Of a DNA stretch of 64,000 nt, positions 1-64,000 are shown one piece after another (position 1 is the stretch's first letter; every line of letters starts with the position of its first letter). The DNA lies in NCBI GenBank assembly GCA_902785935.1, contig CADAAN010000006.1, positions 4,309 through 68,308 on the forward strand, read 5' to 3'. Both the position numbers and the translations under genes were made by a program. The stretch comes from an uncultured Pseudomonadota bacterium. Lineage in GTDB: Bacteria; Pseudomonadota; Alphaproteobacteria; RF32; CAG-239. The notes below the pieces were generated by a model. The model made no database searches, was not told the origin of the DNA, and saw only the letters and a program-made list of their open reading frames with translations.

Positions 1-1
1 A

Positions 2-160
2 GCAAAATATAAAGATGTGATTGCAAAATACGGTAATGTTGATGTATTCGTTTTGCCTAACTTTGAATGTCATTTCACAAAGCACAAAGGGGTTGAGTGT
101 CCATATAAAGACGATGACAAGGTTTGGGTTTTTGACGGCTACTCTTATTGCAATTGGTAA
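2..160 (+). CDS. C-terminal fragment of a CDS truncated by the window start (hypothetical protein)
   Basis: Open frame from the window edge to TAA at 158-160 (AKYKDVIAKYGNV...GYSYCNW*), followed by a hairpin plus T-run. Confidence 0.3.
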   Translation, partial: AKYKDVIAKYGNVDVFVLPNFECHFTKHKGVECPYKDDDKVWVFDGYSYCNW

Positions 161-182
161 TCTTTATTATTGGATAAGTAAA

Positions 183-208
183 GGGAGCTTTTTACGGCTC
201 CCTTATTT
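183..208 (+). terminator. Rho-independent terminator
   Basis: gggagc/gctccc stem followed by ttatttt. Confidence 0.45.
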
Positions 209-288
209 TATGTTTGTTTTCGCAATTTAATAATTGCCTTTTTATATAAATTCAATTAGACTTCGAATTGTAATTGATAGCATGAAAT

Positions 289-1476
289 ATGGTAATGAAA
301 AAAATATACTATACAGGAAAAGGTGGGGCTTTTAGGCTTTTTGTGGCAGAAAACAAAACTGACATCTGTGTTGTCGATTTTAAAAATGCATTAACAAAGA
401 CAGAACAAATTTTTATTGAAGAATATGCCTCTAAAATAGGATTAAGAAATAATTTACGACCTTTCCAAAATTTAAATGGTGTATATCAACAGGAGTGGTA
501 CAAAATCACAAAGCATTTTCTTAAACATGTTTCTCAAAATGGCGGACAAATTTCAGATATATGCGGCGATATACTAACTTTAAATGACCTCTCAAAAGCA
601 TATTTTGCTACAAAAAAAATACAAAATAAGCTTTGTTTTTATAAAATTGTACAGAAAATAAACCCAGACTATTTATTACCAAATTGGAAAATTAATAAGC
701 TAGAAAATCAAAAAAATGAATATCCACTCATTATCAAATCCTGTCAAGGAAAGGGCGGTAAAGGAAATATCGTATGCTATTCTGATTCTGATTTTGATCA
801 GTGTCATAAAATTTTAAATTCCAAGCTGTTTGCAAAAAAGCAAGAAAATGGACAATACAATACCTCAAACAAAATAATCATTGAAAAATTTTATCCCAAT
901 GCGGTCAGCTATAATTGTAGCTTTTACTGCACAAAGCAAGGAAAAATAAAATTTCAAAAGATATCACAACAAATAATTGAGGAAGTATTTTATAGAGGAA
1001 ACATTTATCCACCCCTGTTAACAAAATCACAACAGGAAGATGTTACGGAAATCAGTGAGAAAATTTGTCATATTTGCCATTCAGATTATGGATATGTTGG
1101 TTGGTTGGGTTTAGATTTTATTTTGCTTAATGATAAAATGCATATCATAGAAGCAAACCCCCGTGTCAATAGTGTTACACATGCGCATAAATTCTCCAAA
1201 GGCAATCCTTTTCTTATCAGGCTGATGCGGCATAAAGCGATGCAATTAACGGAGATTTTTGATAAATTCATTCTTAACCCTGTTACCGGATATGGAATAG
1301 TTCCTTACCAAATACCTGATAATGAAAATGTTCTTCTCCTCTCTGCAAATTCCACTTTAGAAAAAGCAGAGAATGAATTGAAAAGATTTGCTCAAGCAAA
1401 TGGACTAGAAAATGTCACTCAAGAAAATATTCTATCATTTTCTAAATCTGTTTCTTATTATTATACAAAGCTATAA
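289..1476 (+). CDS. ATP-grasp domain protein (function unknown)
   Basis: Motifs PLIIKSCQGKGGKGNIV and GLDFILLNDKMHIIEANPRVNS resemble the ATP-grasp fold (RimK/carboxylate-amine ligase type). Confidence 0.45.
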   Translation: MVMKKIYYTGKGGAFRLFVAENKTDICVVDFKNALTKTEQIFIEEYASKIGLRNNLRPFQNLNGVYQQEWYKITKHFLKHVSQNGGQISDICGDILTLNDLSKAYFATKKIQNKLCFYKIVQKINPDYLLPNWKINKLENQKNEYPLIIKSCQGKGGKGNIVCYSDSDFDQCHKILNSKLFAKKQENGQYNTSNKIIIEKFYPNAVSYNCSFYCTKQGKIKFQKISQQIIEEVFYRGNIYPPLLTKSQQEDVTEISEKICHICHSDYGYVGWLGLDFILLNDKMHIIEANPRVNSVTHAHKFSKGNPFLIRLMRHKAMQLTEIFDKFILNPVTGYGIVPYQIPDNENVLLLSANSTLEKAENELKRFAQANGLENVTQENILSFSKSVSYYYTKL

Positions 1477-2155
1477 TAATTTCTGAAATACTTTGCTTAA
1501 CAATCGGATTTACATACTTTTTCTTCTGTCCGTTCATAAGAATTGTATTTTGTAACTCTTGATATAGGTTTTTGGAATTTATACCTAAAGTATTTGAAAT
1601 TTTTTCACTCCAGATATTAAGGGGCATTTCTCTGGTGAGGTGTAAATCAATATGTTCCCGTATAAAACGTGGATTTAAAAGCTTGTTTTTAATATGTTGT
1701 GTATAGAAAGTTATCCTCTTCTTACGATTTTCTTCGTCAAAATATTTTTTAAACTGCCGAGGAAGTTCTTGAACTTCTTCAGCATACTTTCCTTTGAATG
1801 ATAATAAAATATTCTTAAATTCAATTTTAGGATACGATTGAGATATTTGAGAAATCATCTCTATTTCATCAGTTCCGTTAATACAAAAAGCATATAGACT
1901 ATCTGAGATAATAAAATTTTCAACATCTTTCTTGCGAATTCCATAAGTTACTTCTTTATTGTACAAAAACAACTGATCAGGATGAAGTGATTGTTCATGA
2001 ACAATATATCTTTCCTCGTCATCTGATCGAATAGGCCGACTCGTTACTTGCGGAATAATAAAAATATTTGGATCTGACACACTTATTGCTTTTAAAAGTG
2101 TGCTCTTTCCGACACAGGACGTTCCCGTAATGGATATAAAGTACTTTTTATCCAT
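1442..2155 (-). CDS. P-loop kinase, guanylate-kinase-like
   Basis: Walker A ITGTSCVGKSTLLKAI followed by IPQVTSRPIRSDDEERYIV (GK-like TTRxxR region). Overlaps the NUDIX gene by 8 nt, consistent with an operon. Confidence 0.4.
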   Translation of the reverse strand: MDKKYFISITGTSCVGKSTLLKAISVSDPNIFIIPQVTSRPIRSDDEERYIVHEQSLHPDQLFLYNKEVTYGIRKKDVENFIISDSLYAFCINGTDEIEMISQISQSYPKIEFKNILLSFKGKYAEEVQELPRQFKKYFDEENRKKRITFYTQHIKNKLLNPRFIREHIDLHLTREMPLNIWSEKISNTLGINSKNLYQELQNTILMNGQKKKYVNPIVKQSISEIIIALYNNKKQI

Positions 2156-2576
2156 GGGCTTTTACACTAATTATCACAAAAGGAGTTGCATTGCATGACG
2201 TTAAGTCTTGTTTAAGAATCCATAATGCACCATTTGAATCTAAATCTGAAATATTTATATTCGGCTCTCCTTGTACTTGACAATCAAAAAGTATACCGGT
2301 ATGAATTAAACAGCCTGGCCTTCCATCATCTTCTGTAAAGTCCTCAAATCGTACAATTTCTTCTTTACGCGAGGTACAATCGACAAGTTTACAGCCTGTT
2401 TCTTCCATAATTTCTCGTCTTAATGTTTCAAGTTCCGTTTCTCCTTCTTCTGGAGATCCTCCCGGTAAATCATACATCCCAGTATAAGGCCCTCTTTTTT
2501 TTCTAATAAGTAATACCTTATTATTTTTTTCAATATACCCATATATTCCCTTATGTGTTCTAGTTATTTCTCTCAC
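2148..2576 (-). CDS. NUDIX hydrolase
   Basis: Nudix box GGSPEEGETELETLRREIMEETG (GX5EX7REUXEEXGU). Confidence 0.75.
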   Translation of the reverse strand: MREITRTHKGIYGYIEKNNKVLLIRKKRGPYTGMYDLPGGSPEEGETELETLRREIMEETGCKLVDCTSRKEEIVRFEDFTEDDGRPGCLIHTGILFDCQVQGEPNINISDLDSNGALWILKQDLTSCNATPFVIISVKAHG

Positions 2577-3546
2577 TATTTATCTCCTTTAAACGAAAAT
2601 TTACATTGCTGATTAGGTGATTAAGAGTCGTTATAAAAAATTTATGTAAAACAATTTCAGTAAATTTATGCATTTCATAACAATAATATTCTGTAGATAA
2701 AGCCATCTCAAATCCCTTATAACAAGCCAACACGTTTATTATATCATATTTTTTTTGGAAGTCATCTGTTTTATTTAATATTTGATAATGCTTTTTTAAT
2801 ATTTTTTTTTCTAACACTATGTCTGGTTGATCTGTATATTTTAAAAGCAGGTCAATTAAATCGTACAATTGGTAGTTATATCGAATAGAATCAAAATCCA
2901 AAAATTTATATTTATCTTTGCAAATCAAAATATTTTGAGGATTACAATCCCCATGAATGATGCCATAATTCCAACTATTTTTAACGATATAAGGCATTGT
3001 AACGGTTTCTAATAGCTTCAATTTATCATATATTATGGAATAAGATTTGTATCTGTTGTCTATAACAAGGCAGTTTTTAACATTAGACGTCCAGTAGTGC
3101 TGAATACGTTTTTGGCTATTTTGAATTTCTTTTTTTAGATTTAATATGCGTTTTCCCTGATAACCAGACATATGAAAATCTTGCATCAATTGTAAGTTTT
3201 TAATAAAATTTTCCGAAATCTGCCCTTGGGCTTTTTTATATAATATTACAGGTTTTGATGCAAACTGACTTATGGCGTCATTAAATTTGTTCAGATTCAA
3301 TTCAATACAGTAAAATTTTTTATATTGATTAAACAGCTTCAAAGATTTTTGTAAAAATTTTCTTGTTTTGGTTTCGTAAATTTTCATAATATACTGTTGA
3401 TTAATTTCCAACACAGTATTGTCCATTGCATTATTATAAATTTTTATCTCGCACGGTATAATATTATATTCTGATACCAAAAATTCAGATATATCGTTCA
3501 CTTTATAACTTGTAAAATTTCCATAATTATTACTGTTTAAAAACAT
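2560..3546 (-). CDS. Aminoglycoside/choline-kinase-like phosphotransferase (APH fold)
   Basis: Catalytic loop IIHGDCNPQNILI and downstream DFD motif. The start is uncertain: the ORF extends to 3657, and 3546 (MFLNSNN...) avoids a long overlap with the upstream GT gene. Confidence 0.5.
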   Translation of the reverse strand: MFLNSNNYGNFTSYKVNDISEFLVSEYNIIPCEIKIYNNAMDNTVLEINQQYIMKIYETKTRKFLQKSLKLFNQYKKFYCIELNLNKFNDAISQFASKPVILYKKAQGQISENFIKNLQLMQDFHMSGYQGKRILNLKKEIQNSQKRIQHYWTSNVKNCLVIDNRYKSYSIIYDKLKLLETVTMPYIVKNSWNYGIIHGDCNPQNILICKDKYKFLDFDSIRYNYQLYDLIDLLLKYTDQPDIVLEKKILKKHYQILNKTDDFQKKYDIINVLACYKGFEMALSTEYYCYEMHKFTEIVLHKFFITTLNHLISNVNFRLKEINSERNN

Positions 3547-4768
3547 AGGTGTTTTCCATTTGTTGTAAAATATCTGATAGTTTATACTTATCTTTAATAC
3601 CTTGTGCAATATGTACATTTGGTTCTGACAAACTTTTTTGTACAGCATAGACACCATTTTCTACGATTTCTGTGTCTGTATGACCATCGAATGGTATACC
3701 TAAATACTGTTCATTCATACACATTATCTCAGGACAGCCTCCACGAAAAAGATAAACGATATTTTTTCCGCTTAGACATGCTTCTATAAGTGCCCCTGGA
3801 AAGTTATCGTGCCTATATGTAAACAAAAAGGTATCGCACGCACTATATATAAATTTCAAATCCCCATAATTAAAATAACCGCATATATGGATATTGGAAC
3901 TATATTGTTTTGAAATCATCGCATTAAGTGCTTTTAATGAATATTTCTGGTTTAATGTCAATGAATTTCCATTTATTTCATAATGACCAAAAAAATAAAA
4001 ATGAACATTCTTATTTTTTGAAATAATTTTTTTTGCTATTTTAATAGCCAAATCAGTTCCTTTTCTGTATTCTAGGCTTCCAATAACGAATATATTTGTA
4101 TCTTTTTCATTTATTTTGTGATTTTTTATGTGTTGATTATAAAATGCGCAGGCCTTTTTTCTTGATATCAAAGAAGTATCTTCAAAATGATTGTTAATAA
4201 AGTTGGGTATAATGCATACAGGAATCGATGCTATTTCTTTTATAAGATTTCTGGTAAAATTATATACGTAATTAGTAGGTGCAGAAAGTATATCTGAATA
4301 TATAAGCTCTTTATGCTCTCTCTGAATTTGTAACTGTTCTTCTGCTGAAAAAGTTGGATGTAATTGTTTTGTTAATTCCAATATACTATGTAGTCTCGTT
4401 ATTTTTAAAACGTTAGTATTGTGTACATGACTGTATAGATTTGATAATATGCCCTCCCAATCCGGAGCTTCAATAATTAGTTTGTTGTGCGGGTTTGAAG
4501 TAACTAGTTTTACTATTTTTTCTGCTGCATGTTCAATTTTGAGAATTAGATTAGGTTTAGGTATGTAAAGTATACGGCAATTTCCTTCCCTAACCGAAAT
4601 AAAACGATTTGTTGGAGATTCAGTCAGCCATATCATATGCACATTTGGCCTGTTTTGTTGGAAAGCTTGATATAAAAGCCCTAAATATGTACCTATACCG
4701 CCTTTAACAAGAAGTCTGTGATCCTCAGTCGATACGATTAAATAAAATAAGCTAGATAAATTGTTCAT
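3530..4768 (-). CDS. Glycosyltransferase family 1 (GT4-like)
   Basis: N-terminal GGIGTY motif; C-terminal NFPGALIEACLSGKNIV typical of the GT1 EX7E region; GGAG ribosome binding site upstream. Confidence 0.55.
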   Translation of the reverse strand: MNNLSSLFYLIVSTEDHRLLVKGGIGTYLGLLYQAFQQNRPNVHMIWLTESPTNRFISVREGNCRILYIPKPNLILKIEHAAEKIVKLVTSNPHNKLIIEAPDWEGILSNLYSHVHNTNVLKITRLHSILELTKQLHPTFSAEEQLQIQREHKELIYSDILSAPTNYVYNFTRNLIKEIASIPVCIIPNFINNHFEDTSLISRKKACAFYNQHIKNHKINEKDTNIFVIGSLEYRKGTDLAIKIAKKIISKNKNVHFYFFGHYEINGNSLTLNQKYSLKALNAMISKQYSSNIHICGYFNYGDLKFIYSACDTFLFTYRHDNFPGALIEACLSGKNIVYLFRGGCPEIMCMNEQYLGIPFDGHTDTEIVENGVYAVQKSLSEPNVHIAQGIKDKYKLSDILQQMENTYVFKQ

Positions 4769-4880
4769 TTAATTCTCCAATCTTAATATGAAGATTAACT
4801 AATTCATATAAGAAAACAATTTTTTATTGACATTTATCCCGAAAATTGTATACGTTATTCTCCAAATAATGGAGATATTA

Positions 4881-6206
4881 ATGACTTTTTCATGTGGAAT
4901 TGACTTTGGAACAACAAATACTGCAGCAGCTCTATCGACAAGTAAAACCGAACCTACACTTATTCATTTAGAAGGTGATAGCGTAATAATCCCTAGTGCA
5001 CTATTTATCGGTATAGATAAAAAGATATATTTTGGCAAACAGGCAATGCAGTTGTATATGAATGGTGAAAACGGCCGTTGTATGCGTAGTTTGAAACGTG
5101 TGCTAGGTACAGATTTAATGATGTCTGGTACATATTTTAATAATAACAAAATTTCCTTTTCCGAACTTTTAAGTTGCTTTTTGAAAAACATAAAAAATAA
5201 AATTGATCTAGCGGCTGAAGCAAATGTTGACAGTGTTGTCTTAGGTAGACCTGTCCATTTTCAAGATAATAATCCGAACAGTGATATGCGTGCTGAAAAT
5301 GAACTGAGGCAAATAGCACAAAAAGCCGGCTTTAAAAATATAGAATTTCAATACGAACCGATTGCGGCCGCGTTTGCTCATGAATCAAAAATTACCGAAG
5401 AAAGTTTGGCTTGTGTTATTGATATTGGTGGTGGTACTTCCGATTTTTCAATTATTAAAATCGGACAACCACTTATGTTAAAAGTTGATAGAACAGATGA
5501 TATCCTTTCAAGCGTCGGTATTCGTATAGGAGGTAATGATTTTGATAAAGATTTGTCTTTGAAAGCATTCATGCCGGTATTTGGTTATCAAACACTACAA
5601 GGTGGACAAACACCTTACGATAAAGTCATGACTTTACCCACAATACCATTCAGAACAATGGCAGAATGGAGTTCTATCAACTCAATGTACACATATAAAG
5701 AACTTAATTTTGCAAAAAAAATGTTATTCAATGCTCAAGAAAAAGAAAAACTTCAGCGTTTTGTAGAATTAATTGAAAAGCAAAAAGGGTATTCCCTATT
5801 AAATACGGTTGAAAAAACAAAAATAAAATTAACTGAACAGTGCAAAATAAACGTACCATTGAATTTTATTTCTGATAAACCAGTTGTTCCTGTGTCAAGA
5901 CAAAATCTTAATGAATCTATAGAATTAGATGTCGCCCGTATTTTTAAGAAAGTAGATGAATGCTTTAGTCAAGCCGGCATCAAACCTGATGATATACAAT
6001 ATGTTATTTTGACTGGTGGTTCTACAGAAATCCCTTTAATTCAGAATATTGTTTCTCGTTATTTTCCGAATGCCGTTTTATCTCAAGACAACAAATTCTC
6101 TAGCGTAAGTATAGGTTTAACATACGACGGCATGCGAAGATTTTCAAAAAGAGAATCTTCTAAAGGATGTATGGTAGGTTCTCATACAGGATATTTAGGA
6201 CGATAG
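4881..6206 (+). CDS. Hsp70-family ATPase (non-canonical DnaK-like; HscC/YegD-like)
   Basis: GIDFGTTNTAAA phosphate-1 motif, DIGGGTSDFSII phosphate-2 motif, ILTGGSTEIPLIQ adenosine motif; GGAG ribosome binding site before ATG 4881. Divergent from the GT operon. Confidence 0.75.
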   Translation: MTFSCGIDFGTTNTAAALSTSKTEPTLIHLEGDSVIIPSALFIGIDKKIYFGKQAMQLYMNGENGRCMRSLKRVLGTDLMMSGTYFNNNKISFSELLSCFLKNIKNKIDLAAEANVDSVVLGRPVHFQDNNPNSDMRAENELRQIAQKAGFKNIEFQYEPIAAAFAHESKITEESLACVIDIGGGTSDFSIIKIGQPLMLKVDRTDDILSSVGIRIGGNDFDKDLSLKAFMPVFGYQTLQGGQTPYDKVMTLPTIPFRTMAEWSSINSMYTYKELNFAKKMLFNAQEKEKLQRFVELIEKQKGYSLLNTVEKTKIKLTEQCKINVPLNFISDKPVVPVSRQNLNESIELDVARIFKKVDECFSQAGIKPDDIQYVILTGGSTEIPLIQNIVSRYFPNAVLSQDNKFSSVSIGLTYDGMRRFSKRESSKGCMVGSHTGYLGR

Positions 6207-6213
6207 TGGTAGT

Positions 6214-7152
6214 TTATGCTTTATGTCTGTTGCCTGACACATAAGCCTGCAGGTCTTCCAAACGGTATTTAACCGTTCTGCCGATTTTAACAAACGGCAA
6301 CCGATCGGGATATTGCGTGCGCCAGCGTTCCAACGTGTTTGGTTTGAGCTTCAAATACTTGGCAGCTTCTTCTGTCGTTAACAGGTCAGACGGATGATCC
6401 GGAACATTTTCTTCTTCATCAAACAGCACATTTTTGCTTTGCTGTTTGAAAATCTTTTCTTCCAAACGTTCAATGGCGCGACTTTGTAACTTATAGCCCG
6501 TGCGCGTTAAAGCATCCCTTAAAATGCGATAACACATATCAATTCCCTTAAATCCGTCACATTCAAACTTAACATCTATATTGACTTTGTAACCGAAATA
6601 AACATCCGTGAACCAAAACTTGTTTTTAAAAACGGCATCTTGAAAATTAGTATCGCCATTAAAACAGTTGCCCAAAAATGAGACTTCCGTTTCAAAAACC
6701 GCTCTTGAAAAACTTATGCTGTGATCTTCATAAGTTCCCTGATTTTCCAATTCATCTCCACGAAAATAAAAATAGCCGTCTTTTGCAGGTTTCGTCTGAA
6801 TAAAGAAAAAGTCCAACTCTTTTTCGTAAATGATGTTGTTAAAGTTTGTGATGCCGTTAAAAACAGAACGTGTAAAACATGTATGTCCACAAAAGACGCT
6901 CTTTTCAAAGCTTGTATTACCCTTAAATTCGCATTGCATAAATTTCAAATTGACCTTAAAGATCGCTCGGCTTAAATCTAAATCATTAAATGTGCACTGA
7001 TAAAACTCAACTTCCGGCACACCACATTCAATAATGGCTTTGATTTCCTCGTTATCTACTTCGCTAAAATCAAGCGTATCAAAAAATGCCATTCCTTTTG
7101 CTCTGAAATAATCTAAATCAAAATGCTTTTCTTTGTTATAAGTCTTTGCCAC
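6214..7152 (-). CDS. Pentapeptide-repeat protein fused to a C-terminal excisionase-family (MerR/AlpA-like) HTH DNA-binding domain
   Basis: Repeated A(D/N)(L/F)xx pentapeptide-like units (CFTRSVFNGITNFNN, GNCFNGDTNFQDAVFKNKFWFTDVYF); C-terminal LLTTEEAAKYLKLKPNTLERWRTQYPDRLPFVKIGRTVKYRLEDLQAYV matches the excisionase/Xis HTH. Confidence 0.6.
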   Translation of the reverse strand: MAKTYNKEKHFDLDYFRAKGMAFFDTLDFSEVDNEEIKAIIECGVPEVEFYQCTFNDLDLSRAIFKVNLKFMQCEFKGNTSFEKSVFCGHTCFTRSVFNGITNFNNIIYEKELDFFFIQTKPAKDGYFYFRGDELENQGTYEDHSISFSRAVFETEVSFLGNCFNGDTNFQDAVFKNKFWFTDVYFGYKVNIDVKFECDGFKGIDMCYRILRDALTRTGYKLQSRAIERLEEKIFKQQSKNVLFDEEENVPDHPSDLLTTEEAAKYLKLKPNTLERWRTQYPDRLPFVKIGRTVKYRLEDLQAYVSGNRHKA

Positions 7153-7164
7153 GGTTCTGCTCCT

Positions 7165-7542
7165 TTACAAATCTAACACCTGTTTTAAGAGGTTAATTTG
7201 ATTTACAAATTTTTCTGGATTACTTTGTTGCAATCTTATCAAATTTTCTATTTTCCATCTAACACCGGAGAGTCTACCTACATTTGGTATAGTTGTGTTT
7301 TTCCATGCTTCATCCAATGAAAAGAAATCTATCAAAAATTGTTTATCATCGGGTGTTAAAGCTGATTTTACTTTGGAAACAAGTGTGTCAAAAGTGTTAT
7401 TGCAATCTTCCATGGTGAAGCTTTCATCACTCATTCCCTGAAACTCTTGTTCAAACTTTGTAGAAATATTTTGTTTATTTGGGGCTAATAATTCATGTGG
7501 AGGGCGATTATGTTGCAACAAACTTACATATTGTTCAATCAT
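7165..7542 (-). CDS. Hypothetical protein (island gene)
   Basis: ORF of 125 aa, start/stop-coupled to the upstream gene; no recognisable motif. Confidence 0.35.
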   Translation of the reverse strand: MIEQYVSLLQHNRPPHELLAPNKQNISTKFEQEFQGMSDESFTMEDCNNTFDTLVSKVKSALTPDDKQFLIDFFSLDEAWKNTTIPNVGRLSGVRWKIENLIRLQQSNPEKFVNQINLLKQVLDL

Positions 7543-8303
7543 TAGATTTCTCCAAAGTCTTCTATAACGATATTATATTTCTTATCTAATTTTCCGTTTT
7601 TGGTGATGATGCGCTTACCGGAACCTATGTTTATTTTATCTACTTGGATTTCAGTAAACCACGAATGATTTATTTTTTCTGCCATATAAAGGAATAAACG
7701 CTTTACTTTCACGGAAGAACAGTTTTCCAATAATTCTTGCATGAGTTTCGGACGAAGATTCACCAAAAGTTCAAGTGTTTGAAATGTTTCTTTCAAAGAT
7801 ATTATATTTGGAGCTAAATACAGCATTTCTAATATAGCTCGTTCCGGTGTTGAAACTTGCACAGAAAAGACATCGTGGACATCAGTTATTCCTAGCTCAG
7901 CAGGTAGAAAATCAGATTTTACCCACTGATACCTCTTGTTTTTAAAATATTCTACAAACCATTTTGGTTGCAAAACCTTATTACTGCTGAAAAGAAACCA
8001 TTGAAAGCCCTCTAATTGCACAAAATGGTTAAATCCGTGAAGCATAAGTGCACTTTTAGCTCCAAAATGAACATCCGAACCTAATTGCTTTTGCAAGGCA
8101 TAAACTGCTCCTCTTATGGTTGGTGTATCACCATATCTTGAAAACGCTCCGGTTCCTATTGATTGCAACCATTCGTTATTTTTATAGTACTGTTGCAAAT
8201 CGTTAGATATACCTAAACTCTTTAGCCATACCGAAGTAACAACAGCTCCTTGAGGTATCTGTTGCAACATTTGGTTTAAATATGTTTTTCTTTTCGTAGT
8301 CAT
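7542..8303 (-). CDS. Hypothetical protein, possibly AbiEi-like (COG5340) winged-helix regulator
   Basis: N-terminal QQIPQGAVVTSVWLKSLGIS...GTGAFSRYG resembles the AbiEi antitoxin N-terminal domain; weak. Confidence 0.3.
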   Translation of the reverse strand: MTTKRKTYLNQMLQQIPQGAVVTSVWLKSLGISNDLQQYYKNNEWLQSIGTGAFSRYGDTPTIRGAVYALQKQLGSDVHFGAKSALMLHGFNHFVQLEGFQWFLFSSNKVLQPKWFVEYFKNKRYQWVKSDFLPAELGITDVHDVFSVQVSTPERAILEMLYLAPNIISLKETFQTLELLVNLRPKLMQELLENCSSVKVKRLFLYMAEKINHSWFTEIQVDKINIGSGKRIITKNGKLDKKYNIVIEDFGEI

Positions 8304-8394
8304 ACTAATATCTTATTATTTAAAATAAACCTTGTCAAGTTTAATTTTATTACTAAAATCGTAGTTACACTACTAATACAACAATCAAAATAAA

Positions 8395-9552
8395 CTATTT
8401 TTTGCTGATTTGTATCATTTTGTTAATGGTATCGTTCAATTTATCGCGTAGGTGTTCAACACCCAAATTGACGTAAACTTGCGTGCTTTGCAGACTTTTG
8501 TGGGTTAAGGCTCGTTTTACCATAAAAGCATCAGCCCCGTTTGCTATCAGATATGTACCTAAGGTATGTCTAAGGTCGTGAATTCGGAAATTTGTTATAT
8601 TTGCCCTGCGCAATATAATTGCCCACGATTTTTTAATATCTACCACATGACCTGATTTTGAAGTCGGAGAATAGAATATCCAATCGCTTTGAGCCGATGA
8701 TTGTCTTTGATATAAAACCTTCATTGCTTCTTCAGCCAGAGCAATCGTTACATTCTCATCTGTTTTTGTTTGCGGAATTTTCCAAATCTTAGCAGACATA
8801 TCTATGTCTTCCCATTTCATTTCAAAAACATTTGATTTGCGAGCTCCGGTAAAGATAAGCATTAAAACAATGTCACGCACCAAATCATCTTCATAAGCGT
8901 AAACCGTTTCCATAAAGCGCTTGAGTTCATTATGCTCTAAATAACGCACACGGGCTTCAACTTTGTTTAATTTGACTGATAATGCAGGGTTCCGACCGTC
9001 AAAACGTTCTTCTTTGATTGCATAGTTGAACATTGTACTGATAAGCTTAATAAAATGATTTGCTATGTAATTGCCGTTTTTGACGGATATTTGCCGATGT
9101 AATTCGCGTAGCATATCGCCGGTTATTTCTTTTAGGTGTTTTCTGCCAAGTTTACACAGCTTTGAATTCCATATTCTTTTGTAATCTAATATTGTTTTTT
9201 GCGCAAGATATCTTTCTCTGTCTGTAATAAAATCATCGTATAACTGTTGCAATAGAGTATCTTGTTTATACTGACGCTTTGTAACGTTAGGGTTTTCTCC
9301 ATCATTCATTTTCTTGCGATTTGTAACGGCGGCAATTCTGGCTTCTTCTACAGTCATAGTCGGAGATTCGCCGAGTTTAACGCGAGTATCATGCCCGAGA
9401 ACTCTTTGTCGGATATAGAAACTTTTTGCCCCGTTCGGAGTTATTTGCAGCGACAGTTTAGGCTCTACCGTATCATAATAATAGGTTCTTTTCTTCGGTA
9501 TCGGTAAGTTTTTGATATTTGTGTTGGTAAACTTAAAATGATTAGCGTTCAT
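8395..9552 (-). CDS. int: Tyrosine recombinase / phage-type integrase
   Basis: C-terminal catalytic residues in the R...HDLRHTLGTYL...Y arrangement; N-terminal arm-binding region; adjacent to a tRNA-like att fragment. Confidence 0.9.
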   Translation of the reverse strand: MNANHFKFTNTNIKNLPIPKKRTYYYDTVEPKLSLQITPNGAKSFYIRQRVLGHDTRVKLGESPTMTVEEARIAAVTNRKKMNDGENPNVTKRQYKQDTLLQQLYDDFITDRERYLAQKTILDYKRIWNSKLCKLGRKHLKEITGDMLRELHRQISVKNGNYIANHFIKLISTMFNYAIKEERFDGRNPALSVKLNKVEARVRYLEHNELKRFMETVYAYEDDLVRDIVLMLIFTGARKSNVFEMKWEDIDMSAKIWKIPQTKTDENVTIALAEEAMKVLYQRQSSAQSDWIFYSPTSKSGHVVDIKKSWAIILRRANITNFRIHDLRHTLGTYLIANGADAFMVKRALTHKSLQSTQVYVNLGVEHLRDKLNDTINKMIQISKK

Positions 9553-9746
9553 AAGCCCCTCTGTCGTATAGTAATTGTTTTCCGGTGCCGCACTGGTGCC
9601 GCATATTTAAACAAATTTTATCCAATTTAATAAAACTTGTCAAGTAAAATTTTTAAAAATAATATAATAAAAACAAACACATAAATGCATTTTCATAAGA
9701 GATATGATTTTCTAAATAAAACATAATATCAATTACTCTTAATCAG

Positions 9747-9779
9747 TGGGTCCGGGGTTCGAGCCCCCGTGCGCGTACC
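9747..9779 (+). other. tRNA-like 3' half (T-arm plus acceptor 3' strand plus CCA) without a matching 5' half; att site of the island, possibly derived from a tRNA or tmRNA 3' end
   Basis: cgggg-ttcgagc-ccccg T-arm, tgcgcgt acceptor strand, discriminator a, cca. The upstream sequence is AT-rich and cannot form the D-arm or anticodon arm. Confidence 0.6.
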
Positions 9780-9781
9780 AA
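9763..9781 (+). repeat. att core direct repeat, copy 1 (cccccgtgcgcgtaccaat)
   Basis: 19-bp match (1 mismatch) with 9931..9949. Confidence 0.6.
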
Positions 9782-9785
9782 TAGA

Positions 9786-9810
9786 AGGCCGCCTTTCAGG
9801 CGGTTTTTTT
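9786..9810 (+). terminator. Rho-independent terminator directly after the tRNA-like CCA end
   Basis: ggccgcc tttca ggcggtttttttg. Confidence 0.55.
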
Positions 9811-9930
9811 GATTCTGCCAAGCCAAAGGAGCGAAGCCCGAAAAGGGGTTTGACTACAAGCAAAATGCGAGCGTAAGCGCGCCGATCGGCCCCAGCCGAT
9901 GAGCGCAGTGAACATAGCGAAGCGAAGTAG

Positions 9931-9949
9931 CCCCCATGCGCGTACCAAT
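9931..9949 (+). repeat. att core direct repeat, copy 2 (cccccatgcgcgtaccaat)
   Basis: Second copy, about 150 bp from copy 1, at the end of a GC-rich 150-bp segment. Confidence 0.55.
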
Positions 9950-9957
9950 TCTAAAAA

Positions 9958-9994
9958 AGCAACCCGCCGGCATAGCCTGCGGGTTGTTTTTTTT
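9958..9994. terminator. Bidirectional intrinsic terminator (serves aas on the minus strand)
   Basis: caacccgc ... gcgggttg 8-bp stem flanked by A-run and T-run. Confidence 0.6.
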
Positions 9995-9997
9995 GAC

Positions 9998-12169
9998 TTA
10001 TGCAGCTTTGGAAAGCTCTGATAAAACATCCTTTTTCAAGGTGACGTTATCAACCTTTCCGGTTGCGGACATCGGGATTTTATCCCGATAAATTATCTGG
10101 CGCGGCAGATAAAGCTCAGGATAGCCGTTTTGCTTGATAAATTCACGCAACATTTCGGTATTAAGCGTTTTTTCGTTGGTTACAACAACAATTTGCTCAC
10201 CTTTCTGTTCATGCGGTACGGCTACGACACCACAGCAAAAATCATCTCTACCGGAAAAAGCGCTGTTAATCATATTTTCAACCGCTTTTAATGAAATCAT
10301 CTCACCGCCGACCTTGGCAAAACGTTTGATACGGTCTTTGATCGTGATAAATCCGATTTCATCAATCTCAACAACATCACCTGTGTGATACCAACCGTTG
10401 TGCGGCGGTACCAAAACCCCCGGATTGTCGGCAAAAATATAACCCTTCATCACATTCGGCCCCTTGACCACAAGCTCACCGCCGCGTTCAATACCGTCTA
10501 CTTTTTCAAGACGACATTCCATTCCCGGACAGAGTTTGCCGATGGTGCCGAATTTATTAAATACCATGTTGTTGCCTGCAACAGCCGGAGAACATTCCGT
10601 CGTGCCATAGGCTTCCATCAGACGTGTGCCCAATCGCTCATTTAATAAATTGCGTGTATCAAGCTTGACGCCTTCTGCTCCCGCATAAACAAGCCTTAAT
10701 GACCCGAAATCAAGCGGATGCGAAATTTTGGCATAGCTTCTGAAGAATGTATCCGTACCAATCATCACTGTTGCACTTAATTCATAAAGCAAATCCGAAA
10801 TGACGCGAAAATGGAGCGGAGAGGGGTACAAAAAGACTTTTGCACCTTGATAAAGAGCATAAAGTGTGCCTAATACAAGCCCGAAACTGTGGAAAATCGG
10901 CATTGAATTTAAGACAATATCACGCTTGTTTAAGGTTTCAAAAGTCGCAATTTGCCATACGTTTGAAATCACGTTTTGATTTGACAATACAACGGCTTTC
11001 GGTGCACCTTCCGAGCCTGAGGTAAACAAAATAACGGCTGCATCGTCAGGGGTTGCTTTATATGGCACATATTTGACTTTGTATTGCAATAAGGCCAAAA
11101 TTTTTGCAAAAATCGAAACAGACCGTCCGACTTCTTCTAAAAAAATCACCTCAAATCCGGCATTTGTAATCGCTTCAGCCAGCGGTTCTAATCCCGCTTT
11201 TTTGATAAACATTTTTGATGTAATCACTTTTTTTGCCTGAACGGTTTTAAGCCCGCTTATTACATTCTGTGCACCGGCAGAAAAGTTAATCATGACAGGC
11301 ACTTGTCCATAGGCATTTAAGCCGAAAAATGTGCATATAGCCGCAACGGAATTCGGAAGCATCACGGCAACCGGCTCTTTCTTGTCCGAAATGAGAGAAA
11401 AATGACGCCCCAAAACATACGATGCAAGCATAATATCCTTAAAAGTTTTGGGTTTGCGCGTAATATCTTCCAAAACGTATGGACGACGCAGGCCAAAGCA
11501 TCTCTTTGCATGAATTTTTGAGGCTTTAATCAATTGTGTAAAGACCGTCATTTTTTTATCATAAATCGATTCAAACATTTGCTCACGCATAATCATGTAA
11601 ATTTCATTTGAAATGTGATTACGTTGATGCCTGAGCTCTGCCTTAAGCTTTAAGGGACGGGGTGCGTCAACAACAATTTTGACATGCGGAAAATAACGAT
11701 GCGGTAATTTTCCGCCTGTTTTTGAAAAATGGCAATACTGCAAGCCGTTAATCCAAATCGGTATGACGGGCGAATCCGTTTTATCGGCAAGAAGCCCCGC
11801 TGATTCATAAATCTTCATAATATTACCGTTGGTTGTCATACGTCCTTCCGGAAAAATGACGCAAAGGCGGCCGGAATTAACCGTTGAAATCAAATGCTTT
11901 AAGTCCGGTACGTCAATATTGTCATGTTTGACAACATCAGCCGTTTTTAAAAACAAACGTACCCAATAGTTGCGATAGAGTTGCCCGTGCAATGCAAAAA
12001 CCGGATTGCCGGGTAAAAACGCAAAAAGCACAATCGGATCAACCCATGATACGTGGTTTGAAATATATACGCCCTTTTTGGGAAGTTTATCAACGTCAAA
12101 ACGCATTTCAAAACGAACCTTAAAGGTCTTAAAAAAACATCTTAAAAGAAAGCGAACAATATCGCGCAT
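9998..12169 (-). CDS. aas: Bifunctional 2-acylglycerophosphoethanolamine acyltransferase / acyl-ACP synthetase
   Basis: N-terminal PlsC-type acyltransferase HxxxxD motif (NHVSWVDP); C-terminal AMP-binding motifs FTSGSEGAPKAVVLS and YGTTE; 723 aa. Confidence 0.85.
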   Translation of the reverse strand: MRDIVRFLLRCFFKTFKVRFEMRFDVDKLPKKGVYISNHVSWVDPIVLFAFLPGNPVFALHGQLYRNYWVRLFLKTADVVKHDNIDVPDLKHLISTVNSGRLCVIFPEGRMTTNGNIMKIYESAGLLADKTDSPVIPIWINGLQYCHFSKTGGKLPHRYFPHVKIVVDAPRPLKLKAELRHQRNHISNEIYMIMREQMFESIYDKKMTVFTQLIKASKIHAKRCFGLRRPYVLEDITRKPKTFKDIMLASYVLGRHFSLISDKKEPVAVMLPNSVAAICTFFGLNAYGQVPVMINFSAGAQNVISGLKTVQAKKVITSKMFIKKAGLEPLAEAITNAGFEVIFLEEVGRSVSIFAKILALLQYKVKYVPYKATPDDAAVILFTSGSEGAPKAVVLSNQNVISNVWQIATFETLNKRDIVLNSMPIFHSFGLVLGTLYALYQGAKVFLYPSPLHFRVISDLLYELSATVMIGTDTFFRSYAKISHPLDFGSLRLVYAGAEGVKLDTRNLLNERLGTRLMEAYGTTECSPAVAGNNMVFNKFGTIGKLCPGMECRLEKVDGIERGGELVVKGPNVMKGYIFADNPGVLVPPHNGWYHTGDVVEIDEIGFITIKDRIKRFAKVGGEMISLKAVENMINSAFSGRDDFCCGVVAVPHEQKGEQIVVVTNEKTLNTEMLREFIKQNGYPELYLPRQIIYRDKIPMSATGKVDNVTLKKDVLSELSKAA

Positions 12170-12352
12170 TTTATTTGTCCTTATCTGTTTTATATTTTAT
12201 GATGTTAAAATACATATGATAGTGCAAAATGTAAAGTAGGCACTTTGGGGAAACTATTGAAAATCTGTGCATAAATTTATCATTTCGGTAAATTTGGCTT
12301 GAGCTTGATTTATGCATAAAATTATGCTATATTTAAGTAAAGGAGAAGAGTT

Positions 12353-12736
12353 TTGAAAAAAAAATTTTTGTTACTTGCAACCATATTGTTGCTTTTTGCC
12401 TGCAAACCCGATGTTTTAAGCCTCAATGATGACGGCAAAACGTTTCGTACCAATGTGGGAAAAAGCTTTCAGCTTTCACTGCCCGAAAATACTACAACCG
12501 GATATCGTTGGCATTTTAAAACAGAACCTGAAAGCCAAATGGTTATCACCTTTGTTTCAGACGAAACCGTAAGACCTCAGACAAAACGCTTGGGCGCCGG
12601 TTCTAACAGAATTTTTACCTATCAGGCAACAAACAGCGGTGTCGTCAAGCTTAAAGGTTTTCATTCCCGCCCGTGGGAAAGCAGCGAAAATCAACAAATT
12701 CCCGCTGTCGAATATACAATTATCGTCAGACCGTAA
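12353..12736 (+). CDS. Chagasin-family (MEROPS I42) cysteine-peptidase inhibitor lipoprotein
   Basis: Signal peptide with LFAC lipobox; the three chagasin loop motifs NTTTGYRW (NPTTG-like), RLGAGSNR (GxGG-like) and SRPWE (RPW). Confidence 0.7.
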   Translation: MKKKFLLLATILLLFACKPDVLSLNDDGKTFRTNVGKSFQLSLPENTTTGYRWHFKTEPESQMVITFVSDETVRPQTKRLGAGSNRIFTYQATNSGVVKLKGFHSRPWESSENQQIPAVEYTIIVRP

Positions 12737-12742
12737 CAGTTA

Positions 12743-13306
12743 TCAGATTGCTTTTGATATCATTAAGGCTAAATCTGCCAAAAGACGGCTTTGTGCCTTG
12801 GCATAATCGGCATATTTGCGGCCGGCCGGTGTCTTGAATTCAAAATCAGATTGCTTTATCACTTTGTTTGACGGTGTCAAAATTTGATAAACGCCTCTCA
12901 AAACAGCGTCTTGTCCGAAATATCCGCTCATTTTTTCGATGTTGACTTTGATGATGTACTGTGCATTCGAGCCGTATAAAAGCGGCTTGATGGTTGACTG
13001 AGGCATAATAGTTTGCAAATCTTCAATCAATGTATTTTGAATCATAGCCTCTAAATCAGAAGCCCAACGATTAAACTCTGAAACCTTAAGCTCGGGCGAA
13101 TCGCTTTTTTGCAAGACAATCTGCGGCTTTTGCAAATAATCGGGCAGAGTGATGTCATAAACCGCAATGTTTATTTTTTTCTTTGAAATGCTGCTTGCGG
13201 TATTCGTGCTTTCAAGCAGATAAAATGTGCTGTTCGGAGTTGCAAAAAAACAACCTTCAAGCATTAAAATCATCAAAAAAAGTACAATTTTTTTCATGTT
13301 ATTCAC
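12743..13306 (-). CDS. ABC-transport auxiliary lipoprotein (PqiC/YmbA, DUF330-like), last gene of the Mla-type operon
   Basis: Lipobox LEGC; DUF330-like size and RWASDL motif; translationally coupled to the MCE gene. Confidence 0.55.
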   Translation of the reverse strand: MNNMKKIVLFLMILMLEGCFFATPNSTFYLLESTNTASSISKKKINIAVYDITLPDYLQKPQIVLQKSDSPELKVSEFNRWASDLEAMIQNTLIEDLQTIMPQSTIKPLLYGSNAQYIIKVNIEKMSGYFGQDAVLRGVYQILTPSNKVIKQSDFEFKTPAGRKYADYAKAQSRLLADLALMISKAI

Positions 13307-14105
13307 CTTTTTTACCTTTAATGACAGAATCCGGATGACGTTCTAAATAATCCGCCAAATTTTTAATAGATTTAGATGCATTTGACACATCTTTCAAGGT
13401 TTGATTGAGCTGATTTAAGCTTTGGTTTGTTTGCGGTATGGACTTGTCAAGATATGACCCGAGCTTTGTCCCTGTCGTTTCATACGTTTTAATCAGGCCG
13501 GGCAAATCATTTTCAAGCTTTTCAAGCACATTATCAAAGCGCCTGATAATTTGCTTTAAGGGCAAATCCTGAATATCACGCGCAAAGTTGCCGAAGGCTG
13601 ACAATGTCGTCGGAATTTCAAGTATTTTATGACCATCGTCATCGGCATCATCTTCATTGACGTGATAAATGATTGGTGAAGTTTCATCCCAGAAAAGATC
13701 AATCATCAATTGACCCGTCAAAAAGTTTTGCGTATCAAGTCTTGCGCGCAAGCCTTTTTTAATCAAGAGCTCTAAAAACTCACGGCGCGTGACATGATTT
13801 GAAAAACTCATGTGGCTGAAATCGTTGTCTTGCGAAAAGCGAACATATACGGGAATTGAAAATTCAAGTGTTTTCGGGTCTGTTTTAATCTCTATTTTAA
13901 CAACCTTTCCGACCTGAACACCTTCATACACAACGTTTGAACCGATATTCAGTCCGGCAATCGATTCCGAAAAATACATCACAACAAGGTTGCGCTTGCT
14001 TGCCATGTAATTTTGCACAATGTTTTTGCCGATAAGAAAAATCAGCAAAACAAGTGATGCAAGCATAAAAAAGCCGATAAGTTTTTTGTTGGGTTCTTTT
14101 TTCAT
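13299..14105 (-). CDS. mlaD: MCE-domain substrate-binding protein (MlaD-like)
   Basis: N-terminal TM helix followed by an MCE domain (VYEGVQVGKVVKIEI...); operon context with the ATPase and permease. Confidence 0.75.
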   Translation of the reverse strand: MKKEPNKKLIGFFMLASLVLLIFLIGKNIVQNYMASKRNLVVMYFSESIAGLNIGSNVVYEGVQVGKVVKIEIKTDPKTLEFSIPVYVRFSQDNDFSHMSFSNHVTRREFLELLIKKGLRARLDTQNFLTGQLMIDLFWDETSPIIYHVNEDDADDDGHKILEIPTTLSAFGNFARDIQDLPLKQIIRRFDNVLEKLENDLPGLIKTYETTGTKLGSYLDKSIPQTNQSLNQLNQTLKDVSNASKSIKNLADYLERHPDSVIKGKKGE

Positions 14106-14857
14106 TAATCTTTTCCTCTCAATAAAAATTGTTTGACACGCTCATTCGGCGGATTTTTTAAGATATCATGCGGGTTGCCGGAGGCTGTGATGGTTTTTGT
14201 TGTTGCATCAAGATAAATTGAGTTGCTTGCAATGGCAAAAATTGATTGCAACTCGTGTGTGACAACAACAAGTGTTGTATTTAAGTTTTTGTTAATCTCA
14301 ATCATCAATTCATCAAGTCTTGCGGAACTGACAGGGTCAAGACCGGCGGAAGGCTCATCAAAATACACAATTTCAGGATCAAGCGCCAAGGCTCTGGCAA
14401 GGCCTGCACGCTTTTTCATGCCGCCGCTGATTTCGGAGGGATAATAATCTTCATAACCCGAAAGCCCGACAAGTGCCAGCTTTAAGGCCACAAGTTCATC
14501 AATCGTTTTTTGATTATAATCACTGTATTGATTGAGCGGTAGGGCAATGTTCTCTTTTAATGTCATGGATGAAAATAAAGCACCGCTTTGATATAAAATG
14601 CCTGTTTTTTGACGCAATGCCTCTTTTTGAACAGCATTTGAAGTGTTAAAATCAAGCCCCAATAAGTCAAATGACCCGTTAAGCGGCGGCATCAATCCCG
14701 TTAAAACTTTCAATAAACTGCTTTTGCCGCAACCAGATCCGCCCATAATGATAAAAATATCGCCTTTTTTAACCTCAAAATCAGCATTTTGAAGCAAAAC
14801 TTTTTTACCATAACCGATACTTAAATTTTTGGCTTTAATCACTGCGTTTGTCATATG
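14105..14857 (-). CDS. mlaF: ABC transporter ATP-binding protein (MlaF-like)
   Basis: Walker A GGSGCGKSS, signature LSGGMKKR, Walker B IVYFDE; start placed at MTNAV to avoid a long overlap with mlaE. Confidence 0.85.
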   Translation of the reverse strand, partial: HMTNAVIKAKNLSIGYGKKVLLQNADFEVKKGDIFIIMGGSGCGKSSLLKVLTGLMPPLNGSFDLLGLDFNTSNAVQKEALRQKTGILYQSGALFSSMTLKENIALPLNQYSDYNQKTIDELVALKLALVGLSGYEDYYPSEISGGMKKRAGLARALALDPEIVYFDEPSAGLDPVSSARLDELMIEINKNLNTTLVVVTHELQSIFAIASNSIYLDATTKTITASGNPHDILKNPPNERVKQFLLRGKD

Positions 14858-15957
14858 CCCATCCTTTGAAAACAAAAAGTGATTAAACCCGTTGCGATAA
14901 TCATCCAAACAATGCTGTACACCACGGCAGAAGTCGTTGATTTACCGACGCTGTCCGCATCTCTACCGCAATTGATACCGAAATAGCATCCTGACAATGC
15001 AATGATAAAACCGAACACAAACGCATGAAAAAGACCGACCAAAAAATGCTTCAAAAACCACGCGTTATAAGCATATTTGAAAAACTCACTGTAAGGAATG
15101 TTTAAGGCTAAAATACCGACGGCGGCACCACCTAAAATACCTGCAAAGTCAGCAAGCATTGTAAGTAGGGGCATTGTTACGACAAGTGCTTTGAGGCGCG
15201 GTAAAACCAAAAATTCAGATACGTTGATGCCCATCGTTTTTAAGGCATCAATTTCTTCATTGACCTGCATGGTACCGATTGTCGCGGCAAATGATGCACC
15301 CGTACGGCCGGCCATAATGATACCGACCATAATGGCACCCATGATGCGCGTCATACCGATTGTTACCAAACTTGCAACATAAACTTCGGCACCGAACATT
15401 TGCAACTGTACCGCACCGACAAAAGCCAAAATGAGCCCGACCATAAAGCTGATTAACAAAACAATCGGAAGCGCTTTCGGCCCGCAATCTTGCAAGGCAA
15501 ACAAAAAGTCAACATCGCGTGTGGTTGTCCTTCTCAAAAATGAGGAAAAAAATATCCTCAAATTATGCAAAGTAAATTTTGTTGTTTTACGAATCGTCTG
15601 ATAAACGCGAATGGTCAAATCACCCGCTTTTTCCAAAAAGCCGATGCGCGGGGCAGGGGCAAGTTCGGATGCTCTCGGTACGGAAAGCGCAAGCTTAATC
15701 AAAGCCTCAACGCCGTTCGGCAATTTTGATGCTTTGATAACAATATTTTTTTGACTTGCCTTTTGATACAGTTCATACAGCATCACTAAAAATGAGGAAT
15801 CCCATTTTTCAAGCAAAGAAGAATCAATTAAAATTTTGGTGATTTTTTGCGCGTTGATTTGTTCAAACAAAGCCTGCGGCAAATCTTGTTTTACAAAATC
15901 ACCGACAAGATAAATGTTGAGCGCATCGCCCTTTATGTCAAATTTCATCGTTTCCAT
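14851..15957 (-). CDS. mlaE: ABC transporter permease (MlaE-like) with an N-terminal STAS (MlaB-like) domain fusion
   Basis: C-terminal polytopic MlaE-like region; N-terminal roughly 100 aa with STAS/anti-sigma-antagonist-like pattern (KILIDSSLLEKWDSSFLVMLYEL). Confidence 0.75.
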   Translation of the reverse strand: METMKFDIKGDALNIYLVGDFVKQDLPQALFEQINAQKITKILIDSSLLEKWDSSFLVMLYELYQKASQKNIVIKASKLPNGVEALIKLALSVPRASELAPAPRIGFLEKAGDLTIRVYQTIRKTTKFTLHNLRIFFSSFLRRTTTRDVDFLFALQDCGPKALPIVLLISFMVGLILAFVGAVQLQMFGAEVYVASLVTIGMTRIMGAIMVGIIMAGRTGASFAATIGTMQVNEEIDALKTMGINVSEFLVLPRLKALVVTMPLLTMLADFAGILGGAAVGILALNIPYSEFFKYAYNAWFLKHFLVGLFHAFVFGFIIALSGCYFGINCGRDADSVGKSTTSAVVYSIVWMIIATGLITFCFQRMGI

Positions 15958-16038
15958 TTTCTTTTGATAAATAAACCCTCAAATTTTGAATGTCAAAGAA
16001 AAATCATCGTTTTTCAGATGTATTTTTAATTTTTTTGT

Positions 16039-16067
16039 TTGACTTTTATTTTAAAGTATGCCATAAT
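16039..16067 (+). promoter_or_regulatory. Sigma70-like promoter for leader A4 (TTGACT, 17-nt spacer, CATAAT)
   Basis: Consensus -35/-10 with 17-nt spacing immediately 5' of the conserved leader start gtaacc. Confidence 0.5.
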
Positions 16068-16074
16068 CAAAAGC

Positions 16075-16265
16075 GTAACCAAAATGGTTATGGTGTTTAG
16101 ATAACACATTCGAGTTAAGGCTCCTTTGAAAGAGGAGTTGTTGATATAAGGCAATTTTTGCTCGAATAAGACAAACTGTAACTCGACAGTTATCTAGCTC
16201 CTCCATTTTGAGATTTTTCAAGATGGATTTTTTTTTCGATGGTTTAAAAAATAAGGAGAAAAAAT
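16075..16265 (+). ncRNA. Conserved structured 5' leader, family A (copy A4), ending in an intrinsic terminator; candidate riboswitch/attenuator
   Basis: Shares with three other loci: the aacca-aaa-tggtt hairpin, a ctcct-loop-gaggag hairpin, gatataagg, cgaataag and agctcctcc motifs, then a terminator (ccattttga/tcaagatgg plus T9) before the ribosome binding site. Confidence 0.6.
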
Positions 16266-17324
16266 ATGAAGAAATATGTTTGGGTTTTTGGACTTATTTT
16301 AAGTTATAATGCACAAGCTTATGATTATAATGATTGTTTTGGTGCAAGCGGATGTCAGCCCTGTCCGAATAGTACGGACGGCAAATGTTTTTATGCTGTT
16401 GAAGGCAGCAAAATGACAATTTATGGCCCGACATCAACCGAACAAAATGCAGATGGCAGCTTAAAAGAAACAACATCGATTCCGCGTTATGCCTTTACCA
16501 ACAGCGATAATGCCAGCAATTTGCCGGAAAATATCACTTCTCTTGAAATAACAGGTAATATCACAACCGTTGAAGGTTATGCTTTTTGCTCTGCCCCTCT
16601 GACAAATGTACAATTTCCTGAGACACTTGAAACAATATCGGAATTGGCTTTTTGGAACAATAATTTATCACAAATCAATTTTCCTAATTCGCTTAAAAAT
16701 ATAGAAGAAGGTGCTTTTAATTGGAATCCATTTTCAGAAATTAATTTACCCGACGGATTAATGACGCTGGAGGGGTTAACAGGTGTTCCCCTGGGGCATG
16801 TTGTTATTCCGGATTCGATTGCAGAGGTTAAAGATGCGATTTTTTCTTCAAACTATCGTTTGCAATCATTGGTTGTCGGCGCAGACACAATGCTTGGCAA
16901 TATTTTTACCTACACAACAGGGGCTGTTAGTGTGCAATTTGATAAATTCAAGATGTTTTGCGCAGAAAATAACGGCTCATGCACAACAGCTTTGCAAAGT
17001 GCCGGTGCAACACAAGAACAAATTGCGCAAATACTGATAAGTTATACAAAAGATGACGCAACAGGCGTTTATCAAACAAGTGACGGAAAATATTATGCCG
17101 ATGTCAATTTGATGGCAAGACAAATGGCTTGCGAAAATAAGCAAAGCTGTGAAATTGCCAGTGCTGATATTCGGGCAGGTCGTCCTTTTGATATGAAAGG
17201 AAAATCTTACGCATCTGTCGATGATTTCATTCAAGGAAAATATATTCCAAAGCGTATCTATACCATCGATGAAGCCAATCATGTCGCGGGCAAGACAAAC
17301 ACTTTTACGATTCGGTATCGATAG
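16266..17324 (+). CDS. Secreted BspA-type leucine-rich-repeat protein, paralog 1, with the family-specific conserved C-terminal domain
   Basis: Signal peptide MKKYVWVFGLILSYNAQA; repeated LxxIxxxAFxxC/N units; C-terminus PKRIYTIDEANHVAGKTNTFTIRYR shared by 5 paralogs. Confidence 0.7.
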   Translation: MKKYVWVFGLILSYNAQAYDYNDCFGASGCQPCPNSTDGKCFYAVEGSKMTIYGPTSTEQNADGSLKETTSIPRYAFTNSDNASNLPENITSLEITGNITTVEGYAFCSAPLTNVQFPETLETISELAFWNNNLSQINFPNSLKNIEEGAFNWNPFSEINLPDGLMTLEGLTGVPLGHVVIPDSIAEVKDAIFSSNYRLQSLVVGADTMLGNIFTYTTGAVSVQFDKFKMFCAENNGSCTTALQSAGATQEQIAQILISYTKDDATGVYQTSDGKYYADVNLMARQMACENKQSCEIASADIRAGRPFDMKGKSYASVDDFIQGKYIPKRIYTIDEANHVAGKTNTFTIRYR

Positions 17325-17353
17325 AAAAAAATACATTATGAGCTTAAAACTTT

Positions 17354-17827
17354 TTAAAAAAACGGATTATAAGCCCATTGAAGCAGAGCTTGTCTTTGTT
17401 TTTTTCGGCAATCCAAGTCATACATCTGACAGTTCAAAAAAACTTGAGCTTTATGTCTTTTGAAAGCCTTCCAACGCTTGATTTGCAATTTATCAATTTC
17501 ATCAATACGGCGTCCCATATAATAGCGACAATACCACTGAAACCAACCGCGCGGATCAGGACCGATAATCCAACCGCGTTTTTGCCATTCTTGCAGGCTC
17601 ATACGTGATTTAACCCTAAAATAATTACACTCAACACACGGTTTTTCTTTGCTCAAAGGAGCATTTGTAAACCAATTTAAAGGAAATTCTTTGATGCAAT
17701 CATTTAAATAATGTCCCTCAAACACGCCGAGTTTAAGCATTTCATACGGAGTGAGCTCCGGGACAAAATCAGGTGCAAAGTCTTGTCCTTGCGGGGCGGC
17801 ATATGTATAGTGATAGCCTTTTTGCAT
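17354..17827 (-). CDS. Hypothetical cysteine/tryptophan-rich protein
   Basis: Conserved-looking GWFQWYCRYYMGRR segment; start set at MQKGYHY because the longer ORF runs into the gapR terminator. Confidence 0.35.
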   Translation of the reverse strand: MQKGYHYTYAAPQGQDFAPDFVPELTPYEMLKLGVFEGHYLNDCIKEFPLNWFTNAPLSKEKPCVECNYFRVKSRMSLQEWQKRGWIIGPDPRGWFQWYCRYYMGRRIDEIDKLQIKRWKAFKRHKAQVFLNCQMYDLDCRKKQRQALLQWAYNPFF

Positions 17828-17944
17828 TTTATCTGAAACAACAATCATCAAGCAAAGATAATGGCGCATATTCGTTTTTTCAATAAATGCGATATAAAAA
17901 AAAGCCCCGCAAAATGCGGAGCATATCAATTTTATCAAATCAAA

Positions 17945-18187
17945 TTACATATCAAGTGCTTTTCGATATGTATCAATCAAAAATTCCTGCTCATCGCGAG
18001 AGGCAGCGTCCATCTTGCGCAATTTTAAGATGGCGCGCATAATTTTGACATCAAATCCGGCACTTTTTGCCTCAGCAAAAACCTCACGGATATCTGTTGA
18101 GATTTCTTTTTTATCTTCTTCCAATTTTTCAATTCTTTCGATAAGCGAACGCAATCTGTCGCTTGCAATACCACCGACTTCGGCCAT
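17945..18187 (-). CDS. gapR: GapR-like nucleoid-associated protein (DUF2312)
   Basis: 80 aa with LRSLIERIEKLEEDKKEISTDIREVFAEAKSAGFDVKIMRAIL...YRKALDM, close to the alphaproteobacterial GapR pattern; terminator downstream. Confidence 0.7.
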   Translation of the reverse strand: MAEVGGIASDRLRSLIERIEKLEEDKKEISTDIREVFAEAKSAGFDVKIMRAILKLRKMDAASRDEQEFLIDTYRKALDM

Positions 18188-18404
18188 TTTTTTCCTCCGT
18201 ATAAAATATGGTTAAACTTTTTTTCTGAGCTATGAGATAACAAAAAAAACAAAGTTTGACAAGAGATATTTTTGAATTTTTTTTTGTTTGATTGAGCTTT
18301 GAAGCATTTAAAACCAAAAATTATACCCCGCCCGTCAAATTTTGCTTGACGGGTTGTTTCTTTTTTTATACAAACCGATATATAGATAACAACGGAGAAA
18401 TATT

Positions 18405-20579
18405 TTGAAAAACTTTGTGAGATTTTGTCTGCGTACGTTCTTTTATATCTTCAAGGTCAGATGCAACATCAAGTTTGACTTGAAGAAATTGCCTAAAAAA
18501 GGTGTTTATGTTTCAAACCACGTGTCTTATTTAGACCCGATTTTGCTCTTTGCCTTTTTGCCGGGCAATCCGATTTTTGCCTTAAACGGGCATTTGTATC
18601 GTCGAAGATTTATCCGTTTTTTGATGAAAACGGCTGATATTGTGGAATTTAATCCGATTGAACCGTCTGATTTGAAGGATTTAATCAATAAGGTGAACGA
18701 TAATCGTCTTGTGGTGATTTTTGCCGAAGGACGTATCACCGAAAGCGGCGGCTTGATGAAGATTTATGAGGCGCCGGGGCTTTTGGCGGACAAAACCAAT
18801 GCACCGATTATCCCGATTTGGATTGAAGGTCCGCAATATGGTTATTTTTCAAAGACAAAAGATAAATTGCCCCACAGACCGCTTCCTAAAATGCTGATTA
18901 CGGTCGGCAATCCGAAACCCTTAAAGCTTAAAGATGAGCTTCGTCGTCAGCGTGACCACTTAAGCAATGAAGTGTATCATATTTTGACGGATATGCAGTT
19001 TTCAATTACCTACAATCCGAATATTTCGATTTTTGCACAGCTTGTCAAAACATCTAAAGTATATTCAAAAACGGGCTTTTTCTTTAAACGTCCGATGGTG
19101 ATTGAAGATATTAACCGCAAACCGATGAGCTATAAGGATTTGTTGCTCCGTGTTTATTTACTCGGTAAGTTTTTTAAGAAAAAAGCCGCGCATATGGAGC
19201 ATGTCGGCTTGATGTTGCCGAATACAATCGCGGCTGCGGCAACGTTTTTGGGGTTATCCGCGTATGAGCGAATCCCTGTCATGCTGAACTTTTCAGTAGG
19301 TGCCAAAAACCTGATTTCAATGTGCAAAACAGCGGAAGTAAAGCTTGTGATTACGTCAATCGCCTTTATTAAAACGGCAAAAATGGAGCCGGTGATTGAA
19401 GTCTTAAAATCAAATGGTATCGAGGTCTTTTATCTTGAAAGTTTGGCTAAAAAATTAGGGATTATCAGCAAATTGGGTGCCATGCTTCGTTATAAAACAA
19501 AGCGTATCCCGCACCGTCACGGCGGCAACAGAAAAGCGGCTATTTTATTTACGTCAGGCTCTGAAGGTGCTCCGAAGGCCGTTGTTTTAAGCCATGCCAA
19601 CATTATCTCTAACATCAAACAAGTTACAACGGTCGAAACAATCAATATGAAGGATTTGGTCTTTAATGCCATGCCGATGTTCCACAGCTTCGGACTGACA
19701 ATCGGTACATTGTTCCCGCTTTTAGAGGGGGGCAGGGTGTTTTTGTATCCTTCGCCGTTGCATTATCGCGTGATTGCTGAATTGATTTATGAGCTGGGTG
19801 CGACAATTTTGTTCGGGACAGATACCTTTTTCAGAGGTTATGGACGAATCGCGCATCCGTACGATTTTTATAACGTTCGGTTTATGTATGCCGGTGCTGA
19901 GGCTGTTAAACTTGATACGCGTAATTTGTTTATGGAGCGGATGGGCGTGCGCATTATGGAAGCATACGGTGTGACGGAATGTGCGCCGTTTGTGGCAGCC
20001 AACAATCACGTTTACAGTCGATTCGGCTCAATCGGCAAAATTGTGCCGGGGATTGAGTATAAGTTAGAGCCTGTGCCCGGGATTGAAAAAGGCGGAGAGC
20101 TTGTCGTTAAAGGTCCGAATATTATGATGGGCTATATCATGCCTGATAAACCCGGGGTTTTGGTACCCTTAAAAGACGGCTGGTATCATACGGGTGATGT
20201 GGTTGAAATTGATGAAATCGGCTATGTCTTTATCAAAGACCGCATCAAACGCTTTGCTAAAATCGGCGGTGAGATGGTGTCCTTAAATGCCGTACAGGAT
20301 ATGGTTATCAAGGCTTATGAATGGATGGGGCCTGACTTTAGTTATGGTATTGTTTCCGTACCGCATGAAAGCAAGGGTGAGCAAATCGTCTTGGTCACGA
20401 ACAACAATCAGGTCAAACAGGAAGTTTTGCATGACTATATCAAAAACAATGGTATGTCTGAGCTGTTTTTGCCTCGAACCATCCTGTATCATGAAAAAAT
20501 TCCGGCCTTTTTGACAGGTAAAACCGATAACGTTACCTTGAAAAAAGAAGTGATGGAAGAATTGGGCTTAAATAAATAA
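18405..20579 (+). CDS. aas: Bifunctional acyltransferase / acyl-ACP synthetase, second paralog
   Basis: Same domain architecture as 9998..12169 (NHVSYLDP; FTSGSEGAPKAVVLS), about 55% identical; TTG start with GGAG ribosome binding site. Confidence 0.85.
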   Translation: MKNFVRFCLRTFFYIFKVRCNIKFDLKKLPKKGVYVSNHVSYLDPILLFAFLPGNPIFALNGHLYRRRFIRFLMKTADIVEFNPIEPSDLKDLINKVNDNRLVVIFAEGRITESGGLMKIYEAPGLLADKTNAPIIPIWIEGPQYGYFSKTKDKLPHRPLPKMLITVGNPKPLKLKDELRRQRDHLSNEVYHILTDMQFSITYNPNISIFAQLVKTSKVYSKTGFFFKRPMVIEDINRKPMSYKDLLLRVYLLGKFFKKKAAHMEHVGLMLPNTIAAAATFLGLSAYERIPVMLNFSVGAKNLISMCKTAEVKLVITSIAFIKTAKMEPVIEVLKSNGIEVFYLESLAKKLGIISKLGAMLRYKTKRIPHRHGGNRKAAILFTSGSEGAPKAVVLSHANIISNIKQVTTVETINMKDLVFNAMPMFHSFGLTIGTLFPLLEGGRVFLYPSPLHYRVIAELIYELGATILFGTDTFFRGYGRIAHPYDFYNVRFMYAGAEAVKLDTRNLFMERMGVRIMEAYGVTECAPFVAANNHVYSRFGSIGKIVPGIEYKLEPVPGIEKGGELVVKGPNIMMGYIMPDKPGVLVPLKDGWYHTGDVVEIDEIGYVFIKDRIKRFAKIGGEMVSLNAVQDMVIKAYEWMGPDFSYGIVSVPHESKGEQIVLVTNNNQVKQEVLHDYIKNNGMSELFLPRTILYHEKIPAFLTGKTDNVTLKKEVMEELGLNK

Positions 20580-20593
20580 GCCCAACCTGCTTT

Positions 20594-21493
20594 TTATCTG
20601 TACCTGATTTTGACCGAATTGACTTTGCCTGCGATGGCATTTGCTTCATCGATGGTGTAGATACGCTTTGGGATATAATCTCCTTTTTGCATCGCGGAAA
20701 TTGAGGCATAAGTTTTCTCACCGATACGATATTTCCCGTCAGGTGTCTTAGAATAATGAATAATTTTCGGGTTTTTACCCGTTTGAAGCGCTATTCTTGA
20801 ACATACCTCTTCGGAAGCCGCACAATATAGTTTTTGAAGGTTTGTGTTTGTAAAAGCTTCATCATCAATATTTGTCACACTATTCGGAATAACAAGTGTT
20901 TCAAGTGTTGAAATATCAGCAAGAGACGTCCAACCGATTGAGGTTACACCTTCAGGGATTTCCAGATTTTTAAGTTTTGTTCCGACAAAAGCTCTATCAG
21001 GAATTTCTGTTTGAGCCTGCCCAAGCATCAAATAATCTATTTTTGTTGCCGCAAAACTCCAAGCACCGACATATTGAAGATTTAGAGGTGTATTAATTTC
21101 TTTTAATAAATCTGCACCCTGAAATGCAGCACCGCCAATTTGTTCAATAGAATCCGGCAAATCAATACTGCTGATTTTTGTATAAGCAAGTGTATAACTA
21201 CCGATATTGGTTAAAGAATCCGGCAATGAGACACTTCGAATAGTTTCAAGTTTTTCAACCCATGGTGTTCCCGGCCTTTGGTTTTTAGAATCCCATTCGT
21301 AATTTGTCATTTTTCCGACAGGTGCATTTTCATCTTTGGCTTCAATTGAAAAAAGACCTGTCTGCTCATTTAGTCTGGCAAGGCAATTAGCGCCGCAATC
21401 CCAACAATTGATGTTTAAATCATCACCGCAAGTATTGACTGCTTTAGCTTGAGAGCTCATTGTCAGTAAAAAAAATAAAATCCATTTTCTCAT
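20594..21493 (-). CDS. Secreted BspA-type LRR protein, paralog 2
   Basis: Signal peptide MRKWILFFLLTMSSQAKA; LRR units; C-terminus PKRIYTIDEANAIAGKVNSVKIRYR. Confidence 0.7.
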   Translation of the reverse strand: MRKWILFFLLTMSSQAKAVNTCGDDLNINCWDCGANCLARLNEQTGLFSIEAKDENAPVGKMTNYEWDSKNQRPGTPWVEKLETIRSVSLPDSLTNIGSYTLAYTKISSIDLPDSIEQIGGAAFQGADLLKEINTPLNLQYVGAWSFAATKIDYLMLGQAQTEIPDRAFVGTKLKNLEIPEGVTSIGWTSLADISTLETLVIPNSVTNIDDEAFTNTNLQKLYCAASEEVCSRIALQTGKNPKIIHYSKTPDGKYRIGEKTYASISAMQKGDYIPKRIYTIDEANAIAGKVNSVKIRYR

Positions 21494-21676
21494 ATTTTTT
21501 CTCCATTATGCAAAATAAAAAACCGTTTAAGATAAACCAAAAACGGAGGAGCTAAACGAACTGCACTAAATCAGTTAAGCTTATTCGAGGTATTAACCCT
21601 TATATCACTTACTCCTCTCTAAAGGAGTATATTTTTAGTGCAAGTGTCGTTTAAACACCGCAACCATTTTGGTTAC
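21494..21676 (-). ncRNA. Conserved structured 5' leader, family A (copy A1), with intrinsic terminator (ccgttt/aaacgg plus T-run) before the ribosome binding site
   Basis: Promoter TTGACA-17-TTAAAT at about 21680-21712 (minus strand); conserved motifs as in A2-A4. Confidence 0.6.
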
Positions 21677-21846
21677 GCTTTCATTTAAGCATATATCAAA
21701 ATACTTGTCAAGATGTTTTTAGCCTCTGTCACAATCGGCAACAAAATGTGCATTGATAATTGGGGCTAACGCGGCAATATCAGTTGATATATCTGAAAAT
21801 CATTTTATAATCAGCGTATGTTTTTGAACTTTGGAGAACTTTAAAT

Positions 21847-22812
21847 ATGTCTGAAAATAAAGATATTATCGTCGCAAAAGAGGCGATTGATCGCGAAGTT
21901 GAAGCTTTGGAAATGATGAAAGATGAACTTGATGATACGTTGAGCAAAGTCTTGGATGTCATCTTAAAATGCAAGGGTCGCGTGATTGTGACAGGCATGG
22001 GCAAATCCGGTCATATCGGTCGCAAAATTGCGGCAACGTTTGCCTCGACAGGTACGCCGTCTTTCTTTGTTCACCCCGGTGAGGCCAGTCATGGTGACCT
22101 TGGGATGCTTACCGATGAAGATGTTGTTTTGGCGATTTCAAATGGTGGTGAATCAAAGGAATTGTCTGATATTTTGATGTATTGCAAACGCTATAATATC
22201 CCGTTGATTGCTATGACGAAAAATCCAAACAGCACCCTTGGCAAAGCAGGTGATTATCTGTTAAAATTGCCTGATGATGGTGAAGCCTGTCCTTTGGGCT
22301 TGGCACCGACATCATCAACAACCGCAACGCTCGTGATGGGTGATGTGATTGCAATTGCTTTGATGGAGCGCAAAGGTTTTTCTGAAACGGATTACAAACG
22401 TCGTCATCCTGGTGGAAAATTGGGCGCCATGCTTTGCAAAGTTTCAGATTTAATGCATTCGGGCGATGAAATGCCGATTATCCACGATGACGCCATTATG
22501 CAAGAGGCTTTGATGGTCATGAGCGAAAAAATGCTTGGTTGCGTTGGTATTGTTGATAAAAAAGGCTTGCTTGTCGGGATGATTACCGATGGCGATTTAC
22601 GCCGCTGGATGTCACCGAATTTGATTGAAGAAAAAGTGTCAACAGTGATGACCAAAAATCCGAAAACCATTCGCCCCGATGTATTGGCAAGTGAGGCCGT
22701 CTATGTAATGAATAATACGGGCCGAGGTATCACAAACCTGTTTGCAGTTGAAGACGGTAAACCTGTCGGATTAATTCACATTCATGATTGTTTGCGTGCC
22801 GGAGTGATTTAA
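21847..22812 (+). CDS. kdsD: Arabinose-5-phosphate isomerase (SIS plus tandem CBS)
   Basis: SIS motif VIVTGMGKSGHIGRKIAATFASTGTPSFFVHPGEASHGDLG; C-terminal CBS pair; upstream of lptC/lptB. Confidence 0.85.
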   Translation: MSENKDIIVAKEAIDREVEALEMMKDELDDTLSKVLDVILKCKGRVIVTGMGKSGHIGRKIAATFASTGTPSFFVHPGEASHGDLGMLTDEDVVLAISNGGESKELSDILMYCKRYNIPLIAMTKNPNSTLGKAGDYLLKLPDDGEACPLGLAPTSSTTATLVMGDVIAIALMERKGFSETDYKRRHPGGKLGAMLCKVSDLMHSGDEMPIIHDDAIMQEALMVMSEKMLGCVGIVDKKGLLVGMITDGDLRRWMSPNLIEEKVSTVMTKNPKTIRPDVLASEAVYVMNNTGRGITNLFAVEDGKPVGLIHIHDCLRAGVI

Positions 22813-23748
22813 TTGGTTGATGTAAAAAAAATAGATGCTTTTTTTGAGCATGCGCAGCCTCTCAAAACACACCAGAAAGCTCATCAAAGCAAGCGTGAGC
22901 GTTATTATAAAATACTCAAACTTCTGATGCCGTCGGTTGCGGCCGTTTTGATTTCGCTGATTTTGATCTTCCCGCATTTAAAGAAAAATAATTTTGTGTC
23001 GCAGTACGATTTAACGGCGCCAAAAATGGGTGAATTAGAAAAATTGCATGTTGAAAAAACATCGTTTTCAATGACGGATATCGATGGCAAAATCAGCACA
23101 TTTACTGCAGAGTTGATGGAAGAAACGGCGCCTTCGTCGAAGGTTGTGCGTCTAACCCGTCCGAAAGGAAAAATCGCACTTGATCAAGATAAATATGCCG
23201 ACATCAGTGCTGATACGGGTTATTATGACCAGAATGGCAATATTGTCACGGCACAAAATAACGTTTTGGCCGTATACGATAATGATACAACGATTGAAAC
23301 ATCTGCCGCAGAATATGATTTTTCAAAAAATTACGGCAAAGGCGATGCGGCCGTTTATGCCTTCGGCAGTTGGGGAAAGTTGTGGGCAGATGCTTTTGCA
23401 TTTGACAAGACAAGCGAAATATTATACTTAAAAGGCAAATCAAAGGTAGAGCATTTGGAAAACACCTTAACTTCGACCGATGAAATGCGTTACAACAAGC
23501 CGCAAAACAAGCTGGAGGCATTCGGCAACGTTGTCTTAAGAAGACCCGATATGACGCTTTACGCCGATAAAGCCGTATTGTTTTTAGAGGATTTAAAAAA
23601 CAATACGATTAAGCAAATTGAAGCGTTCGGCAATGGCGATAAGGCTGTGTTTAATACAAAAACATCGGTTGCAAAAATGCTTTCATACTCAAAAAACAAC
23701 CGCGTTACAGGTGTTATTCGCGGGACACAAATCAAAGGAAAAAAATAA
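22813..23748 (+). CDS. lptC: LptC/LptA-family (OstA-like) LPS transport periplasmic protein, unusually long (311 aa)
   Basis: N-terminal TM anchor; OstA-like beta-jellyroll repeats; sits between kdsD and lptB (TTG start). Confidence 0.55.
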   Translation: MVDVKKIDAFFEHAQPLKTHQKAHQSKRERYYKILKLLMPSVAAVLISLILIFPHLKKNNFVSQYDLTAPKMGELEKLHVEKTSFSMTDIDGKISTFTAELMEETAPSSKVVRLTRPKGKIALDQDKYADISADTGYYDQNGNIVTAQNNVLAVYDNDTTIETSAAEYDFSKNYGKGDAAVYAFGSWGKLWADAFAFDKTSEILYLKGKSKVEHLENTLTSTDEMRYNKPQNKLEAFGNVVLRRPDMTLYADKAVLFLEDLKNNTIKQIEAFGNGDKAVFNTKTSVAKMLSYSKNNRVTGVIRGTQIKGKK

Positions 23749-24491
23749 TGAAAAAAAATAATCAGGACAATCGTGTTTTAGAAATTTTTAACATCGGTAA
23801 AAAATACAAAAACCGTTCTGTTTTAAAAAATGTTTCTTTACATGTCAAACAAGGCGAGGCTGTCGGCTTGCTCGGGCCGAACGGCGCCGGTAAAACCACG
23901 TGTTTTTATTGTGTCATCGGTTTGATTACACCTGATTACGGTGATGTGCATTTGGGCGGTGAAGATATTACAAATATGCCGATGTATCAGCGTGCGCGTA
24001 TGGGTATCGGATATTTGCCGCAAGAAGCATCTATTTTCAGAGCTTTAACGGTTGAAGACAACATTAAAGCGATTTTAGAAATTATCGAAAACGATGAAAA
24101 TAAACGCGAAGCAAAGCTTGAGGAATTGCTTGATGAGTTTTCAATTGCGCATTTGAGAAAATCACCGGCAGTCGCACTTTCCGGCGGCGAGCGCAGGCGT
24201 CTTGAAATTGCACGTGCGCTGGCTTCAAACCCTGATTTTATTTTGCTTGATGAGCCGCTTGCCGGTATTGACCCGATTGCTGTCGGCGAGATTAGATCTC
24301 TTGTATCGCAACTCAAAAACAGGGGTTTAGGTGTTTTGATTACGGATCATAACGTCAGAGAAACGCTTGACATTATTGATAGAGCATACATTCTCCACGG
24401 CGGAAGCGTTTTGATGGAGGGTACACCTGATGAAATTGTTAAGAATAAAGAAGTTCGTCAGGTCTATCTTGGCGAAGATTTCTCGATGTAG
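23748..24491 (+). CDS. lptB: LPS export ABC transporter ATP-binding protein
   Basis: Walker A GPNGAGKTT, signature LSGGERRR, Walker B ILLDEP; conserved kdsD-lptC-lptB context. Confidence 0.9.
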   Translation: MKKNNQDNRVLEIFNIGKKYKNRSVLKNVSLHVKQGEAVGLLGPNGAGKTTCFYCVIGLITPDYGDVHLGGEDITNMPMYQRARMGIGYLPQEASIFRALTVEDNIKAILEIIENDENKREAKLEELLDEFSIAHLRKSPAVALSGGERRRLEIARALASNPDFILLDEPLAGIDPIAVGEIRSLVSQLKNRGLGVLITDHNVRETLDIIDRAYILHGGSVLMEGTPDEIVKNKEVRQVYLGEDFSM

Positions 24492-24683
24492 TGCAATTTT
24501 TTCTTGACGCTCGGCAAAAGATGTTATATGGTGCAAAAAGTTTAGGAAAAAGAGATGCTTTATTTAAATATTCAAATACCATTCATCATTATCCCCTAAG
24601 GGGATGCATCTTTTTATATAAAATCAAAAACTTAATCAATCAAATTCAATTAATAATTTAAATTTTAAATGTAGGTTAAAACA

Positions 24684-27600
24684 ATGAAACATTATGCCGA
24701 AATAGGAGCAAAACCTGATTTTGTGAAACTTGAAAAAGAAGTCTTGAAATTTTGGGATGAGGATAAAACTTTTGAAAAATCCGTTCACAATCGTGACGGT
24801 GCCGCTGAGTTTGTGTTTTACGACGGCCCTCCGTTTGCAAACGGAACGCCGCACTATGGTCATATTATGGTCAGCTATGTCAAAGATGTTGTCGCACGCT
24901 TTCAGACCATGATGGGCAAAAAGGTTGAGCGTCGCTTGGGCTGGGATTGTCACGGACTTCCGGCCGAAATGTCGGCTGAAAAACAGCTTGGTGTTTCGGG
25001 GCGCAAGCAGATTGAAGAATACGGCGTTGAAAAATTTAATGATTTTTGCAGAGCTGACGTTTTGAAATATTCTTCAATTTGGGTTGATATGTTCAAGCGT
25101 ATCGGGCGTTGGGTCGATTTCAGCCATGATTATAAAACGATGGATTTGAGCTTTATGGAAAGCGTGATTAAAAACTTTAAGACCCTTTATGACAAAGGCC
25201 TTGTATATGAAGATTATCGCGTTTTGCCGTATTCTTGGGCAGCTCAAACGCCGCTTTCAAATTTTGAGGTCAATCAAGGCTATCAGGAAAAAACGGATAA
25301 CGCCATTACCGTGATGTTTGAGCTGGAAACGGGTGATAAAATTCTTGTTTGGACGACAACGCCATGGACGCTTCCTTCAAACTTAATGCTTGCGGTGGGC
25401 AAAGATATTGATTATGCCGTGATGCAAGAAGAAGACGGACAAAAATATATCATTGCCGAAGCTCGTTTAGGCGCATACAAAAAACAGCTTGAACATGCGG
25501 TCAAGGTCGGCTCTGTGAAAGGTGCTGATTTGGTCGGGCTTTCATATAAGCCGATGTTTAAATATTTTGAAGGCTTAAAAGCAAAAGGTGCATTTAAGGT
25601 ACTTTCGGGTGAATTTGTTTCAACCGAAGACGGTACGGGTGTTGTGCATATTGCCCCGGGATTTGGACAGGATGACTTTGATGCCTGCCGTGCATACGAT
25701 GAAAATTTTCCGATTGTTTGCCCTGTTGATGAGGCAGGTAAGTTTACGTCTGAAGTGCCTGATTATGAAGGCAAACAGGTTTTTGAAACAAATGAGCCGA
25801 TTATGACCTGGCTTAAAACAAACGGACTTCTTGTGAAAAAAGAGCAATATACGCACTCTTATCCGTTTTGCTGGCGCACCGACACCCCGCTTATTTATAA
25901 AGCGATGTCATCTTGGTTTGTCAAAGTCACTGATTTTAAGGATGAGATGGTCAGGAACAATCAAGAAATTAACTGGGTGCCAGAGCATATCAAAGACGGC
26001 CGTTTCGGAAAATGGCTTGAGGGTGCAAGAGATTGGTCGATTTCGCGCAATCGTTTTTGGGGTACGCCGATTCCCGTTTGGAAATCTGACAATCCGAAAT
26101 TCCCCCGCATTGATGTTTTCGGCTCGATTAATGAAATTAAAGAAAAAACAGGCTTTGATGTCAAAAATTTGCACAAGCCGTATATTGATGAGGTTGTTTA
26201 CCCTAACCCCGACGATCCGTCTGGTCAGACCATGATGCGCAGAGTTTCGGATGTGTTTGACTGTTGGTTTGAATCGGGCTCAATGCCGTATGCGCAGGTG
26301 CATTATCCGTTTGACAACAAAGCGTGGTTTGAAAATCACTTTCCGGCAGATTTTATTGTTGAAGCGATGGATCAGACAAGAGGTTGGTTTTACACATTGA
26401 CCGTTTTATCAACGGCTTTGATGGGCAAACCGGCATTTAAGAATTGCATTTGCACGGGGCTTTTGATGGCCGAAGGCGGACAAAAGCTTTCTAAAAGGCT
26501 TAAAAACTATCCTGACCCGAACGAGGTTTTAGAAAACATCGGTTCTGAGGCTTTGAGATGGTTTTTGGTTTCATCACCTGTCTTGAAGGGCGGCAATTTA
26601 GCTGTTGATAAAGAAGGCAAAGAGATATCAAAAGCGTTGCGCTCGGCATTAATTCCGCTGTGGAATGCGTTTTATTTCTTCGTTTTGTATGCCAATGCGG
26701 AAGAATATCAAGCCAAAGAAATCACTTCTTCAAGCGAGGCGATTGATAATTACATTTTATCAAAACTCAAAGTTTTGCGCGACCATGTAGAACACGGTCT
26801 TTCGACCTATGATGTATCTGAGGCCACGACAGAAGCAACAAACTTTATGGAAGTTTTGAACAACTGGTATATTCGCCGCACGCGCGATCGTTTTTGGTCA
26901 GGCGACAAGCAAGCTTTTGATACGCTTTATACCGTGCTTGTGGTTTTAAGCAAAATTCTGGCACCGTTGATGCCGTTTTTGAGTGAGTATGTTTATAAAA
27001 ATCTGACCAAGGGCGAATCAGTGCATTTGATTGATTTTCCAAAACTTGAAGATATCAAGGTTGATGAAGAATTGGTCAAAGATATGGATTTTGTGCAGTC
27101 ACTTTGTTCGGCCGGTAAATTTATCCGTGAAGAGAAAAATTTAAGAGGCCGTCTGCCGCTTGCATCATTGACGCTTGTCGGGGCTGAATTAACACCGGCT
27201 TATCAGGATATTGTCAAAGACGAGCTTAATGTCAAAGAGGTCAGGTTTGATAACAATTTGAGCCTTTATGCCGACAAAAAGCTATACCTTTATACGCCGC
27301 TTTTGGGCAAAACGCTCGGCAAAGATATGGGCAAAGTCATGGCCGCATACAAGCAAAATGAGTGGAGCTTGAACGATGACGGCACTTTAAATATTGCAGG
27401 GCTAAATTTGGCAAAAGACTTGTTTGAAGTTCGCCTTGATATGAAAGAGGGTATCGCGGGGCTTTCTTTTGCAGACAACAAGGCTGTTGTGATGCTTGAT
27501 ACCAATTTAACGCCTGAACTTAAGCGTGAGGGTATGGCGCGTGACTTTGTGCGTATGGTACAAACGATGCGTAAAGAAAAAGACTTTAACATTTCAGACC

Positions 27601-27776
27601 GCATCAAGCTTTGCTGGCATACGGACGATGCGGAGCTTGCACAAGCCTTAAATGACAATAAGGCCTATATTGCTCAGCAGGTTTTGGCGCTTGAGACGTC
27701 TGATGTTTGCACATCCGGCACGACCGATACCATTGAAGGGCAAAACATCACCTTTGATGCTGTCGTTGCAAAATAA
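24684..27776 (+). CDS. ileS: Isoleucyl-tRNA synthetase (type 2)
   Basis: PFANGTPHYGHI (HIGH), WTTTPWTLPSN, DWSISRNRFWGTPIPVW, KLSKR (KMSKS-like); 1030 aa. Confidence 0.85.
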   Translation: MKHYAEIGAKPDFVKLEKEVLKFWDEDKTFEKSVHNRDGAAEFVFYDGPPFANGTPHYGHIMVSYVKDVVARFQTMMGKKVERRLGWDCHGLPAEMSAEKQLGVSGRKQIEEYGVEKFNDFCRADVLKYSSIWVDMFKRIGRWVDFSHDYKTMDLSFMESVIKNFKTLYDKGLVYEDYRVLPYSWAAQTPLSNFEVNQGYQEKTDNAITVMFELETGDKILVWTTTPWTLPSNLMLAVGKDIDYAVMQEEDGQKYIIAEARLGAYKKQLEHAVKVGSVKGADLVGLSYKPMFKYFEGLKAKGAFKVLSGEFVSTEDGTGVVHIAPGFGQDDFDACRAYDENFPIVCPVDEAGKFTSEVPDYEGKQVFETNEPIMTWLKTNGLLVKKEQYTHSYPFCWRTDTPLIYKAMSSWFVKVTDFKDEMVRNNQEINWVPEHIKDGRFGKWLEGARDWSISRNRFWGTPIPVWKSDNPKFPRIDVFGSINEIKEKTGFDVKNLHKPYIDEVVYPNPDDPSGQTMMRRVSDVFDCWFESGSMPYAQVHYPFDNKAWFENHFPADFIVEAMDQTRGWFYTLTVLSTALMGKPAFKNCICTGLLMAEGGQKLSKRLKNYPDPNEVLENIGSEALRWFLVSSPVLKGGNLAVDKEGKEISKALRSALIPLWNAFYFFVLYANAEEYQAKEITSSSEAIDNYILSKLKVLRDHVEHGLSTYDVSEATTEATNFMEVLNNWYIRRTRDRFWSGDKQAFDTLYTVLVVLSKILAPLMPFLSEYVYKNLTKGESVHLIDFPKLEDIKVDEELVKDMDFVQSLCSAGKFIREEKNLRGRLPLASLTLVGAELTPAYQDIVKDELNVKEVRFDNNLSLYADKKLYLYTPLLGKTLGKDMGKVMAAYKQNEWSLNDDGTLNIAGLNLAKDLFEVRLDMKEGIAGLSFADNKAVVMLDTNLTPELKREGMARDFVRMVQTMRKEKDFNISDRIKLCWHTDDAELAQALNDNKAYIAQQVLALETSDVCTSGTTDTIEGQNITFDAVVAK

Positions 27777-27795
27777 ATGAAGTGTAACATATAAA

Positions 27796-27838
27796 AACAG
27801 GCGCCTTGATGATATTTAAGGTGCCTGTTTAAATATTT
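27796..27838 (+). terminator. Rho-independent terminator after ileS
   Basis: aacaggcgcctt...aaggtgcctgtt 12-bp stem plus T-rich tail. Confidence 0.6.
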
Positions 27839-28090
27839 TGTTGATAAGAAAAGTACTAAAAAATAAGGAAAAAATGCATTTTTATACAAAAAATAAACAA
27901 AAAAATAAAATTTTTTGCATTTTTTGCTTGTTTTTCGATTCAAAATGTGATACATTGACAACATAAAAGTACCATAAGTTATGTTTATAAGAATTAATAA
28001 CTATTGTGAACGGGTTGAAGATTTTTTTGAAGTCTTGCCTGCGTTGTACTTTTGAAATTTGAAAAATTAATCATCAAATATTTTACAATT

Positions 28091-39226: not shown

Positions 39227-40130
39227 TTTAGGATCCAATTCTTGTCGTTTGCGCATTGCAAATGAAAAAGGTGAAGTGCTTTATATGGATTCAAAACCCA
39301 CAATGCTCGGTCAGGGACTTCACAAAACGGGAATACTGAGCGAAGAATCATTCATGCGCGGGCAGAAAGCTTTGAGCGAATTTGCCTGTTTGATGAAAAA
39401 ATATGATGTCAAATCATATCGCGCCATCACGACAGAAGCCTGCAGATCAGCTTTAAACGGCTCTGATTTTATCCGTATGATTGAAAAAGAAACGGGTATT
39501 GTGCTTGAAATAATTGATGCCAAAGAAGAGGCGCGTCTGAATTTAAAAGGAGCAAGCCTCAATGCCCCGAAAGACAAAGAATATATCGCCCTTTATGATT
39601 TGGGCGGTGCTTCGACGGAAATTTCCCTGAGTAAAAATGACGGCAAGTGTCAAATTTTGCACACCGTTTCTATCCCTTGGGGCGCACGCAACGCAGCAGA
39701 AGCATATTGCTTGCGTGAATTTTCGCAGAAACAAGCTCACCGTTTAAGCACGGACATCAAAAAATATGTCGATGATTTTATGAAAAAATGTGATTTTGAA
39801 AAATATCGCGATAAATGCTGTTTGCTTGCAACCTCAAGCACACCTCTTCGCCTTTGCGCCATGGTCAAAAACGACGGAGAATATTCAAGAGACAAAAATG
39901 ACGGTGCATGCGTTATGTGCTTTGATTTTGATAAAGCAATTGATGCGGTGTGCCACATGGATTTACATCAAAGACAGCAATCCGCCTATATCGGCGAGGA
40001 TCGAGCGCCGATTTTTATTGCCGCCGGAATTATTTTTCAGACAATATACAAACAGCTTGGTTTTAATCAGATGATTGTATCATTTAAAGGTGCTCAAGAT
40101 GCGATTATAGAGGAGTTATGCCATGGCTAA
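39201..40130 (+). CDS. Ppx/GppA-family phosphatase, copy 2 (tandem paralog)
   Basis: IDLGSNSCRLRIA and YDLGGASTE motifs; overlaps copy 1 by 26 nt. Confidence 0.7.
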   Translation: MKKNIASIDLGSNSCRLRIANEKGEVLYMDSKPTMLGQGLHKTGILSEESFMRGQKALSEFACLMKKYDVKSYRAITTEACRSALNGSDFIRMIEKETGIVLEIIDAKEEARLNLKGASLNAPKDKEYIALYDLGGASTEISLSKNDGKCQILHTVSIPWGARNAAEAYCLREFSQKQAHRLSTDIKKYVDDFMKKCDFEKYRDKCCLLATSSTPLRLCAMVKNDGEYSRDKNDGACVMCFDFDKAIDAVCHMDLHQRQQSAYIGEDRAPIFIAAGIIFQTIYKQLGFNQMIVSFKGAQDAIIEELCHG

Positions 40131-40812
40131 AATGACAAAGTCGGCAAAACTGATTCGCGGGCAAAAAACCCTGACGGTCAGAGTTAAAACGTCAAAATAT
40201 CGCAAAACATCATCAAACAGATGGCTTGAGCGGCAATTAAACGATCCTTATGTGCTTCAATCAAAACGCCTCGGTTATCGCTCAAGAGCGGCATTTAAGC
40301 TTATACAGCTTGATGAAAAATACCATTTTTTAGGCAAGGGCAAAACCATTGTCGATTTAGGGTGCGCCCCGGGCGGTTGGACGCAAATTGCGGTTGAAAA
40401 AAACAAGGGCACGGGGCAGGTTGTCGGTATTGATATCTTAGAAACACAGCCTGTTGAAGGGGCAACGCTGATTTGTCAGGATTTTACCTCTGCTGATGCA
40501 CCGGAAAAGCTCAAAGCACTTTTAAAAGGTCCTGCCGATATTGTGATGAGCGATATGGCTGCCAATACAACGGGACACCAACAAACCGACCACTTGCGCA
40601 CAATCGCACTTGTTGAGGCCGCATATGCTTTTGCCAAAGAAGTTTTGGCTCCAAACGGTATATTTATCGCCAAGGTCTTTCAGGGCGGCGCAGAAGGTGA
40701 ACTTTTGGCAGATATGAAAAAAAATTTTGCGAAAGTATCACATTTCAAACCTGATGCCAGCCGCCAAACGTCGCCCGAAATATATGTCGTCGCCCAGGGA
40801 TTTAGGAAATAA
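40123..40812 (+). CDS. rlmE: 23S rRNA (uridine-2'-O)-methyltransferase
   Basis: YRSRAAFKL, VDLGCAPGGW, SDMAAN motifs of FtsJ/RlmE. Confidence 0.85.
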   Translation: MAKMTKSAKLIRGQKTLTVRVKTSKYRKTSSNRWLERQLNDPYVLQSKRLGYRSRAAFKLIQLDEKYHFLGKGKTIVDLGCAPGGWTQIAVEKNKGTGQVVGIDILETQPVEGATLICQDFTSADAPEKLKALLKGPADIVMSDMAANTTGHQQTDHLRTIALVEAAYAFAKEVLAPNGIFIAKVFQGGAEGELLADMKKNFAKVSHFKPDASRQTSPEIYVVAQGFRK

Positions 40813-40815
40813 AAC

Positions 40816-41673
40816 TTAGCGATACCGAATCGAAAAAGTGTTTGTCTTGCCTGCAACTTGATTGGCCTCATCGATGGTGTAAATGCGCTTTGGTGCGTAA
40901 TGTTGATTGTAAATATCATTTGGGGAACTGTAAAACCTTCCGTTATAATAATAACCTGTTGAGTATTTTTGATAAAATTTAATTTTATCGCCAATTTCTT
41001 CATCGTCTAAAAGAGCCTGACAACTGGCATTTGTGTCTTCGCAATAAATAGCCAAAGATTCTGACAATGCTTTATTTATGGAATTAGTAAGCATTTTTTT
41101 TGTAATCATGGTCGAACCGGATATGGTTAAAGATTTCAATTCCGTGCCGCCTAATGTCCAATCTTCATCTTCAAGAATAACATCTTTGGGTAATACAATA
41201 TCTTCAACTTTTGTACGATTAAAATTAGCCCCTCCGATAAAAGTCAGACTATTTGGTAAATTAATTTTTTCAAGTGATTGAGTATCATTAAAAGCACCAC
41301 CCGAAATCTTTTGAAGTCCTTCGGGTAAAACAGCCTCTCGCAAATCAAACAAATATTCAAAAGCAGAAGAACCAATTGATTTAAATATTTTATCACTTGA
41401 TTCGTTTTCGATAACGACTTTATAAATTTGTGAAGAATAGGCTCCCCAATCGGCTGTATTATGGCACCATGGGTCACAGCTGTGACTATAATTTTTCATA
41501 TCACCATAACCTTTAATGGTTAATGTATTCGTGTTTTTATCAAGTGTTGCTGTACAACTATCATTTGAGGTTGCCGCACAGTCAAATGTACAAATATCAC
41601 TGTTATCACAAAGTGTATCAGCATATGTATTAAAAGCCGTAAATATACAAAAAATATAAATTACTTTTCTCAT
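40816..41673 (-). CDS. Secreted BspA-type LRR protein, paralog 4
   Basis: Signal peptide MRKVIYIFCIFTAFNTYA; C-terminus PKRIYTIDEANQVAGKTNTFSIRYR. The longer ORF (to 41874) reads through the family-B leader and is rejected. Confidence 0.7.
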   Translation of the reverse strand: MRKVIYIFCIFTAFNTYADTLCDNSDICTFDCAATSNDSCTATLDKNTNTLTIKGYGDMKNYSHSCDPWCHNTADWGAYSSQIYKVVIENESSDKIFKSIGSSAFEYLFDLREAVLPEGLQKISGGAFNDTQSLEKINLPNSLTFIGGANFNRTKVEDIVLPKDVILEDEDWTLGGTELKSLTISGSTMITKKMLTNSINKALSESLAIYCEDTNASCQALLDDEEIGDKIKFYQKYSTGYYYNGRFYSSPNDIYNQHYAPKRIYTIDEANQVAGKTNTFSIRYR

Positions 41674-41676
41674 ATC

Positions 41677-41950
41677 TTTTCTCCAAAATTTATTAAACGA
41701 AAAAACCACTCTAAAATGAGCGGCGGGGAGTAAAAGAATCATGTAATGGAAAATGACTTCCGTAACCTTTAGGTCAAAACCTTGAACATACGCCACGGAC
41801 TCCCCAACCAAAATATCGGGGATAAGCATTGTTTTAAAATAAAAAAACAACACTAAAACAGCGTTATCTCTCACTGTCCATTACAAAAGCTCTTTTAAAG
41901 CCCCGCACCCTTTTCGGGTACTTGATAGAAAAAGCCAAAACCTTCCTATC
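41677..41950 (-). ncRNA. Conserved structured 5' leader, family B (copy B2), with terminator ccgctc/gagtgg plus T6
   Basis: Promoter TTGACA-16-TAATAAT at about 41958-41987; conserved blocks as in B1/B3. Confidence 0.6.
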
Positions 41951-42024
41951 TGATTTATATTATTACATATCAAAAACATCTTGTCAAGAAATTTTAAAAT
42001 ATTTTAATACGTGATTTGGCTGTG

Positions 42025-42170
42025 AACGTAAATAAAAGCTTAGAATGAGCTAGATGCGACGGAAGCTCTTTTACGAAGTGTACAAAAGAGGTTGTATACG
42101 TAAATAAAAGCTTAGAATGAGTCAAGTACGACGTACGGCCGCTTGCGCAGTGTACAAAAAGGGTACATAA
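42025..42170. repeat. Imperfect tandem direct repeat (2 x about 72 bp) beginning acgtaaataaaagcttagaatgag; copy 2 contains a 10-bp perfect inverted repeat (ggccgcttgc/gcaagcggcc)
   Basis: 42025-42096 versus 42098-42170; an inverted partial copy aagcttttattt sits at 42203-42214 overlapping the nusG stop. Confidence 0.6.
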
Positions 42171-42207
42171 GCAAGCGGCCGCACAAGTAATTGGCCATTA
42201 TAAGCTT

Positions 42208-42741
42208 TTATTTTACTTTTTCTACTTGAGAAAATTCTAATTCCACCGGCGTGTAACGCCCGAAAATGGAAACTGAAACTTTAAGACGCGTCTTTTCTGT
42301 GTCTACTTCTTCGACAACACCGACGAAGGAGGCAAACGGACCATCTGTCACACGAACATTTTCACCGATTTCAAAGGTGGCCACAACTTCAGGACGCTCA
42401 ACACCTTCCTGCATTTGCTTTAAGATGTGATCAACCTCTTTATCGCTGATCGGCTGAGGTTTGTTGCGGCTACCCAAAAATCCGCTGACACGAGGCGTAT
42501 TTTTCACGACATGCCAAACATCATCGGACATTTCCATTTTCACTAAGATATAGCCGGGGAAAAACTTGCGCTCTGAAGCAACTTTTTTGCCTTTTTTGAC
42601 CTCAACGACATCTTCGGTCGGTACCAAGACGTCTAAAATGCGATCTTCCATCTTTTTAATGACAGCCTGTTCTTTTAAAGAATCGGCAACTTTTTTTTCA
42701 GAACCGGAATAAACATTTATCACATACCAACGAGCACTCAT
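42208..42741 (-). CDS. nusG: Transcription antitermination factor NusG
   Basis: NGN domain (WYVINVYSGSEKKV) and KOW (GENVRVTDGPFASFVGVV); follows secE. Confidence 0.9.
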   Translation of the reverse strand: MSARWYVINVYSGSEKKVADSLKEQAVIKKMEDRILDVLVPTEDVVEVKKGKKVASERKFFPGYILVKMEMSDDVWHVVKNTPRVSGFLGSRNKPQPISDKEVDHILKQMQEGVERPEVVATFEIGENVRVTDGPFASFVGVVEEVDTEKTRLKVSVSIFGRYTPVELEFSQVEKVK

Positions 42742-42743
42742 CG

Positions 42744-42938
42744 TTACACCCCTAAACCTAAAATAAGTTTAACAACCCAAGCCAAGACAACATCAACCGC
42801 AAAGAAAAAAATCGCCGCAAGCGTCACAATAAACAGAACAACAGTCGTGACCTGCGTAACCTCTTTCTTTGAAGGCCAAGTGATTTTTTTCACCTCTTGG
42901 CGAACTTGTCTGAAAAACTGTATCGGACTGACTTTCAA
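42744..42938 (-). CDS. secE: Preprotein translocase subunit SecE
   Basis: 64 aa, single TM helix, KKITWPSKKEV motif; tRNA-Trp-secE-nusG context. Confidence 0.85.
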   Translation of the reverse strand: MKVSPIQFFRQVRQEVKKITWPSKKEVTQVTTVVLFIVTLAAIFFFAVDVVLAWVVKLILGLGV

Positions 42939-42981
42939 GTTATAATCCTTTTTGTTAAATCATGAAACACAATGGAAAAAG

Positions 42982-43057
42982 TGGCAGGGGCGGCAGGACT
43001 TGAACCCACGACACTCGGTTTTGGAGACCGATGTTCTACCAACTGAACTACGCCCCT
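42982..43057 (-). tRNA. trnW: tRNA-Trp (anticodon CCA)
   Basis: 76 nt, aggggcg/cgcccct acceptor stem, anticodon loop cuCCAaa, T-loop gttcaag, encoded CCA end. Confidence 0.9.
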
Positions 43058-43151
43058 AATAATTCTCCATCAAACAATTTTTCTTATTGATACACACATC
43101 TTCTTATAAAATCAAGCATTTTTTTTATCTGTGTGCACGTTTTTTATTTTT

Positions 43152-44969
43152 TTAACCTTCCACTTCGGGCTTAAAGCGTTTTCTTGCGAGCGGATCTAAT
43201 ATTTTTTTACGCAATCTCAGTGATTTAGGCGTCACTTCCAACAGCTCGTCCGACTGAATATAAGAAAGCGCTTGTTCTAAGCTGAGTTTTCTCGGAGGAA
43301 TAAGGTCAATCGCCTCATCTTTACCGGCGGCACGAATGTTTGTGAGCTGTTTTGTTTTGGTCGGGTTGACTTCAATATCGTTTGATTTTGTGTGTTCACC
43401 GATAATCATGCCGACATAAACGGGCGAGTTATGTTCAACAAACATCGGACCTCTGTCTTGCAATTTCCAAAGAGCATACGCAACAGCGGTTCCGTTTTCG
43501 GAAGAAATCAAAACACCTGTTCTGCGGCCTTCAATATCCCCCTTAAAGGGCTCATAAGCATAAAAAATTCTGTTCATCACACCCGTGCCGCGTGTGTCGG
43601 TTAAAAATTCGCTATGATAACCGATTAAACCGCGTGACGGCGCATGAAAGATTAAGCGCACTTTATTGCCGAGCTCGGAAGGAATCATATCCGTCATTTC
43701 AGCACGGCGAAGTCCCATTTTTTCAACCACCGTGCCTGAAAATTCTTCATCAACGTCAACAACAACTTCTTCCACAGGCTCCAAAAGATTGCCGTTTTCG
43801 TCTTTTTTGAACAAAACGCGCGGTCTTGAAATCGAAAGTTCAAACCCTTCGCGACGCATTGTTTCAATCAAAACACCAAGCTGGAGTTCTCCCCTGCCCG
43901 CAACTTCAAACGAATCGGTTTTATCCGTCTTTGAAATTTTAAGGGCAATATTGCTTTCCGCCTCTTTCTCTAACCTGTCCCAAATCATACGCGATGTGAC
44001 TTTGTCACCCTCACGACCGGCAAGCGGCGAATCGTTGACGCTAAAGGTCATTGCAAGCGTTGGCGGATCAATCGGCTGAGCTTTTATCGGCATATCCACC
44101 TCATAAGCGCAAATCGTATCAGCCACCGTGCCTTTGACAACACCTGCCACAGCCACAATATCGCCGGCATGTGCCTCATTAAGCGCCACACGCTCAAGCC
44201 CTTTATAAGCCAAAATCTTAGAAATACGTGTCTTTTCGACCTCACCGTCTTTGTTGATGACTTTGACGGCATCATTTAATTTTAACGTACCGGACCAAAT
44301 TTTACCCGTTAAGATACGCCCTAAAAACTTATCACCTTCCAATGTGGTCACAAGCATCGAAAACGGCTTGTCTTTTTCACATTTCGGTTCGCTGACATAT
44401 GATAAAATCAGTTCAAAAAGAGGCGTCAAATCCTTTCTTTCATCATTTAAGTCTTTAACGGCCCAACCATTGCGCCCTGAAGCATAAAGCACCGGAAAAT
44501 CAAGCTGCTCATCAGTGGCATTTAAGCTGACAAAAAGGTCAAAAACCTCATTTAAAACTTCATCGGGACGTGCGTCTGCTTTGTCCGCCTTATTGATGAC
44601 AACAATCGGTTTTAAGCCGATTTTCAAGGCTTTGCCCAACACAAATTTTGTCTGCGGCATCGGCCCTTCGGACGAATCCACAAGCAAAACAACACCGTCA
44701 ACCATGGATAAAATGCGTTCGACCTCACCGCCGAAATCCGCGTGACCCGGGGTGTCAACGATATTGATATGATTGCCGTTCCATTCAACCGATGTACATT
44801 TTGATAAAATCGTAATACCGCGTTCACGTTCCAAATCATTGCTGTCAAGCACACAATCAACAACTTTTTGATTGTCGCGAAATGTGCCGCTTTGTTTGAG
44901 TAAACCATCGACAAGCGTCGTTTTGCCGTGGTCAACGTGGGCGATAATTGCAATATTTCTCATAGACAT
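43152..44969 (-). CDS. typA: Translational GTPase TypA/BipA
   Basis: G1 AHVDHGKTT, G3 DTPGHADF, G4 NKAD; about 605 aa with the TypA C-terminal domain; start chosen at MSMRNIAIIAHV. Confidence 0.9.
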   Translation of the reverse strand: MSMRNIAIIAHVDHGKTTLVDGLLKQSGTFRDNQKVVDCVLDSNDLERERGITILSKCTSVEWNGNHINIVDTPGHADFGGEVERILSMVDGVVLLVDSSEGPMPQTKFVLGKALKIGLKPIVVINKADKADARPDEVLNEVFDLFVSLNATDEQLDFPVLYASGRNGWAVKDLNDERKDLTPLFELILSYVSEPKCEKDKPFSMLVTTLEGDKFLGRILTGKIWSGTLKLNDAVKVINKDGEVEKTRISKILAYKGLERVALNEAHAGDIVAVAGVVKGTVADTICAYEVDMPIKAQPIDPPTLAMTFSVNDSPLAGREGDKVTSRMIWDRLEKEAESNIALKISKTDKTDSFEVAGRGELQLGVLIETMRREGFELSISRPRVLFKKDENGNLLEPVEEVVVDVDEEFSGTVVEKMGLRRAEMTDMIPSELGNKVRLIFHAPSRGLIGYHSEFLTDTRGTGVMNRIFYAYEPFKGDIEGRRTGVLISSENGTAVAYALWKLQDRGPMFVEHNSPVYVGMIIGEHTKSNDIEVNPTKTKQLTNIRAAGKDEAIDLIPPRKLSLEQALSYIQSDELLEVTPKSLRLRKKILDPLARKRFKPEVEG

Positions 44970-45086
44970 CGTTTTATCCTTTTTAAAAATTTCGACGTAC
45001 AATACCGCATTTTTTTTTAAATTCAAGTTTTTTTTACAAAAAAAAGAGGCTTTTTGTGATAAAAGCCTCTTCTGTCCGAAATATCT

Positions 45087-45986
45087 TTATCGATACCTTA
45101 TTTTGAAAGAATTAACCTTGCCCGCGACGGCATTCGCCTCGTCGATGGTATAAATGCGGATATCGGCACGAGCAGGAACAGATGGCAAGACAGATGGAGA
45201 AACAGTTCCTGATGCTGAAGCAATTTTTGCTCTGCAAGAAGTCTCCGTTTCGCAACCCTCTTCCGTTCCTCCCAACATCATTTTTGCTGCTGAAGAGTAA
45301 TAATTATCACCAACTTTATATACCCCATCTTCTTTAGTATATTGTTCAATTTTTGACGTCCCATGGCCTTTACAAATATTAACATCTTCGCAAAAAAGTT
45401 TTGTGTTGCTGGCAAACGGAAAGTTAACAATTGTTGTTCCTCTGCTAATAATGACATTGTTCAAGGATTCATTTTGAAAGCTACTTCCAAAAGCATCCTG
45501 ATTAATTTTCGTTACACCGCTTAAATCAATATCATGCAGGTTGGTTGTATATGTAAAAGCGCCACTTCCAATTTCTTTAACTCCTGTAAAATCCACACTC
45601 GACAAAGCAGATCGCGAAAAAGCGGTTCCGCCGATTGATGTAACACCGCTTGCAAAAGCAAGTGAGGTTACACCTTGAGGAAGCATTGATGTCCCATAAG
45701 TGTCATCTGCAAAAGCTGATCTCGGTACTTTGTATGTGAGATTGCCGTTTGAATCTGTTGAAGTAATTGATGACCCCTGAATGGTCATTTTTCCGTTATC
45801 AATAGTGTAGTATGTGAGCATATGAGAGGCATAGCTACTGGCTTGCGACAAACATCCTTCGCCATAAGTTGAAACACAAGCCTGACAAAATGTGTTCCCT
45901 TCAGGGCACTCAATTAAAGCAATGGAAATTTTTGAAAATGAAACTGTTGCTACTAATGCCGAGGTTAAAAAAATATTTCTAGTCAT
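45087..45986 (-). CDS. Secreted LRR-family protein, paralog 5 (shorter, divergent repeats, same C-terminal domain)
   Basis: Signal peptide MTRNIFLTSALVATVSFS; C-terminus IRIYTIDEANAVAGKVNSFKIRYR. Confidence 0.65.
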   Translation of the reverse strand: MTRNIFLTSALVATVSFSKISIALIECPEGNTFCQACVSTYGEGCLSQASSYASHMLTYYTIDNGKMTIQGSSITSTDSNGNLTYKVPRSAFADDTYGTSMLPQGVTSLAFASGVTSIGGTAFSRSALSSVDFTGVKEIGSGAFTYTTNLHDIDLSGVTKINQDAFGSSFQNESLNNVIISRGTTIVNFPFASNTKLFCEDVNICKGHGTSKIEQYTKEDGVYKVGDNYYSSAAKMMLGGTEEGCETETSCRAKIASASGTVSPSVLPSVPARADIRIYTIDEANAVAGKVNSFKIRYR

Positions 45987-46177
45987 AACTTTTCTCCTAT
46001 TTTTCTTATTTACACTGTTGAAAAAATCACTTCAGAAGATATCCGAAGTGGGAGCTAGAAAACTGTATACATTCAGTCAGACTTATTCGACATTTCAAAA
46101 CGCTTATATCATCTACTCCCGGTAAAAGGAGCGATATGTATAAGGTGTTTTCTAGACACCGCAACCATTTTGGTTAC
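45987..46177 (-). ncRNA. Conserved structured 5' leader, family A (copy A2), with terminator cacttc/gaagtg plus T6
   Basis: Promoter TTGACA at about 46206-46211 (minus strand); conserved motifs gtaaccaaaatggttgcggtg, ctcc...ggag, gatataagc, cgaataag, agctccc. Confidence 0.55.
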
Positions 46178-46353
46178 TTTTTTATTTTCACATAAAAAAC
46201 GTAGCTTGTCAAATAAATTTTGTAAAAAATATCTTTTTTTGCTTGAAAAATAAAACTTTAATGATAAATTGTGCTTGAAATTTAAATTAACCCCCGTGCG
46301 GGGAATCCGCACAGCTCTTTTCTTAAGAGTTTACTTTTTTATAAGGATACTAA

Positions 46354-47364
<1,011 letters not shown>

Positions 47365-47433
47365 AAACAAAATCCAATCAAGAATTTCCCCGCCTTTTGA
47401 CGGGGAAATTTCTAAAATCAAAAGGAAAAATAA

Positions 47434-48639
47434 ATGGAATATAAAACAATTGATGATTTAGGTGATTTGAACGGCAAAGTCGTGATGTTAAGAGCCGATT
47501 TGAATGTACCGATGAATGACAAATTTGAAGTTACAAATACCGCGCGTATCGACCGCACCGTGCCGACGATCAGGCTTTTGATGCAAAAAGGCGCTAAGGT
47601 TGTGGTGATTTCGCATTTCGGACGTCCTGAAGGTAAAGGCGATATGAAAAATTCGCTCAGCCATGTCGCACCTGAACTGCAAAAAGCTTTGGGTTGCAAG
47701 GTCGTTTTTGTCAGCGACTGCCTTGGACAAGAAGTCAAAGACGCCGTTTGCAACATGAAGGGTGATGAGGTTTTGCTTCTTGAAAATCTTCGCTTTTATG
47801 ATGAAGAAAAGAAAGGCAATGAAGCTTTTGCAAAAGAGCTTGTCAGCGTCGCCGATGCTTATGTTTCAGATGCATTTTCAACCGCACACCGTGCGCATGC
47901 CTCTATGGTTGCGGCCGCAAAAGAATTGCCTTCTGCCATGGGTCTTTTGATGAGCGAAGAGGTTGAGGCCTTGACAAAGGGGTTGAACAACCCTGCTCGC
48001 CCGTTGATAGCAATTGTCGGCGGGTCAAAAGTATCGACAAAGCTTGATTTGTTAAATAACCTTGTCAAAAAAGTTGATAAACTTGTCATTTCAGGCGGTA
48101 TGGCTCATACATTTTTAAAAGCCAAAGGCGTTGAGGGTATCAACGAAACAAATTCTTTGTTGCAACCTGATATGCTTGATACCGCACGTGAGATTATGAA
48201 GACGGCCGAGGGTGCGGATTGTGAAATTTTGTTGCCGCTTGACTTGGTTTGGGCAAAAGAATTTGCCGCAAATGCCGAGCACAAAACAGTTGACTTGGAT
48301 CATATTCCCGAAGGCGGTACACTTCTTGATGTCGGCAATCAGACGGTTGAGCTGATTAAGGCAAAGATGCAGTCATGTCAAACGCTTGTTTGGAACGGGC
48401 CTTTGGGTGCGTTTGAATTAAAGCCGTTTGATGCGGCGACAAATGCCGTTGCTCTTGAGGCGGCCAAGTTGACGAAAGCCGGCAGATTGACAACGGTGGC
48501 CGGTGGCGGTGATACGGTTTCCGCTCTTGAATGTGCCGGAGTTGCAAAAGATTTCACATACATTTCAACGGCCGGCGGTGCCTTTTTGGAATGGATGGAA
48601 GGCAAAGAACTTCCGGGTGTTGCTGTCTTGAAAAAATAA
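47434..48639 (+). CDS. pgk: Phosphoglycerate kinase
   Basis: RADLNVP, SHFGRPEG, GGGDT motifs; 401 aa. Confidence 0.9.
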   Translation: MEYKTIDDLGDLNGKVVMLRADLNVPMNDKFEVTNTARIDRTVPTIRLLMQKGAKVVVISHFGRPEGKGDMKNSLSHVAPELQKALGCKVVFVSDCLGQEVKDAVCNMKGDEVLLLENLRFYDEEKKGNEAFAKELVSVADAYVSDAFSTAHRAHASMVAAAKELPSAMGLLMSEEVEALTKGLNNPARPLIAIVGGSKVSTKLDLLNNLVKKVDKLVISGGMAHTFLKAKGVEGINETNSLLQPDMLDTAREIMKTAEGADCEILLPLDLVWAKEFAANAEHKTVDLDHIPEGGTLLDVGNQTVELIKAKMQSCQTLVWNGPLGAFELKPFDAATNAVALEAAKLTKAGRLTTVAGGGDTVSALECAGVAKDFTYISTAGGAFLEWMEGKELPGVAVLKK

Positions 48640-48717
48640 TATTTTCATATTTTATCTTAAGAAAAAAACTTGTATTGATAAAAAACAATGCAAGTTTTTT
48701 TGGATTTTTTACATAAT

Positions 48718-49971
48718 CTAATAAACCGCGGCAATTTCGGGATCTTTAAAGTATTTATCAATTGCGTTTGCCGCAGATGTTGCCAATTTTTTGCGATAAG
48801 AGGCCTGTTTTAAGAGATTTTCTTCTTCTTTGTTTGAAAGATATCCCATTTCCAAAAGAGCCGACGGAATATCCGGCGCTTTTAAGACGGCAAAACCCGC
48901 AAAACGATGCGTATCATCAACAAGCTTAACCGACTTTTTCATTTCACCGACAACATAAGCCGCAAATTTTGAAGATTTATTACGGCAATCCGTTTGTGAT
49001 AAAGAAATCAAAATATCATTAATTTCTTTTGAATTTTCAGAAAAATCCATTCCGCCGATGATATCCACTTTGTTTTCACGTTCAGCCAAAGCTGCCGCCT
49101 CTTTGTCCGATGCTTTTTCCGAAAGCGTATAAACCGACAGACCTTTGGCTTTTCTATTAACAGCAGAATCGGCATGCAATGACATAAATAAATCCGCCTT
49201 GTACTTTTGCGCAATCTTAACACGTTGTCTTAAAGGAATAAAAACATCGGTTGAGCGCGTTAAATAGACTTTATAACCTTTTTTTTCAAGCTGAGATTTA
49301 AGTTCTTTACCCATGGCAAGCGTCACATTTTTTTCATACGTTTTACCATATGCCCCGATTGCGCCGGGATCTTTGCCGCCATGACCGGGATCCAAAACGA
49401 CGATACGTTGACGCGCCTTAGATTTGACCGGTTTATCCGATGAAAACAGCCAACTGCTTTTTGAAGAATCTTTGGTCGCCGTTTTTGTTTGCTTTGGGGC
49501 GCTTTTATTTGAAATCGCATATTTTGCACCGACTTTGCCTTCAAAATCACGTTCGGAAGCCACAGCCAAATCAACGACAAACCGCCAATTTGTATTTTTA
49601 CTCGGCTCTAACATAAACGCCTGCTTTATCAAAACAGGTTTTTTAAGGTCAAAAACAACGCGCTTGTCTTTGTCGTTTAATTTACCGATTCTGGTCGAAT
49701 CGATTAAATTATTTTTATCCGCGGTCAATGTCTTTTTGATTTCGCAATGATGCGCGTCAACAACAAGCCTTTTAGGCGAAGAAAGCAAAAATACTTCATA
49801 ATCAAATTTTTCATCAGCGTCAAACACAATCCGAACACTGCCGATTTGTTGTCCGATGCGCATATTTGTAATGTTTGCGGCTCTTGCAAAAAGAGGCAAA
49901 ATCAAGCACATCATAAAAGCAAACAAAAAGATATATGCTTTTTTGACCAATGTATTCATCAAATTTTTCAT
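48718..49971 (-). CDS. amiC: N-acetylmuramoyl-L-alanine amidase (AmiC-like: AMIN domain plus Amidase_3)
   Basis: N-terminal AMIN-like region (RIVFD...LVVD); catalytic domain VVLDPGHGGKDPGAIG, LHAD, E-containing motif. Confidence 0.85.
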   Translation of the reverse strand: MKNLMNTLVKKAYIFLFAFMMCLILPLFARAANITNMRIGQQIGSVRIVFDADEKFDYEVFLLSSPKRLVVDAHHCEIKKTLTADKNNLIDSTRIGKLNDKDKRVVFDLKKPVLIKQAFMLEPSKNTNWRFVVDLAVASERDFEGKVGAKYAISNKSAPKQTKTATKDSSKSSWLFSSDKPVKSKARQRIVVLDPGHGGKDPGAIGAYGKTYEKNVTLAMGKELKSQLEKKGYKVYLTRSTDVFIPLRQRVKIAQKYKADLFMSLHADSAVNRKAKGLSVYTLSEKASDKEAAALAERENKVDIIGGMDFSENSKEINDILISLSQTDCRNKSSKFAAYVVGEMKKSVKLVDDTHRFAGFAVLKAPDIPSALLEMGYLSNKEEENLLKQASYRKKLATSAANAIDKYFKDPEIAAVY

Positions 49972-50126
49972 TGCCCATATTTTAACAATGAGATATTACC
50001 AATTTATTAAAAAGCACAAAAATCAACCCATAAAAGTTGAGCATTAAAAAAATGCATAATGTGATTATTTTGCTTGATTTTGGTATTTTTTTTGAATAAT
50101 ATCCCTAAAAGTTATAACATTTAACC

Positions 50127-50211
50127 GCGGACGTGGCGAAATTGGCAGACGCGCCAGACTTAGGATCTGGTGCCGAAAGGCGTGCGGGTTCAAGTCCCTC
50201 CGTCCGCACCA
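50127..50211 (+). tRNA. tRNA-Leu (anticodon TAG)
   Basis: 85 nt with long variable arm, acceptor gcggacg/cgtccgc, anticodon loop cuUAGga, T-loop gttcaag, CCA encoded. Confidence 0.85.
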
Positions 50212-50228
50212 TTTGTAAAGAGAAAAAA

Positions 50229-51551
50229 ATGAAAGTTACTGAAGAAAAATCAAAAGGTTTGATTAAAAAATTTAAGGCTGTTGTTGATGCCGCCGATTTT
50301 GAAAAAGAAGTTCAAGCACGTATCCAAAAGCTTGCCAAAGAAACAAAACTTCCCGGTTTCAGACCCGGCAAGGCACCGGCCTCAATCATCAATCAAAAAT
50401 TCCGCGGTACGGCTTTGGGCGAGGCTTTGGATAGAGTTGTTCAAAAAGGTGTTGCCGAGATTATCGACTCAAACAAGTTGCGTGTTGCTCGTGAACCTGA
50501 CGTTAAGCTTGAAAAGTTTGAAGACGGCAAAGATGTTGCCTTTAATATAGAAATTGAAACATTGCCTGAAGTCAAATTAAATGATTTTTCTAAAATTAAG
50601 TTAGAAAAACAGATGGCCGACGTCCCTGAAGAAGAAATCAACAAATCTTTGGAATATGTTGCCGCTTCACGTCGCGATAGTGAAGTTGCTCCTGATGATA
50701 AAAAGGCCGCAAAAGGTGATATTACGGTGATTGATTTCAACGGATCGATTGACGGTGTTGAATTTGACGGCGGCAAAGGCAAAGATTATCCTTTAGAGCT
50801 TGGCTCAAATGCATTTATCCCCGGTTTTGAAGATCAGCTTGTCGGCCTTAAAAAAGGTGATAAAAAAGATGTAAAAGTCGCTTTTCCGAAAGATTATCAT
50901 GCTCAAAACTTAGCCGGTAAAGACGCCGTTTTTGCAGTTGAGGTCAAAGAAGTCCGTATCTTAAAAAAGACTGAAATCAATGATGAATTTGCGAAATCAC
51001 TCGGTGCAAAAGATTTGGCCGATTTGAAAGAAAAGGTCGCCGAGCGTATCAAACAAGACTATGAAAGCGCCTCAAAAATGAAGGTTAAACGTGCTTTGTT
51101 GGATGTTTTGGATAAAGAATATAAGATTGAGTTGCCCGAAAGCTTGGTTAAGGCTGAATATGACGGCATTATCAAACAGTATGAGCATGCCAAGGCGCAC
51201 AATGAACTCGACGAATACGAAAAATCCAAAAAAGAAAAGGATCTTTTGAAAGAATATCAGGAGATTGCCGAGCGTCGCGTTAAATTGGGCTTGATTTTGT
51301 CAGAAGTCGGTGCTTTGGAAAAAATCCAAATCACCTCAGATGACTTAAACAAGGCCATTATGAATGAGGCTCGCAGATATCCCGGACAGGAAAAAGCCGT
51401 TTTTGACTTTTATCTCAAAAACAAAAATGCCGTTGAAGCATTAAAGGCGCCTGTGATGGAAGAAAAAATCGTTGATGCCATCCTTGCAAAAGTTCAGTTA
51501 ACCGAGAAAAAAGTTTCGGTCAAAGAACTTTATACTTTTGACGAGAAATAA
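50229..51551 (+). CDS. tig: Trigger factor
   Basis: N-terminal ribosome-binding domain (GFRPGKAP), central PPIase-like domain, C-terminal arm; 440 aa. The longer ORF from 50133 overlaps the tRNA and is rejected. Confidence 0.85.
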   Translation: MKVTEEKSKGLIKKFKAVVDAADFEKEVQARIQKLAKETKLPGFRPGKAPASIINQKFRGTALGEALDRVVQKGVAEIIDSNKLRVAREPDVKLEKFEDGKDVAFNIEIETLPEVKLNDFSKIKLEKQMADVPEEEINKSLEYVAASRRDSEVAPDDKKAAKGDITVIDFNGSIDGVEFDGGKGKDYPLELGSNAFIPGFEDQLVGLKKGDKKDVKVAFPKDYHAQNLAGKDAVFAVEVKEVRILKKTEINDEFAKSLGAKDLADLKEKVAERIKQDYESASKMKVKRALLDVLDKEYKIELPESLVKAEYDGIIKQYEHAKAHNELDEYEKSKKEKDLLKEYQEIAERRVKLGLILSEVGALEKIQITSDDLNKAIMNEARRYPGQEKAVFDFYLKNKNAVEALKAPVMEEKIVDAILAKVQLTEKKVSVKELYTFDEK

Positions 51552-51655
51552 TTTTTTCTTAAACTCAACAAAACCGTATGTGTGATACATGCGGTTTTTT
51601 TATTGACAAAAGTCAAATAATACCTTATAATGAAGGTGCTTAAAAATTATTATAT

Positions 51656-52186
51656 ATGAAAAATTTAAAAATTAAAAAGGGAGCCCTGCGCATTCGCCAG
51701 GCCTCTTTGGTGCTCGACACCAGAAAAACATTGCTAGCCATCAAGCTCACTGAGGCAGAAGCGTTTTCGCCTGAGGTGTTCTCCAAAAAATTCAAGGATT
51801 ATCCTTTAGGAAAACGCCTTGAATTTGGAGAAAAATACGAGGGATACATTGCCATCTGGCACCTCGGAAGACCGGAGATTAATTTTCTCCGCGGCACGCT
51901 TGAGCTTCAAACGGAGCGTGCCATCTGGAATACCCGGATCAATGAGCTCCTACAGGAAGAAAGGTACCTCCGCGTCGACGGCTCGCTGGAGTATGTTTGG
52001 GCCTTTGCCGATTGTTCATCAGAGATGATGGACACGGTAAAAGAAAAGCTCACAACAGCCCTGAGAATGTCCGCCCTCACCGGTGATGATCCTATTGCCC
52101 GGCTGACGGATGAAGAAGACAGGAACCTCAGGAAATACCTGGGGAGCTCGTACTATAAGACCTTCTTCACTGAACTGGAAGACTAG
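51656..52186 (+). CDS. Hypothetical protein encoded in a GC-rich (about 50%) probably foreign segment
   Basis: Sharp GC and codon-usage shift relative to the flanks; strong terminator aaccggcaac...gttgccggtttttt at 52203-52236. Confidence 0.45.
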   Translation: MKNLKIKKGALRIRQASLVLDTRKTLLAIKLTEAEAFSPEVFSKKFKDYPLGKRLEFGEKYEGYIAIWHLGRPEINFLRGTLELQTERAIWNTRINELLQEERYLRVDGSLEYVWAFADCSSEMMDTVKEKLTTALRMSALTGDDPIARLTDEEDRNLRKYLGSSYYKTFFTELED

Positions 52187-52252
52187 CGCGAGCACAAGAC
52201 GATAACCGGCAACCTTTAAAAGTTGCCGGTTTTTTCTTCATTTAAAAAGTAT

Positions 52253-52843
52253 TTAGTAGTCCCCTCTGATTACATGATAAAACCGACAGCTATCTAAACT
52301 TGTTTCACATGCCTGACAGCCCTCAATGATATCAGACATTTTGACCTCCGTAATACCTCCTGTAGGCCAATATATATCCTTACCGCCCACCTCTATCAAT
52401 CCGCCTGTCCACCATTCAACCGGGACGGCATTTTCCCATCCTGCAGAGGCAAAAGCAATACACGATTTTGAATCGGTGAAATGGATAACAAATTCACCCT
52501 GAACATATGAACCACCGCTATCATAAAAATCCATATTCAGCGTTCCTATCGGAAGTTTGCAAGCCTCGTCTCCATTAAGATCCGTTGTTACTTGACAATC
52601 CGGTAAAAGCCCGTATTGAATTAAATCTTCGGCATCACGAATCTCAATACCTTCTCCCCAGCCTTTTTGCTCCAACTCCATAAAGCGTTGAAGAATTTGA
52701 TTATATGTGTCAATTGTTTGATTCATTTTGTATTTAAACATTGCGGCAGAATAACCTTTGAGTGCGCCCGCCGACAACACACCGACAATAGCCAACACGC
52801 CCAGCATTTCAACCATACTTCTACCTATTTCATTAATTTTCAT
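52253..52843 (-). CDS. Type IV pilin-like protein (prepilin-type N-terminus)
   Basis: MKINEIGRS|MVEMLGVLAIVGVLSAGAL: a G, then E at +5, then a hydrophobic helix; preceded by family-A leader copy A3. Confidence 0.6.
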   Translation of the reverse strand: MKINEIGRSMVEMLGVLAIVGVLSAGALKGYSAAMFKYKMNQTIDTYNQILQRFMELEQKGWGEGIEIRDAEDLIQYGLLPDCQVTTDLNGDEACKLPIGTLNMDFYDSGGSYVQGEFVIHFTDSKSCIAFASAGWENAVPVEWWTGGLIEVGGKDIYWPTGGITEVKMSDIIEGCQACETSLDSCRFYHVIRGDY

Positions 52844-53026
52844 TGGTTATACCTTTCTTTCATAAAAAAAATTCCGTTTTATATAACCAAAAACGGAGGA
52901 GCTAACTAACTGCCATTGTACAGCTTGCTTTATTCGCGCATCACTAAAATACCTTATATCAGCAACTCCTCATCAAGGAGCTATACAATGGATGTGTTAG
53001 TTAAACACCGCAACCATTTTGGTTAC
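52844..53026 (-). ncRNA. Conserved structured 5' leader, family A (copy A3), with terminator ccgttt/aaacgg plus T-run
   Basis: Promoter TTGACT-16-AAATAAT at about 53030-53060 (minus strand); conserved motifs as in A1. Confidence 0.6.
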
Positions 53027-53253
53027 ATCCTGATTATTTCATACAAAAGCATAAAAGTCAAATACTTTTTTGTACATACAAAAAAAATAAATTTTTTTTG
53101 TAACAAAGTACTTGCAAAATTAAAAAAAATGTATATCATATAAAAAAGTGATGCAGATGTTTTTGATTTTGTCTGCACTTTGTTTCTCATTTTAACGAAG
53201 ATTTTTTTAGTATTAACAAAAGCTGCAAGGCTTTGCTTTTAGGTGTTTAAGGT

Positions 53254-53811
53254 ATGAAAAAAAACAACAACAACAAATTTCGGAACAATAACAACAATAA
53301 TATGTACAATTTAAACTATCGTTTTGACAGTTTAAGCCCTGCGGGTAAATGTTGCGGAACGGCACTTGATTTGATTAAACGCTACAACGACCTTGCAAAA
53401 GAAGCAGGCCTTGGAGGAAATTATGTTGAGATGGAAGTTTTTCGTCAATATGCCGAACATTATCGTAAAATTGTGACTGAAATCAATGAGCGCAAAAACT
53501 TTAATCAAAATCAACAGCGTCTTAAAAATCAATCTCAAGAGCAAGATTTGCCTGAACAAGAAGCTCAAGAAGATCAAGTTCAATCAGAAGCACAAGAGAC
53601 ATCTGCTGATAATGAACCCTCTCAGGCACCTATTGCCGAGCCCAAAATTTTGGTTGCAAAACCTTTGTCGCTTAAAAAGAAAAAATTTGAAATTGTTGAA
53701 GTCAGCTCTTCTGATTTAGAACAAAAGCAAGAAGAAGCATCGAAGCCGAAGCGCACTGTCAAGCGCAAAGCAAAAAGTACCGAGCAGGCACAGGAAGTTG
53801 CCGCGGTATAA
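53254..53811 (+). CDS. DUF4167-like protein with Asn-rich N-terminus
   Basis: N-rich tract then SPAGKCCGTALDLIKRYNDLAKEA...QYAEHYRK, resembling the alphaproteobacterial DUF4167 family; acidic/Q-rich C-terminus. Confidence 0.45.
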   Translation: MKKNNNNKFRNNNNNNMYNLNYRFDSLSPAGKCCGTALDLIKRYNDLAKEAGLGGNYVEMEVFRQYAEHYRKIVTEINERKNFNQNQQRLKNQSQEQDLPEQEAQEDQVQSEAQETSADNEPSQAPIAEPKILVAKPLSLKKKKFEIVEVSSSDLEQKQEEASKPKRTVKRKAKSTEQAQEVAAV

Positions 53812-53817
53812 TTTGAT

Positions 53818-54954
53818 ATGAAGGAGAAAATGATGATTTTTTTTATCGGTATGACGATTCTCGTCTTGGCGGCAATTGCGGTTGTTTATAAAACACTGAC
53901 CGGATATATTGATTTTGCATGGTACACAAAGCTTTGTATTTTAGCATTTTTGTTTGTGTCGTGGTTTGCACCGATGTGGCTCAGATGGTTGCGCCACGGA
54001 CCTGATTTTTTGGGCGGGACTTTTTATGATGTTGCCTATAAAGCAGGCTATTTTTTGATGGGTTTTGTGCTGATTTTATCGATGCTTTTAATTGCACGTG
54101 ATATTATTTGGCAAATACTTTACCTGATTGTCAGAAAATCAGCGCTTAATCCGGACAACGCACATCATATCAATATTTTGAACTTTGTTACGATAGCTTT
54201 GGCTCTTGTTATTTCAGGATATGGTGTTTATGAGGCACACAAAACGCCTGTTGTGCAAAATTTGACCATCAAAGACGCACGTATCAGAGAAAAATTAAAA
54301 TTTGTAGCGGCATCTGATTTTCACATCAATCAGTCAACACCCGATTTTCATATCAAAAAAATGGTAGATGTTATCAACGCGCAAAATCCGGATTATATTT
54401 TGCTTGTTGGTGATATTGTTGACGATGACCCTGAATTTACGATCAAAAAATTTGAACAACTCAAAGATTTAAAAGCTCAAAAGATTTATATTTCACTAGG
54501 CAATCATGAGTATTATCACAGACCGTACGCTTGGATTATTGAGTTTGCAAAACTCGGCTTTGAAGTCTTGCAAAATTCGGGCGAAAAAATCAATGGCAGC
54601 GGTATTTATGTTGCTGGTGTGCCGGATGTCGGTTCAACAAATGTCAATTATGAGCGTGCATTTGCCGCATCTGATGAAGATAACTACAAAATTTTGCTGT
54701 CACACGCACCGACCGATTTTAAGGATTTGGATAAGTCAAAGTTAGATATTCAGCTTTCTGGACATACGCACGGCGGGCAAATTTTTCCGTTTCAATACAT
54801 CACCAAAAAAGCAAATGACGGTTATCTTGCCGGTCTTTATGATGAAAAAGATGCCAAAATTTATGTTATGAAGGGTACAGGTTATTGGGGACCTCCGATT
54901 CGTTTGATGTCCGAGCCTGACATTTTGGTCTTAAACTTAGAGCCTGAAGAATAA
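53818..54954 (+). CDS. Membrane-anchored metallophosphoesterase (calcineurin-like)
   Basis: Four N-terminal TM helices; GDIVDDD, GNHEYY, SGHTHGGQ motifs. Confidence 0.75.
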   Translation: MKEKMMIFFIGMTILVLAAIAVVYKTLTGYIDFAWYTKLCILAFLFVSWFAPMWLRWLRHGPDFLGGTFYDVAYKAGYFLMGFVLILSMLLIARDIIWQILYLIVRKSALNPDNAHHINILNFVTIALALVISGYGVYEAHKTPVVQNLTIKDARIREKLKFVAASDFHINQSTPDFHIKKMVDVINAQNPDYILLVGDIVDDDPEFTIKKFEQLKDLKAQKIYISLGNHEYYHRPYAWIIEFAKLGFEVLQNSGEKINGSGIYVAGVPDVGSTNVNYERAFAASDEDNYKILLSHAPTDFKDLDKSKLDIQLSGHTHGGQIFPFQYITKKANDGYLAGLYDEKDAKIYVMKGTGYWGPPIRLMSEPDILVLNLEPEE

Positions 54955-55373
54955 TGTCATTTGATATCAAACAGGCCATGGATATTGCCTTAAATGAAGA
55001 TGTATCAACATCGCCTGACGGGGCTGTTTTGTATTCTGTCAGTTATCTTAAAACAACAAAAAACAGAGATGATGCGTACGCTTTTGTTCAAAAAAACAAA
55101 GATTGCAAAACACTTGATCATACGCCTTGCGGCAAAGCATTATGTGAAATGGATACTCGGAGAACAAACGACGTTTTACCAGAGGCCGTAAAAGAAGTTT
55201 GGAAAAAAGCATCTCAAAGATTTATTGCCTCCGCATCCGGCAACGTAACAGCTTTTGTTGATGGTGCCGATAAGAGAAGTACGTTTTGCAGCGTTGAAGT
55301 CCCTGCTATCCTAAAAAACAATAAAATCAAAACAATCAACGGTATTGATAAGTTTGAATTTTTGAATAAGTGA
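54954..55373 (+). CDS. Hypothetical protein
   Basis: 139-aa ORF translationally coupled to the upstream gene. Confidence 0.4.
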   Translation: MSFDIKQAMDIALNEDVSTSPDGAVLYSVSYLKTTKNRDDAYAFVQKNKDCKTLDHTPCGKALCEMDTRRTNDVLPEAVKEVWKKASQRFIASASGNVTAFVDGADKRSTFCSVEVPAILKNNKIKTINGIDKFEFLNK

Positions 55374-55490
55374 CAATATATTCATATTTTTTTAAGGCAA
55401 AACAATATTTTTTCTTGACAAACGGACAAAAGTGAAGTATAAGCTATTTTAATACAGTATACATATGTTTCACTTAAATTTATAATAATT

Positions 55491-56090
55491 ATGGAAAAGA
55501 TTAAATCTGCTGTCAATGAAGCAGCGTTTATTCAAAGCGCTGACAGAGAAACTGTCAAGGAGTACATCTCCAGACACCCCCTCCACATAGAAGCTGATAT
55601 CCAGCTCCTTGAACGTGGAGATAAGGAACTTATTAAGCTTTACATCTCGCAGTTTTGCTTTTTGAGCAAGGCTGAAATCAAGCTCATCGAGCTTAAAGAT
55701 AAGGAACTTATTAAGCTTTATATCTCTCGCTGCGGCTTTGAGGATGAGGCCAAAATCAAGTTCCTGGAGATGAAGGATGTGGAGCTGATTAAGTTTTATA
55801 TCTCGAAACGGCCGTTTTTCAAAGCGGACATTAAGTTCCTTGAGCTCGGAAACAAAGAACTTATCGAGCTTTACATCTCGAAGTACAGATTTGAGGCTGA
55901 AGCGGAAATCAAGCTCATCGAGCTTAAAGATAAGGAACTTATCAAGCTTTACATCAAAAATCATCGCCTGAGAGATGATGCTGAGATGAAGCTCCTCGAT
56001 CTGAAGGATATGGAGCTGATTAAGATGTATGCCTTATATCAAGGCTTTTCTGTAAGCACGCAGATAAACATCTGTGAACTTATTGTTTAG
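55491..56090 (+). CDS. Tandem-repeat protein (6 x 26-aa repeats; 78-bp DNA repeats)
   Basis: Repeats of the type AEIKLIELKDKELIKLYISxxxFxxx; near-identical 45-nt stretches at 55681 and 55911; GC slightly elevated. Confidence 0.55.
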   Translation: MEKIKSAVNEAAFIQSADRETVKEYISRHPLHIEADIQLLERGDKELIKLYISQFCFLSKAEIKLIELKDKELIKLYISRCGFEDEAKIKFLEMKDVELIKFYISKRPFFKADIKFLELGNKELIELYISKYRFEAEAEIKLIELKDKELIKLYIKNHRLRDDAEMKLLDLKDMELIKMYALYQGFSVSTQINICELIV

Positions 56091-56206
56091 AATTTTCTCA
56101 TTTACAATGTCCCCGCTGCAGTAAAAAGCCGCGGGGATTTTTTTAACTGAAATTTATTCTTTTTATGCTTAAACTTGATGTATCTGAACTTTAAGGAGTC
56201 ATCATT

Positions 56207-56614
56207 ATGTATTTAGAACGATTTGTAAACAAAAAAGAATTTGATCAATATGTCAATATTGTGAAATTGGCAGATGATATTGATGAAGACCAAAATCCGC
56301 CTCTTCGACTTAGAAATGAGATGGAAAAGGCTTTTGATTATACCTCTTCTTTGCCGCAGGATTACAGTTTAAGCATCGGGCCTTGGGTTTTGTATGCGTT
56401 GCGAACGGATGAAGGCAAGCTTATCGGAACGATTTGTATCACCGAAGACGGGCATTTCGGCAAGTGGGCGCAAATTGAATATGTCTCAATCTTAAAAAGT
56501 TATCAGCATCAAGGTTGCGGGCGTTTTATGATGCAGGAAATATTCAAAAAAATCAAGCAACATTCCGACTTTGATTGCGCTGTTTTGACAACCGTGCAAA
56601 GCGGAAAAAATTAA
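56207..56614 (+). CDS. GNAT-family N-acetyltransferase (probable)
   Basis: YQHQGCGRFMM resembles GNAT motif A (Q/RxxGxG/A). Confidence 0.4.
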   Translation: MYLERFVNKKEFDQYVNIVKLADDIDEDQNPPLRLRNEMEKAFDYTSSLPQDYSLSIGPWVLYALRTDEGKLIGTICITEDGHFGKWAQIEYVSILKSYQHQGCGRFMMQEIFKKIKQHSDFDCAVLTTVQSGKN

Positions 56615-56733
56615 GAAAAATGCGCCATGAATTATGCCGGAACAATCTCGTTTAACAATCGGTTGCGCCAATTTTATATTTGCAAAATATAAAAAAATAA
56701 CAAAAAATCTCTATTGTTTCAGATCCGCGCTGA

Positions 56734-57753
56734 TTATAAAAACACCTCATAGTCGTAATGATTTAAAATCGCATTTTTGAAAAACAGCACGTCATCTTCG
56801 CTGACAGGGGCAAAATGGTTGGCATCAACGCCGACATTAAGCCCGTTTTGGCTTACTTTTCTAAGGCCGTGAATATGCCCGAACAAGTTGAACATATCCT
56901 TTTTGCATTCGCTCGGCTTATGGGTTAAATAAACCGTATCGCCGTTTTTTAACGTCAGCGTGGTGTGCTCTAAAACGCTTTCAAAGCATTTTTCAAGCTC
57001 ATTATGCAATGCCGGATTTTCGCTTAAAGCATCGGTTTCGTAATTGCCCAAAATAAAATGAATCTTGCCGTGCAGATAAGGGCGCACACTCAAATTTCCG
57101 AAATCGCCCAAGTGATAAACCACGTCATCGGAAGCCACCTCATTGTTCCAATTTAAGATAAGCGCGGCGTCCATCTCTTTTGTGGTCGCAAACGGGCGGC
57201 GCGATAAATTCATCGCACGCTCGCTGCCAAAATGCGTGTCGGACGTAAAGAAAACGCGGCCGCCGGTTTTTAAGAGCGAGCGCACTTTTTCTAATGTTTC
57301 TTGATAGGTGTGATAAACATTGACATTTTCCGCTTGTAACCGCTTGATGATATAGCTTTTGCCGAAAAAAGCATCATCAATGCCGACAACAACCTGTTTT
57401 CTTGTGTGGTTATAATGGGTTTTTGCCATCCACTCTGCCAATTCAAAACGCGAGGTTTGCGCATAGTCGCGACCGGCGACATCGCTTTCCTTTGCAGGAA
57501 TCCAAAACATAATGACATCGGCAAGCGCCAAAAACTTACTTTCCCAATCAACCTGCATATCAAGGTTAAAATTCATCACATTTTCACGGCGCGGGTTGGC
57601 GACATAAACATCTAAATCCGCAAAATCTTTAACGGCTTGAGATTGCCAATCGGGCGCACCTTTAATGGGACCTGCCAAAAAGACGATTTTTTTATTAAAA
57701 TAATTTTGAACGGGCGATGTCGGCGTGATGAGTTCCATAATATTGTCCTTCAT
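56734..57753 (-). CDS. Two-domain protein: nucleoside 2-deoxyribosyltransferase-like N-terminal domain fused to a C-terminal metallophosphoesterase
   Basis: N-terminal KKIVFLAGPIKGAPDWQSQ...DVIMFWIP (NDT/LOG-like Rossmann); C-terminal DTHFG, GDFGN, GNYE, GHIH motifs. Confidence 0.5.
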   Translation of the reverse strand: MKDNIMELITPTSPVQNYFNKKIVFLAGPIKGAPDWQSQAVKDFADLDVYVANPRRENVMNFNLDMQVDWESKFLALADVIMFWIPAKESDVAGRDYAQTSRFELAEWMAKTHYNHTRKQVVVGIDDAFFGKSYIIKRLQAENVNVYHTYQETLEKVRSLLKTGGRVFFTSDTHFGSERAMNLSRRPFATTKEMDAALILNWNNEVASDDVVYHLGDFGNLSVRPYLHGKIHFILGNYETDALSENPALHNELEKCFESVLEHTTLTLKNGDTVYLTHKPSECKKDMFNLFGHIHGLRKVSQNGLNVGVDANHFAPVSEDDVLFFKNAILNHYDYEVFL

Positions 57754-57920
57754 ATCTTAAAATCTCGCTTTATGAAAACAAAACAAGCCTTGCCTGTCAA
57801 CATAATTATTGACAGTTTGTGCAAAATTTCATATCATCTGAAAAAAAGGAAAACCTCATGAATTTGTAGAAATCACGAAAGACACCATTATTTATCCGAA
57901 AATTTTGGAGAAGATATAAA

Positions 57921-58523
57921 ATGAAAATGGAATATATCATTTTTGGAACAACTTACGGATTTGCCAGCACCGAAACAACTGATGAAGAACAACGCTATAT
58001 TGAGCAGTTTTATCATGATGATGAGGGAAAGAGAACGTACGTGCACAAAAGGCGCAACAACAAAGTTTATTACACACGCACAATTTACGGCGATAAACAA
58101 AACCGGTTTTGCGACTCGAAGGGACGTCCGGGTGGCTTTTTTGGCATGACCATCGGTTTTGACGGACAATATTGCCGCGATTTTAACAAAATCAATGCGC
58201 TGATGGACAGAGTTTATGAAAACTTTATAAAAAAAGGATTCATCACAGAAAAAAACGGCACACACCAATATCATATTGCTGATTTTCAAACATATAATGC
58301 GCAAATACACGAGATTATGGCAGATGCCGTACAGTATGCAAACTTAAGCTCTGCCGATTTGGAAAAATTTACCTTTCACGAGCTTAAAGGCACATATCGC
58401 TGTCACCCAAATGATATGCCTTCGCTCAACAAGGCGCTGATGGATATGCCATATCATATTGATATTTCAGAAAAATATCCGACTCAGGCTATGCTGCGTG
58501 AAAAATTATCAAAAGTTAAATAA
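57921..58523 (+). CDS. Hypothetical protein
   Basis: 200-aa ORF with plausible start; no recognisable motif. Confidence 0.4.
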   Translation: MKMEYIIFGTTYGFASTETTDEEQRYIEQFYHDDEGKRTYVHKRRNNKVYYTRTIYGDKQNRFCDSKGRPGGFFGMTIGFDGQYCRDFNKINALMDRVYENFIKKGFITEKNGTHQYHIADFQTYNAQIHEIMADAVQYANLSSADLEKFTFHELKGTYRCHPNDMPSLNKALMDMPYHIDISEKYPTQAMLREKLSKVK

Positions 58524-58637
58524 TCGTCCAAATTCAGCCAAAGCAAAAAAAGTTGAAAAAAAACTAAAAAAAATATTGACAAAATAAAAAAAACGTGATA
58601 ACTTGAGGACAATAGAGTTCAATTTAGGAGAAAAAAA

Positions 58638-59234
58638 ATGAGTAAAATGAAAACAGCCGTTGTAACAGCACTAGTCACAGCTGCTGCTTTATTAGCCGCC
58701 AAAGGAGCTCAGGCTCAGACAAAAAGTGACGGCCCGCAAAGAGTGAATAAAGAAGCCACGGTCAATCAAAATAAAGCAAACGCTCAAGAGCTACTTAATG
58801 TAATGAATACGTTTTTGGGTAATCTTCCTGACATACATCACGATAATGGTGAAGTTTTAAAGCAAAGCGAATATGAGCTTACCGATTCCGGACTTTGGAG
58901 AACAGCAATGATTAATGTCGGTTCGTCTTATATATGCTTTTCAGATACTAGGGATGTTGATTATTCGAACCAGGAGGTGAGTATAACCATAGGTAATGAA
59001 GGTAGCAAGGACTACGTAGCCTATAGTGTCACGGATAATGGAATCAATAAGGTAGGATCTGAAGTACCTCTTTCAAACAAAAGCTATAATGAATTGGCAA
59101 GTATTATGGCAGGCTTTTTCAAGAGAGACGGACAAGATAAAACCCCTGAAGTTAAAGACTTCTGCTCAAATCACCAATCGACTTTGGATTTATCTCCTCT
59201 TCTCATAGCTAAGGCTTCGCAGAGAGGTAAGTAA
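58638..59234 (+). CDS. Secreted hypothetical protein
   Basis: Signal peptide MSKMKTAVVTALVTAAALLAAKGAQA; GGAG ribosome binding site. Confidence 0.5.
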   Translation: MSKMKTAVVTALVTAAALLAAKGAQAQTKSDGPQRVNKEATVNQNKANAQELLNVMNTFLGNLPDIHHDNGEVLKQSEYELTDSGLWRTAMINVGSSYICFSDTRDVDYSNQEVSITIGNEGSKDYVAYSVTDNGINKVGSEVPLSNKSYNELASIMAGFFKRDGQDKTPEVKDFCSNHQSTLDLSPLLIAKASQRGK

Positions 59235-59269
59235 TTTCCCGCGCATAACGCAGAGATTTTTATCAAAAG

Positions 59270-59395
59270 CAACCCGCCGGCTATGCCGGCGGTTCTGCAT
59301 TAACGGCTAAAAGCCTTTACCACTTGCAGCCCCTAAACGGGGCTGTTTTGCGTCTGACAGACGCAATCTGTTACTTCCTACCCCTCTGAAAGCTG
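59270..59395. repeat. Cluster of three consecutive GC-rich hairpins (probable IS200/IS605 subterminal end or sRNA)
   Basis: ccgccggc-tat-gccggcgg; cagcccc-taaa-cggggctg; gcgtctg-a-cagacgc; adjacent to the tnpA pseudogene. Confidence 0.45.
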
Positions 59396-59409
59396 GTCTT
59401 CCCTTAGTT

Positions 59410-59770
59410 GTTGTGATATATAGTTTTGTATCTTTTGGCTATCTTTACCTACCATATCCACATAGTACCCTCGACACCAAAATTCTCGATTTCGATATTT
59501 GTACCGCATTTGACACCACTGCTCGTATATCATTACCTTTTAAGAATCCCATAAAACTGGTGGTATCTCTACTAAATGATGTATATGATCCGGATAAGCT
59601 TCTCCTTCTATAATATTTACTCCTTTCCAGCTACATAACTCTTTTAATATTTTTACTATCTCCAGTCTTTTACTTCCGTAAAATACTTTTCTTCTGTATT
59701 TCGGCGCAAATACGATATGGTATTTACAATTCCAGCTCGTATGTGCTATACTTTTTACGTCATTTTTCAT
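59410..59770 (-). pseudogene. tnpA: IS200/IS605-family tnpA (Y1 transposase) pseudogene with in-frame stop and internal deletion
   Basis: HTSWNCKYHIVFAPKYRRKVF and DHIHHLVEIPP (HuH) motifs, then an in-frame TAA; the same frame continues with REFWCRGYYVDMVGKD, matching the TnpA C-terminus. Confidence 0.65.
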
Positions 59771-59994
59771 GATTAAATTCCTTATGTTTCTTGTTGCGTC
59801 TGCCAGACACTTCTTTCTAACTTAAGGAATTTATTTTTTCCACCCCTCGCTATAAGCTCTTTCGAACTACCAGCCTTGCCGGTGCTTTTCACAATATAAA
59901 GAACCGCGGGTGAGGAAACCCGCGGCGGATTACAATGTAATGAATTTTTTTAAAGATCATAATAATTTTTGGCAAATCCCACTAAGCTTTGCGC

Positions 59995-64000: not shown

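Follow-up and report, generated by a model that had tools for sequence, protein, structure and literature searches.

In T-even phages, hmC-glucosylation relies on the gp56 dCTPase, the gp42 hydroxymethylase, the gp1 dNMP kinase, and alpha- and beta-glucosyltransferases. The 2-aminoadenine (dZ) pathway of phages S-2L and PhiVC8 uses the (d)GTP pyrophosphatase MazZ, PurZ, and the guanylate kinase of the host, and in the inner core of LPS, the GT4 glycosyltransferase WaaG is paired with the kinase-fold sugar kinase WaaP. Here, we describe a module of six genes in a 64,000-nucleotide stretch of DNA (the window) from a rumen or gut alphaproteobacterium, encoding an ATP-grasp ligase, a guanylate-kinase-fold P-loop kinase, a NUDIX pyrophosphohydrolase, an APH-fold kinase, a glycosyltransferase (GT1), and an Hsp70-like ATPase.

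Compared with the T-even pathway, the module has no hydroxymethylase, its pyrophosphatase is a NUDIX protein instead of a dUTPase-fold enzyme, its kinase is guanylate-kinase-like and not gp1-like, and its glycosyltransferase is of the GT4 type and not of the T4 families. It carries an APH-fold kinase, an ATP-grasp ligase, and an Hsp70 that the phage pathway lacks, and it is also found in bacteria, with no phage replication apparatus. The likeness to the dZ pathway would lie in the logic of a dedicated NTP pyrophosphatase, a modification at the NMP level, and a guanylate kinase that re-phosphorylates the product. However, the module has no homologue of PurZ or adenylosuccinate synthetase, encodes its own kinase, which lacks the guanine-binding Glu, and adds glycosyl, phosphoryl, and amide-forming enzymes. 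With WaaG/WaaP it shares a GT4-type transferase followed by a protein-kinase-fold kinase, plausibly acting by sugar addition and then phosphorylation, but no sequence relationship was seen beyond the superfamily level, and the pair stands outside any LPS context, coupled to NUDIX, kinase, ligase, and Hsp70 genes.

No base-modifying enzyme (thymidylate-synthase-like hydroxymethylase, PurZ, or 5-hmU DNA kinase with aGPT-Pplase) was found in the unit or in the 11- to 13-kb phage-like contigs described below. The module was rejected as a known phage hypermodification cassette (T4 hmC-glucosyl, dZ, or hmU derived), since it lacks the base-modifying enzyme required. A preliminary description had been unable to assign the cluster to any described pathway or defense system, and this held: there was no system-level match in PADLOC (PADLOC-DB 2.0), NCBIfam equivalogs, the PDB, cultured phages, plasmids, or the literature. 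In PADLOC, the NUDIX protein matched PDC-S07 (E value, 3.6e-11; 55 residues) and the Hsp70 matched PDC-M61B (E value, 1.8e-14; ca. 70 residues), both partially and at the superfamily level, and the ATP-grasp and GT1 proteins had no match; none of the partner genes of these two candidates is present.

Organization of the six-gene unit

All six ORFs have intact catalytic motifs. The ATP-grasp carboxylate-amine ligase gene (positions 289 to 1476, plus strand; 395 aa) converges on that of the P-loop kinase (1442 to 2155, minus strand; 237 aa, including a helical C-terminal extension of ca. 100 aa), with an overlap of 35 nt. Also on the minus strand are the NUDIX pyrophosphohydrolase (2148 to 2576; 142 aa; Pfam NUDIX, 2e-14), the APH/protein-kinase-fold phosphotransferase (2560 to 3546; 328 aa; Pfam APH, 6e-7), and GT1, which belongs to family 1 in Pfam and is a GT4-type GT-B enzyme (3530 to 4768; 412 aa; Pfam Glycos_transf_1, 3e-17). 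The YegD-like Hsp70, consisting of a nucleotide-binding domain only, lies on the plus strand (4881 to 6206; 441 aa). Two starts were revised. The ORF of the APH-fold kinase spans 2560 to 3657, but orthologue alignments and metagenome gene calls place the real start at 3546, and for the Hsp70-like ORF (4827 to 6206), the ATG at 4881 is the most probable initiation codon. With these starts, the overlaps are 8 nt (P-loop/NUDIX), 17 nt (NUDIX/APH-fold kinase), and 17 nt (kinase/GT1), so that the tight packing described previously, with overlaps of 8 to 35 nt, was confirmed from the ORF coordinates. The GT1 and Hsp70 genes diverge from a spacer of 112 bp (4769 to 4880, from the ORF coordinates), in which a sigma-70 consensus scan gave sites no more often than expected by chance; we therefore claim no promoter there.

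The mobile unit extends from 222 to 6219, as delimited by DNA homology between L001, which is identical to the window, and a second locus (L014). Its GC content is 0.307, versus 0.397 across the rest of the window; along positions 1 to 6000, values range from 0.28 to 0.33, with about 0.40 in the remainder. None of the six proteins has hydrophobic segments, and all are soluble. The unit contains no transporter, flippase, lipid-carrier enzyme, membrane protein, or polyprenyl-phosphate transferase and no nucleotidyltransferase, hydroxymethylase, or polymerase.

Conservation, mobility, and gene fusions

The six families occur together in many unrelated contigs, and the complete set was found in at least seven divergent metagenomic lineages (loci L001, L014, L005, L010, L016, L099, and L100, with orthologues of all six genes). 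Across these loci, orthologue identity drops to 25 to 45%, and there are four different gene orders. Nevertheless, GT1 and the APH-fold kinase are adjacent in all loci, as are the NUDIX and P-loop genes, and Hsp70 adjoins ATP-grasp in L010, L016, L099, and L101, overlapping it in three of the four. GT-kinase, NUDIX-P-loop kinase, and Hsp70-ATP-grasp are the three two-gene cassettes that make up the module. The window and L014 copies are 91.6% identical across 5,999 bp, and the homology ends at both borders of the unit; in L014, the flanking genes are tyrS and anmK, and no integrase is present. The unit is autonomous and not tied to the island that carries it in the window.

We also found fused domains, namely P-loop with GT1 (P0049), APH with P-loop (P0057 and P0058), NUDIX with P-loop (P0086), and P-loop with ATP-grasp and GT1 (P0079), all of which scored strongly on the HMMs of the module itself. 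The families are very small, comprising 13 and 19 clusters out of 5.8 billion, and decayed copies, as is typical of accessory genes, occur in L007 and L101. Rare and undescribed, the cassette belongs to a broader family that includes fusion proteins and relatives carried by phages. Its six genes constitute a single enzyme module, co-inherited and horizontally mobile, and are neither housekeeping nor a chance assembly. The cofunctional cargo cluster proposed initially is borne out, and neither of the two outcomes named beforehand as refuting it was seen: the set is co-conserved over deep divergence and moves as one unit, and by the scores given below, no gene is a housekeeping equivalog. Hsp70, noted early as an unusual partner, travels with the set and is a true partner instead of a mere neighbor.

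Enzyme families

The NUDIX protein is the best-conserved member (68 to 71% identity, versus 38 to 57% for the other five proteins), and its identity to the phage-type copies is 42 to 48%. The Nudix box, GGSPEEGETELETLRREIMEETG, is canonical (pattern Gx5Ex7REUxEExGU); the key positions of GGSPEEGETELETLRREIMEETGC are invariant, and the Pfam score (54 bits; cutoff, 21) places the protein in the superfamily. The closest solved relatives are the nucleoside triphosphatase NudI and MutT, although equivalence to either was rejected (NudI, 32.4 bits versus a cutoff of 95; MutT, 23 to 24 versus 98 to 148). NudI-type enzymes also hydrolyze nonnucleotide diphosphates. NadM-Nudix families were matched as well (E values, 5e-7 to 1e-5), less well than NudI. 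ADP-ribose pyrophosphatases are marked by a signature proline some 16 residues downstream of the Nudix box, and it is absent from the NUDIX alignment.

The P-loop kinase has the P-loop and the motifs TTRxxRxGE and YYGT(S), with which Gmk binds the phosphate of GMP; the substrate-phosphate-binding residues R40, R43, and Y71 are conserved. The guanine-reading Glu (E72 in E. coli) is missing, as the family has a deletion where Gmk has the segment “EHAE.” Given this deletion, a TIGR03263 score of 18.8 bits against a cutoff of 160.45, and the additional helical C-terminal region of ca. 100 aa, we consider the protein a guanylate-kinase-fold enzyme and reject it as the housekeeping Gmk. Of the pairs in the module, that of NUDIX and this kinase is the best conserved and the most frequently fused. 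One variant joins the kinase not to NUDIX but to a probable CYTH triphosphate-tunnel domain (a weak match; Pfam E value, 0.004; PDB 2een E value, 0.014).

The APH-fold kinase has the beta-3 Lys (ILKIYETK), the catalytic loop HGDCNPQN (HGDxxPxN), and FLDFD, with its DFG-like Mg-binding Asp, and K55, D200, and D217 are invariant in 12 sequences, including the phage-type copies. It scored 29.8 on Pfam APH (cutoff, 23.2), and among solved structures it is closest to amicoumacin kinase, YtaA, and YihE. In GT1, the N-terminal VKGGIGTY, GSLEYRKG, and the Dx7E motif (DNFPGALIE) are invariant, and the last two, which supply the R/K pair and the (E/D)x7E motif of the C-terminal nucleotide-sugar-binding domain, together with a Glycos_transf_1 score of 63 bits (cutoff, 26.4), identify a GT4-type retaining GT-B enzyme. 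Its sole PDB sequence match was a fragment of the mannosyltransferase WbaZ-1, and its weak NCBIfam matches were to glycolipid and exopolysaccharide transferases.

The ATP-grasp protein has the three-domain fold, the flexible Gly-rich loop, and the ExN Mg ligands of carboxylate-amine ligases. Its best structural neighbors, PGM1 and a Streptomyces peptide ligase, both ligate onto peptides. It is only 13 to 18% identical to the PGM1/BesA/LdmS/PurD ligases, from which the family is set apart by a fall in scores from 180 to 38 bits outside it, and it was rejected as RimK, the housekeeping S6 glutamyl ligase, from which it lies far in profile searches.

The Hsp70 has invariant phosphate-1, phosphate-2, and adenosine motifs and no substrate-binding domain. 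The best NCBIfam model was PRK11678 (YegD), at 265.5 bits against a cutoff of 331. Like E. coli YegD, it is a nucleotide-binding domain with neither linker nor substrate-binding domain; unlike YegD, to which it is 27% identical, it lacks an insertion of ca. 40 aa, and whereas yegD adjoins yegI-pphC-yegL, the module gene sits inside an enzyme operon. By these sequence comparisons, it is YegD-like and appears as a separate subfamily. It was found in all complete copies of the narrow family and is absent from the L108 variant and the phage-type core. Several lineages show translational coupling of Hsp70 to ATP-grasp, and in L101 these two genes are all that survives of the set. Most Hsp70 orthologues have a variable tail of ca. 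20 aa ending in Arg; L099 lacks this tail, and in L101 it does not lie at the terminus.

Genomic context and phage-like relatives

Outside the module, the island in the window carries, all on the minus strand, an HTH_17/pentapeptide protein with an excisionase-type HTH (6214 to 7152), a C-terminal fragment of AbiEii (7165 to 7542), AbiEi (7542 to 8303), and a tyrosine integrase (8395 to 9552). Beyond the left end of the window, the same island includes a Shango SngABC system; Shango and AbiE are systems separate from the module. Elsewhere, the neighbors include GmrSD, WYL, and a zeta toxin (L101), Mrr (L100), SIR2 and a zeta toxin (L007), and a primase/DUF3987 element (L099). In L014 and L010, the surroundings are housekeeping, with no defense genes.

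The wider family includes a core in the order GT4-type, APH-fold, NUDIX, and P-loop on T4-like, low-GC, phage-like contigs (L104 to L106), flanked by UvsX, UvsY, extra glycosyltransferases, ACP, dUTPase, and GroES and accompanied by two GT2 domains and a Stealth-like protein. On these contigs, the GC content of the core equals that of its flanks, versus bacterial loci, where the module is usually 6 to 12 points below. Orthology between the phage-type and bacterial versions is demonstrable only for NUDIX and P-loop; the glycosyltransferases and APH-fold kinases share only a Pfam family (hhalign probability, <3%). The phage assignment is based on five metagenomic contigs, and no relatives were found in IMG/VR or cultured phages. 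The module probably originated in a phage or mobile element.

Proposed function and alternatives

Our tentative reading, possible but short of an even chance, is a phage-derived, cytoplasmic, nucleotide-centered modification pathway acting in phage-host conflict, in which each step is assigned from fold and motif and not from a specificity-determining match. The NudI/MutT-like NUDIX enzyme would strip pyrophosphate from a nucleoside triphosphate or cleave a related diphosphate linkage, and the guanylate-kinase-fold kinase would re-phosphorylate the modified phosphomonoester, of the nucleoside monophosphate type. GT1 would add a hexose, and its partner, the APH-fold kinase, would phosphorylate a hydroxyl, most likely on the added sugar. 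The PGM1/BesA/LdmS/PurD-like ATP-grasp ligase might attach an amino acid through an amide bond, with the Hsp70 ATPase in an accessory role (regulator, scaffold, or sensor). The predicted product is either a nucleotide carrying a sugar, phosphate, and possibly an amino acid or a small molecule derived from a nucleotide, and candidate uses are an antiviral nucleotide analogue, a signal, or the modification of nucleic acid precursors. It is doubtful whether one can go as far as a conflict system of phage origin that turns a common nucleoside triphosphate into a nucleotide with glycosyl, phospho, and aminoacyl decorations, serving as an antiviral chain terminator or inhibitor, an immune signal, or the precursor of a hypermodified DNA or RNA base, with the Hsp70 as infection sensor or switch.

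The focus on nucleotides derives from the NUDIX protein being the most conserved, with NudI and MutT nearest; from the guanylate-kinase fold with its phosphate-binding residues; weakly, from the CYTH fusion; and from proteins free of hydrophobic segments in a unit with no transporter, flippase, or lipid-carrier enzyme. It is weakened by the lack of a nucleotidyltransferase, hydroxymethylase, or polymerase in the unit and by the broader substrates of NudI-type enzymes. The link to phages and conflict comes from the gene order and GC match on the phage-like contigs, the defense and mobile-element neighbors, and the decaying copies, and it is weakened by the housekeeping surroundings of L014 and L010 and by the small number of phage-like contigs. 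If the nucleotide-centered reading is true, the module is a new enzymatic route to modified nucleotides, common to large phages and the defense islands of gut and rumen bacteria, and would join a short list of nucleotide-level strategies (hmC-glucosylation, dZ, 7-deazaguanines, and viperin products). It could also provide the first functional context for YegD-like Hsp70 proteins with only a nucleotide-binding domain.

It is unlikely that the module decorates an envelope or virion glycoconjugate, with the GT4-type and APH-fold enzymes acting like WaaG and WaaP, the ATP-grasp ligase amidating a sugar acid (as in the Campylobacter capsule), and NUDIX and P-loop tuning the nucleotide-sugar or nucleotide pool. 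Glycan-related genes do flank some copies (GT4, the asparagine synthase AsnB, an ABC ATPase, and GT2 in L005; GT2 and GT8 in L010), and the GT2 and Stealth-like neighbors of the phage-type core and the weak NCBIfam matches of GT1 point the same way. However, the unit encodes six soluble proteins and no membrane protein, flippase, polymerase, or polyprenyl-phosphate transferase; it inserts alone in nonglycan loci (tyrS/anmK and a defense island); and for its most conserved and most fused pair, NUDIX and the guanylate-kinase-fold kinase, we know of no role in glycan pathways beyond the GDP-mannose hydrolase WcaH. We regard the nucleotide-centered reading as better supported than that of a surface glycoconjugate.

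The peptide-ligating neighbors of the ATP-grasp protein, the resemblance of the APH-fold kinase to protein kinases such as YihE, the Hsp70/ATP-grasp coupling, its retention as a pair in L101, and the Arg-ending tail would all fit glycosylation, phosphorylation, and aminoacylation of a host or phage protein, or of Hsp70 itself, with Hsp70 as adaptor. We nevertheless find this improbable, as Hsp70 has no substrate-binding domain and is missing from the L108 variant and the phage-type core, its tail is absent or internal in some lineages, and the NUDIX/kinase pair is left unexplained. Nor was a conserved small substrate ORF found in the module loci; the 77-aa ORF of L108 resembles a split GT C terminus, and the longer members of its cluster (P0183 and P0184) match the GT1 HMM through its C-terminal end. 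We give equally little credence to an NAD+/ADP-ribose module that would serve salvage or the synthesis or destruction of an immune signal, in which NUDIX would be an ADP-ribose/NAD pyrophosphatase (as in NadM-Nudix), P-loop a ribosyl-nucleoside kinase (like NadR/NRK1), and the others would derivatize ADP-ribose. The NadM-Nudix matches and the conflict-type settings agree with it, but NudI is the better match, the signature proline is absent, and the unit has no NMNAT, Nampt, TIR, SIR2, or macro domain. Finally, it is highly improbable that the set is a collection of enzymes (phosphotransferases, a glycosyltransferase, and a hydrolase) that act independently on xenobiotics or antibiotics, or that housekeeping paralogues came together by chance. 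Synteny and fusions largely refute these ideas: the six genes are strictly co-conserved despite shuffling of their order, they overlap and appear translationally coupled, and they score far below all equivalog cutoffs. Since the unit spans only 6.0 kb, is self-contained, and has sharp borders, it can be synthesized and tested directly, and the multidomain fusions indicate which enzymes act together, a help for biochemical reconstitution.

Co-inheritance and mobility of the six genes

All six open reading frames delimited in the preliminary description were recovered in the ORF list of the window: an ATP-grasp gene (289-1476, plus strand), followed on the minus strand by genes for a P-loop protein (1442-2155), a NUDIX protein (2148-2576), a 328-aa APH-like kinase (2560-3546), and a Pfam family-1 glycosyltransferase (GT; 3530-4768), and, again on the plus strand, a 441-aa Hsp70-like ATPase (4881-6206). 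The starts of the kinase and of Hsp70 were taken from orthologue alignments and independent gene calls and differ from those in the longest-ORF list. The tight packing described earlier, with overlaps of 8 to 35 nt, agrees with the measured values of 35, 8, 17, and 17 nt. The GC content of the module was ca. 0.30, versus ca. 0.40 for the remaining window. A promoter and terminator consensus scan was uninformative, with fewer hits than in shuffled sequences, and an Rfam scan of the window returned two tRNAs only.

Among 5.8 billion non-redundant proteins, the P-loop family comprised 13 clusters and the ATP-grasp family 19, and lineages were collected by looking up the contigs that encode members of these two families. 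All six orthologues are found together, as confirmed by tblastn, in seven lineages (the window with the identical 89-kb contig L001, and the loci L014, L005, L010 to L013, L016, L099, and L100). Gene-neighborhood conservation, a check proposed in the preliminary description, is thus found despite a shuffled gene order. In the remotest lineages, identity between module proteins fell to 25 to 45%; the most conserved member was NUDIX, with 68 to 71% identity where the other proteins had 38 to 57%. In the window, L014, and L005, Hsp70 is divergent from GT-APH-NUDIX-P-loop, with ATP-grasp convergent, while in L010 and L016, GT-APH-NUDIX-P-loop faces ATP-grasp-Hsp70. L099 has Hsp70-ATP-grasp-NUDIX-P-loop facing APH-GT, and L100 carries Hsp70-NUDIX-P-loop-ATP-grasp-GT-APH on a single strand. 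Three pairs persist through these rearrangements: GT-APH and NUDIX-P-loop were never split in any lineage, and Hsp70 and ATP-grasp are adjacent in four, overlapping in three of them. We consider the six genes almost certainly a real, single functional module.

The module is also autonomous. A blastn comparison of L001 with L014 gave one match of 5,999 bp (91.6% identity), equivalent to window positions 222 to 6219 and sharp at both ends, and the L014 copy lies between tyrS and anmK without an integrase, so that the six genes form a self-contained mobile unit of 6 kb, and the island in the window is only one of the places where it has inserted. The GC content of the unit was 6 to 12 points below that of its flanks in most bacterial loci. 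Two copies have decayed, as expected of accessory genes: in L007, a deletion fuses the GT N terminus to the kinase C terminus, and L101 retains only Hsp70, ATP-grasp, and a P-loop remnant. On the far side of the tyrS/anmK copy, L014 also has a degenerate direct repeat (12129-12262 versus 5882-6113) containing host flank and the last ca. 30 Hsp70 codons (55 nt at 91%, 23 nt at 96%, and 35 nt at 83%), which resembles a scar left by a previous or tandem insertion into this site.

Intact active sites in the module proteins

The NUDIX protein has a canonical Nudix box, and its nearest solved or curated relatives are the nucleoside triphosphatase NudI and MutT. The P-loop protein is a kinase with the guanylate-kinase fold (hhalign probability of 93.6% to Escherichia coli Gmk), in which the Arg pair and the Tyr with which Gmk holds the phosphate of its substrate do not vary among 35 sequences, while the Gmk segment with the guanine-binding Glu is deleted. 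Its score against TIGR03263 was 18.8 (cutoff, 160), which disposes of the possibility, raised earlier as a refuting case, that it is a standard gmk. Most likely, its substrate is an NMP-type phosphomonoester other than GMP. The APH-fold kinase retains the catalytic Lys, the HGDxxxxN loop, and the DFD motif; among solved proteins, those closest to it include YihE, besides small-molecule kinases such as amicoumacin kinase and YtaA. GT4-type nucleotide-sugar motifs are present in the GT, for which NCBIfam and PDB sequence searches found no close characterized relative. For the P-loop, ATP-grasp, and GT proteins, PDB sequence searches gave fold-level matches only. The module proteins are cytoplasmic, all six are free of hydrophobic segments, and the unit encodes neither a transporter nor a lipid-carrier enzyme.

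Hsp70 had been described as divergent and non-canonical, and that view stands: the protein consists of the nucleotide-binding domain only, with a complete set of ATPase motifs, and scores under the YegD equivalog cutoff. Identity to E. coli YegD was 27%, and the ca. 40-aa insertion found in that protein is missing. Its tail (window 6141-6206) comprises ca. 20 residues that are poorly conserved among the aligned orthologues and in most end in Arg, usually Gly-Arg; L099 has no such tail, and a final Arg also occurs in E. coli YegD. The C-terminal Arg was dropped as a candidate ligation site for the ATP-grasp enzyme, given the absence of the tail in L099 and its non-terminal position in L101. In E. 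coli K-12 (2147674-2153128; L102), yegD adjoins yegI (Ser/Thr kinase), pphC (PP2C phosphatase), and yegL (vWA), a trio that we take to be of the "ternary" conflict-system type. The APH-fold kinase of the module has a weak Pfam match to TCAD9, a domain named after such systems; this lead was abandoned, as the match covers the kinase catalytic-loop region only and the eLife 2020 paper yielded no match.

Fusion proteins and phage-type relatives

When the P-loop alignment was used in an exhaustive HMMER search, ca. 50 representatives were obtained at an E value of <1e-10, which share the signature ITGxSTxGK[ST]T ... IPQxTxRxxRxDD; all proteins of this wider family are metagenomic, and none has an informative name. 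Several are fusions with other module members: P-loop with GT (P0049), APH with P-loop (P0057 and P0058), NUDIX with P-loop (P0086), and P-loop with ATP-grasp and GT (P0079). On HMMs made from the proteins of the module itself, the fused domains reached 58 to 255 bits, which identifies them as orthologues rather than generic domains. At locus L108, APH and NUDIX genes come after the triple fusion, and Hsp70 is absent; a 77-aa ORF there was rejected as a substrate peptide, as it resembles a split-off GT C terminus. In P0060 (GenBank MBQ4472564.1), the kinase is joined to a probable CYTH (triphosphate-tunnel) domain. The match is weak (Pfam E value of 0.004 over almost the whole profile; PDB 2een, E value of 0.014; EVEVR start), and, if real, it would place a different triphosphate-acting hydrolase in the position of NUDIX.

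A metagenome scan with a 7-sequence subset of the 35-sequence wider-family alignment detected five loci. In all five, the NUDIX and P-loop genes overlap and come after an APH-family gene and, on contigs that are long enough, a GT4-type gene, which is the order of the window. In the contigs L104 to L106, these four genes are flanked on one side by a UvsX-like recombinase, a UvsY-like mediator, a two-GT2-domain protein, and a Stealth-like protein and on the other by an acyl carrier protein, a dUTPase, a large virion-protein-like ORF, and a GroES-like co-chaperonin, a content typical for a large T4-like phage. The GC content of the core (0.26 to 0.30) equals that of the flanks. Identity to the window proteins was 42 to 48% for NUDIX and ca. 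30% for the kinase, and both are clearly orthologous to those of the window. Orthology of the phage-type GT and APH proteins with those of the module is unsupported (hhalign probability of <3%; the Pfam family alone is common), so the four-gene core is to be read as same family and same order only. No relative was found in IMG/VR with four different queries, in cultured phages with P-loop, GT1, and NUDIX queries, in plasmids, or in GTDB representative genomes with the P-loop alignment. The acyl carrier protein gene (79 aa; L105:4620-4859 and L106:8673-8912) lies immediately after the P-loop kinase gene and ahead of the dUTPase.

Genomic company of the unit

The module is associated with mobile and defense DNA as well as with phage DNA. 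In the window, it is followed by an excisionase-type HTH/pentapeptide protein, a truncated AbiEii, AbiEi, and a tyrosine integrase. At positions 7165 to 8303, a full-length AbiEi antitoxin (253 aa) adjoins a 125-aa ORF matching only the last ca. 115 residues of AbiEii, and because only this C terminus is covered, the AbiE toxin-antitoxin/abortive-infection pair has decayed. L001 shows that the island extends to the left of the window, with two unknown genes, an ankyrin protein, and a complete Shango system (E values of 3e-40 for SngA, 3e-151 for SngB, and 2e-201 for SngC). The latter (L001:15392-20714), ca. 3.2 kb past the left edge of the window, encodes a TerB-domain protein, an ATPase, and a helicase, respectively, and is separated from the window by the ankyrin-repeat gene and three unknown ORFs. 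Elsewhere, the neighbors are GmrSD, WYL, and a zeta toxin (L101), Mrr (L100), SIR2, an FtsK-like ATPase, and a zeta toxin (L007), or an HTH/M78/primase/DUF3987 element (L099). The L014 and L010 copies lie in housekeeping surroundings, and additional glycosyltransferases adjoin the L005 and L010 copies. A Legionella-type effector island, prompted by the low GC content and the ankyrin gene, was rejected: the host is an uncultured gut or rumen alphaproteobacterium, its TypA being 95% identical to that of MAG RUG11221, with nearly all of the next ca. 50 best matches in rumen or gut Alphaproteobacteria MAGs.

A possible nucleotide-centered function

We tentatively propose a nucleotide-centered, conflict-related mechanism. 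NUDIX would produce or trim a nucleoside phosphate; addition of a sugar and its phosphorylation would fall to GT and its partner kinase; the ATP-grasp enzyme may attach an amino acid, and the guanylate-kinase-fold enzyme would re-phosphorylate the modified monophosphate. Hsp70, which neither L108 nor the phage-type core carries, would be accessory to the module. This logic resembles that of the T4 pathway, with the gp56 dCTPase, the gp1 dNMP kinase, and glucosyltransferases, and of the dZ pathway, in which MazZ works together with a guanylate kinase, but the base-modifying enzymes of both are absent from the module, which for that reason is not filed under either.

Decoration of a surface or virion glycan, with which the glycosyltransferases next door would fit, is an unlikely purpose for a unit that has no membrane component and in which the NUDIX/kinase pair is central. 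Less probable still is protein modification; a PGM1-like ligase and the coupling to Hsp70 speak for it, but it leaves NUDIX and the kinase without explanation. We would give about as little weight to NAD/ADP-ribose chemistry, suggested by weaker NadM-Nudix and NRK1 similarities. That the genes are a mere collection of resistance or housekeeping functions is hardly credible, being contradicted by synteny and fusions. We rate the module itself as one of the multi-enzyme cassettes for modifying nucleotides or sugars that move back and forth between phages and defense islands.

The earlier statement that the genes match no described defense system was upheld: PADLOC gave partial, superfamily-level matches only, and a known system was rejected on these grounds. 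The gene set is undescribed in the curated families, defense-system models, solved structures, cultured phages, plasmids, and papers that were searched, and the Aravind-lab surveys of jumbo phages and NAD-ADPr contained no set like it. Each component belongs to a well-known enzyme superfamily, but neither their combination nor the families as such have been described, and both are very rare. If the module makes a molecule or signal of a new class, it would be categorically new.

Other features of the window

Next to the integrase, a tRNA-like 3' end (9744-9783; GGGTCCGGGGTTCGAGCCCCCGTGCGCGTACCA) has its last part repeated over 21 nt at 9929-9949, 167 bp away. ARAGORN and Rfam called no gene at this tRNA-like end, which is probably what is left of an att site or else a piece of a split or permuted RNA gene; the opposite end of the island falls outside the available DNA. 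Two paralogous Aas-like acyl-ACP-phospholipid acyltransferase/acyl-ACP synthetase genes (9998-12169 and 18405-20579; 723 and 724 aa) are no more than 8 kb apart, one of them directly at the integrase end of the island. A 378-aa ORF (28052-29188) without Pfam or NCBIfam matches occupies the sole GC-rich kilobase (0.52 versus ca. 0.40) and adjoins a BspA-type leucine-rich-repeat protein (29407-30540). The isoleucyl-tRNA synthetase at 24684-27776 scored high not only on the general IleS model but also on the MupA/MupB (mupirocin-resistant, type 2) models and is therefore probably a type-2 IleS.

What the first reader, a model, noticed from the sequence alone, without database searches (positions are those of the whole stretch)
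9747..9994. Island boundary: tRNA-like 3' half with CCA, duplicated 19-bp att core, and a GC-rich 150-bp spacer whose identity (tmRNA/tRNA remnant?) is unresolved
9747-9779 has a T-arm (cgggg-ttcgagc-ccccg), acceptor 3' strand and CCA, but no upstream 5' half. The 19-mer cccccRtgcgcgtaccaat recurs at 9931-9949. Each copy is followed by a strong terminator. The DNA between them (9790-9930) is about 55% GC in a 35% GC genome. This fits successive integrations into the 3' end of a tRNA or tmRNA gene. A tandem array of att remnants, or part of a permuted two-piece alphaproteobacterial ssrA, are both possible. I could not find a convincing tag reading frame.
Basis: seen in the sequence. Interest (0 to 1): 0.55.

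Follow-up and report, generated by a model that had tools for sequence, protein, structure and literature searches.

The report
tRNA-Lys island junction with repeat unit
This is the right-hand junction of a defence-gene island inserted into a lysine tRNA gene. Next to it lies an older 167-bp repeat unit that copies the tRNA's last 19 bases. It is an ordinary kind of feature and not a tmRNA, but the small unit is better conserved than neutral DNA.

Summary
Window 9735-9780 is the 3' 46 nt (A31-A76, anticodon loop to CCA) of tRNA-Lys(CTT). Intact genes ending in exactly this sequence occur in related rumen alphaproteobacterial genomes. It is the displaced tRNA end (attR) of a low-GC island of at least 20 kb, which carries a P4-type integrase, AbiE remnants and a Shango defence system.

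The second copy (9929-9949, A58-CCA+AT) closes a ~167-bp unit: a native-type tRNA terminator (T1) plus a 118-bp, 56% GC spacer ("S"). Two related contigs with no island at the site carry this unit directly after an intact tRNA-Lys, as a tandem array of two copies or more. Other relatives have the virgin site.

ARAGORN and Rfam find no tmRNA, and the acceptor stem lacks G3:U70, so the tmRNA/permuted-ssrA reading is rejected. "Successive events at a tRNA 3' end" is supported.

S has no Rfam match, no promoter-like site, no folding signal and no conserved ORF. It is nevertheless 77% identical between genomes whose neutral sites are ~52% identical, which points to selection or recent transfer.

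The closest analogue is the E. coli tyrT/tyrV 178-bp distal repeats (RttR). Their repeated segment also starts at A58. The island's left end and the intact tRNA in this genome were not reached.

The parts
8395..9552 (-). Tyrosine integrase of the island (385 aa), P4-type domain layout, transcribed away from the tRNA fragment
   Evidence: Pfam Arm-DNA-bind_3, Phage_int_M and Phage_integrase. It is the last gene of the 32% GC island.
9584..9603 (+). Two direct GGTGCCGCA repeats 11 bp apart. Candidate arm-type integrase-binding sites in the island-side arm of attR (inferred).
   Evidence: the repeat finder family D1. A similar 26-nt element with two GGTGCC half-sites lies just downstream of the intact tRNA-Lys in the islands of L055 and L071.
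9735..9782 (+). 3' fragment of tRNA-Lys(CTT): A31-A76 (9735-9780) plus the shared AT. This is the displaced tRNA end, the attR core of the large island.
   Evidence: Exact match to intact tRNA-Lys(ctt) genes in L009-L015, L039, L049, L051-55 and L072. No 5' half in the window.
9762..9782 (+). First copy of the 21-nt direct repeat (A58-A76 + AT), lying inside the tRNA fragment
9787..9810 (+). Terminator T1 (GCCGCC-TTTCA-GGCGG + T7), of the same type as the native tRNA-Lys terminator of relatives
   Evidence: Sequence and fold. Homologous GCCGCC/GGCGG terminators follow tRNA-Lys in L011, L012, L014, L039, L049 and L072.
9811..9928 (+). Spacer S: 118 bp, 56% GC, non-coding, origin unknown. Together with T1 and core 2 it forms the ~167-bp unit.
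   Evidence: Homologous to the tandem units after tRNA-Lys in L015/L049: 76-77% identity, BLAST E=3e-17, nhmmer E=2e-28. No Rfam family, no promoter-like site, folding z-score -0.4.
9845..9853 (+). GGGGTTTGA inside S. It resembles the 5' strand of the T-stem plus the start of the T-loop (GGGGTTCGA) and lies within the 20-nt block that is invariant between species.
   Evidence: the repeat finder family D2. Invariant block AAAAGGGGTTTGACTACAAG. RNAalifold pairs it with GTAGCCCC at core 2, but the pairs never vary.
9879..9906 (+). Imperfect inverted repeat GCGCCGATCGGC/GCCGATGAGCGC inside S
   Evidence: the repeat finder pair I4. L049 has GUCGC-UUUA-GCGAU at the same place, with one two-sided change (G-C to C-G) seen by eye in the alignment. 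RNAalifold did not confirm a conserved structure.
9929..9949 (+). Second copy of the 21-nt repeat (A58-A76 + AT; G65 changed to A). It is the distal boundary of the unit.
9953..9994 (.). Terminator T2, a long hairpin flanked by an A-run and a T-run. It probably also terminates the convergent acyltransferase/acyl-ACP-synthetase-type gene (9998-12169, minus strand).
   Evidence: Fold, inverted repeat I1, ORF and Pfam.

Best explanation
Window 9735-9994 is the right junction of a genomic island inserted into a tRNA-Lys(CTT) gene, followed by an older small insert at the same gene.

Step 1 (shown by comparison). The virgin site in this clade is tRNA-Lys(CTT) followed by a GCCGCC/GGCGG terminator.

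Step 2 (structure shown, mechanism inferred). A ~148-bp insert, made of a terminator T1 and a GC-rich spacer S, came to lie between two copies of the tRNA's last 19 nt (A58-A76) plus AT. The repeat starts inside the T-loop. That is where one class of tyrosine integrases crosses over, so the unit is most likely the stripped-down remnant of an integrative element. It would have kept both att ends but lost its genes, like a cis-mobilizable element (CIME). Unequal crossing-over, or re-integration, between the repeated cores then changes the copy number: one copy here, two or more in relatives.

Step 3 (shown for the island family by comparison, inferred for this copy). An island of at least 20 kb and 32% GC, carrying a P4-type integrase, recombined with the tRNA gene at the anticodon-loop sublocation. 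The island would supply a new A31-A76 to the intact gene at its far (left) end. The original A31-A76, with the unit attached, was displaced to 9735-9949.

The fragment itself is non-functional DNA. T1 and T2 are ordinary terminators. S has no demonstrated function.
For: tRNA identity:
- The exact 25-mer finds 7 intact tRNA-Lys(ctt) genes in rumen alphaproteobacterial MAGs.
- The alignment fixes the identity block at A31-A76.

Virgin sites:
- L039, L051-54, L057, L059, L060 and L072 have tRNA-Lys followed directly by the terminator.

The unit without an island:
- L049 has tRNA-Lys, then two units, then the native terminator and flank. L015 has at least 2.3 units.

Island and integrase:
- GC drops to 32% left of 9735, and the last island gene is the integrase.
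- The island continues at least 20 kb to the left, with the defence genes SngA (Shango) and AbiEi/AbiEii and the start of an HsdM-like gene.

Anticodon-loop crossover:
- The fragments in L008 and in the window both start at A31.
- In L071/L075 the intact tRNA next to an island carries an island-type T-arm (CAGGG/CCCTG) downstream of the anticodon loop and is still called tRNA-Lys.
- Several contigs break right after the anticodon loop or at CCA.

Literature:
- Anticodon-loop, T-loop and 3'-end sublocations are described in bioRxiv 10.1101/2020.11.02.365908.
- The CIME/accretion scenario, including an example at a tRNA-Lys gene, is in PMC5704250.
Against: - The intact tRNA-Lys at the island's left end was not found. 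There is no tRNA in the 20 kb inspected.
- The usual GapR-tRNA-Lys synteny is broken in this genome, so the locus has been rearranged.
- No full-length donor element carrying S was found in phage, plasmid, IMG/VR or JGI metagenome collections.
- A 167-bp circle is very small for integrase-mediated recombination.
- S is 77% identical between genomes whose third codon positions and intergenic DNA are ~52-53% identical. A dead, vertically inherited remnant would not show this.
- The integrase gene lies next to the displaced fragment, not next to the intact tRNA as in the E. coli P4-type islands I recall (own knowledge).
Confidence: 0.72

Rival explanations
1. The region is part of a tmRNA gene, either a standard ssrA 3' end or a permuted two-piece alphaproteobacterial ssrA. 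The T-arm/CCA piece would be the acceptor piece and the GC-rich spacer the coding piece.
For: The organism is an alphaproteobacterium: it has GapR/PF10073, and the related MAGs are titled as such. The gene order, with the T-arm/CCA piece first and GC-rich RNA-like DNA after it, superficially resembles a permuted ssrA.
Against: - ARAGORN, whose description covers tmRNA genes with their tag peptides, finds none.
- No tmRNA family appears in Rfam, even at E<=10 on 9550-10050.
- The piece is identical to the 3' part of bona fide tRNA-Lys(CTT) genes.
- The acceptor strand TGCGCGT gives G3:C70 instead of the G3:U70 alanine identity pair.
- A strong terminator sits between the two supposed pieces.
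- There is no conserved reading frame. The alignment with L049 has 1- and 2-nt indels, and by my reading of the sequence the L049 frame stops early.
Confidence: 0.01
2. S, with core 2 and a terminator, is a small RNA gene or a processed 3' trailer RNA of the tRNA-Lys operon, analogous to E. coli RttR. It would be kept by selection, and the tRNA-like 3' tail would serve as a processing or stability signal.
For: - S is far better conserved than neutral DNA between two species: 77% against ~52%.
- Conservation is blocky, with 20-nt and 15-nt invariant blocks. One hairpin keeps pairing through a two-sided change.
- Each S+core is followed by a terminator.
- In E. coli the analogous 178-bp unit is annotated as the sRNA RttR.
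Against: - No promoter-like site on the + strand within or before S.
- A strong intrinsic terminator separates S from the tRNA.
- Folding energy is no better than shuffled sequence on either strand: z from -1.2 to +0.1.
- RNAalifold finds almost no covariation: none on the + strand and one pair on the minus strand, from only 2 independent sequences.
- No Rfam family. RtT is absent, and the BjrC1505 hit of 26.9 bits is well below its gathering score of 50 and includes the terminator hairpin.
- Close relatives lack the unit altogether.
Confidence: 0.12
3. The unit arose without any integrase. A local duplication of the tRNA 3' end plus terminator (slippage or illegitimate recombination) trapped or acquired a piece of unrelated GC-rich DNA. 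Homologous unequal crossing-over then amplified it.
For: - The unit's terminator T1 is of the same type as the native tRNA-Lys terminator, as expected if core+terminator was duplicated locally.
- Array copy number varies: 0, 1, 2 or at least 2.3.
- No donor element was found.
Against: - The repeat starts at A58 in the T-loop, a canonical integrase sublocation. The E. coli tyrT repeat starts at the same position, which is hard to explain by random slippage.
- The 56% GC of S is foreign to a 40% GC genome.
- The unit is shared by two species at above-neutral identity.
Confidence: 0.12

Closest known systems
Genomic islands and prophages integrated in tRNA genes by tyrosine integrases, with anticodon-loop and T-loop sublocations (Williams 2002 recalled from memory; summarised in bioRxiv 10.1101/2020.11.02.365908)
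   Same: - A P4-type integrase with an arm-binding domain sits at the island edge.
- There is a direct repeat of the tRNA 3' part.
- One identity block runs from the anticodon loop to CCA (46 nt) and a second from the T-loop to CCA (19 nt + 2).
- The island has low GC and carries defence cargo.
   Different: - The integrase gene lies next to the displaced fragment and diverges from it, rather than lying next to the intact tRNA.
- The intact tRNA end was not observed.
- The host locus is rearranged relative to its relatives.
Cis-mobilizable elements (CIMEs) and tandem accretion at tRNA genes, for example the ICE/IME/CIME composites at tRNA-Lys in Streptococcus agalactiae (PMC5704250)
   Same: - A gene-less segment is bounded by att-type direct repeats of the tRNA 3' end.
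- It sits in tandem with a larger integrase-bearing element at the same tRNA. The order implies the small element came first and the island second.
   Different: - The unit is only ~148 bp between the repeats, much smaller than the CIMEs I recall.
- It forms head-to-tail arrays.
- Its att sublocation (T-loop) differs from that of the neighbouring island (anticodon loop), so this island's integrase probably cannot mobilise it.
- Mobility was not shown.
E. coli tyrT/tyrV distal 178-bp repeats encoding RttR (rtT RNA) and tpr
   Same: - Checked here on NC_000913.3. The last 19 nt of tRNA-Tyr (A58-A76) recur three times at 178-bp spacing downstream of tyrV.
- Here the last 19 nt of tRNA-Lys (A58-A76) recur at 167-bp spacing, tandemly in L049/L015.
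- The tRNA sublocation and repeat length are the same, and the period is similar.
   Different: - No sequence or Rfam similarity: RtT does not appear at E<=10.
- Each unit here begins with a strong intrinsic terminator. As I recall, the E. coli units are co-transcribed and end at a Rho-dependent site.
- There is no conserved small ORF like tpr.
- No expression data exist.

Membership tests
tmRNA (standard or two-piece/permuted ssrA) | Detected by tmRNA-specific models (ARAGORN; the Rfam tmRNA families) | tested here: not met
   ARAGORN finds no tmRNA in the window. Rfam shows none at gathering score or at E<=10 on 9550-10050.
tmRNA (standard or two-piece/permuted ssrA) | Alanine-accepting tRNA-like domain with G3:U70, and a tag reading frame | tested here: not met
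   The acceptor 3' strand TGCGCGT-A-CCA places C at position 70. No conserved ORF: the alignment has 1- and 2-nt indels and, by my reading of the sequence, the L049 frame stops early.
tRNA gene fragment as att site of an integrated island (attR) | Sequence identical to the 3' part of a real tRNA gene, with the 5' part absent | tested here: met
   9735-9780 equals A31-A76 of tRNA-Lys(ctt) in more than 10 related loci. The 5' half is absent from the window.
tRNA gene fragment as att site of an integrated island (attR) | Adjacent island with a tyrosine integrase and atypical composition; relatives with an empty site | tested here: met
   Integrase at 8395-9552. GC is 32% in the island against 40% outside. 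Empty sites in L039, L051-54 and L072.
tRNA gene fragment as att site of an integrated island (attR) | Matching direct repeat and intact tRNA at the other island end in the same genome | tested here: inconclusive
   The 20 kb to the left (L004, L047) holds no tRNA and no repeat. The remaining ~14 kb of the contig could not be fetched (look-ups exhausted).
Cis-mobilizable element (CIME) | Bounded by attL/attR-type direct repeats at an integrase target site, with no integrase or transfer genes | tested here: met
   21-nt repeats at 9762 and 9929. There are 146 bp between them (9783-9928), with no conserved ORF.
Cis-mobilizable element (CIME) | Derived from a larger integrative element, and excisable or mobilisable by a cognate integrase | not testable with these tools
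   No donor element was found. Excision needs an experiment or read-level data.
RtT RNA (Rfam RF00391) / tyrT distal repeat | Match to the RtT covariance model | tested here: not met
   Not among the matches at E<=10 in the window region or in the L049 array.
RtT RNA (Rfam RF00391) / tyrT distal repeat | Tandem ~170-180-bp units after a tRNA gene, each ending in the tRNA's last 19 nt | tested here: met
   L049/L015 arrays have a period of 167 bp. The window holds one unit. The E. coli reference was verified.

The most novel reading that the evidence does not exclude
The ~167-bp unit (terminator + S + the A58-CCA core) is not debris. It may be a self-contained element that is either kept by selection or still spreading between species. 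One possibility is a cargo-less integrative mini-element consisting essentially of an attP. Another is an RttR-like tRNA-trailer RNA. Together with the E. coli tyrT 178-bp repeats, it would then define a recurrent class of 'A58-to-CCA tRNA-distal repeat units'.
Probability: 0.2. Interest if true: 0.55.

Novelty: new member of a known kind. Interest (0 to 1): 0.3.

Why it matters
The main value is for annotation. The work fixes the island boundary and names the target gene as tRNA-Lys(CTT), a recurrent integration site in this group of rumen alphaproteobacteria. It separates two integration sublocations within one tRNA, and it removes a false tmRNA lead.

The one point of wider interest is the 167-bp unit. 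It mirrors the unexplained tyrT distal repeats of E. coli: same start at A58, same 19 nt, similar period. It is also conserved above the neutral level. If such units prove to be a general, selected or mobile class, they would give a handle on how those repeats arise and what they do.

Tried and rejected
- **tmRNA or permuted ssrA:** rejected.
- **S as a protein-coding segment:** rejected. The 77-aa minus-strand ORF at 9796-10029 and the short plus-strand frames are not conserved, because the alignment with L049 has 1- and 2-nt indels.
- **S as a degenerate tRNA:** ARAGORN calls nothing there, and by eye no 5' acceptor strand (pattern RYGYGYR) is present.
- **S as a dispersed repeat or MITE:** no other copy in the window or in 662 kb of related loci, by BLAST and nhmmer.
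- **S in phages, plasmids, IMG/VR or JGI metagenomes:** only chance 16-20-nt matches. No viral contig carries the core.
- **Relatives of the integrase in IMG/VR:** none found.
- **Resemblance of GTAAGCGCGCC in S to the RSF1010 oriT nick region as I recall it:** not conserved in L049, so treated as coincidence.
- **Weak Rfam hit to BjrC1505 on the minus strand of L049:** 26.9 bits against a gathering score of 50, includes the terminator hairpin, and is absent from the window copy. Rejected.
- **Reaching the island's left end:** failed. The cluster representative of the helicase lies on a different 6-kb contig, which added only ~0.7 kb, ending in an HsdM-like start.
- **Aas homologues for synteny:** synteny downstream of that gene is not conserved, so no island-free version of exactly this junction was obtained.

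Full report
**1. What is in the sequence**

The stretch reads as follows:
- 9735-9780: ACTCTTAATCAGTGGGTCCGGGGTTCGAGCCCCCGTGCGCGTACCA, followed by AT.
- 9787-9810: a GCCGCC-TTTCA-GGCGG hairpin with seven T (T1).
- 9811-9928: 118 bp of GC-rich DNA (S).
- 9929-9949: AGCCCCCATGCGCGTACCAAT.
- 9953-9994: a long hairpin with eight T (T2).
- 9998: the stop codon of a convergent 723-aa gene.

The repeat is really 21 nt, and the copies are 167 bp apart. S is 55-56% GC. The island to the left is 32% and the rest of the window 40%, not 35%. Folding confirms both terminator hairpins.

**2. It is tRNA-Lys(CTT), not tmRNA**

- ARAGORN and Rfam find only tRNA-Trp and tRNA-Leu elsewhere in the window. They find no tmRNA, even at E<=10 on 9550-10050.
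- A scan of 185,579 species genomes with the 25-mer GGTTCGAGCCCCCGTGCGCGTACCA gave 8 loci, all rumen or gut alphaproteobacterial MAGs. In 7 of them the match is the 3' end of an intact tRNA-Lys(ctt).
- The alignment shows that window identity begins at A31, the last base before the anticodon loop, and runs to A76. The fragment is therefore 46 nt, not only the T-arm.
- The 5' half is nowhere in the window.
- The acceptor strand gives G3:C70, which is incompatible with the alanine identity pair of tmRNA.

**3. The island**

Left of 9735 the GC content is ~30-33%. The last gene (8395-9552, minus strand) is a tyrosine integrase with Arm-DNA-bind_3, Phage_int_M and Phage_integrase domains.

The same DNA lies on an 89-kb ENA contig, which extended the view 9.7 kb further left. 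A near-identical contig added 0.7 kb more. The cargo comprises:
- AbiEi with a truncated AbiEii;
- an Hsp70-like protein, a glycosyltransferase, kinase-like/NUDIX/ATP-grasp genes and an ankyrin-repeat protein;
- a TerB protein that matches Shango SngA, followed by an ATPase and a helicase;
- a DnaJ-domain protein and the start of what reads as an HsdM-like gene.

The helicase's nearest relatives, at 81-82% identity, are named as coming from Clostridium sp. CAG:967 and Candidatus Gastranaerophilales. No tRNA and no further copy of the repeat occurs in these 20 kb. The left end was not reached.

**4. Comparative states of the site**

Homologues of the 80-aa GapR protein served as handles to sample the locus in relatives.
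- **Virgin sites.** GapR, tRNA-Lys, a GCCGCC/GGCGG terminator and then the flank occur in L039, L051-54, L057, L059, L060 and L072. L011, L012 and L014 likewise have tRNA-Lys followed directly by that terminator.
- **Other islands at the same tRNA.**
  - L055 and L071/L075 carry different island DNA directly after an intact tRNA-Lys.
  - In L071/L075 the tRNA's T-arm is CAGGG-TTCGAAT-CCCTG instead of CGGGG-TTCGAGC-CCCCG, and it is still called tRNA-Lys. The part downstream of the anticodon loop is therefore supplied by the island.
  - That is the signature of crossover at the anticodon-loop sublocation.
  - L008 has a fragment that also starts at A31.
  - Several assemblies break right after the anticodon loop or at CCA, as expected at a polymorphic hot spot.
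- **A shared flank motif.** A 26-nt element with two GGTGCC half-sites 11 bp apart lies at window 9584-9603. It also occurs in the L055/L071 island flanks. These are plausibly arm-type integrase sites; this is an inference.

**5. The 167-bp unit**

In L049, which carries the same GapR as L015, the intact tRNA-Lys is followed by two head-to-tail units and then the native terminator and flank. Each unit is a core, a T1-type terminator and S. L015 breaks inside the array after at least 2.3 units. The unit therefore exists without the island and lies on the chromosomal side of the window's fragment. It pre-dates the island insertion, which is the order expected for tandem accretion.

Evidence against a defined function for S:
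- No Rfam family.
- No plus-strand promoter-like site.
- Folding energies indistinguishable from shuffles on both strands, z from -1.2 to +0.1.
- No conserved ORF, because of indels.
- No other copy in 662 kb of related loci.
- No match in phage, plasmid, IMG/VR or JGI metagenome collections.

Evidence that S is not plain debris:
- S is 76-77% identical between the window and L049. Third codon positions of the neighbouring gene are 53% identical, and the adjacent intergenic region is 52%.
- S is therefore either under selection or was exchanged after the species split.
- L039, a close relative of L049, lacks the unit entirely.
- Conservation is blocky. There is a 20-nt invariant block, AAAAGGGGTTTGACTACAAG, which contains a T-stem/T-loop-like GGGGTTTGA.
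- One hairpin keeps pairing through a two-sided change. With only two independent sequences this is not a statistical test.

**6. Closest known parallel**

In E. coli K-12 the last 19 nt of tRNA-Tyr (A58-A76) recur three times at 178-bp spacing downstream of tyrV. That region is annotated as the sRNA RttR and the small gene tpr. Here the last 19 nt of tRNA-Lys (A58-A76), plus AT, recur every 167 bp.

The shared start at A58, inside the T-loop, fits the T-loop integrase sublocation. This is why I favour a site-specific recombination origin followed by unequal crossing-over. There is no sequence or covariance-model similarity to RtT. Unlike what I recall for E. coli, every unit here starts with an intrinsic terminator.

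**7. Verdict**

The tRNA-integration reading is supported, and the tmRNA/permuted-ssrA reading is rejected. The feature is a new instance of a well-known kind: a tRNA-targeted island junction with an accreted mini-remnant.

Two things remain open. The first is the location of the intact tRNA-Lys in this rearranged genome, where GapR at 17945-18187 is no longer followed by the tRNA. The second is why S is conserved above the neutral level.

Noticed in passing
window 7165-8303 (- strand): AbiEi antitoxin gene (253 aa) followed by a 125-aa ORF. The ORF matches only the C-terminal ~115 residues of the 290-residue AbiEii profile, so this is apparently a truncated AbiE toxin-antitoxin pair.
   Followed up: partly
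L004 950-6476 (9.7-3.2 kb left of window position 1): A TerB-domain protein that matches Shango SngA, followed by a BrxC/BrxD-type ATPase and an Lhr-like helicase. This is a probable Shango defence system within the same island. The helicase's closest homologues (81-82%) are named as from Clostridium sp. CAG:967 and Gastranaerophilales, which suggests transfer of the cargo between phyla.
   Followed up: partly
window 289-6206: A cluster of ATP-grasp, NUDIX, APH/TCAD9 kinase-like, glycosyltransferase and Hsp70-like genes inside the island. PADLOC gives only weak hits to candidate systems (PDC-M61B, PDC-S07).
   Followed up: no
window 9584-9603; L055 3483-3501; L071 ~2980-3000: The direct repeats GGTGCCGCA-N2-GGTGCCGCA lie between the integrase gene and the tRNA fragment. 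A similar pair lies on the other side of the tRNA core in two other islands at the same tRNA. These are candidate arm-type sites.
   Followed up: partly
window 17200-18250 (- strand): In L015, L039, L049, L051-55 and L072 the GapR gene is followed by tRNA-Lys(CTT). In this genome it is followed by an unrelated 164-aa ORF, and the tRNA remnant lies 8 kb away next to a different gene. The locus has been rearranged, possibly exactly at core 2.
   Followed up: partly
tRNA-Lys(CTT) in L009-L015, L039, L049: The acceptor stem GCGTGTA/TGCGCGT contains three wobble pairs (G1-U72, U4-G69, U6-G67). These are conserved in all intact copies. The 3' strand GUGCGCGUAC is self-complementary if G-U pairs are allowed, which is why the two cores pair with each other in the single-strand fold.
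   Followed up: no
L056, L058, L076-L080 (contig ends): Several independent assemblies end inside tRNA-Lys right after the anticodon loop, or exactly at CCA. This fits population-level variation at both integration sublocations.
   Followed up: no
L008 2815-4042: A second example of an A31-A76 tRNA-Lys fragment. Here it lies between a phage-like region that reads as an NrdD-like C-terminus and a convergent 346-aa ORF that reads as an integrase. This suggests two elements in tandem at this tRNA in a goat-rumen MAG.
   Followed up: partly
window 28001-29000: A 1-kb stretch at 52% GC in a ~40% GC background. It was seen only in the composition profile.
   Followed up: no
L048 (E. coli NC_000913.3 1286700-1287560): The 19-nt tRNA-Tyr tail also occurs once between tyrT and tyrV, 175 bp after the tyrT copy. 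The tyrT-tyrV spacer is therefore itself one such unit.
   Followed up: no

What the first reader, a model, noticed from the sequence alone, without database searches (positions are those of the whole stretch)
16039..16265. Family A: a conserved structured 5' leader (promoter, two hairpins, conserved single-stranded blocks, intrinsic terminator) present four times, only in front of LRR surface proteins and a pilin-like gene
Four loci carry the same architecture: 16075-16265 (+), 21494-21676 (-), 45987-46177 (-) and 52844-53026 (-). Each has a sigma70-like promoter, a transcript starting near gtaaccaaaatggtt[g/a][c/t]ggtg (aacca-aaa-tggtt hairpin), a ctcct-loop-gaggag hairpin whose loop varies (tagag / tttaccggg / tgatg / ttgaaag), invariant gatataag[g/c] and cgaataag blocks, agctcc[tcc], and then a Rho-independent terminator. 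The terminator stems differ in sequence but stay base-paired (ccgttt/aaacgg twice, ccattttga/tcaagatgg, cacttc/gaagtg), each followed by a T-run about 15-30 nt before the ribosome binding site. Compensatory changes plus a terminator expression platform are the hallmark of a riboswitch or protein/sRNA-controlled attenuator. The gaggag strand could alternatively pair with the ctcctcc that forms the 5' side of the terminator, giving an antiterminator. I do not recognise it as a described Rfam class.
Basis: seen in the sequence. Interest (0 to 1): 0.9.

Follow-up and report, generated by a model that had tools for sequence, protein, structure and literature searches.

The report
New attenuator RNA before surface genes
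The four repeats are copies of a previously undescribed, heavily base-paired leader RNA from uncultured gut and rumen Alphaproteobacteria that sits between a promoter and a terminator in front of surface-protein and small regulator genes, and it looks built to switch between a "stop" and a "read-through" shape in response to a signal not yet identified.

Summary
An exhaustive covariance-model search finds exactly four copies in the window (112-128 bits; next hit 16 bits). No Rfam 15 family matches.

An intrinsic terminator follows.

I recovered about 170 further copies (116 sequence clusters) from rumen and human-gut Alphaproteobacteria, with at least 34 in one MAG. Across 114 distinct sequences, 96.4% of cells pair and 36 of 40 pairs show compensatory changes.

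The 3' strand of P3 (GAGGAG) covaries with the heptamer CUCCNNN, whose last 2-3 nt form the bottom of the terminator stem (234 of 342 Watson-Crick cells against 144±7 shuffled).

Family-wide, the downstream genes are secreted LRR/repeat proteins, pilin-like proteins and, in human-gut lineages, small XRE-type HTH proteins (5 of 5 in a pattern-independent test).

Best reading: a new effector-controlled transcription attenuator, riboswitch-like or protein-dependent. The effector is unknown and nothing has been tested experimentally.

The parts
16039..16067 (+). Copy 1 promoter-like site, TTGACT-17-CATAAT with TG before the -10. It ends 7 nt before G1 of the RNA.
   Evidence: The same TTGAC-N17-nATAAT arrangement sits upstream of all 39 genome-scan copies.
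16075..16091 (+). Copy 1 P0: 5'-terminal hairpin GUAACCA-AAA-UGGUUAU.
   Evidence: All 7 pairs covary family-wide at 99.1% paired, for example GCAUCCGG-GAGG-CCGGAUGC and GCAGUUCA-GAGA-UGAACUGC.
16092..16105 (+). Copy 1 P1 5' strand (GGUG + UUUAGAUAAC). GGUGU can instead pair locally with ACAC at 16104-16108 ('hairpin A').
   Evidence: helix 2: 9 of 12 pairs have compensatory change. Hairpin A alternative.
16110..16116 (+). Copy 1 P2 5' strand (UCGAGUU).
   Evidence: helix 3: 7 of 7 pairs have compensatory change.
16121..16137 (+). Copy 1 P3 hairpin CUCCUUU-GAA-AGAGGAG. Its 3' strand (16132-16137) is the switching strand.
   Evidence: helix 4. Alternative partner.
16138..16174 (+). Copy 1 P4-P5 arm. 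P4 is UUGUU/GACAA and P5 is 16151-16162. The internal loop is GAUAUAAG (16143-16150) opposite CGAAUAA (16163-16169).
   Evidence: (helices 5 and 6, all pairs covary). Loop blocks are near-invariant in the 43 copies selected only by their P0 sequence.
16176..16189 (+). Copy 1 conserved CUG (16176-16178), P2 3' strand AACUCGA (16180-16186) and conserved CAG (16187-16189). CUG and CAG can close a local 'hairpin B'.
   Evidence: CUG/CAG becomes CUA/UAG in L019 and L036.
16189..16201 (+). Copy 1 P1 3' strand (GUUAUCUAGCUCC).
16198..16204 (+). Copy 1 heptamer CUCCUCC. It can pair with P1 5' GGUG, with the 3' strand of P3 (antiterminator) or, through its last 3 nt, with the terminator 3' strand.
16202..16236 (+). 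Copy 1 intrinsic terminator: stem-loop 16202-16227, then a run of 9 T.
16253..17324 (+). Copy 1 Shine-Dalgarno AAGGAG (16253-16258) and downstream gene 16266-17324, a secreted BspA-type LRR protein.
21494..21711 (-). Copy 2: promoter TTGACA-17-TTAAAT (21711-21683), RNA 21676-21545, terminator about 21546-21517. Downstream gene 20594-21493, LRR_5.
   Evidence: 112.3 bits.
45987..46212 (-). Copy 3: promoter 46212-46184, RNA 46177-46048 (heptamer CUCCCAC, P3 3' strand GGGAG), terminator 46050-46028. Downstream gene 45087-45986, LRR_5.
   Evidence: 122.2 bits.
52844..53061 (-). Copy 4: promoter 53061-53033, RNA 53026-52895, terminator about 52897-52864. Downstream gene 52253-52843, type IV pilin-like N-terminus.
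   Evidence: 121.5 bits.

Best explanation
Each locus is a stand-alone unit: a strong sigma70 promoter, a roughly 130-nt structured leader RNA, an intrinsic terminator, a ribosome-binding site and one gene. The leader belongs to a previously undescribed RNA family of uncultured gut and rumen Alphaproteobacteria.

It can adopt two mutually exclusive folds.

- Fold I is P0, the long-range P1-P2 stack, the three-way junction P2/P3/P4, and the P4-P5 arm with the conserved GAnAUAAG/CGAAUAA loop. It leaves the heptamer CUCCNNN free to complete the terminator stem, so transcription stops before the gene.
- In Fold II the 3' strand of P3 (nnnGGAG) leaves P3 and pairs with the heptamer. This removes the bottom 2-3 bp of the terminator, next to the U-tract. 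The released strands fold into two local hairpins (GGnGU...ACn'CC and CUG...CAG), and RNA polymerase reads through.

Fold I is the thermodynamic default. I therefore infer that expression needs an effector, a small molecule or an RNA-binding protein, that either favours Fold II or blocks Fold I.

Shown: the family, the helices, the terminator, the covarying alternative pairing and the gene association. Inferred: that termination is regulated, the direction of the switch and the nature of the effector.
For: - Copy number. Four copies in the window and no others.
- Family size. 42 more copies come from three rumen Alphaproteobacteria MAGs, 34 of them in one MAG. A further 133 come from rumen and human-gut metagenome contigs. 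Together they form 116 clusters at 93% identity.
- Fold I. 96.4% of 4503 cells pair and 36 of 40 pairs have compensatory changes. The covariation score is 0.737, against 0.225 for shuffles (0 of 500 reach it) and at most 0.117 for slid partners. The single-sequence MFE of copy 1 gives the same fold, z = -5.39.
- Terminator. A stem plus T-run is found in 103 of 106 copies. The stem starts at heptamer position 5 or 6 in 85 of 106.
- Antiterminator. The helix is 95.6% paired on an alignment not fitted to it. Pair 119-216 reads GC 52 / AU 42 / GU 8 / UA 7. The three positions beyond GGAG:CUCC give 234 of 342 Watson-Crick cells, against 143.9±7.4 in shuffles (maximum 170 of 2000). P3 itself relies on G·U pairs (143 WC + 134 GU).
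- Fold II. Enforcing only GGAG:CUCC makes ViennaRNA return hairpin A plus the antiterminator enclosing P4/P5 and hairpin B. Fold I is more stable by a mean of 7.7 kcal/mol.
- Hairpin A. Its partners co-vary where the P1 base does not: GGAGU/ACUCC, GAUG/CAUC, UGUG/CACA.
- Gene link. The downstream gene is always co-oriented. In all 103 copies where my ORF call succeeded, the start codon lies about 25-200 nt after the heptamer, mostly 46-140 nt. The other 30 mostly lacked downstream sequence or sat inside tandem arrays.
- Pattern-independent test. 5 of 5 HTH genes fetched through protein homology carry the RNA ending about 55 nt upstream.
Against: - There are no transcript data, so the start site, termination and read-through are all inferred.
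- The antiterminator overlaps the terminator by only 2-3 nt. In one subfamily (CUCCUCU-UCCGUUUU, 7-8 copies) the overlap is 0-1 nt.
- Fold II is on average 7.7 kcal/mol less stable than Fold I, so it cannot form without help or a kinetic route.
- Hairpin B rests on one covarying pair seen in two sequences of A8. The U-A to A-U swap in hairpin A may be a single evolutionary event.
- Hairpins A and B might coexist with P1 and P2 as loop-strand pseudoknots rather than being alternatives.
- The metagenome copies were collected with a pattern that required GGAG, GAnnTAAG, GAATAA, CT and AGT. Conservation of those blocks in that set is partly circular. It is independent only in the 46 P0-selected copies and the 5 protein-selected copies.
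- Tandem arrays of complete promoter-RNA-terminator units fit a trans-acting RNA at least as well as a cis-acting one.
Confidence: 0.65

Rival explanations
1. It is a true metabolite or second-messenger riboswitch. The three-way-junction domain with the conserved internal loop and junction nucleotides is an aptamer, and ligand occupancy decides between the P3/terminator fold and the antiterminator fold. This is a more specific version of the best explanation.
For: - The fold is complex and multi-helix, with unpaired nucleotides conserved at 97% or more: GGnG, GGAG, GAnaUAAG, CGAAUAA, CUG, CUCC.
- The expression platform has a covarying alternative pairing.
- It occurs many times per genome in front of functionally related genes. 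From my own knowledge, this resembles c-di-GMP riboswitches.
- No linked RNA-binding protein gene turned up in the window neighbourhoods.
Against: - P1 (12 bp) and P2 (7 bp) are long and stable without any ligand, and Fold I is already favoured by about 8 kcal/mol. That is unusual for a ligand-gated P1.
- The regulated genes (surface proteins, HTH regulators) point to no metabolite.
- No ligand can be tested with these tools.
Confidence: 0.3
2. It is the target of a dedicated RNA-binding antiterminator or terminator protein, analogous to RAT/BglG-LicT, ANTAR, PyrR or NusG-paralog systems. The protein could be the small XRE-type HTH protein that the leader precedes in human-gut lineages, which would give autoregulation. 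In the rumen lineage the regulon would then have expanded to surface-protein genes.
For: - The RNA is tightly linked to the small HTH gene family: 43 of 103 downstream ORFs, and 5 of 5 in a pattern-independent test.
- Two consecutive leader-HTH units occur in L129, L170 and L172.
- Fold II is weaker than Fold I. From my own knowledge, factor-stabilised antiterminators behave this way.
- The second leader family ('B') in the same window shares only the 5' tandem hairpins and the P3/heptamer/terminator logic. A common protein-binding module would fit that.
Against: - From my own knowledge, XRE-type HTH proteins are DNA binders, and I know of no precedent for RNA-dependent antitermination by them.
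- No HTH family member is in the window or in the fetched loci of the 34-copy MAG. Only about 8 kb around each RNA was available, so this is weak.
- P0 and hairpin A loops vary widely between lineages.
Confidence: 0.25
3. The units are primarily genes for an abundant small RNA of about 165 nt that ends at the terminator and acts in trans, for example as a sponge for a protein or an RNA. Expression of the downstream gene would come from incidental read-through.
For: - Every copy has its own strong promoter and an intrinsic terminator.
- Tandem arrays of 2-4 complete units at about 255-nt spacing, with no gene in between, occur in several human-gut contigs: L047, L053, L078, L085, L087, L106, L126.
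- Fold I plus terminator is the thermodynamic default.
Against: - Outside the arrays, a co-oriented ORF was called downstream in 103 of 133 copies, starting about 25-200 nt after the heptamer (mostly 46-140 nt). In the sequences I inspected there is an SD and no second promoter in between.
- The covarying P3-3'/heptamer pairing, which eats into the terminator base, has no obvious purpose in a constitutively terminated sRNA.
Confidence: 0.15
4. The control is translational rather than transcriptional. The CUCC (anti-SD-like) and GGAG (SD-like) elements would sequester or mimic the ribosome-binding site, or the structure would simply stabilise the 5' end of the mRNA.
For: GGAG and CUCC motifs recur (P1 base, P3, heptamer) and the real SD is GGAG-like. 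A 5'-terminal hairpin (P0) is a classic mRNA stabiliser (my own knowledge).
Against: - The SD lies 20-100 nt beyond a full terminator with a long T-run.
- Heptamer positions 5-7 covary with the P3 3' strand, not with the fixed SD.
- I did not look for a conserved pairing between leader and SD.
Confidence: 0.07

Closest known systems
c-di-GMP-I/-II riboswitches (GEMM; Rfam RF01051, RF01786), for example in Clostridioides difficile and Geobacter (comparison from my own knowledge)
   Same: Multi-copy structured 5' leaders, up to about 30 per genome. They sit in front of pilin, adhesin and other surface or motility genes and act through an intrinsic terminator.
   Different: No sequence or structure similarity: nothing at E<=10 in the Rfam scan of copy 1 and nothing at the gathering threshold. 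The fold is different (P0, P1-P2 stack, three-way junction, GAnAUAAG/CGAAUAA loop). No ligand is known. The family also precedes small HTH regulators.
T-box leaders (RF00230) (comparison from my own knowledge)
   Same: Tens of copies per genome. A long structured leader is followed by a terminator, and a weaker antiterminator has to be stabilised by an effector.
   Different: No specifier loop or T-box sequence, and no CM hit. The downstream genes are not aminoacyl-tRNA synthetase or amino-acid genes. Here the antiterminator is a long-range helix made by one strand of an internal hairpin (P3).
Protein-dependent antitermination leaders: RAT/BglG-SacY-LicT, ANTAR targets, the PyrR binding site (RF00515), and LoaP/UpxY NusG-paralog leaders (comparison from my own knowledge)
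   Same: A promoter-proximal RNA element plus a leader terminator. As with bglG, the regulator's own gene can be preceded by its target. In Bacteroides, surface-structure genes are controlled this way.
   Different: The PyrR model scores 21.7 bits against a gathering score of 54, and aligns only the P3 hairpin and the terminator. There is no RAT-like or dual-hexaloop ANTAR architecture. The structured domain is much larger than in those systems, and no partner protein has been identified.
'Family B' leader in the same window (61225-61560, 30535-30880, 41640-41995, all on the - strand)
   Same: It precedes paralogues of the same secreted-protein and pilin-like families. It shares a 5' hairpin directly followed by a GGAG...CUC hairpin, a CCCC...GGGGAG hairpin complementary to a CUCCCC/CUCUCC segment just before a terminator, and a TTGACA promoter.
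   Different: It is about 270 nt long with different internal conserved blocks (ACAGUGAnGGAUAACACUGU, CUAAAGGUU, AGUCAUUU, CAUGAUU). The family-A model sees only its 5' module (16 bits, E=0.036).

Membership tests
Any Rfam 15 family | Covariance-model score at or above the family's gathering threshold | tested here: not met
   The whole window at the gathering threshold gives only two tRNAs. Copy 1 ±150 nt at E<=10 gives only sub-threshold noise. Ten diverse relatives at E<=0.1 give only a tRNA and an rpsB sRNA elsewhere in L066.
PyrR binding site (RF00515), the best sub-threshold Rfam match | Score of at least 54 bits; PyrR-binding hairpin with its conserved loop; pyr genes downstream | tested here: not met
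   21.7 bits, E=1.1. The alignment covers only the CUCC...GGAG hairpin and the terminator. The downstream genes are LRR and pilin-like.
Transcription-terminating riboswitch (generic) | Conserved structured sensor domain supported by covariation | tested here: met
   36 of 40 pairs have compensatory changes and 96.4% of cells pair. Score 0.737 against 0.225 for shuffles and at most 0.117 for slid partners.
Transcription-terminating riboswitch (generic) | Intrinsic terminator between the sensor and the start codon of a co-oriented gene | tested here: met
   A terminator is found in 103 of 106 copies and in the window. A co-oriented ORF was called in 103 of 133 copies, mostly 46-140 nt downstream.
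Transcription-terminating riboswitch (generic) | Mutually exclusive pairing that links the sensor domain to the terminator | tested here: met
   The P3 3' strand pairs either with the P3 5' strand or with the heptamer. The heptamer pairing covaries and overlaps the terminator base by 2-3 nt in 85 of 106 copies.
Transcription-terminating riboswitch (generic) | Direct, selective binding of a small-molecule ligand that changes termination | not testable with these tools
   This needs in-line probing or ITC and in vitro transcription.
T-box leader | Stem I with specifier codon, a conserved T-box sequence in the antiterminator bulge, and aaRS or amino-acid genes downstream | tested here: not met
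   No RF00230 match even at E<=10. The downstream genes are surface proteins and HTH regulators.
c-di-GMP-I / c-di-GMP-II riboswitch | Match to RF01051 or RF01786 | tested here: not met
   No match at E<=10 or at the gathering threshold.
Stand-alone sRNA gene | Own promoter and own terminator, with position independent of the neighbouring gene | tested here: inconclusive
   Promoter and terminator are present and tandem arrays exist. Outside the arrays, however, a co-oriented gene follows closely.
Mobile or repeat element (REP/MITE-like) | Near-identical copies, terminal repeats, and no selection for compensatory changes | tested here: not met
   The copies are only 67-79% identical, and the differences concentrate in helices and are compensated. 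There are no hits in viral contigs.

The most novel reading that the evidence does not exclude
This would be a new riboswitch class, or a new RNA-protein antitermination system with an HTH-fold RNA binder. It would sense a still-unknown signal and directly govern most of the secreted and surface proteome (30 or more genes per genome), together with a family of small XRE-type regulators, in uncultured RF32/CAG-495-like gut and rumen Alphaproteobacteria. It would work through an unusual switch in which one strand of an internal junction hairpin is handed over to the terminator base.
Probability: 0.4. Interest if true: 0.9.

Novelty: new variant of a known kind. Interest (0 to 1): 0.8.

Why it matters
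If it is confirmed, this is an orphan regulatory RNA class with very strong comparative support and an unusually large, coherent regulon. One uncultured rumen bacterium has at least 34 units, nearly all in front of secreted LRR/repeat or pilin-like proteins. In human-gut relatives it sits in front of small HTH regulators.

Finding the effector would show how a widespread but uncultured group of gut Alphaproteobacteria decides when to display its surface proteins. It could also add either a new ligand to the riboswitch repertoire or a new type of RNA-binding antiterminator.

The two covariation-supported folds make the hypothesis directly testable with a handful of mutants.

Tried and rejected
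(1) P0 as antiterminator. I thought the invariant P0 sequence (CCAAAAUGG) might pair with the terminator 5' strand (CCAUUUUGA / CCGUUUUGG). It looked convincing in the window lineage. Across 52 distinct P0 sequences, however, cognate P0/terminator duplexes are no better than non-cognate ones (-7.84 vs -7.23 kcal/mol; cognate better in 59%). Rejected.

(2) Leader peptide. Short ORFs start at the AUG inside P0 (MVMVFR* in copy 1). Their length varies among the window copies, and the AUG is lost in several distant P0 variants. I treat this as coincidence.

(3) Known families. Rfam searches at the gathering threshold and at permissive E-values on the window and on ten relatives found nothing. Three full-text literature searches and one preprint check found nothing describing it.

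(4) Phage or mobile origin. The same DNA pattern in IMG/VR gave 5 chance matches and none was confirmed by the CM.

(5) The P1 base (GGnG:CnCC) as a firm helix. Changes at G30/G31 (GAUG, UGUG) are compensated in the local hairpin A partner but not in CUCC. The base of P1 is therefore better seen as one of several competing pairings.

(6) MAFFT alignment of 43 copies misaligned P2 and P3. I replaced it with CM-based alignments.

(7) HTH family in the window. tblastn found no significant hit. The weak hit at 53378-53569 lies in a DUF4167 protein.

(8) Taxonomy look-up of 'CAG:495' failed.
Full report
**Observation**

- GTAACCAAAATGGTT occurs exactly four times.
- GATATAAG-N(8-25)-CGAATAA occurs four times, against 0.01 expected from shuffles.
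- A covariance model built from a family-wide alignment, run with filters off over both strands of the whole window, finds these four at 112-128 bits. Nothing else scores above 16 bits.

Promoter-like sites with TTGAC(T/A), a 17-nt spacer, a TG and nATAAT end 7 nt before the first G of three copies. The fourth has TTGACA-17-TTAAAT.

Each copy is followed by a stem-loop and a T-run, then 15-30 nt further by a Shine-Dalgarno sequence and the start codon.

The downstream genes are three Pfam LRR_5 (BspA-type) proteins with signal peptides and one protein with a type IV pilin-like N-terminus. The neighbouring genes are housekeeping: MlaE, a SIS/CBS protein, BipA, GAPDH and DUF4167. Each promoter-leader-gene unit therefore stands alone.

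**Structure**

The elements are:

- a 5'-terminal hairpin, P0;
- a long-range helix P1 (GGUG-UUUAGAUAAC with GUUAUCUAG-CUCC);
- an inner long-range helix P2 (UCGAGUU/AACUCGA in copy 1; completely different but complementary in the others);
- the CUCC...GGAG hairpin P3;

P2, P3 and P4 form a three-way junction. The MFE fold of copy 1 alone reproduces this structure plus the terminator, with z = -5.39 against dinucleotide shuffles.

**Relatives**

One exact-pattern scan of GTDB species representatives, using the P0 sequence, returned 39 true copies and 5 chance hits. All true copies came from three rumen Alphaproteobacteria MAGs, and every one has the same promoter arrangement.

A model built from the four window copies with a hand-written structure then found 42 copies in those loci. 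Of these, 34 are in MAG RGIG5118 (JAFVFH01), and three have changed P0 sequences that keep the hairpin.

The model confirmed 133 copies at 44-128 bits, from rumen and human-gut assemblies with GC up to 0.56. Together the copies form 116 clusters at 93% identity.

The same pattern in IMG/VR gave five matches, none confirmed. No Rfam 15 family matches the window copies or ten diverse relatives. Full-text searches found no description.

**Covariation**

On a 118-sequence alignment (114 distinct):

- 96.4% of 4503 cells are standard pairs.
- 36 of 40 pairs show compensatory changes.
- The covariation score is 0.737, against 0.225±0.006 in shuffles (0 of 500 reach it) and at most 0.117 when partners are slid by 1-3 columns.

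All pairs of P0, P2, P4 and P5 covary. The alignment was fitted to the model, which inflates the percentage paired. It cannot create the hundreds of double changes.

The consensus keeps GGnG, CC, GGAG, GAnaUAAG, CGAAUAA, CUG and CUCC at 97% or more. Part of that is ascertainment, because the metagenome pattern required several of these blocks. Two independent sets address this. In the 43 copies selected only by P0, the blocks are invariant or over 90% conserved. In five copies reached through protein homology they are present with small variants, GGAAUAAG/CGAAGAAG.

**The alternative pairing**

Sorting the sequences by the seven nucleotides that follow upper P1 shows that this heptamer (CUCC+NNN) tracks the 3' strand of P3:

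| Heptamer | P3 3' strand |
|---|---|
| CUCCACC | GGUGGAG |
| CUCCGCC | GGCGGAG |
| CUCCUUC | GAAGGAG |
| CUCCCUC | GAGGGAG |
| CUCCCC(N) | GGGGAG |
| CUCCUC(C/U) | (G)GAGGAG |
| CUCCCAC | GGGAG |

The alignment was not fitted to this helix, yet it is 95.6% paired. Pair 119-216 reads GC 52, AU 42, GU 8, UA 7.

For the three positions beyond the invariant GGAG:CUCC, 234 of 342 cells are Watson-Crick, against 143.9±7.4 in 2000 shuffles (maximum 170). P3 itself uses many G·U pairs (143 WC, 134 GU), so the long-range helix is the 'cleaner' of the two.

The terminator stem begins at heptamer position 5 or 6 in 85 of 106 copies. The alternative helix therefore removes the 2-3 base pairs next to the U-tract.

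**Two folds**

The antiterminator crosses P1 and P2 topologically. When only GGAG:CUCC is enforced, ViennaRNA returns a knot-free fold:

- GGnGU pairs locally with ACn'CC (hairpin A).
- CUG pairs with CAG around the former P2 3' strand (hairpin B).
- The antiterminator encloses P4/P5 and hairpin B.

Hairpin A has its own support. GGUGU/ACAC(C) becomes GGAGU/ACUCC in the GC-richer lineages. GAUG and UGUG variants are compensated in this partner but not in CUCC. Hairpin B has one covarying pair, CUA/UAG, in L019 and L036.

I cannot exclude that hairpins A and B coexist with P1 and P2 as loop-strand pseudoknots. That needs probing.

Fold I is more stable than Fold II by a mean of 7.7 kcal/mol (sd 3.9; Fold II is better in 5 of 114). 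The default outcome should therefore be termination.

**Genes**

An ORF was called downstream in 103 copies:

- 47 encode secreted LRR/RHS/MORN-repeat proteins that share a C-terminal RIYTIxEA...(I/L)RY(R/K) motif.
- 3 are pilin-like.
- 43 encode small (74-116 aa), divergent XRE-type HTH proteins ending in I-E-L-V-D. These come mainly from human-gut contigs.

Homologues of one HTH protein are annotated only as 'unknown [Proteobacteria bacterium CAG:495]' or as MAG Alphaproteobacteria.

Three loci fetched through such homologues, independently of any RNA pattern, contain five HTH genes. All five have the RNA ending about 55 nt upstream.

Several human-gut contigs carry tandem arrays of 2-4 complete promoter-RNA-terminator units before one HTH gene.

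**Mechanism**

The best-supported reading is an effector-controlled transcription attenuator. Fold I allows the terminator to form; Fold II is the antiterminator. Expression would need something that favours Fold II or blocks P1.

- Shown: the family, the helices, the terminator, the covarying alternative helix and the gene association.
- Inferred: that termination is regulated, the direction of the switch and the nature of the effector.

A small-molecule riboswitch (about 0.3) and a dedicated RNA-binding protein, possibly the linked HTH (about 0.25), are the two main versions. A trans-acting sRNA (about 0.15) is kept alive by the tandem arrays.

**Rejected**

My idea that P0 pairs with the terminator 5' strand failed a cognate versus non-cognate test. 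A leader peptide is not conserved.

**Comparison and novelty**

In function it resembles c-di-GMP riboswitches that control pili and adhesins, T-box leaders (multi-copy, with a weak antiterminator) and RAT/ANTAR/PyrR-type protein-dependent leaders. It is a member of none of them: no CM reaches threshold and the architecture differs.

I rate it a new variant of a known kind, that is, a new structured attenuator class.

A second, longer leader family in the same window precedes paralogous genes. It shares only the 5' tandem hairpins and the P3/heptamer/terminator logic, which suggests a modular system.

Noticed in passing
window 61225-61560 (-), 30535-30880 (-), 41640-41995 (-): A second conserved leader of about 270 nt ('family B', 74% mean identity). 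It precedes two more genes of the same secreted family (29407-30540, 40816-41874) and a pilin-like gene (60649-61230). It shares with family A a 5' hairpin directly followed by a GGAG...CUC hairpin, and a CCCC...GGGGAG hairpin complementary to CUCCCC/CUCUCC just before a terminator. Its internal blocks differ (ACAGUGAnGGAUAACACUGU, CUAAAGGUU, AGUCAUUU, CAUGAUU). There is no Rfam hit, and the family-A model sees only the 5' module (16 bits).
   Followed up: partly
window 17235-17321 (+), 20597-20683 (-), 29410-29490 (-), 40819-40899 (-), 45090-45176 (-): Five secreted proteins in the window end with the same motif, (K)RIYT(I/V)DEAN.(V/I)AGK.N(T/S)(F/V).IRYR*. The motif is also present in 47 downstream proteins of the family elsewhere, whatever their repeat type (LRR_5, RHS, MORN). 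No Pfam domain covers it. It could be a sorting or anchoring signal.
   Followed up: partly
window 52253-52843 (-), 60649-61230 (-), 59995-60609 (-): Three paralogous pilin-like genes share the N-terminus GRSMVEMLGVLAI(V/I)GVLSAG. One has the family-A leader, one has the family-B leader, and the third lies directly downstream of the second.
   Followed up: partly
L047:389-1297 (-); also L053, L078, L085, L087, L106, L126, L127, L131: Human-gut contigs carry tandem arrays of 2-4 complete promoter-RNA-terminator units at about 255-nt spacing, upstream of one small HTH gene. The copies within an array differ in P1 and P2 through compensated changes.
   Followed up: partly
L012:1238-1330, L023 (-) about 3928, L027 (-) about 4593, L030 (-) about 7553: In the 34-copy rumen MAG, several units carry a GC-rich, imperfectly palindromic insert of about 85 nt (TTAATATTTGCCACCCC...GGGGAGGATTGAAA..GGGTGAC) between the leader terminator and the ribosome-binding site. 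It looks like a small REP/MITE-like element and is absent from the window.
   Followed up: partly
L129:9163-10120; L170:2306-3222; L172:2269-3234: Two paralogous small HTH genes lie head to tail, each with its own copy of the leader, at conserved chromosomal positions (for example between a DUF1013-like gene and ftsI in L129).
   Followed up: partly
window 9998-12169 (-) and 18405-20579 (+): Two paralogous genes of 723 and 724 aa encode acyltransferase plus AMP-binding (Aas-like) proteins about 6 kb apart on opposite strands.
   Followed up: no
window 42985-43057 (-) and 50127-50208 (+): Two tRNA genes are the only Rfam matches in the window at the gathering threshold.
   Followed up: no

Follow-up and report, generated by a model that had tools for sequence, protein, structure and literature searches.

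The locus described here raises the question of why exported proteins with little overall similarity should all end in nearly the same peptide. Within the window, by which we mean the whole 64,000-nucleotide stretch of DNA analysed here, five proteins are only 27–32% identical overall, and 16 of their last 23 residues are invariant. C-terminal tags have led to new machines before: LPXTG to sortase, PEP-CTERM to exosortase, and the C-terminal domain (CTD) of T9SS substrates to their secretion system. The tag found here is short, non-hydrophobic and without a database model, and it occurs in five genes within 64 kb.

BspA-type LRR proteins among housekeeping genes

Gene 1 (16266–17324, forward strand) encodes a predicted exported LRR_5 protein of 352 residues (E=6e-21) with the tail RIYTIDEANHVAGKTNTFTIRYR, its tag being encoded at 17253–17321. 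The other four genes lie on the reverse strand and encode predicted exported proteins of the same type: gene 2 (20594–21493; 299 residues; E=1.7e-29; tag at 20597–20665), gene 3 (29407–30540; 377 residues; E=2.4e-50; tag at 29410–29478), gene 4, downstream of nusG (40816–41673; 285 residues; E=7.5e-14; tag at 40819–40887), and gene 5, between typA and gap (45087–45986; 299 residues; E=8.6e-11; tag at 45090–45158). For gene 4, a longer open reading frame with a GTG start reaches 41874; since it overlaps the leader RNA described below, which ends at 41675, translation probably starts from the ATG at 41673.

All five proteins match the LRR_5 family (BspA type, Pfam PF13306) above its gathering score of 27.7 bits (42.3–170.1 bits, E 8.6e-11 to 2.4e-50). 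Their N-termini resemble signal peptides in that a hydrophobic core comes after a basic residue, and the repeats are flanked on both sides by pairs of cysteines. An earlier note on this DNA had described them as a paralogous family scattered among housekeeping genes, and both statements hold: reading frames, N-termini, LRR_5 matches and the shared tail are all present, and the neighbouring genes include mla, lptC/lptB, ileS, a gene for a CcrM-type DNA methylase and a Ppx/GppA-family gene, as well as, from reading the translations, nusG, typA, an rlmE-like methyltransferase gene, gap and pgk. The Mla and Lpt genes mark the host as a diderm. The window further encodes GapR, and the CcrM-type methylase has N6_N4_Mtase and RAMA domains.

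The gene 2 protein, which is identical to a protein (P0027) on an 89-kb metagenome scaffold, was modelled with AlphaFold2 at a mean pLDDT of 86.6. In Foldseek, its best matches are 4h09, 4fs7, 4gt6 and 6mlx (E 1.8e-7 to 8e-5), which points to the BspA-type LRR solenoid fold. Repeat type and fold are shared with the BspA-type surface proteins (these four PDB entries and 4cp6), such as Tannerella BspA, Treponema LrrA/TpLRR, pneumococcal PcpA and those of gut Bacteroides and Firmicutes, whose known members are, like this family, exported proteins of host-associated bacteria. However, while T9SS CTDs, choline-binding repeats, lipid or LPXTG serve to anchor the known members, the window family possesses none of these. 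Lipoprotein anchoring was also rejected at the level of the wider family, in which just one of 201 members has a lipobox-like motif.

A 23-residue tag at the extreme C-terminus

All five window proteins finish in RIYT[IV]DEANx[VI]AGKxNx[FV]xIRYR, and a six-frame scan of the window recovers these five copies of the motif and no others, all of them immediately 5' of a stop codon. The conserved C-terminal domain of about 50 residues that had been proposed earlier shrinks accordingly: the strictly conserved unit comprises 23 residues (RIYT...RYR), usually with K or R just before it, and the preceding stretch differs among the five genes. A YxxDGKYxxGxKxYAS module precedes the tag in genes 1, 2 and 4 only; it is replaced by a 'DGSTAIYEDGKIIGYEGK' stretch in gene 3, where the tag follows DGSxxIYxDGKxxGxxGK, and by a Pro/Ser-rich linker in gene 5.

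The window holds only a small part of the family, which is far larger than the five members described earlier. An exhaustive tag-profile search of 1.84 billion proteins yielded 577 cluster representatives, and in all 150 of the matches listed from this set the tag is located at the extreme C-terminus. A word-indexed search with the same kind of profile gave short fragments only, the family becoming visible through the exhaustive search and a full-length query. In a set of 185,579 species genomes, the core motif is confined to four metagenome-assembled genomes (MAGs) of rumen-type Alphaproteobacteria, one of which, although fragmented, has about 45 copies. The tag-positive MAGs are RUG11221, RGIG5118, RGIG10106 and UBA3773, besides the genome of the window itself. 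The family is large and lineage-restricted, which answers the question of further members elsewhere in the genome, and its proteins apparently form the largest gene family of an uncultured, abundant group of small-genome rumen Alphaproteobacteria. LRR_5 matches were obtained for 150 of 150 tested members. The tag is also found outside LRR proteins, as the earlier note had considered, on at least three unrelated passengers with signal peptides (L051, L061/P0276 and P0278); a query with a non-LRR tail protein gave four matches only. The linkers that attach it are of at least three kinds, including a Pro/Ser-rich one. In these proteins, which elsewhere share about 30% identity, no other part is as strongly conserved as the tag, whose family-wide pattern reads R-I-Y-T-I-D/E-E-A-N-x-V-A-G-x-x-N-x-V/F-x-I-K/R-Y-R/K.

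This conservation acts on the peptide and is not due to chance. In 44 tails, identity at codon positions 1, 2 and 3 of the tag is 0.83, 0.86 and 0.42, compared with 0.39, 0.42 and 0.36 in the 24 codons upstream and 0.28 in the 60 nucleotides past the stop codon, where the similarity ends. Likewise, 54.5% of same-residue codon pairs in the tags use different codons. These numbers bear on the idea that the conserved 3' end and 5' leader are DNA homology blocks, kept uniform by gene conversion and allowing LRR cassettes to be exchanged in the manner of antigenic variation. Such a view has its merits, given the variable core between conserved flanks and a single case of a recombination breakpoint within the tag: in one pair of orthologues, nucleotide identity falls from 89–94% to 55% in the last 42 nucleotides, within the tag-coding stretch, and no homology is detected downstream of it. 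However, third codon positions in the tag are close to background, over half of the same-residue codon pairs differ, and third-position identity is equal within and between genomes (0.43 and 0.41). Because of these statistics, DNA homogenisation cannot explain the conservation of the tag; we rejected gene conversion as its cause despite the one breakpoint, and we regard the homology-block reading as a whole as very improbable. Where recombination does occur at the tag, it appears to be a consequence rather than a cause.

The tag variants themselves are genome-specific, with an identity at the 10 variable positions of 0.62 within genomes versus 0.37 between them, and the orthologue mentioned above, otherwise 89–94% identical, bears the variant of its own genome. 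Examples of such variants are AGxKNRVSIKYR, SKxTGNTFKLRYK and xxNNKNTFSIRYR. Judged from the sequences, this pattern would fit co-evolution with one partner per genome; alternatively, it could reflect lineage-specific expansion or gene conversion.

A signal-peptide-like N-terminus (a basic region and a hydrophobic core, scored heuristically and not with SignalP) is present in 190 of 201 full-length members, and in 186 the mature protein begins with a region that contains at least two cysteines. Tyrosine is the penultimate residue in all 201, and the last residue is R or K, with arginine in 162; on this ground, covalent Lpp-like attachment via a C-terminal lysine was set aside. Type I and type IV secretion use uncleaved C-terminal signals, those of alphaproteobacterial type IV systems being arginine-rich, and a tag that terminates in R/K-Y-R/K might be taken for such a signal, directing secretion from the cytoplasm in one step. 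Yet this would hardly agree with Sec-type signal peptides in the great majority of members or with conserved cysteine pairs, which suggest folding in an oxidising compartment. Moreover, Pfam-type scans of the window proteins and family members found neither RTX/GG repeats nor domains of type IV effectors, and we give one-step secretion almost no credence.

A conserved, modular C-terminal element on many diverse Sec-exported proteins of one genome is also the hallmark of the T9SS CTD, LPXTG, PEP-CTERM and GlyGly-CTERM, and the earlier note had allowed for a known sorting signal of this kind. None was found. The tag differs from these elements in having neither a hydrophobic transmembrane stretch nor a beta-sandwich of 70–100 residues, in matching no curated model and in belonging to an alphaproteobacterial host. 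Specifically, no profile match was obtained for the T9SS CTD (Por_Secre_tail, TIGR04183, type B), the last 40 residues are modelled as helix and coil, and both the GapR and CcrM-type methylase genes of the window and the alphaproteobacterial assignment of the related MAGs speak against the Bacteroidota/FCB host expected for T9SS. The autotransporter barrel (PF03797, at least 250 residues) likewise gave no profile match, and the window proteins, at 285–377 residues, consist mostly of LRRs. Regarding the tripartite, sortase-type tags (LPXTG, PEP-CTERM, GlyGly-CTERM), in which a signature motif is followed by a hydrophobic transmembrane helix and a basic cluster, the tag contains no hydrophobic helix, its hydrophobic runs never exceeding 2–3 residues, and has no NCBIfam match. 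More generally, the tag has no match in Pfam or NCBIfam, nor among the sequences and folds of the PDB: against Pfam and NCBIfam, the five proteins match LRR families only, their C-termini remaining without a match at E<=1. The literature search returned nothing relevant on the tag motif, on BspA in rumen Alphaproteobacteria or on a penultimate-tyrosine motif.

In two AlphaFold2 models, the tag forms one helix (DEANxxA) followed by 11–12 residues of coil. Its pLDDT is 66–79, whereas that of the LRR body exceeds 90, and it therefore does not look like a part of the fold. Still, this confidence is moderate rather than low and unlike that of a fully disordered tail, and the regular, strand-helix-strand-like pattern of the tag would be compatible with an intrinsic structural element without any sorting role, either a C-terminal cap or a homo-oligomerisation motif that acts, for example, by intermolecular strand pairing. 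An ordinary folding motif can look like this: when the tag profile was compared with PDB sequences, the only matches, at chance level (E>=0.25), were to the N-terminus of ribosomal protein L1, which by chance has a similar 'YTIDEA' strand-to-helix motif. Against this interpretation, the tag is retained on non-LRR passengers and after Pro/Ser-rich linkers, DSSP assigns no strand within it in either model, its conservation far exceeds that of the repeats to be capped, and a cap need not sit at the very last residue of each member. These arguments leave room for oligomerisation, and we consider a purely structural role rather unlikely overall.

The C-terminal part of the tag is characterized by alternating hydrophobic residues, the window tags showing N-[ST]-F-x-I-x-Y-x, and its last nine residues typically contain three to four K/R alternating with V/I/Y. 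Such a basic amphipathic end could bind LPS, peptidoglycan or anionic lipid and thus act as a non-covalent envelope anchor, and the host is a diderm with LPS transport genes. We think of this as an unlikely alternative to recognition by a protein.

Two structured leaders shared with pilin genes

All five tail genes are preceded by one of two related leaders. Leader A lies upstream of gene 1 (16008–16264, forward strand; nhmmer E=4.4e-65), gene 2 (21485–21754, reverse) and gene 5 (45990–46244, reverse), with covariation in alignment A7; leader B lies upstream of gene 3 (30542–30870, reverse; nhmmer E=2.4e-92) and gene 4 (41675–42002, reverse), with covariation in alignment A9. At gene 1, leader A consists of a promoter-like TTGACA box, a structured RNA of about 140 nucleotides and a terminator hairpin with a T-run. 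Leader B, as seen at gene 3, is a larger relative of about 260 nucleotides with an internal and a terminal T-run. Compensatory changes are found at 22 of 39 predicted pairs in leader A and at 37 of 57 in leader B. Rfam 15 contains no family for either of them at gathering or permissive thresholds (best scores 17–22 bits, thresholds 54–60), and the only gathering-level matches in the window are two tRNAs. Both leaders are well-supported new structured RNA candidates.

The order of these elements, from promoter through covarying multi-helix RNA, hairpin and T-run to ribosome-binding site and gene, is that of terminator-containing riboswitch or attenuator leaders, and they may act by attenuation. 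Unlike known riboswitch leaders, however, they belong to no Rfam family and precede surface-protein and pilin genes instead of metabolic ones. To our knowledge, few riboswitch-like leaders are known for genes of this kind.

The leader regulon reaches beyond the tail family, to type IVb pilin genes. A copy of leader B (61239–61554, reverse; nhmmer E=6.1e-39; covariation in alignment A9) precedes a tandem pair of them, at 60649–61230 (193 residues) and 59995–60609 (204 residues), both on the reverse strand. They match PilS_N (E=7.8e-14, 52.3 bits) and Bundlin (E=1e-13, 52.3 bits), in both cases over the cut-off, and have a class III signal peptide with the G-1/E+5 prepilin motif (MKNNENG/RSMVEMLGVLAI...), both features of the type IVb class. 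In addition, leader A (52864–53093, reverse; nhmmer E=1.2e-30; covariation in alignment A7) lies upstream of a gene for a pilin-like protein of 196 residues (52253–52843, reverse) with the class III signal peptide MKINEIG/RSMVEM...; it has no match in Pfam and is assigned by this signal motif only. A scan of the open reading frames in the window found no pilus-assembly, secretin, usher or chaperone-usher gene. In related DNA, 71 of 83 leader copies precede tail genes and three precede pilin-like genes, a proportion biased towards tail genes because the loci were fetched by the tag. The link to leaders A and B suggested previously is borne out, as one or the other precedes each of the five genes; the proposed surface-adhesin regulon has to be widened, as it is not purely one of LRR proteins.

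A possible envelope partner

Short terminal motifs that are read by envelope machines are well known. The beta-signal of outer membrane proteins, read by BAM, and the C-terminal motif of chaperone-usher subunits (e.g. FimA, ...ATFKVQYQ) are both strand motifs. The tag resembles them in its alternating hydrophobic residues and the invariant tyrosine beside the free C-terminus, but it follows neither a beta-barrel nor an Ig-like pilin domain, and its last residue is R/K and not aromatic.

A second parallel is provided by TcpF of V. cholerae and CofJ of ETEC, Sec-exported proteins with a short terminal stretch of little order. The minor pilin at the tip of the pilus binds this stretch, and the protein is carried through the secretin; the export signal is transferable and specific to its own pilus (PMC10120004, PMC6048534). 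Here, too, a short terminal tag is found on Sec-type proteins that share leaders with type IVb pilin genes, and it varies by genome. By contrast, the TcpF/CofJ signals are N-terminal (PMC10120004), with one substrate per system encoded inside the pilus operon, whereas the tag is C-terminal, found on dozens of proteins from scattered genes and linked to the pilins by shared leaders only. In the periplasm, any of dozens of tagged LRR proteins might be picked up by a type IVb pilus, or by the pilin at its tip, for display outside the cell. We put this forward as a speculative and distinctly unlikely scenario, which the pilin link nevertheless makes directly testable as display via a terminal peptide. 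If true, a rumen bacterium with a genome of about 1 Mb would possess a library of exchangeable adhesin heads on a common stalk, and a leader RNA of a new, riboswitch-like kind would switch the display as a whole.

The choice between secretion, anchoring and oligomerisation, three options named in the earlier note, is, like the role as a surface adhesin, a matter of inference. We propose that the conserved end acts after Sec export as a recognition tag, read by a single envelope partner common to the family, and that the genes belong to a surface regulon controlled by the leaders; we judge the chances of this explanation to be about even. From N- to C-terminus, a typical member has a signal-peptide-like segment, a cap with cysteines, BspA-type LRRs in varying number, another pair of cysteines, a linker or module that differs between members and finally the 23-residue tag. 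The proteins would leave the cytoplasm by the Sec pathway via their cleavable-looking signal peptides. In the periplasm, the free end of the tag, a short helix followed by an amphipathic, strand-like stretch with the invariant penultimate tyrosine, would be bound by the common partner, which would sort every family member to the cell surface or hold it there; binding specificity would come from the variable LRR part. Each gene would be transcribed through one of the two structured leaders with their intrinsic terminator, and since type IVb pilin genes would be under the control of these leaders too, we propose that tagged proteins and pili are made together.

Taken together, these features suggest that surface proteins are addressed and regulated here in a new way. 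The tag could be used as a simple marker for the set of exported surface proteins in this lineage, and naming its partner would reveal how these reduced bacteria attach to their substrate.

Repeat proteins sharing a terminal tag

The earlier note had claimed five BspA-type LRR genes, and all five ORFs were found: 16266–17324 (+), 20594–21493 (−), 29407–30540 (−), 40816–41673 (−) and 45087–45986 (−), referred to as genes 1–5 in the following. Each product scores above the curated threshold for the BspA-type leucine-rich repeats of Pfam LRR_5 (E 8.6e-11 to 2.4e-50), starts with a basic residue followed by a hydrophobic core, and has cysteine pairs flanking the repeat region on both sides; four cysteine columns are nearly invariant in 150 relatives. 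The five proteins share only 27–32% overall identity, but 16 of 23 residues at their C-terminal end are invariant, and in a six-frame scan of the 64-kb window the motif RIYT[IV]DEANx[VI]AGKxNx[FV]xIRYR occurs exactly five times, each directly 5' of a stop codon. The conserved domain of 'roughly 50-aa' described previously is not uniform: strict conservation is limited to 23 residues (the tag), usually with K or R just before them, and the preceding segment is a hairpin-helix module 'GKxYxSxxDxxxGxY' in genes 1, 2 and 4, a 'DGSxxIYxDGKxxGxxGK' stretch in gene 3 and a Pro/Ser-rich linker in gene 5.

As had been noted, these genes are scattered among housekeeping genes, each as a single insertion. 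The host is a diderm alphaproteobacterium. Its window (38.8% G+C) encodes MlaE/MlaD/MlaF-like, LptC/A-like and LptB-like proteins, IleRS, a CcrM-type methylase, GapR, a Ppx/GppA-family protein, phosphoglycerate kinase, trigger factor and an AmiC-like amidase, as well as NusG, TypA, an RlmE-like methyltransferase and GAPDH, which were identified from translations by reading. Positions 1–9600 are low in G+C (28–37%), carry a tyrosine integrase (8395–9552), an AbiEi-type regulator (7542–8303), an HTH/pentapeptide protein, and glycosyltransferase, ATP-grasp and kinase-like genes, and are probably an integrated mobile element. A 1-kb island with 52% G+C (~39% around it), which may be foreign DNA, contains a 378-aa ORF (28052–29188, +) with a signal-peptide-like start, an OMP-like C-terminus (...SWSFGMFR) and no Pfam match; a long antisense ORF (28187–28918) reflects the island's unusual composition. 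Two paralogues of 723 and 724 aa (9998–12169, −, and 18405–20579, +) fuse acyltransferase and AMP-binding (Aas-like) domains, and one of them is convergent with gene 2.

Whether the family is larger elsewhere had been raised in the earlier note, and it is: an exhaustive search of 1.84 billion cluster representatives with a C-terminus profile yielded 577 proteins at E<=1e-3, 257 of them at E<=1e-10. The 150 proteins listed are mostly 200–500 aa long, and in all 150 the match reaches the last residue. With one genome per species (185,579 species scanned), the core peptide RIYTIDEA was found at 59 loci, all of them in four MAGs (RUG11221 45, RGIG5118 9, RGIG10106 2, UBA3773 3), a lower bound, since variant cores such as RIYTVEEA were left out of the query; JGI metagenomes gave 68 loci in a handful of projects. 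Given these few MAGs and projects, the five genes per 64 kb and the ~45 loci in one fragmented MAG, in a lineage with genomes of ~1 Mb, the tag family is taxonomically narrow and heavily expanded. The nearest genomes are MAGs whose titles point to the rumen, and the gene 2 product recurs unchanged on an 89-kb scaffold with a sample label starting STEW19. Stewart et al. (PMC6785717) describe small (<1.5 Mb) uncultured Proteobacteria of the rumen, and UBA3773 is listed as one of these.

Conservation and modularity of the tag

Across 44 tags, identity at codon positions 1, 2 and 3 is 0.83, 0.86 and 0.42; the corresponding values are 0.39, 0.42 and 0.36 for the 24 codons upstream, and identity is 0.28 in the 60 nt past the stop. 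Moreover, 54.5% of same-residue codon pairs in the tags use different codons. The tag is conserved at the level of the peptide, not of the DNA. It is also modular: LRR_5 is present in all 150 family members tested, yet a search for the C-terminal element on non-LRR proteins, as the earlier note proposed, found it at the end of three unrelated signal-peptide proteins without LRRs (L051; L061 and its relative P0276; P0278), and the segments joining it to its passengers differ. Two further loci, L039:2197-3108, in which a TPR/SNAP-like ORF continues in frame into a tail remnant (...NYIKKRIYTIDEANRVAGPINRISITYR), and L037:2961-3053, a 31-aa ORF consisting of the tail only, are probably decayed or rearranged family members.

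Judged by their sequences, the carriers look exported: a signal-peptide-like N-terminus is present in 190 of 201 full-length members, and in 186 the mature protein has two or more cysteines close to its start. That the tag itself is a one-step secretion signal is hardly credible. A lipobox-like motif occurs in one of the 201. The penultimate residue is tyrosine in all 201, followed by R in 162 and K in 39.

The variable tag positions are genome-specific. The window has AGK[TV]N[TS][FV]xIRYR, RUG11221 mostly AGxKNRVSIKYR, RGIG5118 SK[KP]TGNTF[KR]LRYK and UBA3773 a longer xxNNKNTFSIRYR; at these positions, tags from one genome share an identity of 0.62 and tags from different genomes 0.37, with equal third-position identity (0.43 and 0.41). 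Gene 2 and its RUG11221 orthologue (L012, contig 118) are 89–94% identical in DNA along the gene and 55% in the last 42 nt (window 20594–20635, L012 945–986), where blastn homology stops and the orthologue carries RUG11221's own variant. This drop and the end of homology place a recombination breakpoint inside the tag-coding stretch. It exchanges one tag variant for another, and the conserved stretch can thus also act as a crossover site. Conservation through DNA homogenisation is nevertheless incompatible with the codon statistics, and we consider it very improbable that the tag is a DNA-level recombination element.

Leader RNAs shared with pilin genes

All five tail genes have a promoter-like box of the TTGACA type upstream, and with it a conserved leader that ends in a hairpin and T-run just 5' of the ribosome-binding site. 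Leader A (~140 nt plus terminator) lies upstream of genes 1 (16008–16264, +), 2 (21485–21754, −) and 5 (45990–46244, −), and the related but larger leader B (~260 nt, with two T-runs, one internal and one terminal) upstream of genes 3 (30542–30870, −) and 4 (41675–42002, −). Leader A also precedes a type IV pilin-like gene (52253–52843, −; leader 52864–53093, −), and leader B the first gene of a tandem type IVb pilin pair (60649–61230 and 59995–60609, −; leader 61239–61554, −) matching the type IVb pilin families PilS_N and Bundlin of Pfam. All three pilin-like genes encode a class III signal peptide with Gly at −1, Glu at +5 and a G|RSMVEM prepilin motif; no pilus-assembly genes lie near them. 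Adjoining the pair are two envelope proteins without assigned role, a 607-aa protein with Lnb_N and DUF7840/7842/7843 domains (61614–63437, −) and a DUF3015 protein (63478–63993, −).

The window itself did not come out of the tag search; its seven leaders serve five tail genes and two pilin loci. As far as shared cis elements go, the regulon suspected earlier is therefore real; it is not one of LRR proteins alone, but includes pilus subunit genes, and so couples the tagged proteins to pilus subunits.

Profiles made from the window copies alone detected 83 leaders in 505 kb (the window plus related loci fetched by their tag), of which 71 lie directly 5' of complete tail genes, three before LRR-like genes running off the contig and three before type IV pilin-like genes. 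Conversely, a leader was detected for 61 of the 79 complete tail genes whose upstream DNA is long enough; the others mostly have wrong start calls or are of the divergent UBA3773 type. RNAalifold predicts 39 pairs for leader A and 57 for leader B, 22 and 37 of them with compensatory changes. Both are real structured RNAs, conserved across at least four MAG species, and neither matches an Rfam family. Between nusG and the leader of gene 4 lies a 24-nt exact direct repeat, CTCATTCTAAGCTTTTATTTACGT (42026–42049 and 42098–42121, −), and a GC-rich sequence at ~42171–42182 resembles, by eye, one arm of a nusG terminator hairpin.

Possible role of the tag

The tag is short, poorly structured and strictly terminal, outconserves the domain attached to it, shifts from passenger to passenger and is adapted to each genome; these are traits to be expected of a recognition tag for which all carriers have a single partner in common. 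A purely structural or oligomerising tag is unlikely, and an anchor to a non-protein component of the envelope quite unlikely. Most likely, with about an even chance of being right, is the following scheme: tagged proteins would first be exported by Sec, after which a shared envelope partner would bind the tag via its free C-terminal end and sort or retain the proteins at the surface, with the LRR part supplying variable binding specificity and the leader gating tail-gene transcription through termination.

Because pilins are co-regulated via the shared leaders, a type IVb pilus is an attractive candidate for this partner, if a long shot. In V. cholerae and ETEC, a Sec-exported protein has a short, disordered segment at one terminus that the tip minor pilin binds, and the protein is carried out through the secretin, with specificity for its own pilus (PMC10120004, PMC6048534). 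These signals lie at the N-terminus and each operon has a single substrate, whereas the window tag is C-terminal, so that the comparison is one of analogy, not of membership. An alternative partner may be suggested by the tag's N-[ST]-F-x-I-x-Y-x pattern and penultimate tyrosine, which recall the C-terminal strands that BAM and chaperone-usher chaperones recognise; no barrel or pilin domain precedes the tag.

BspA-type LRR proteins are an already known kind. The libraries and literature searched contained neither the 23-residue tag nor its clade restriction, expansion, non-LRR passengers and coupling to two unannotated structured leaders shared with type IVb pilin genes. The tag is confined to a small clade of uncultured rumen Alphaproteobacteria and expanded there. 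We class the tag as one of sorting type at the C-terminus of surface-type repeat proteins; if its partner proves to be a pilus, there would be a credible path to something more novel.
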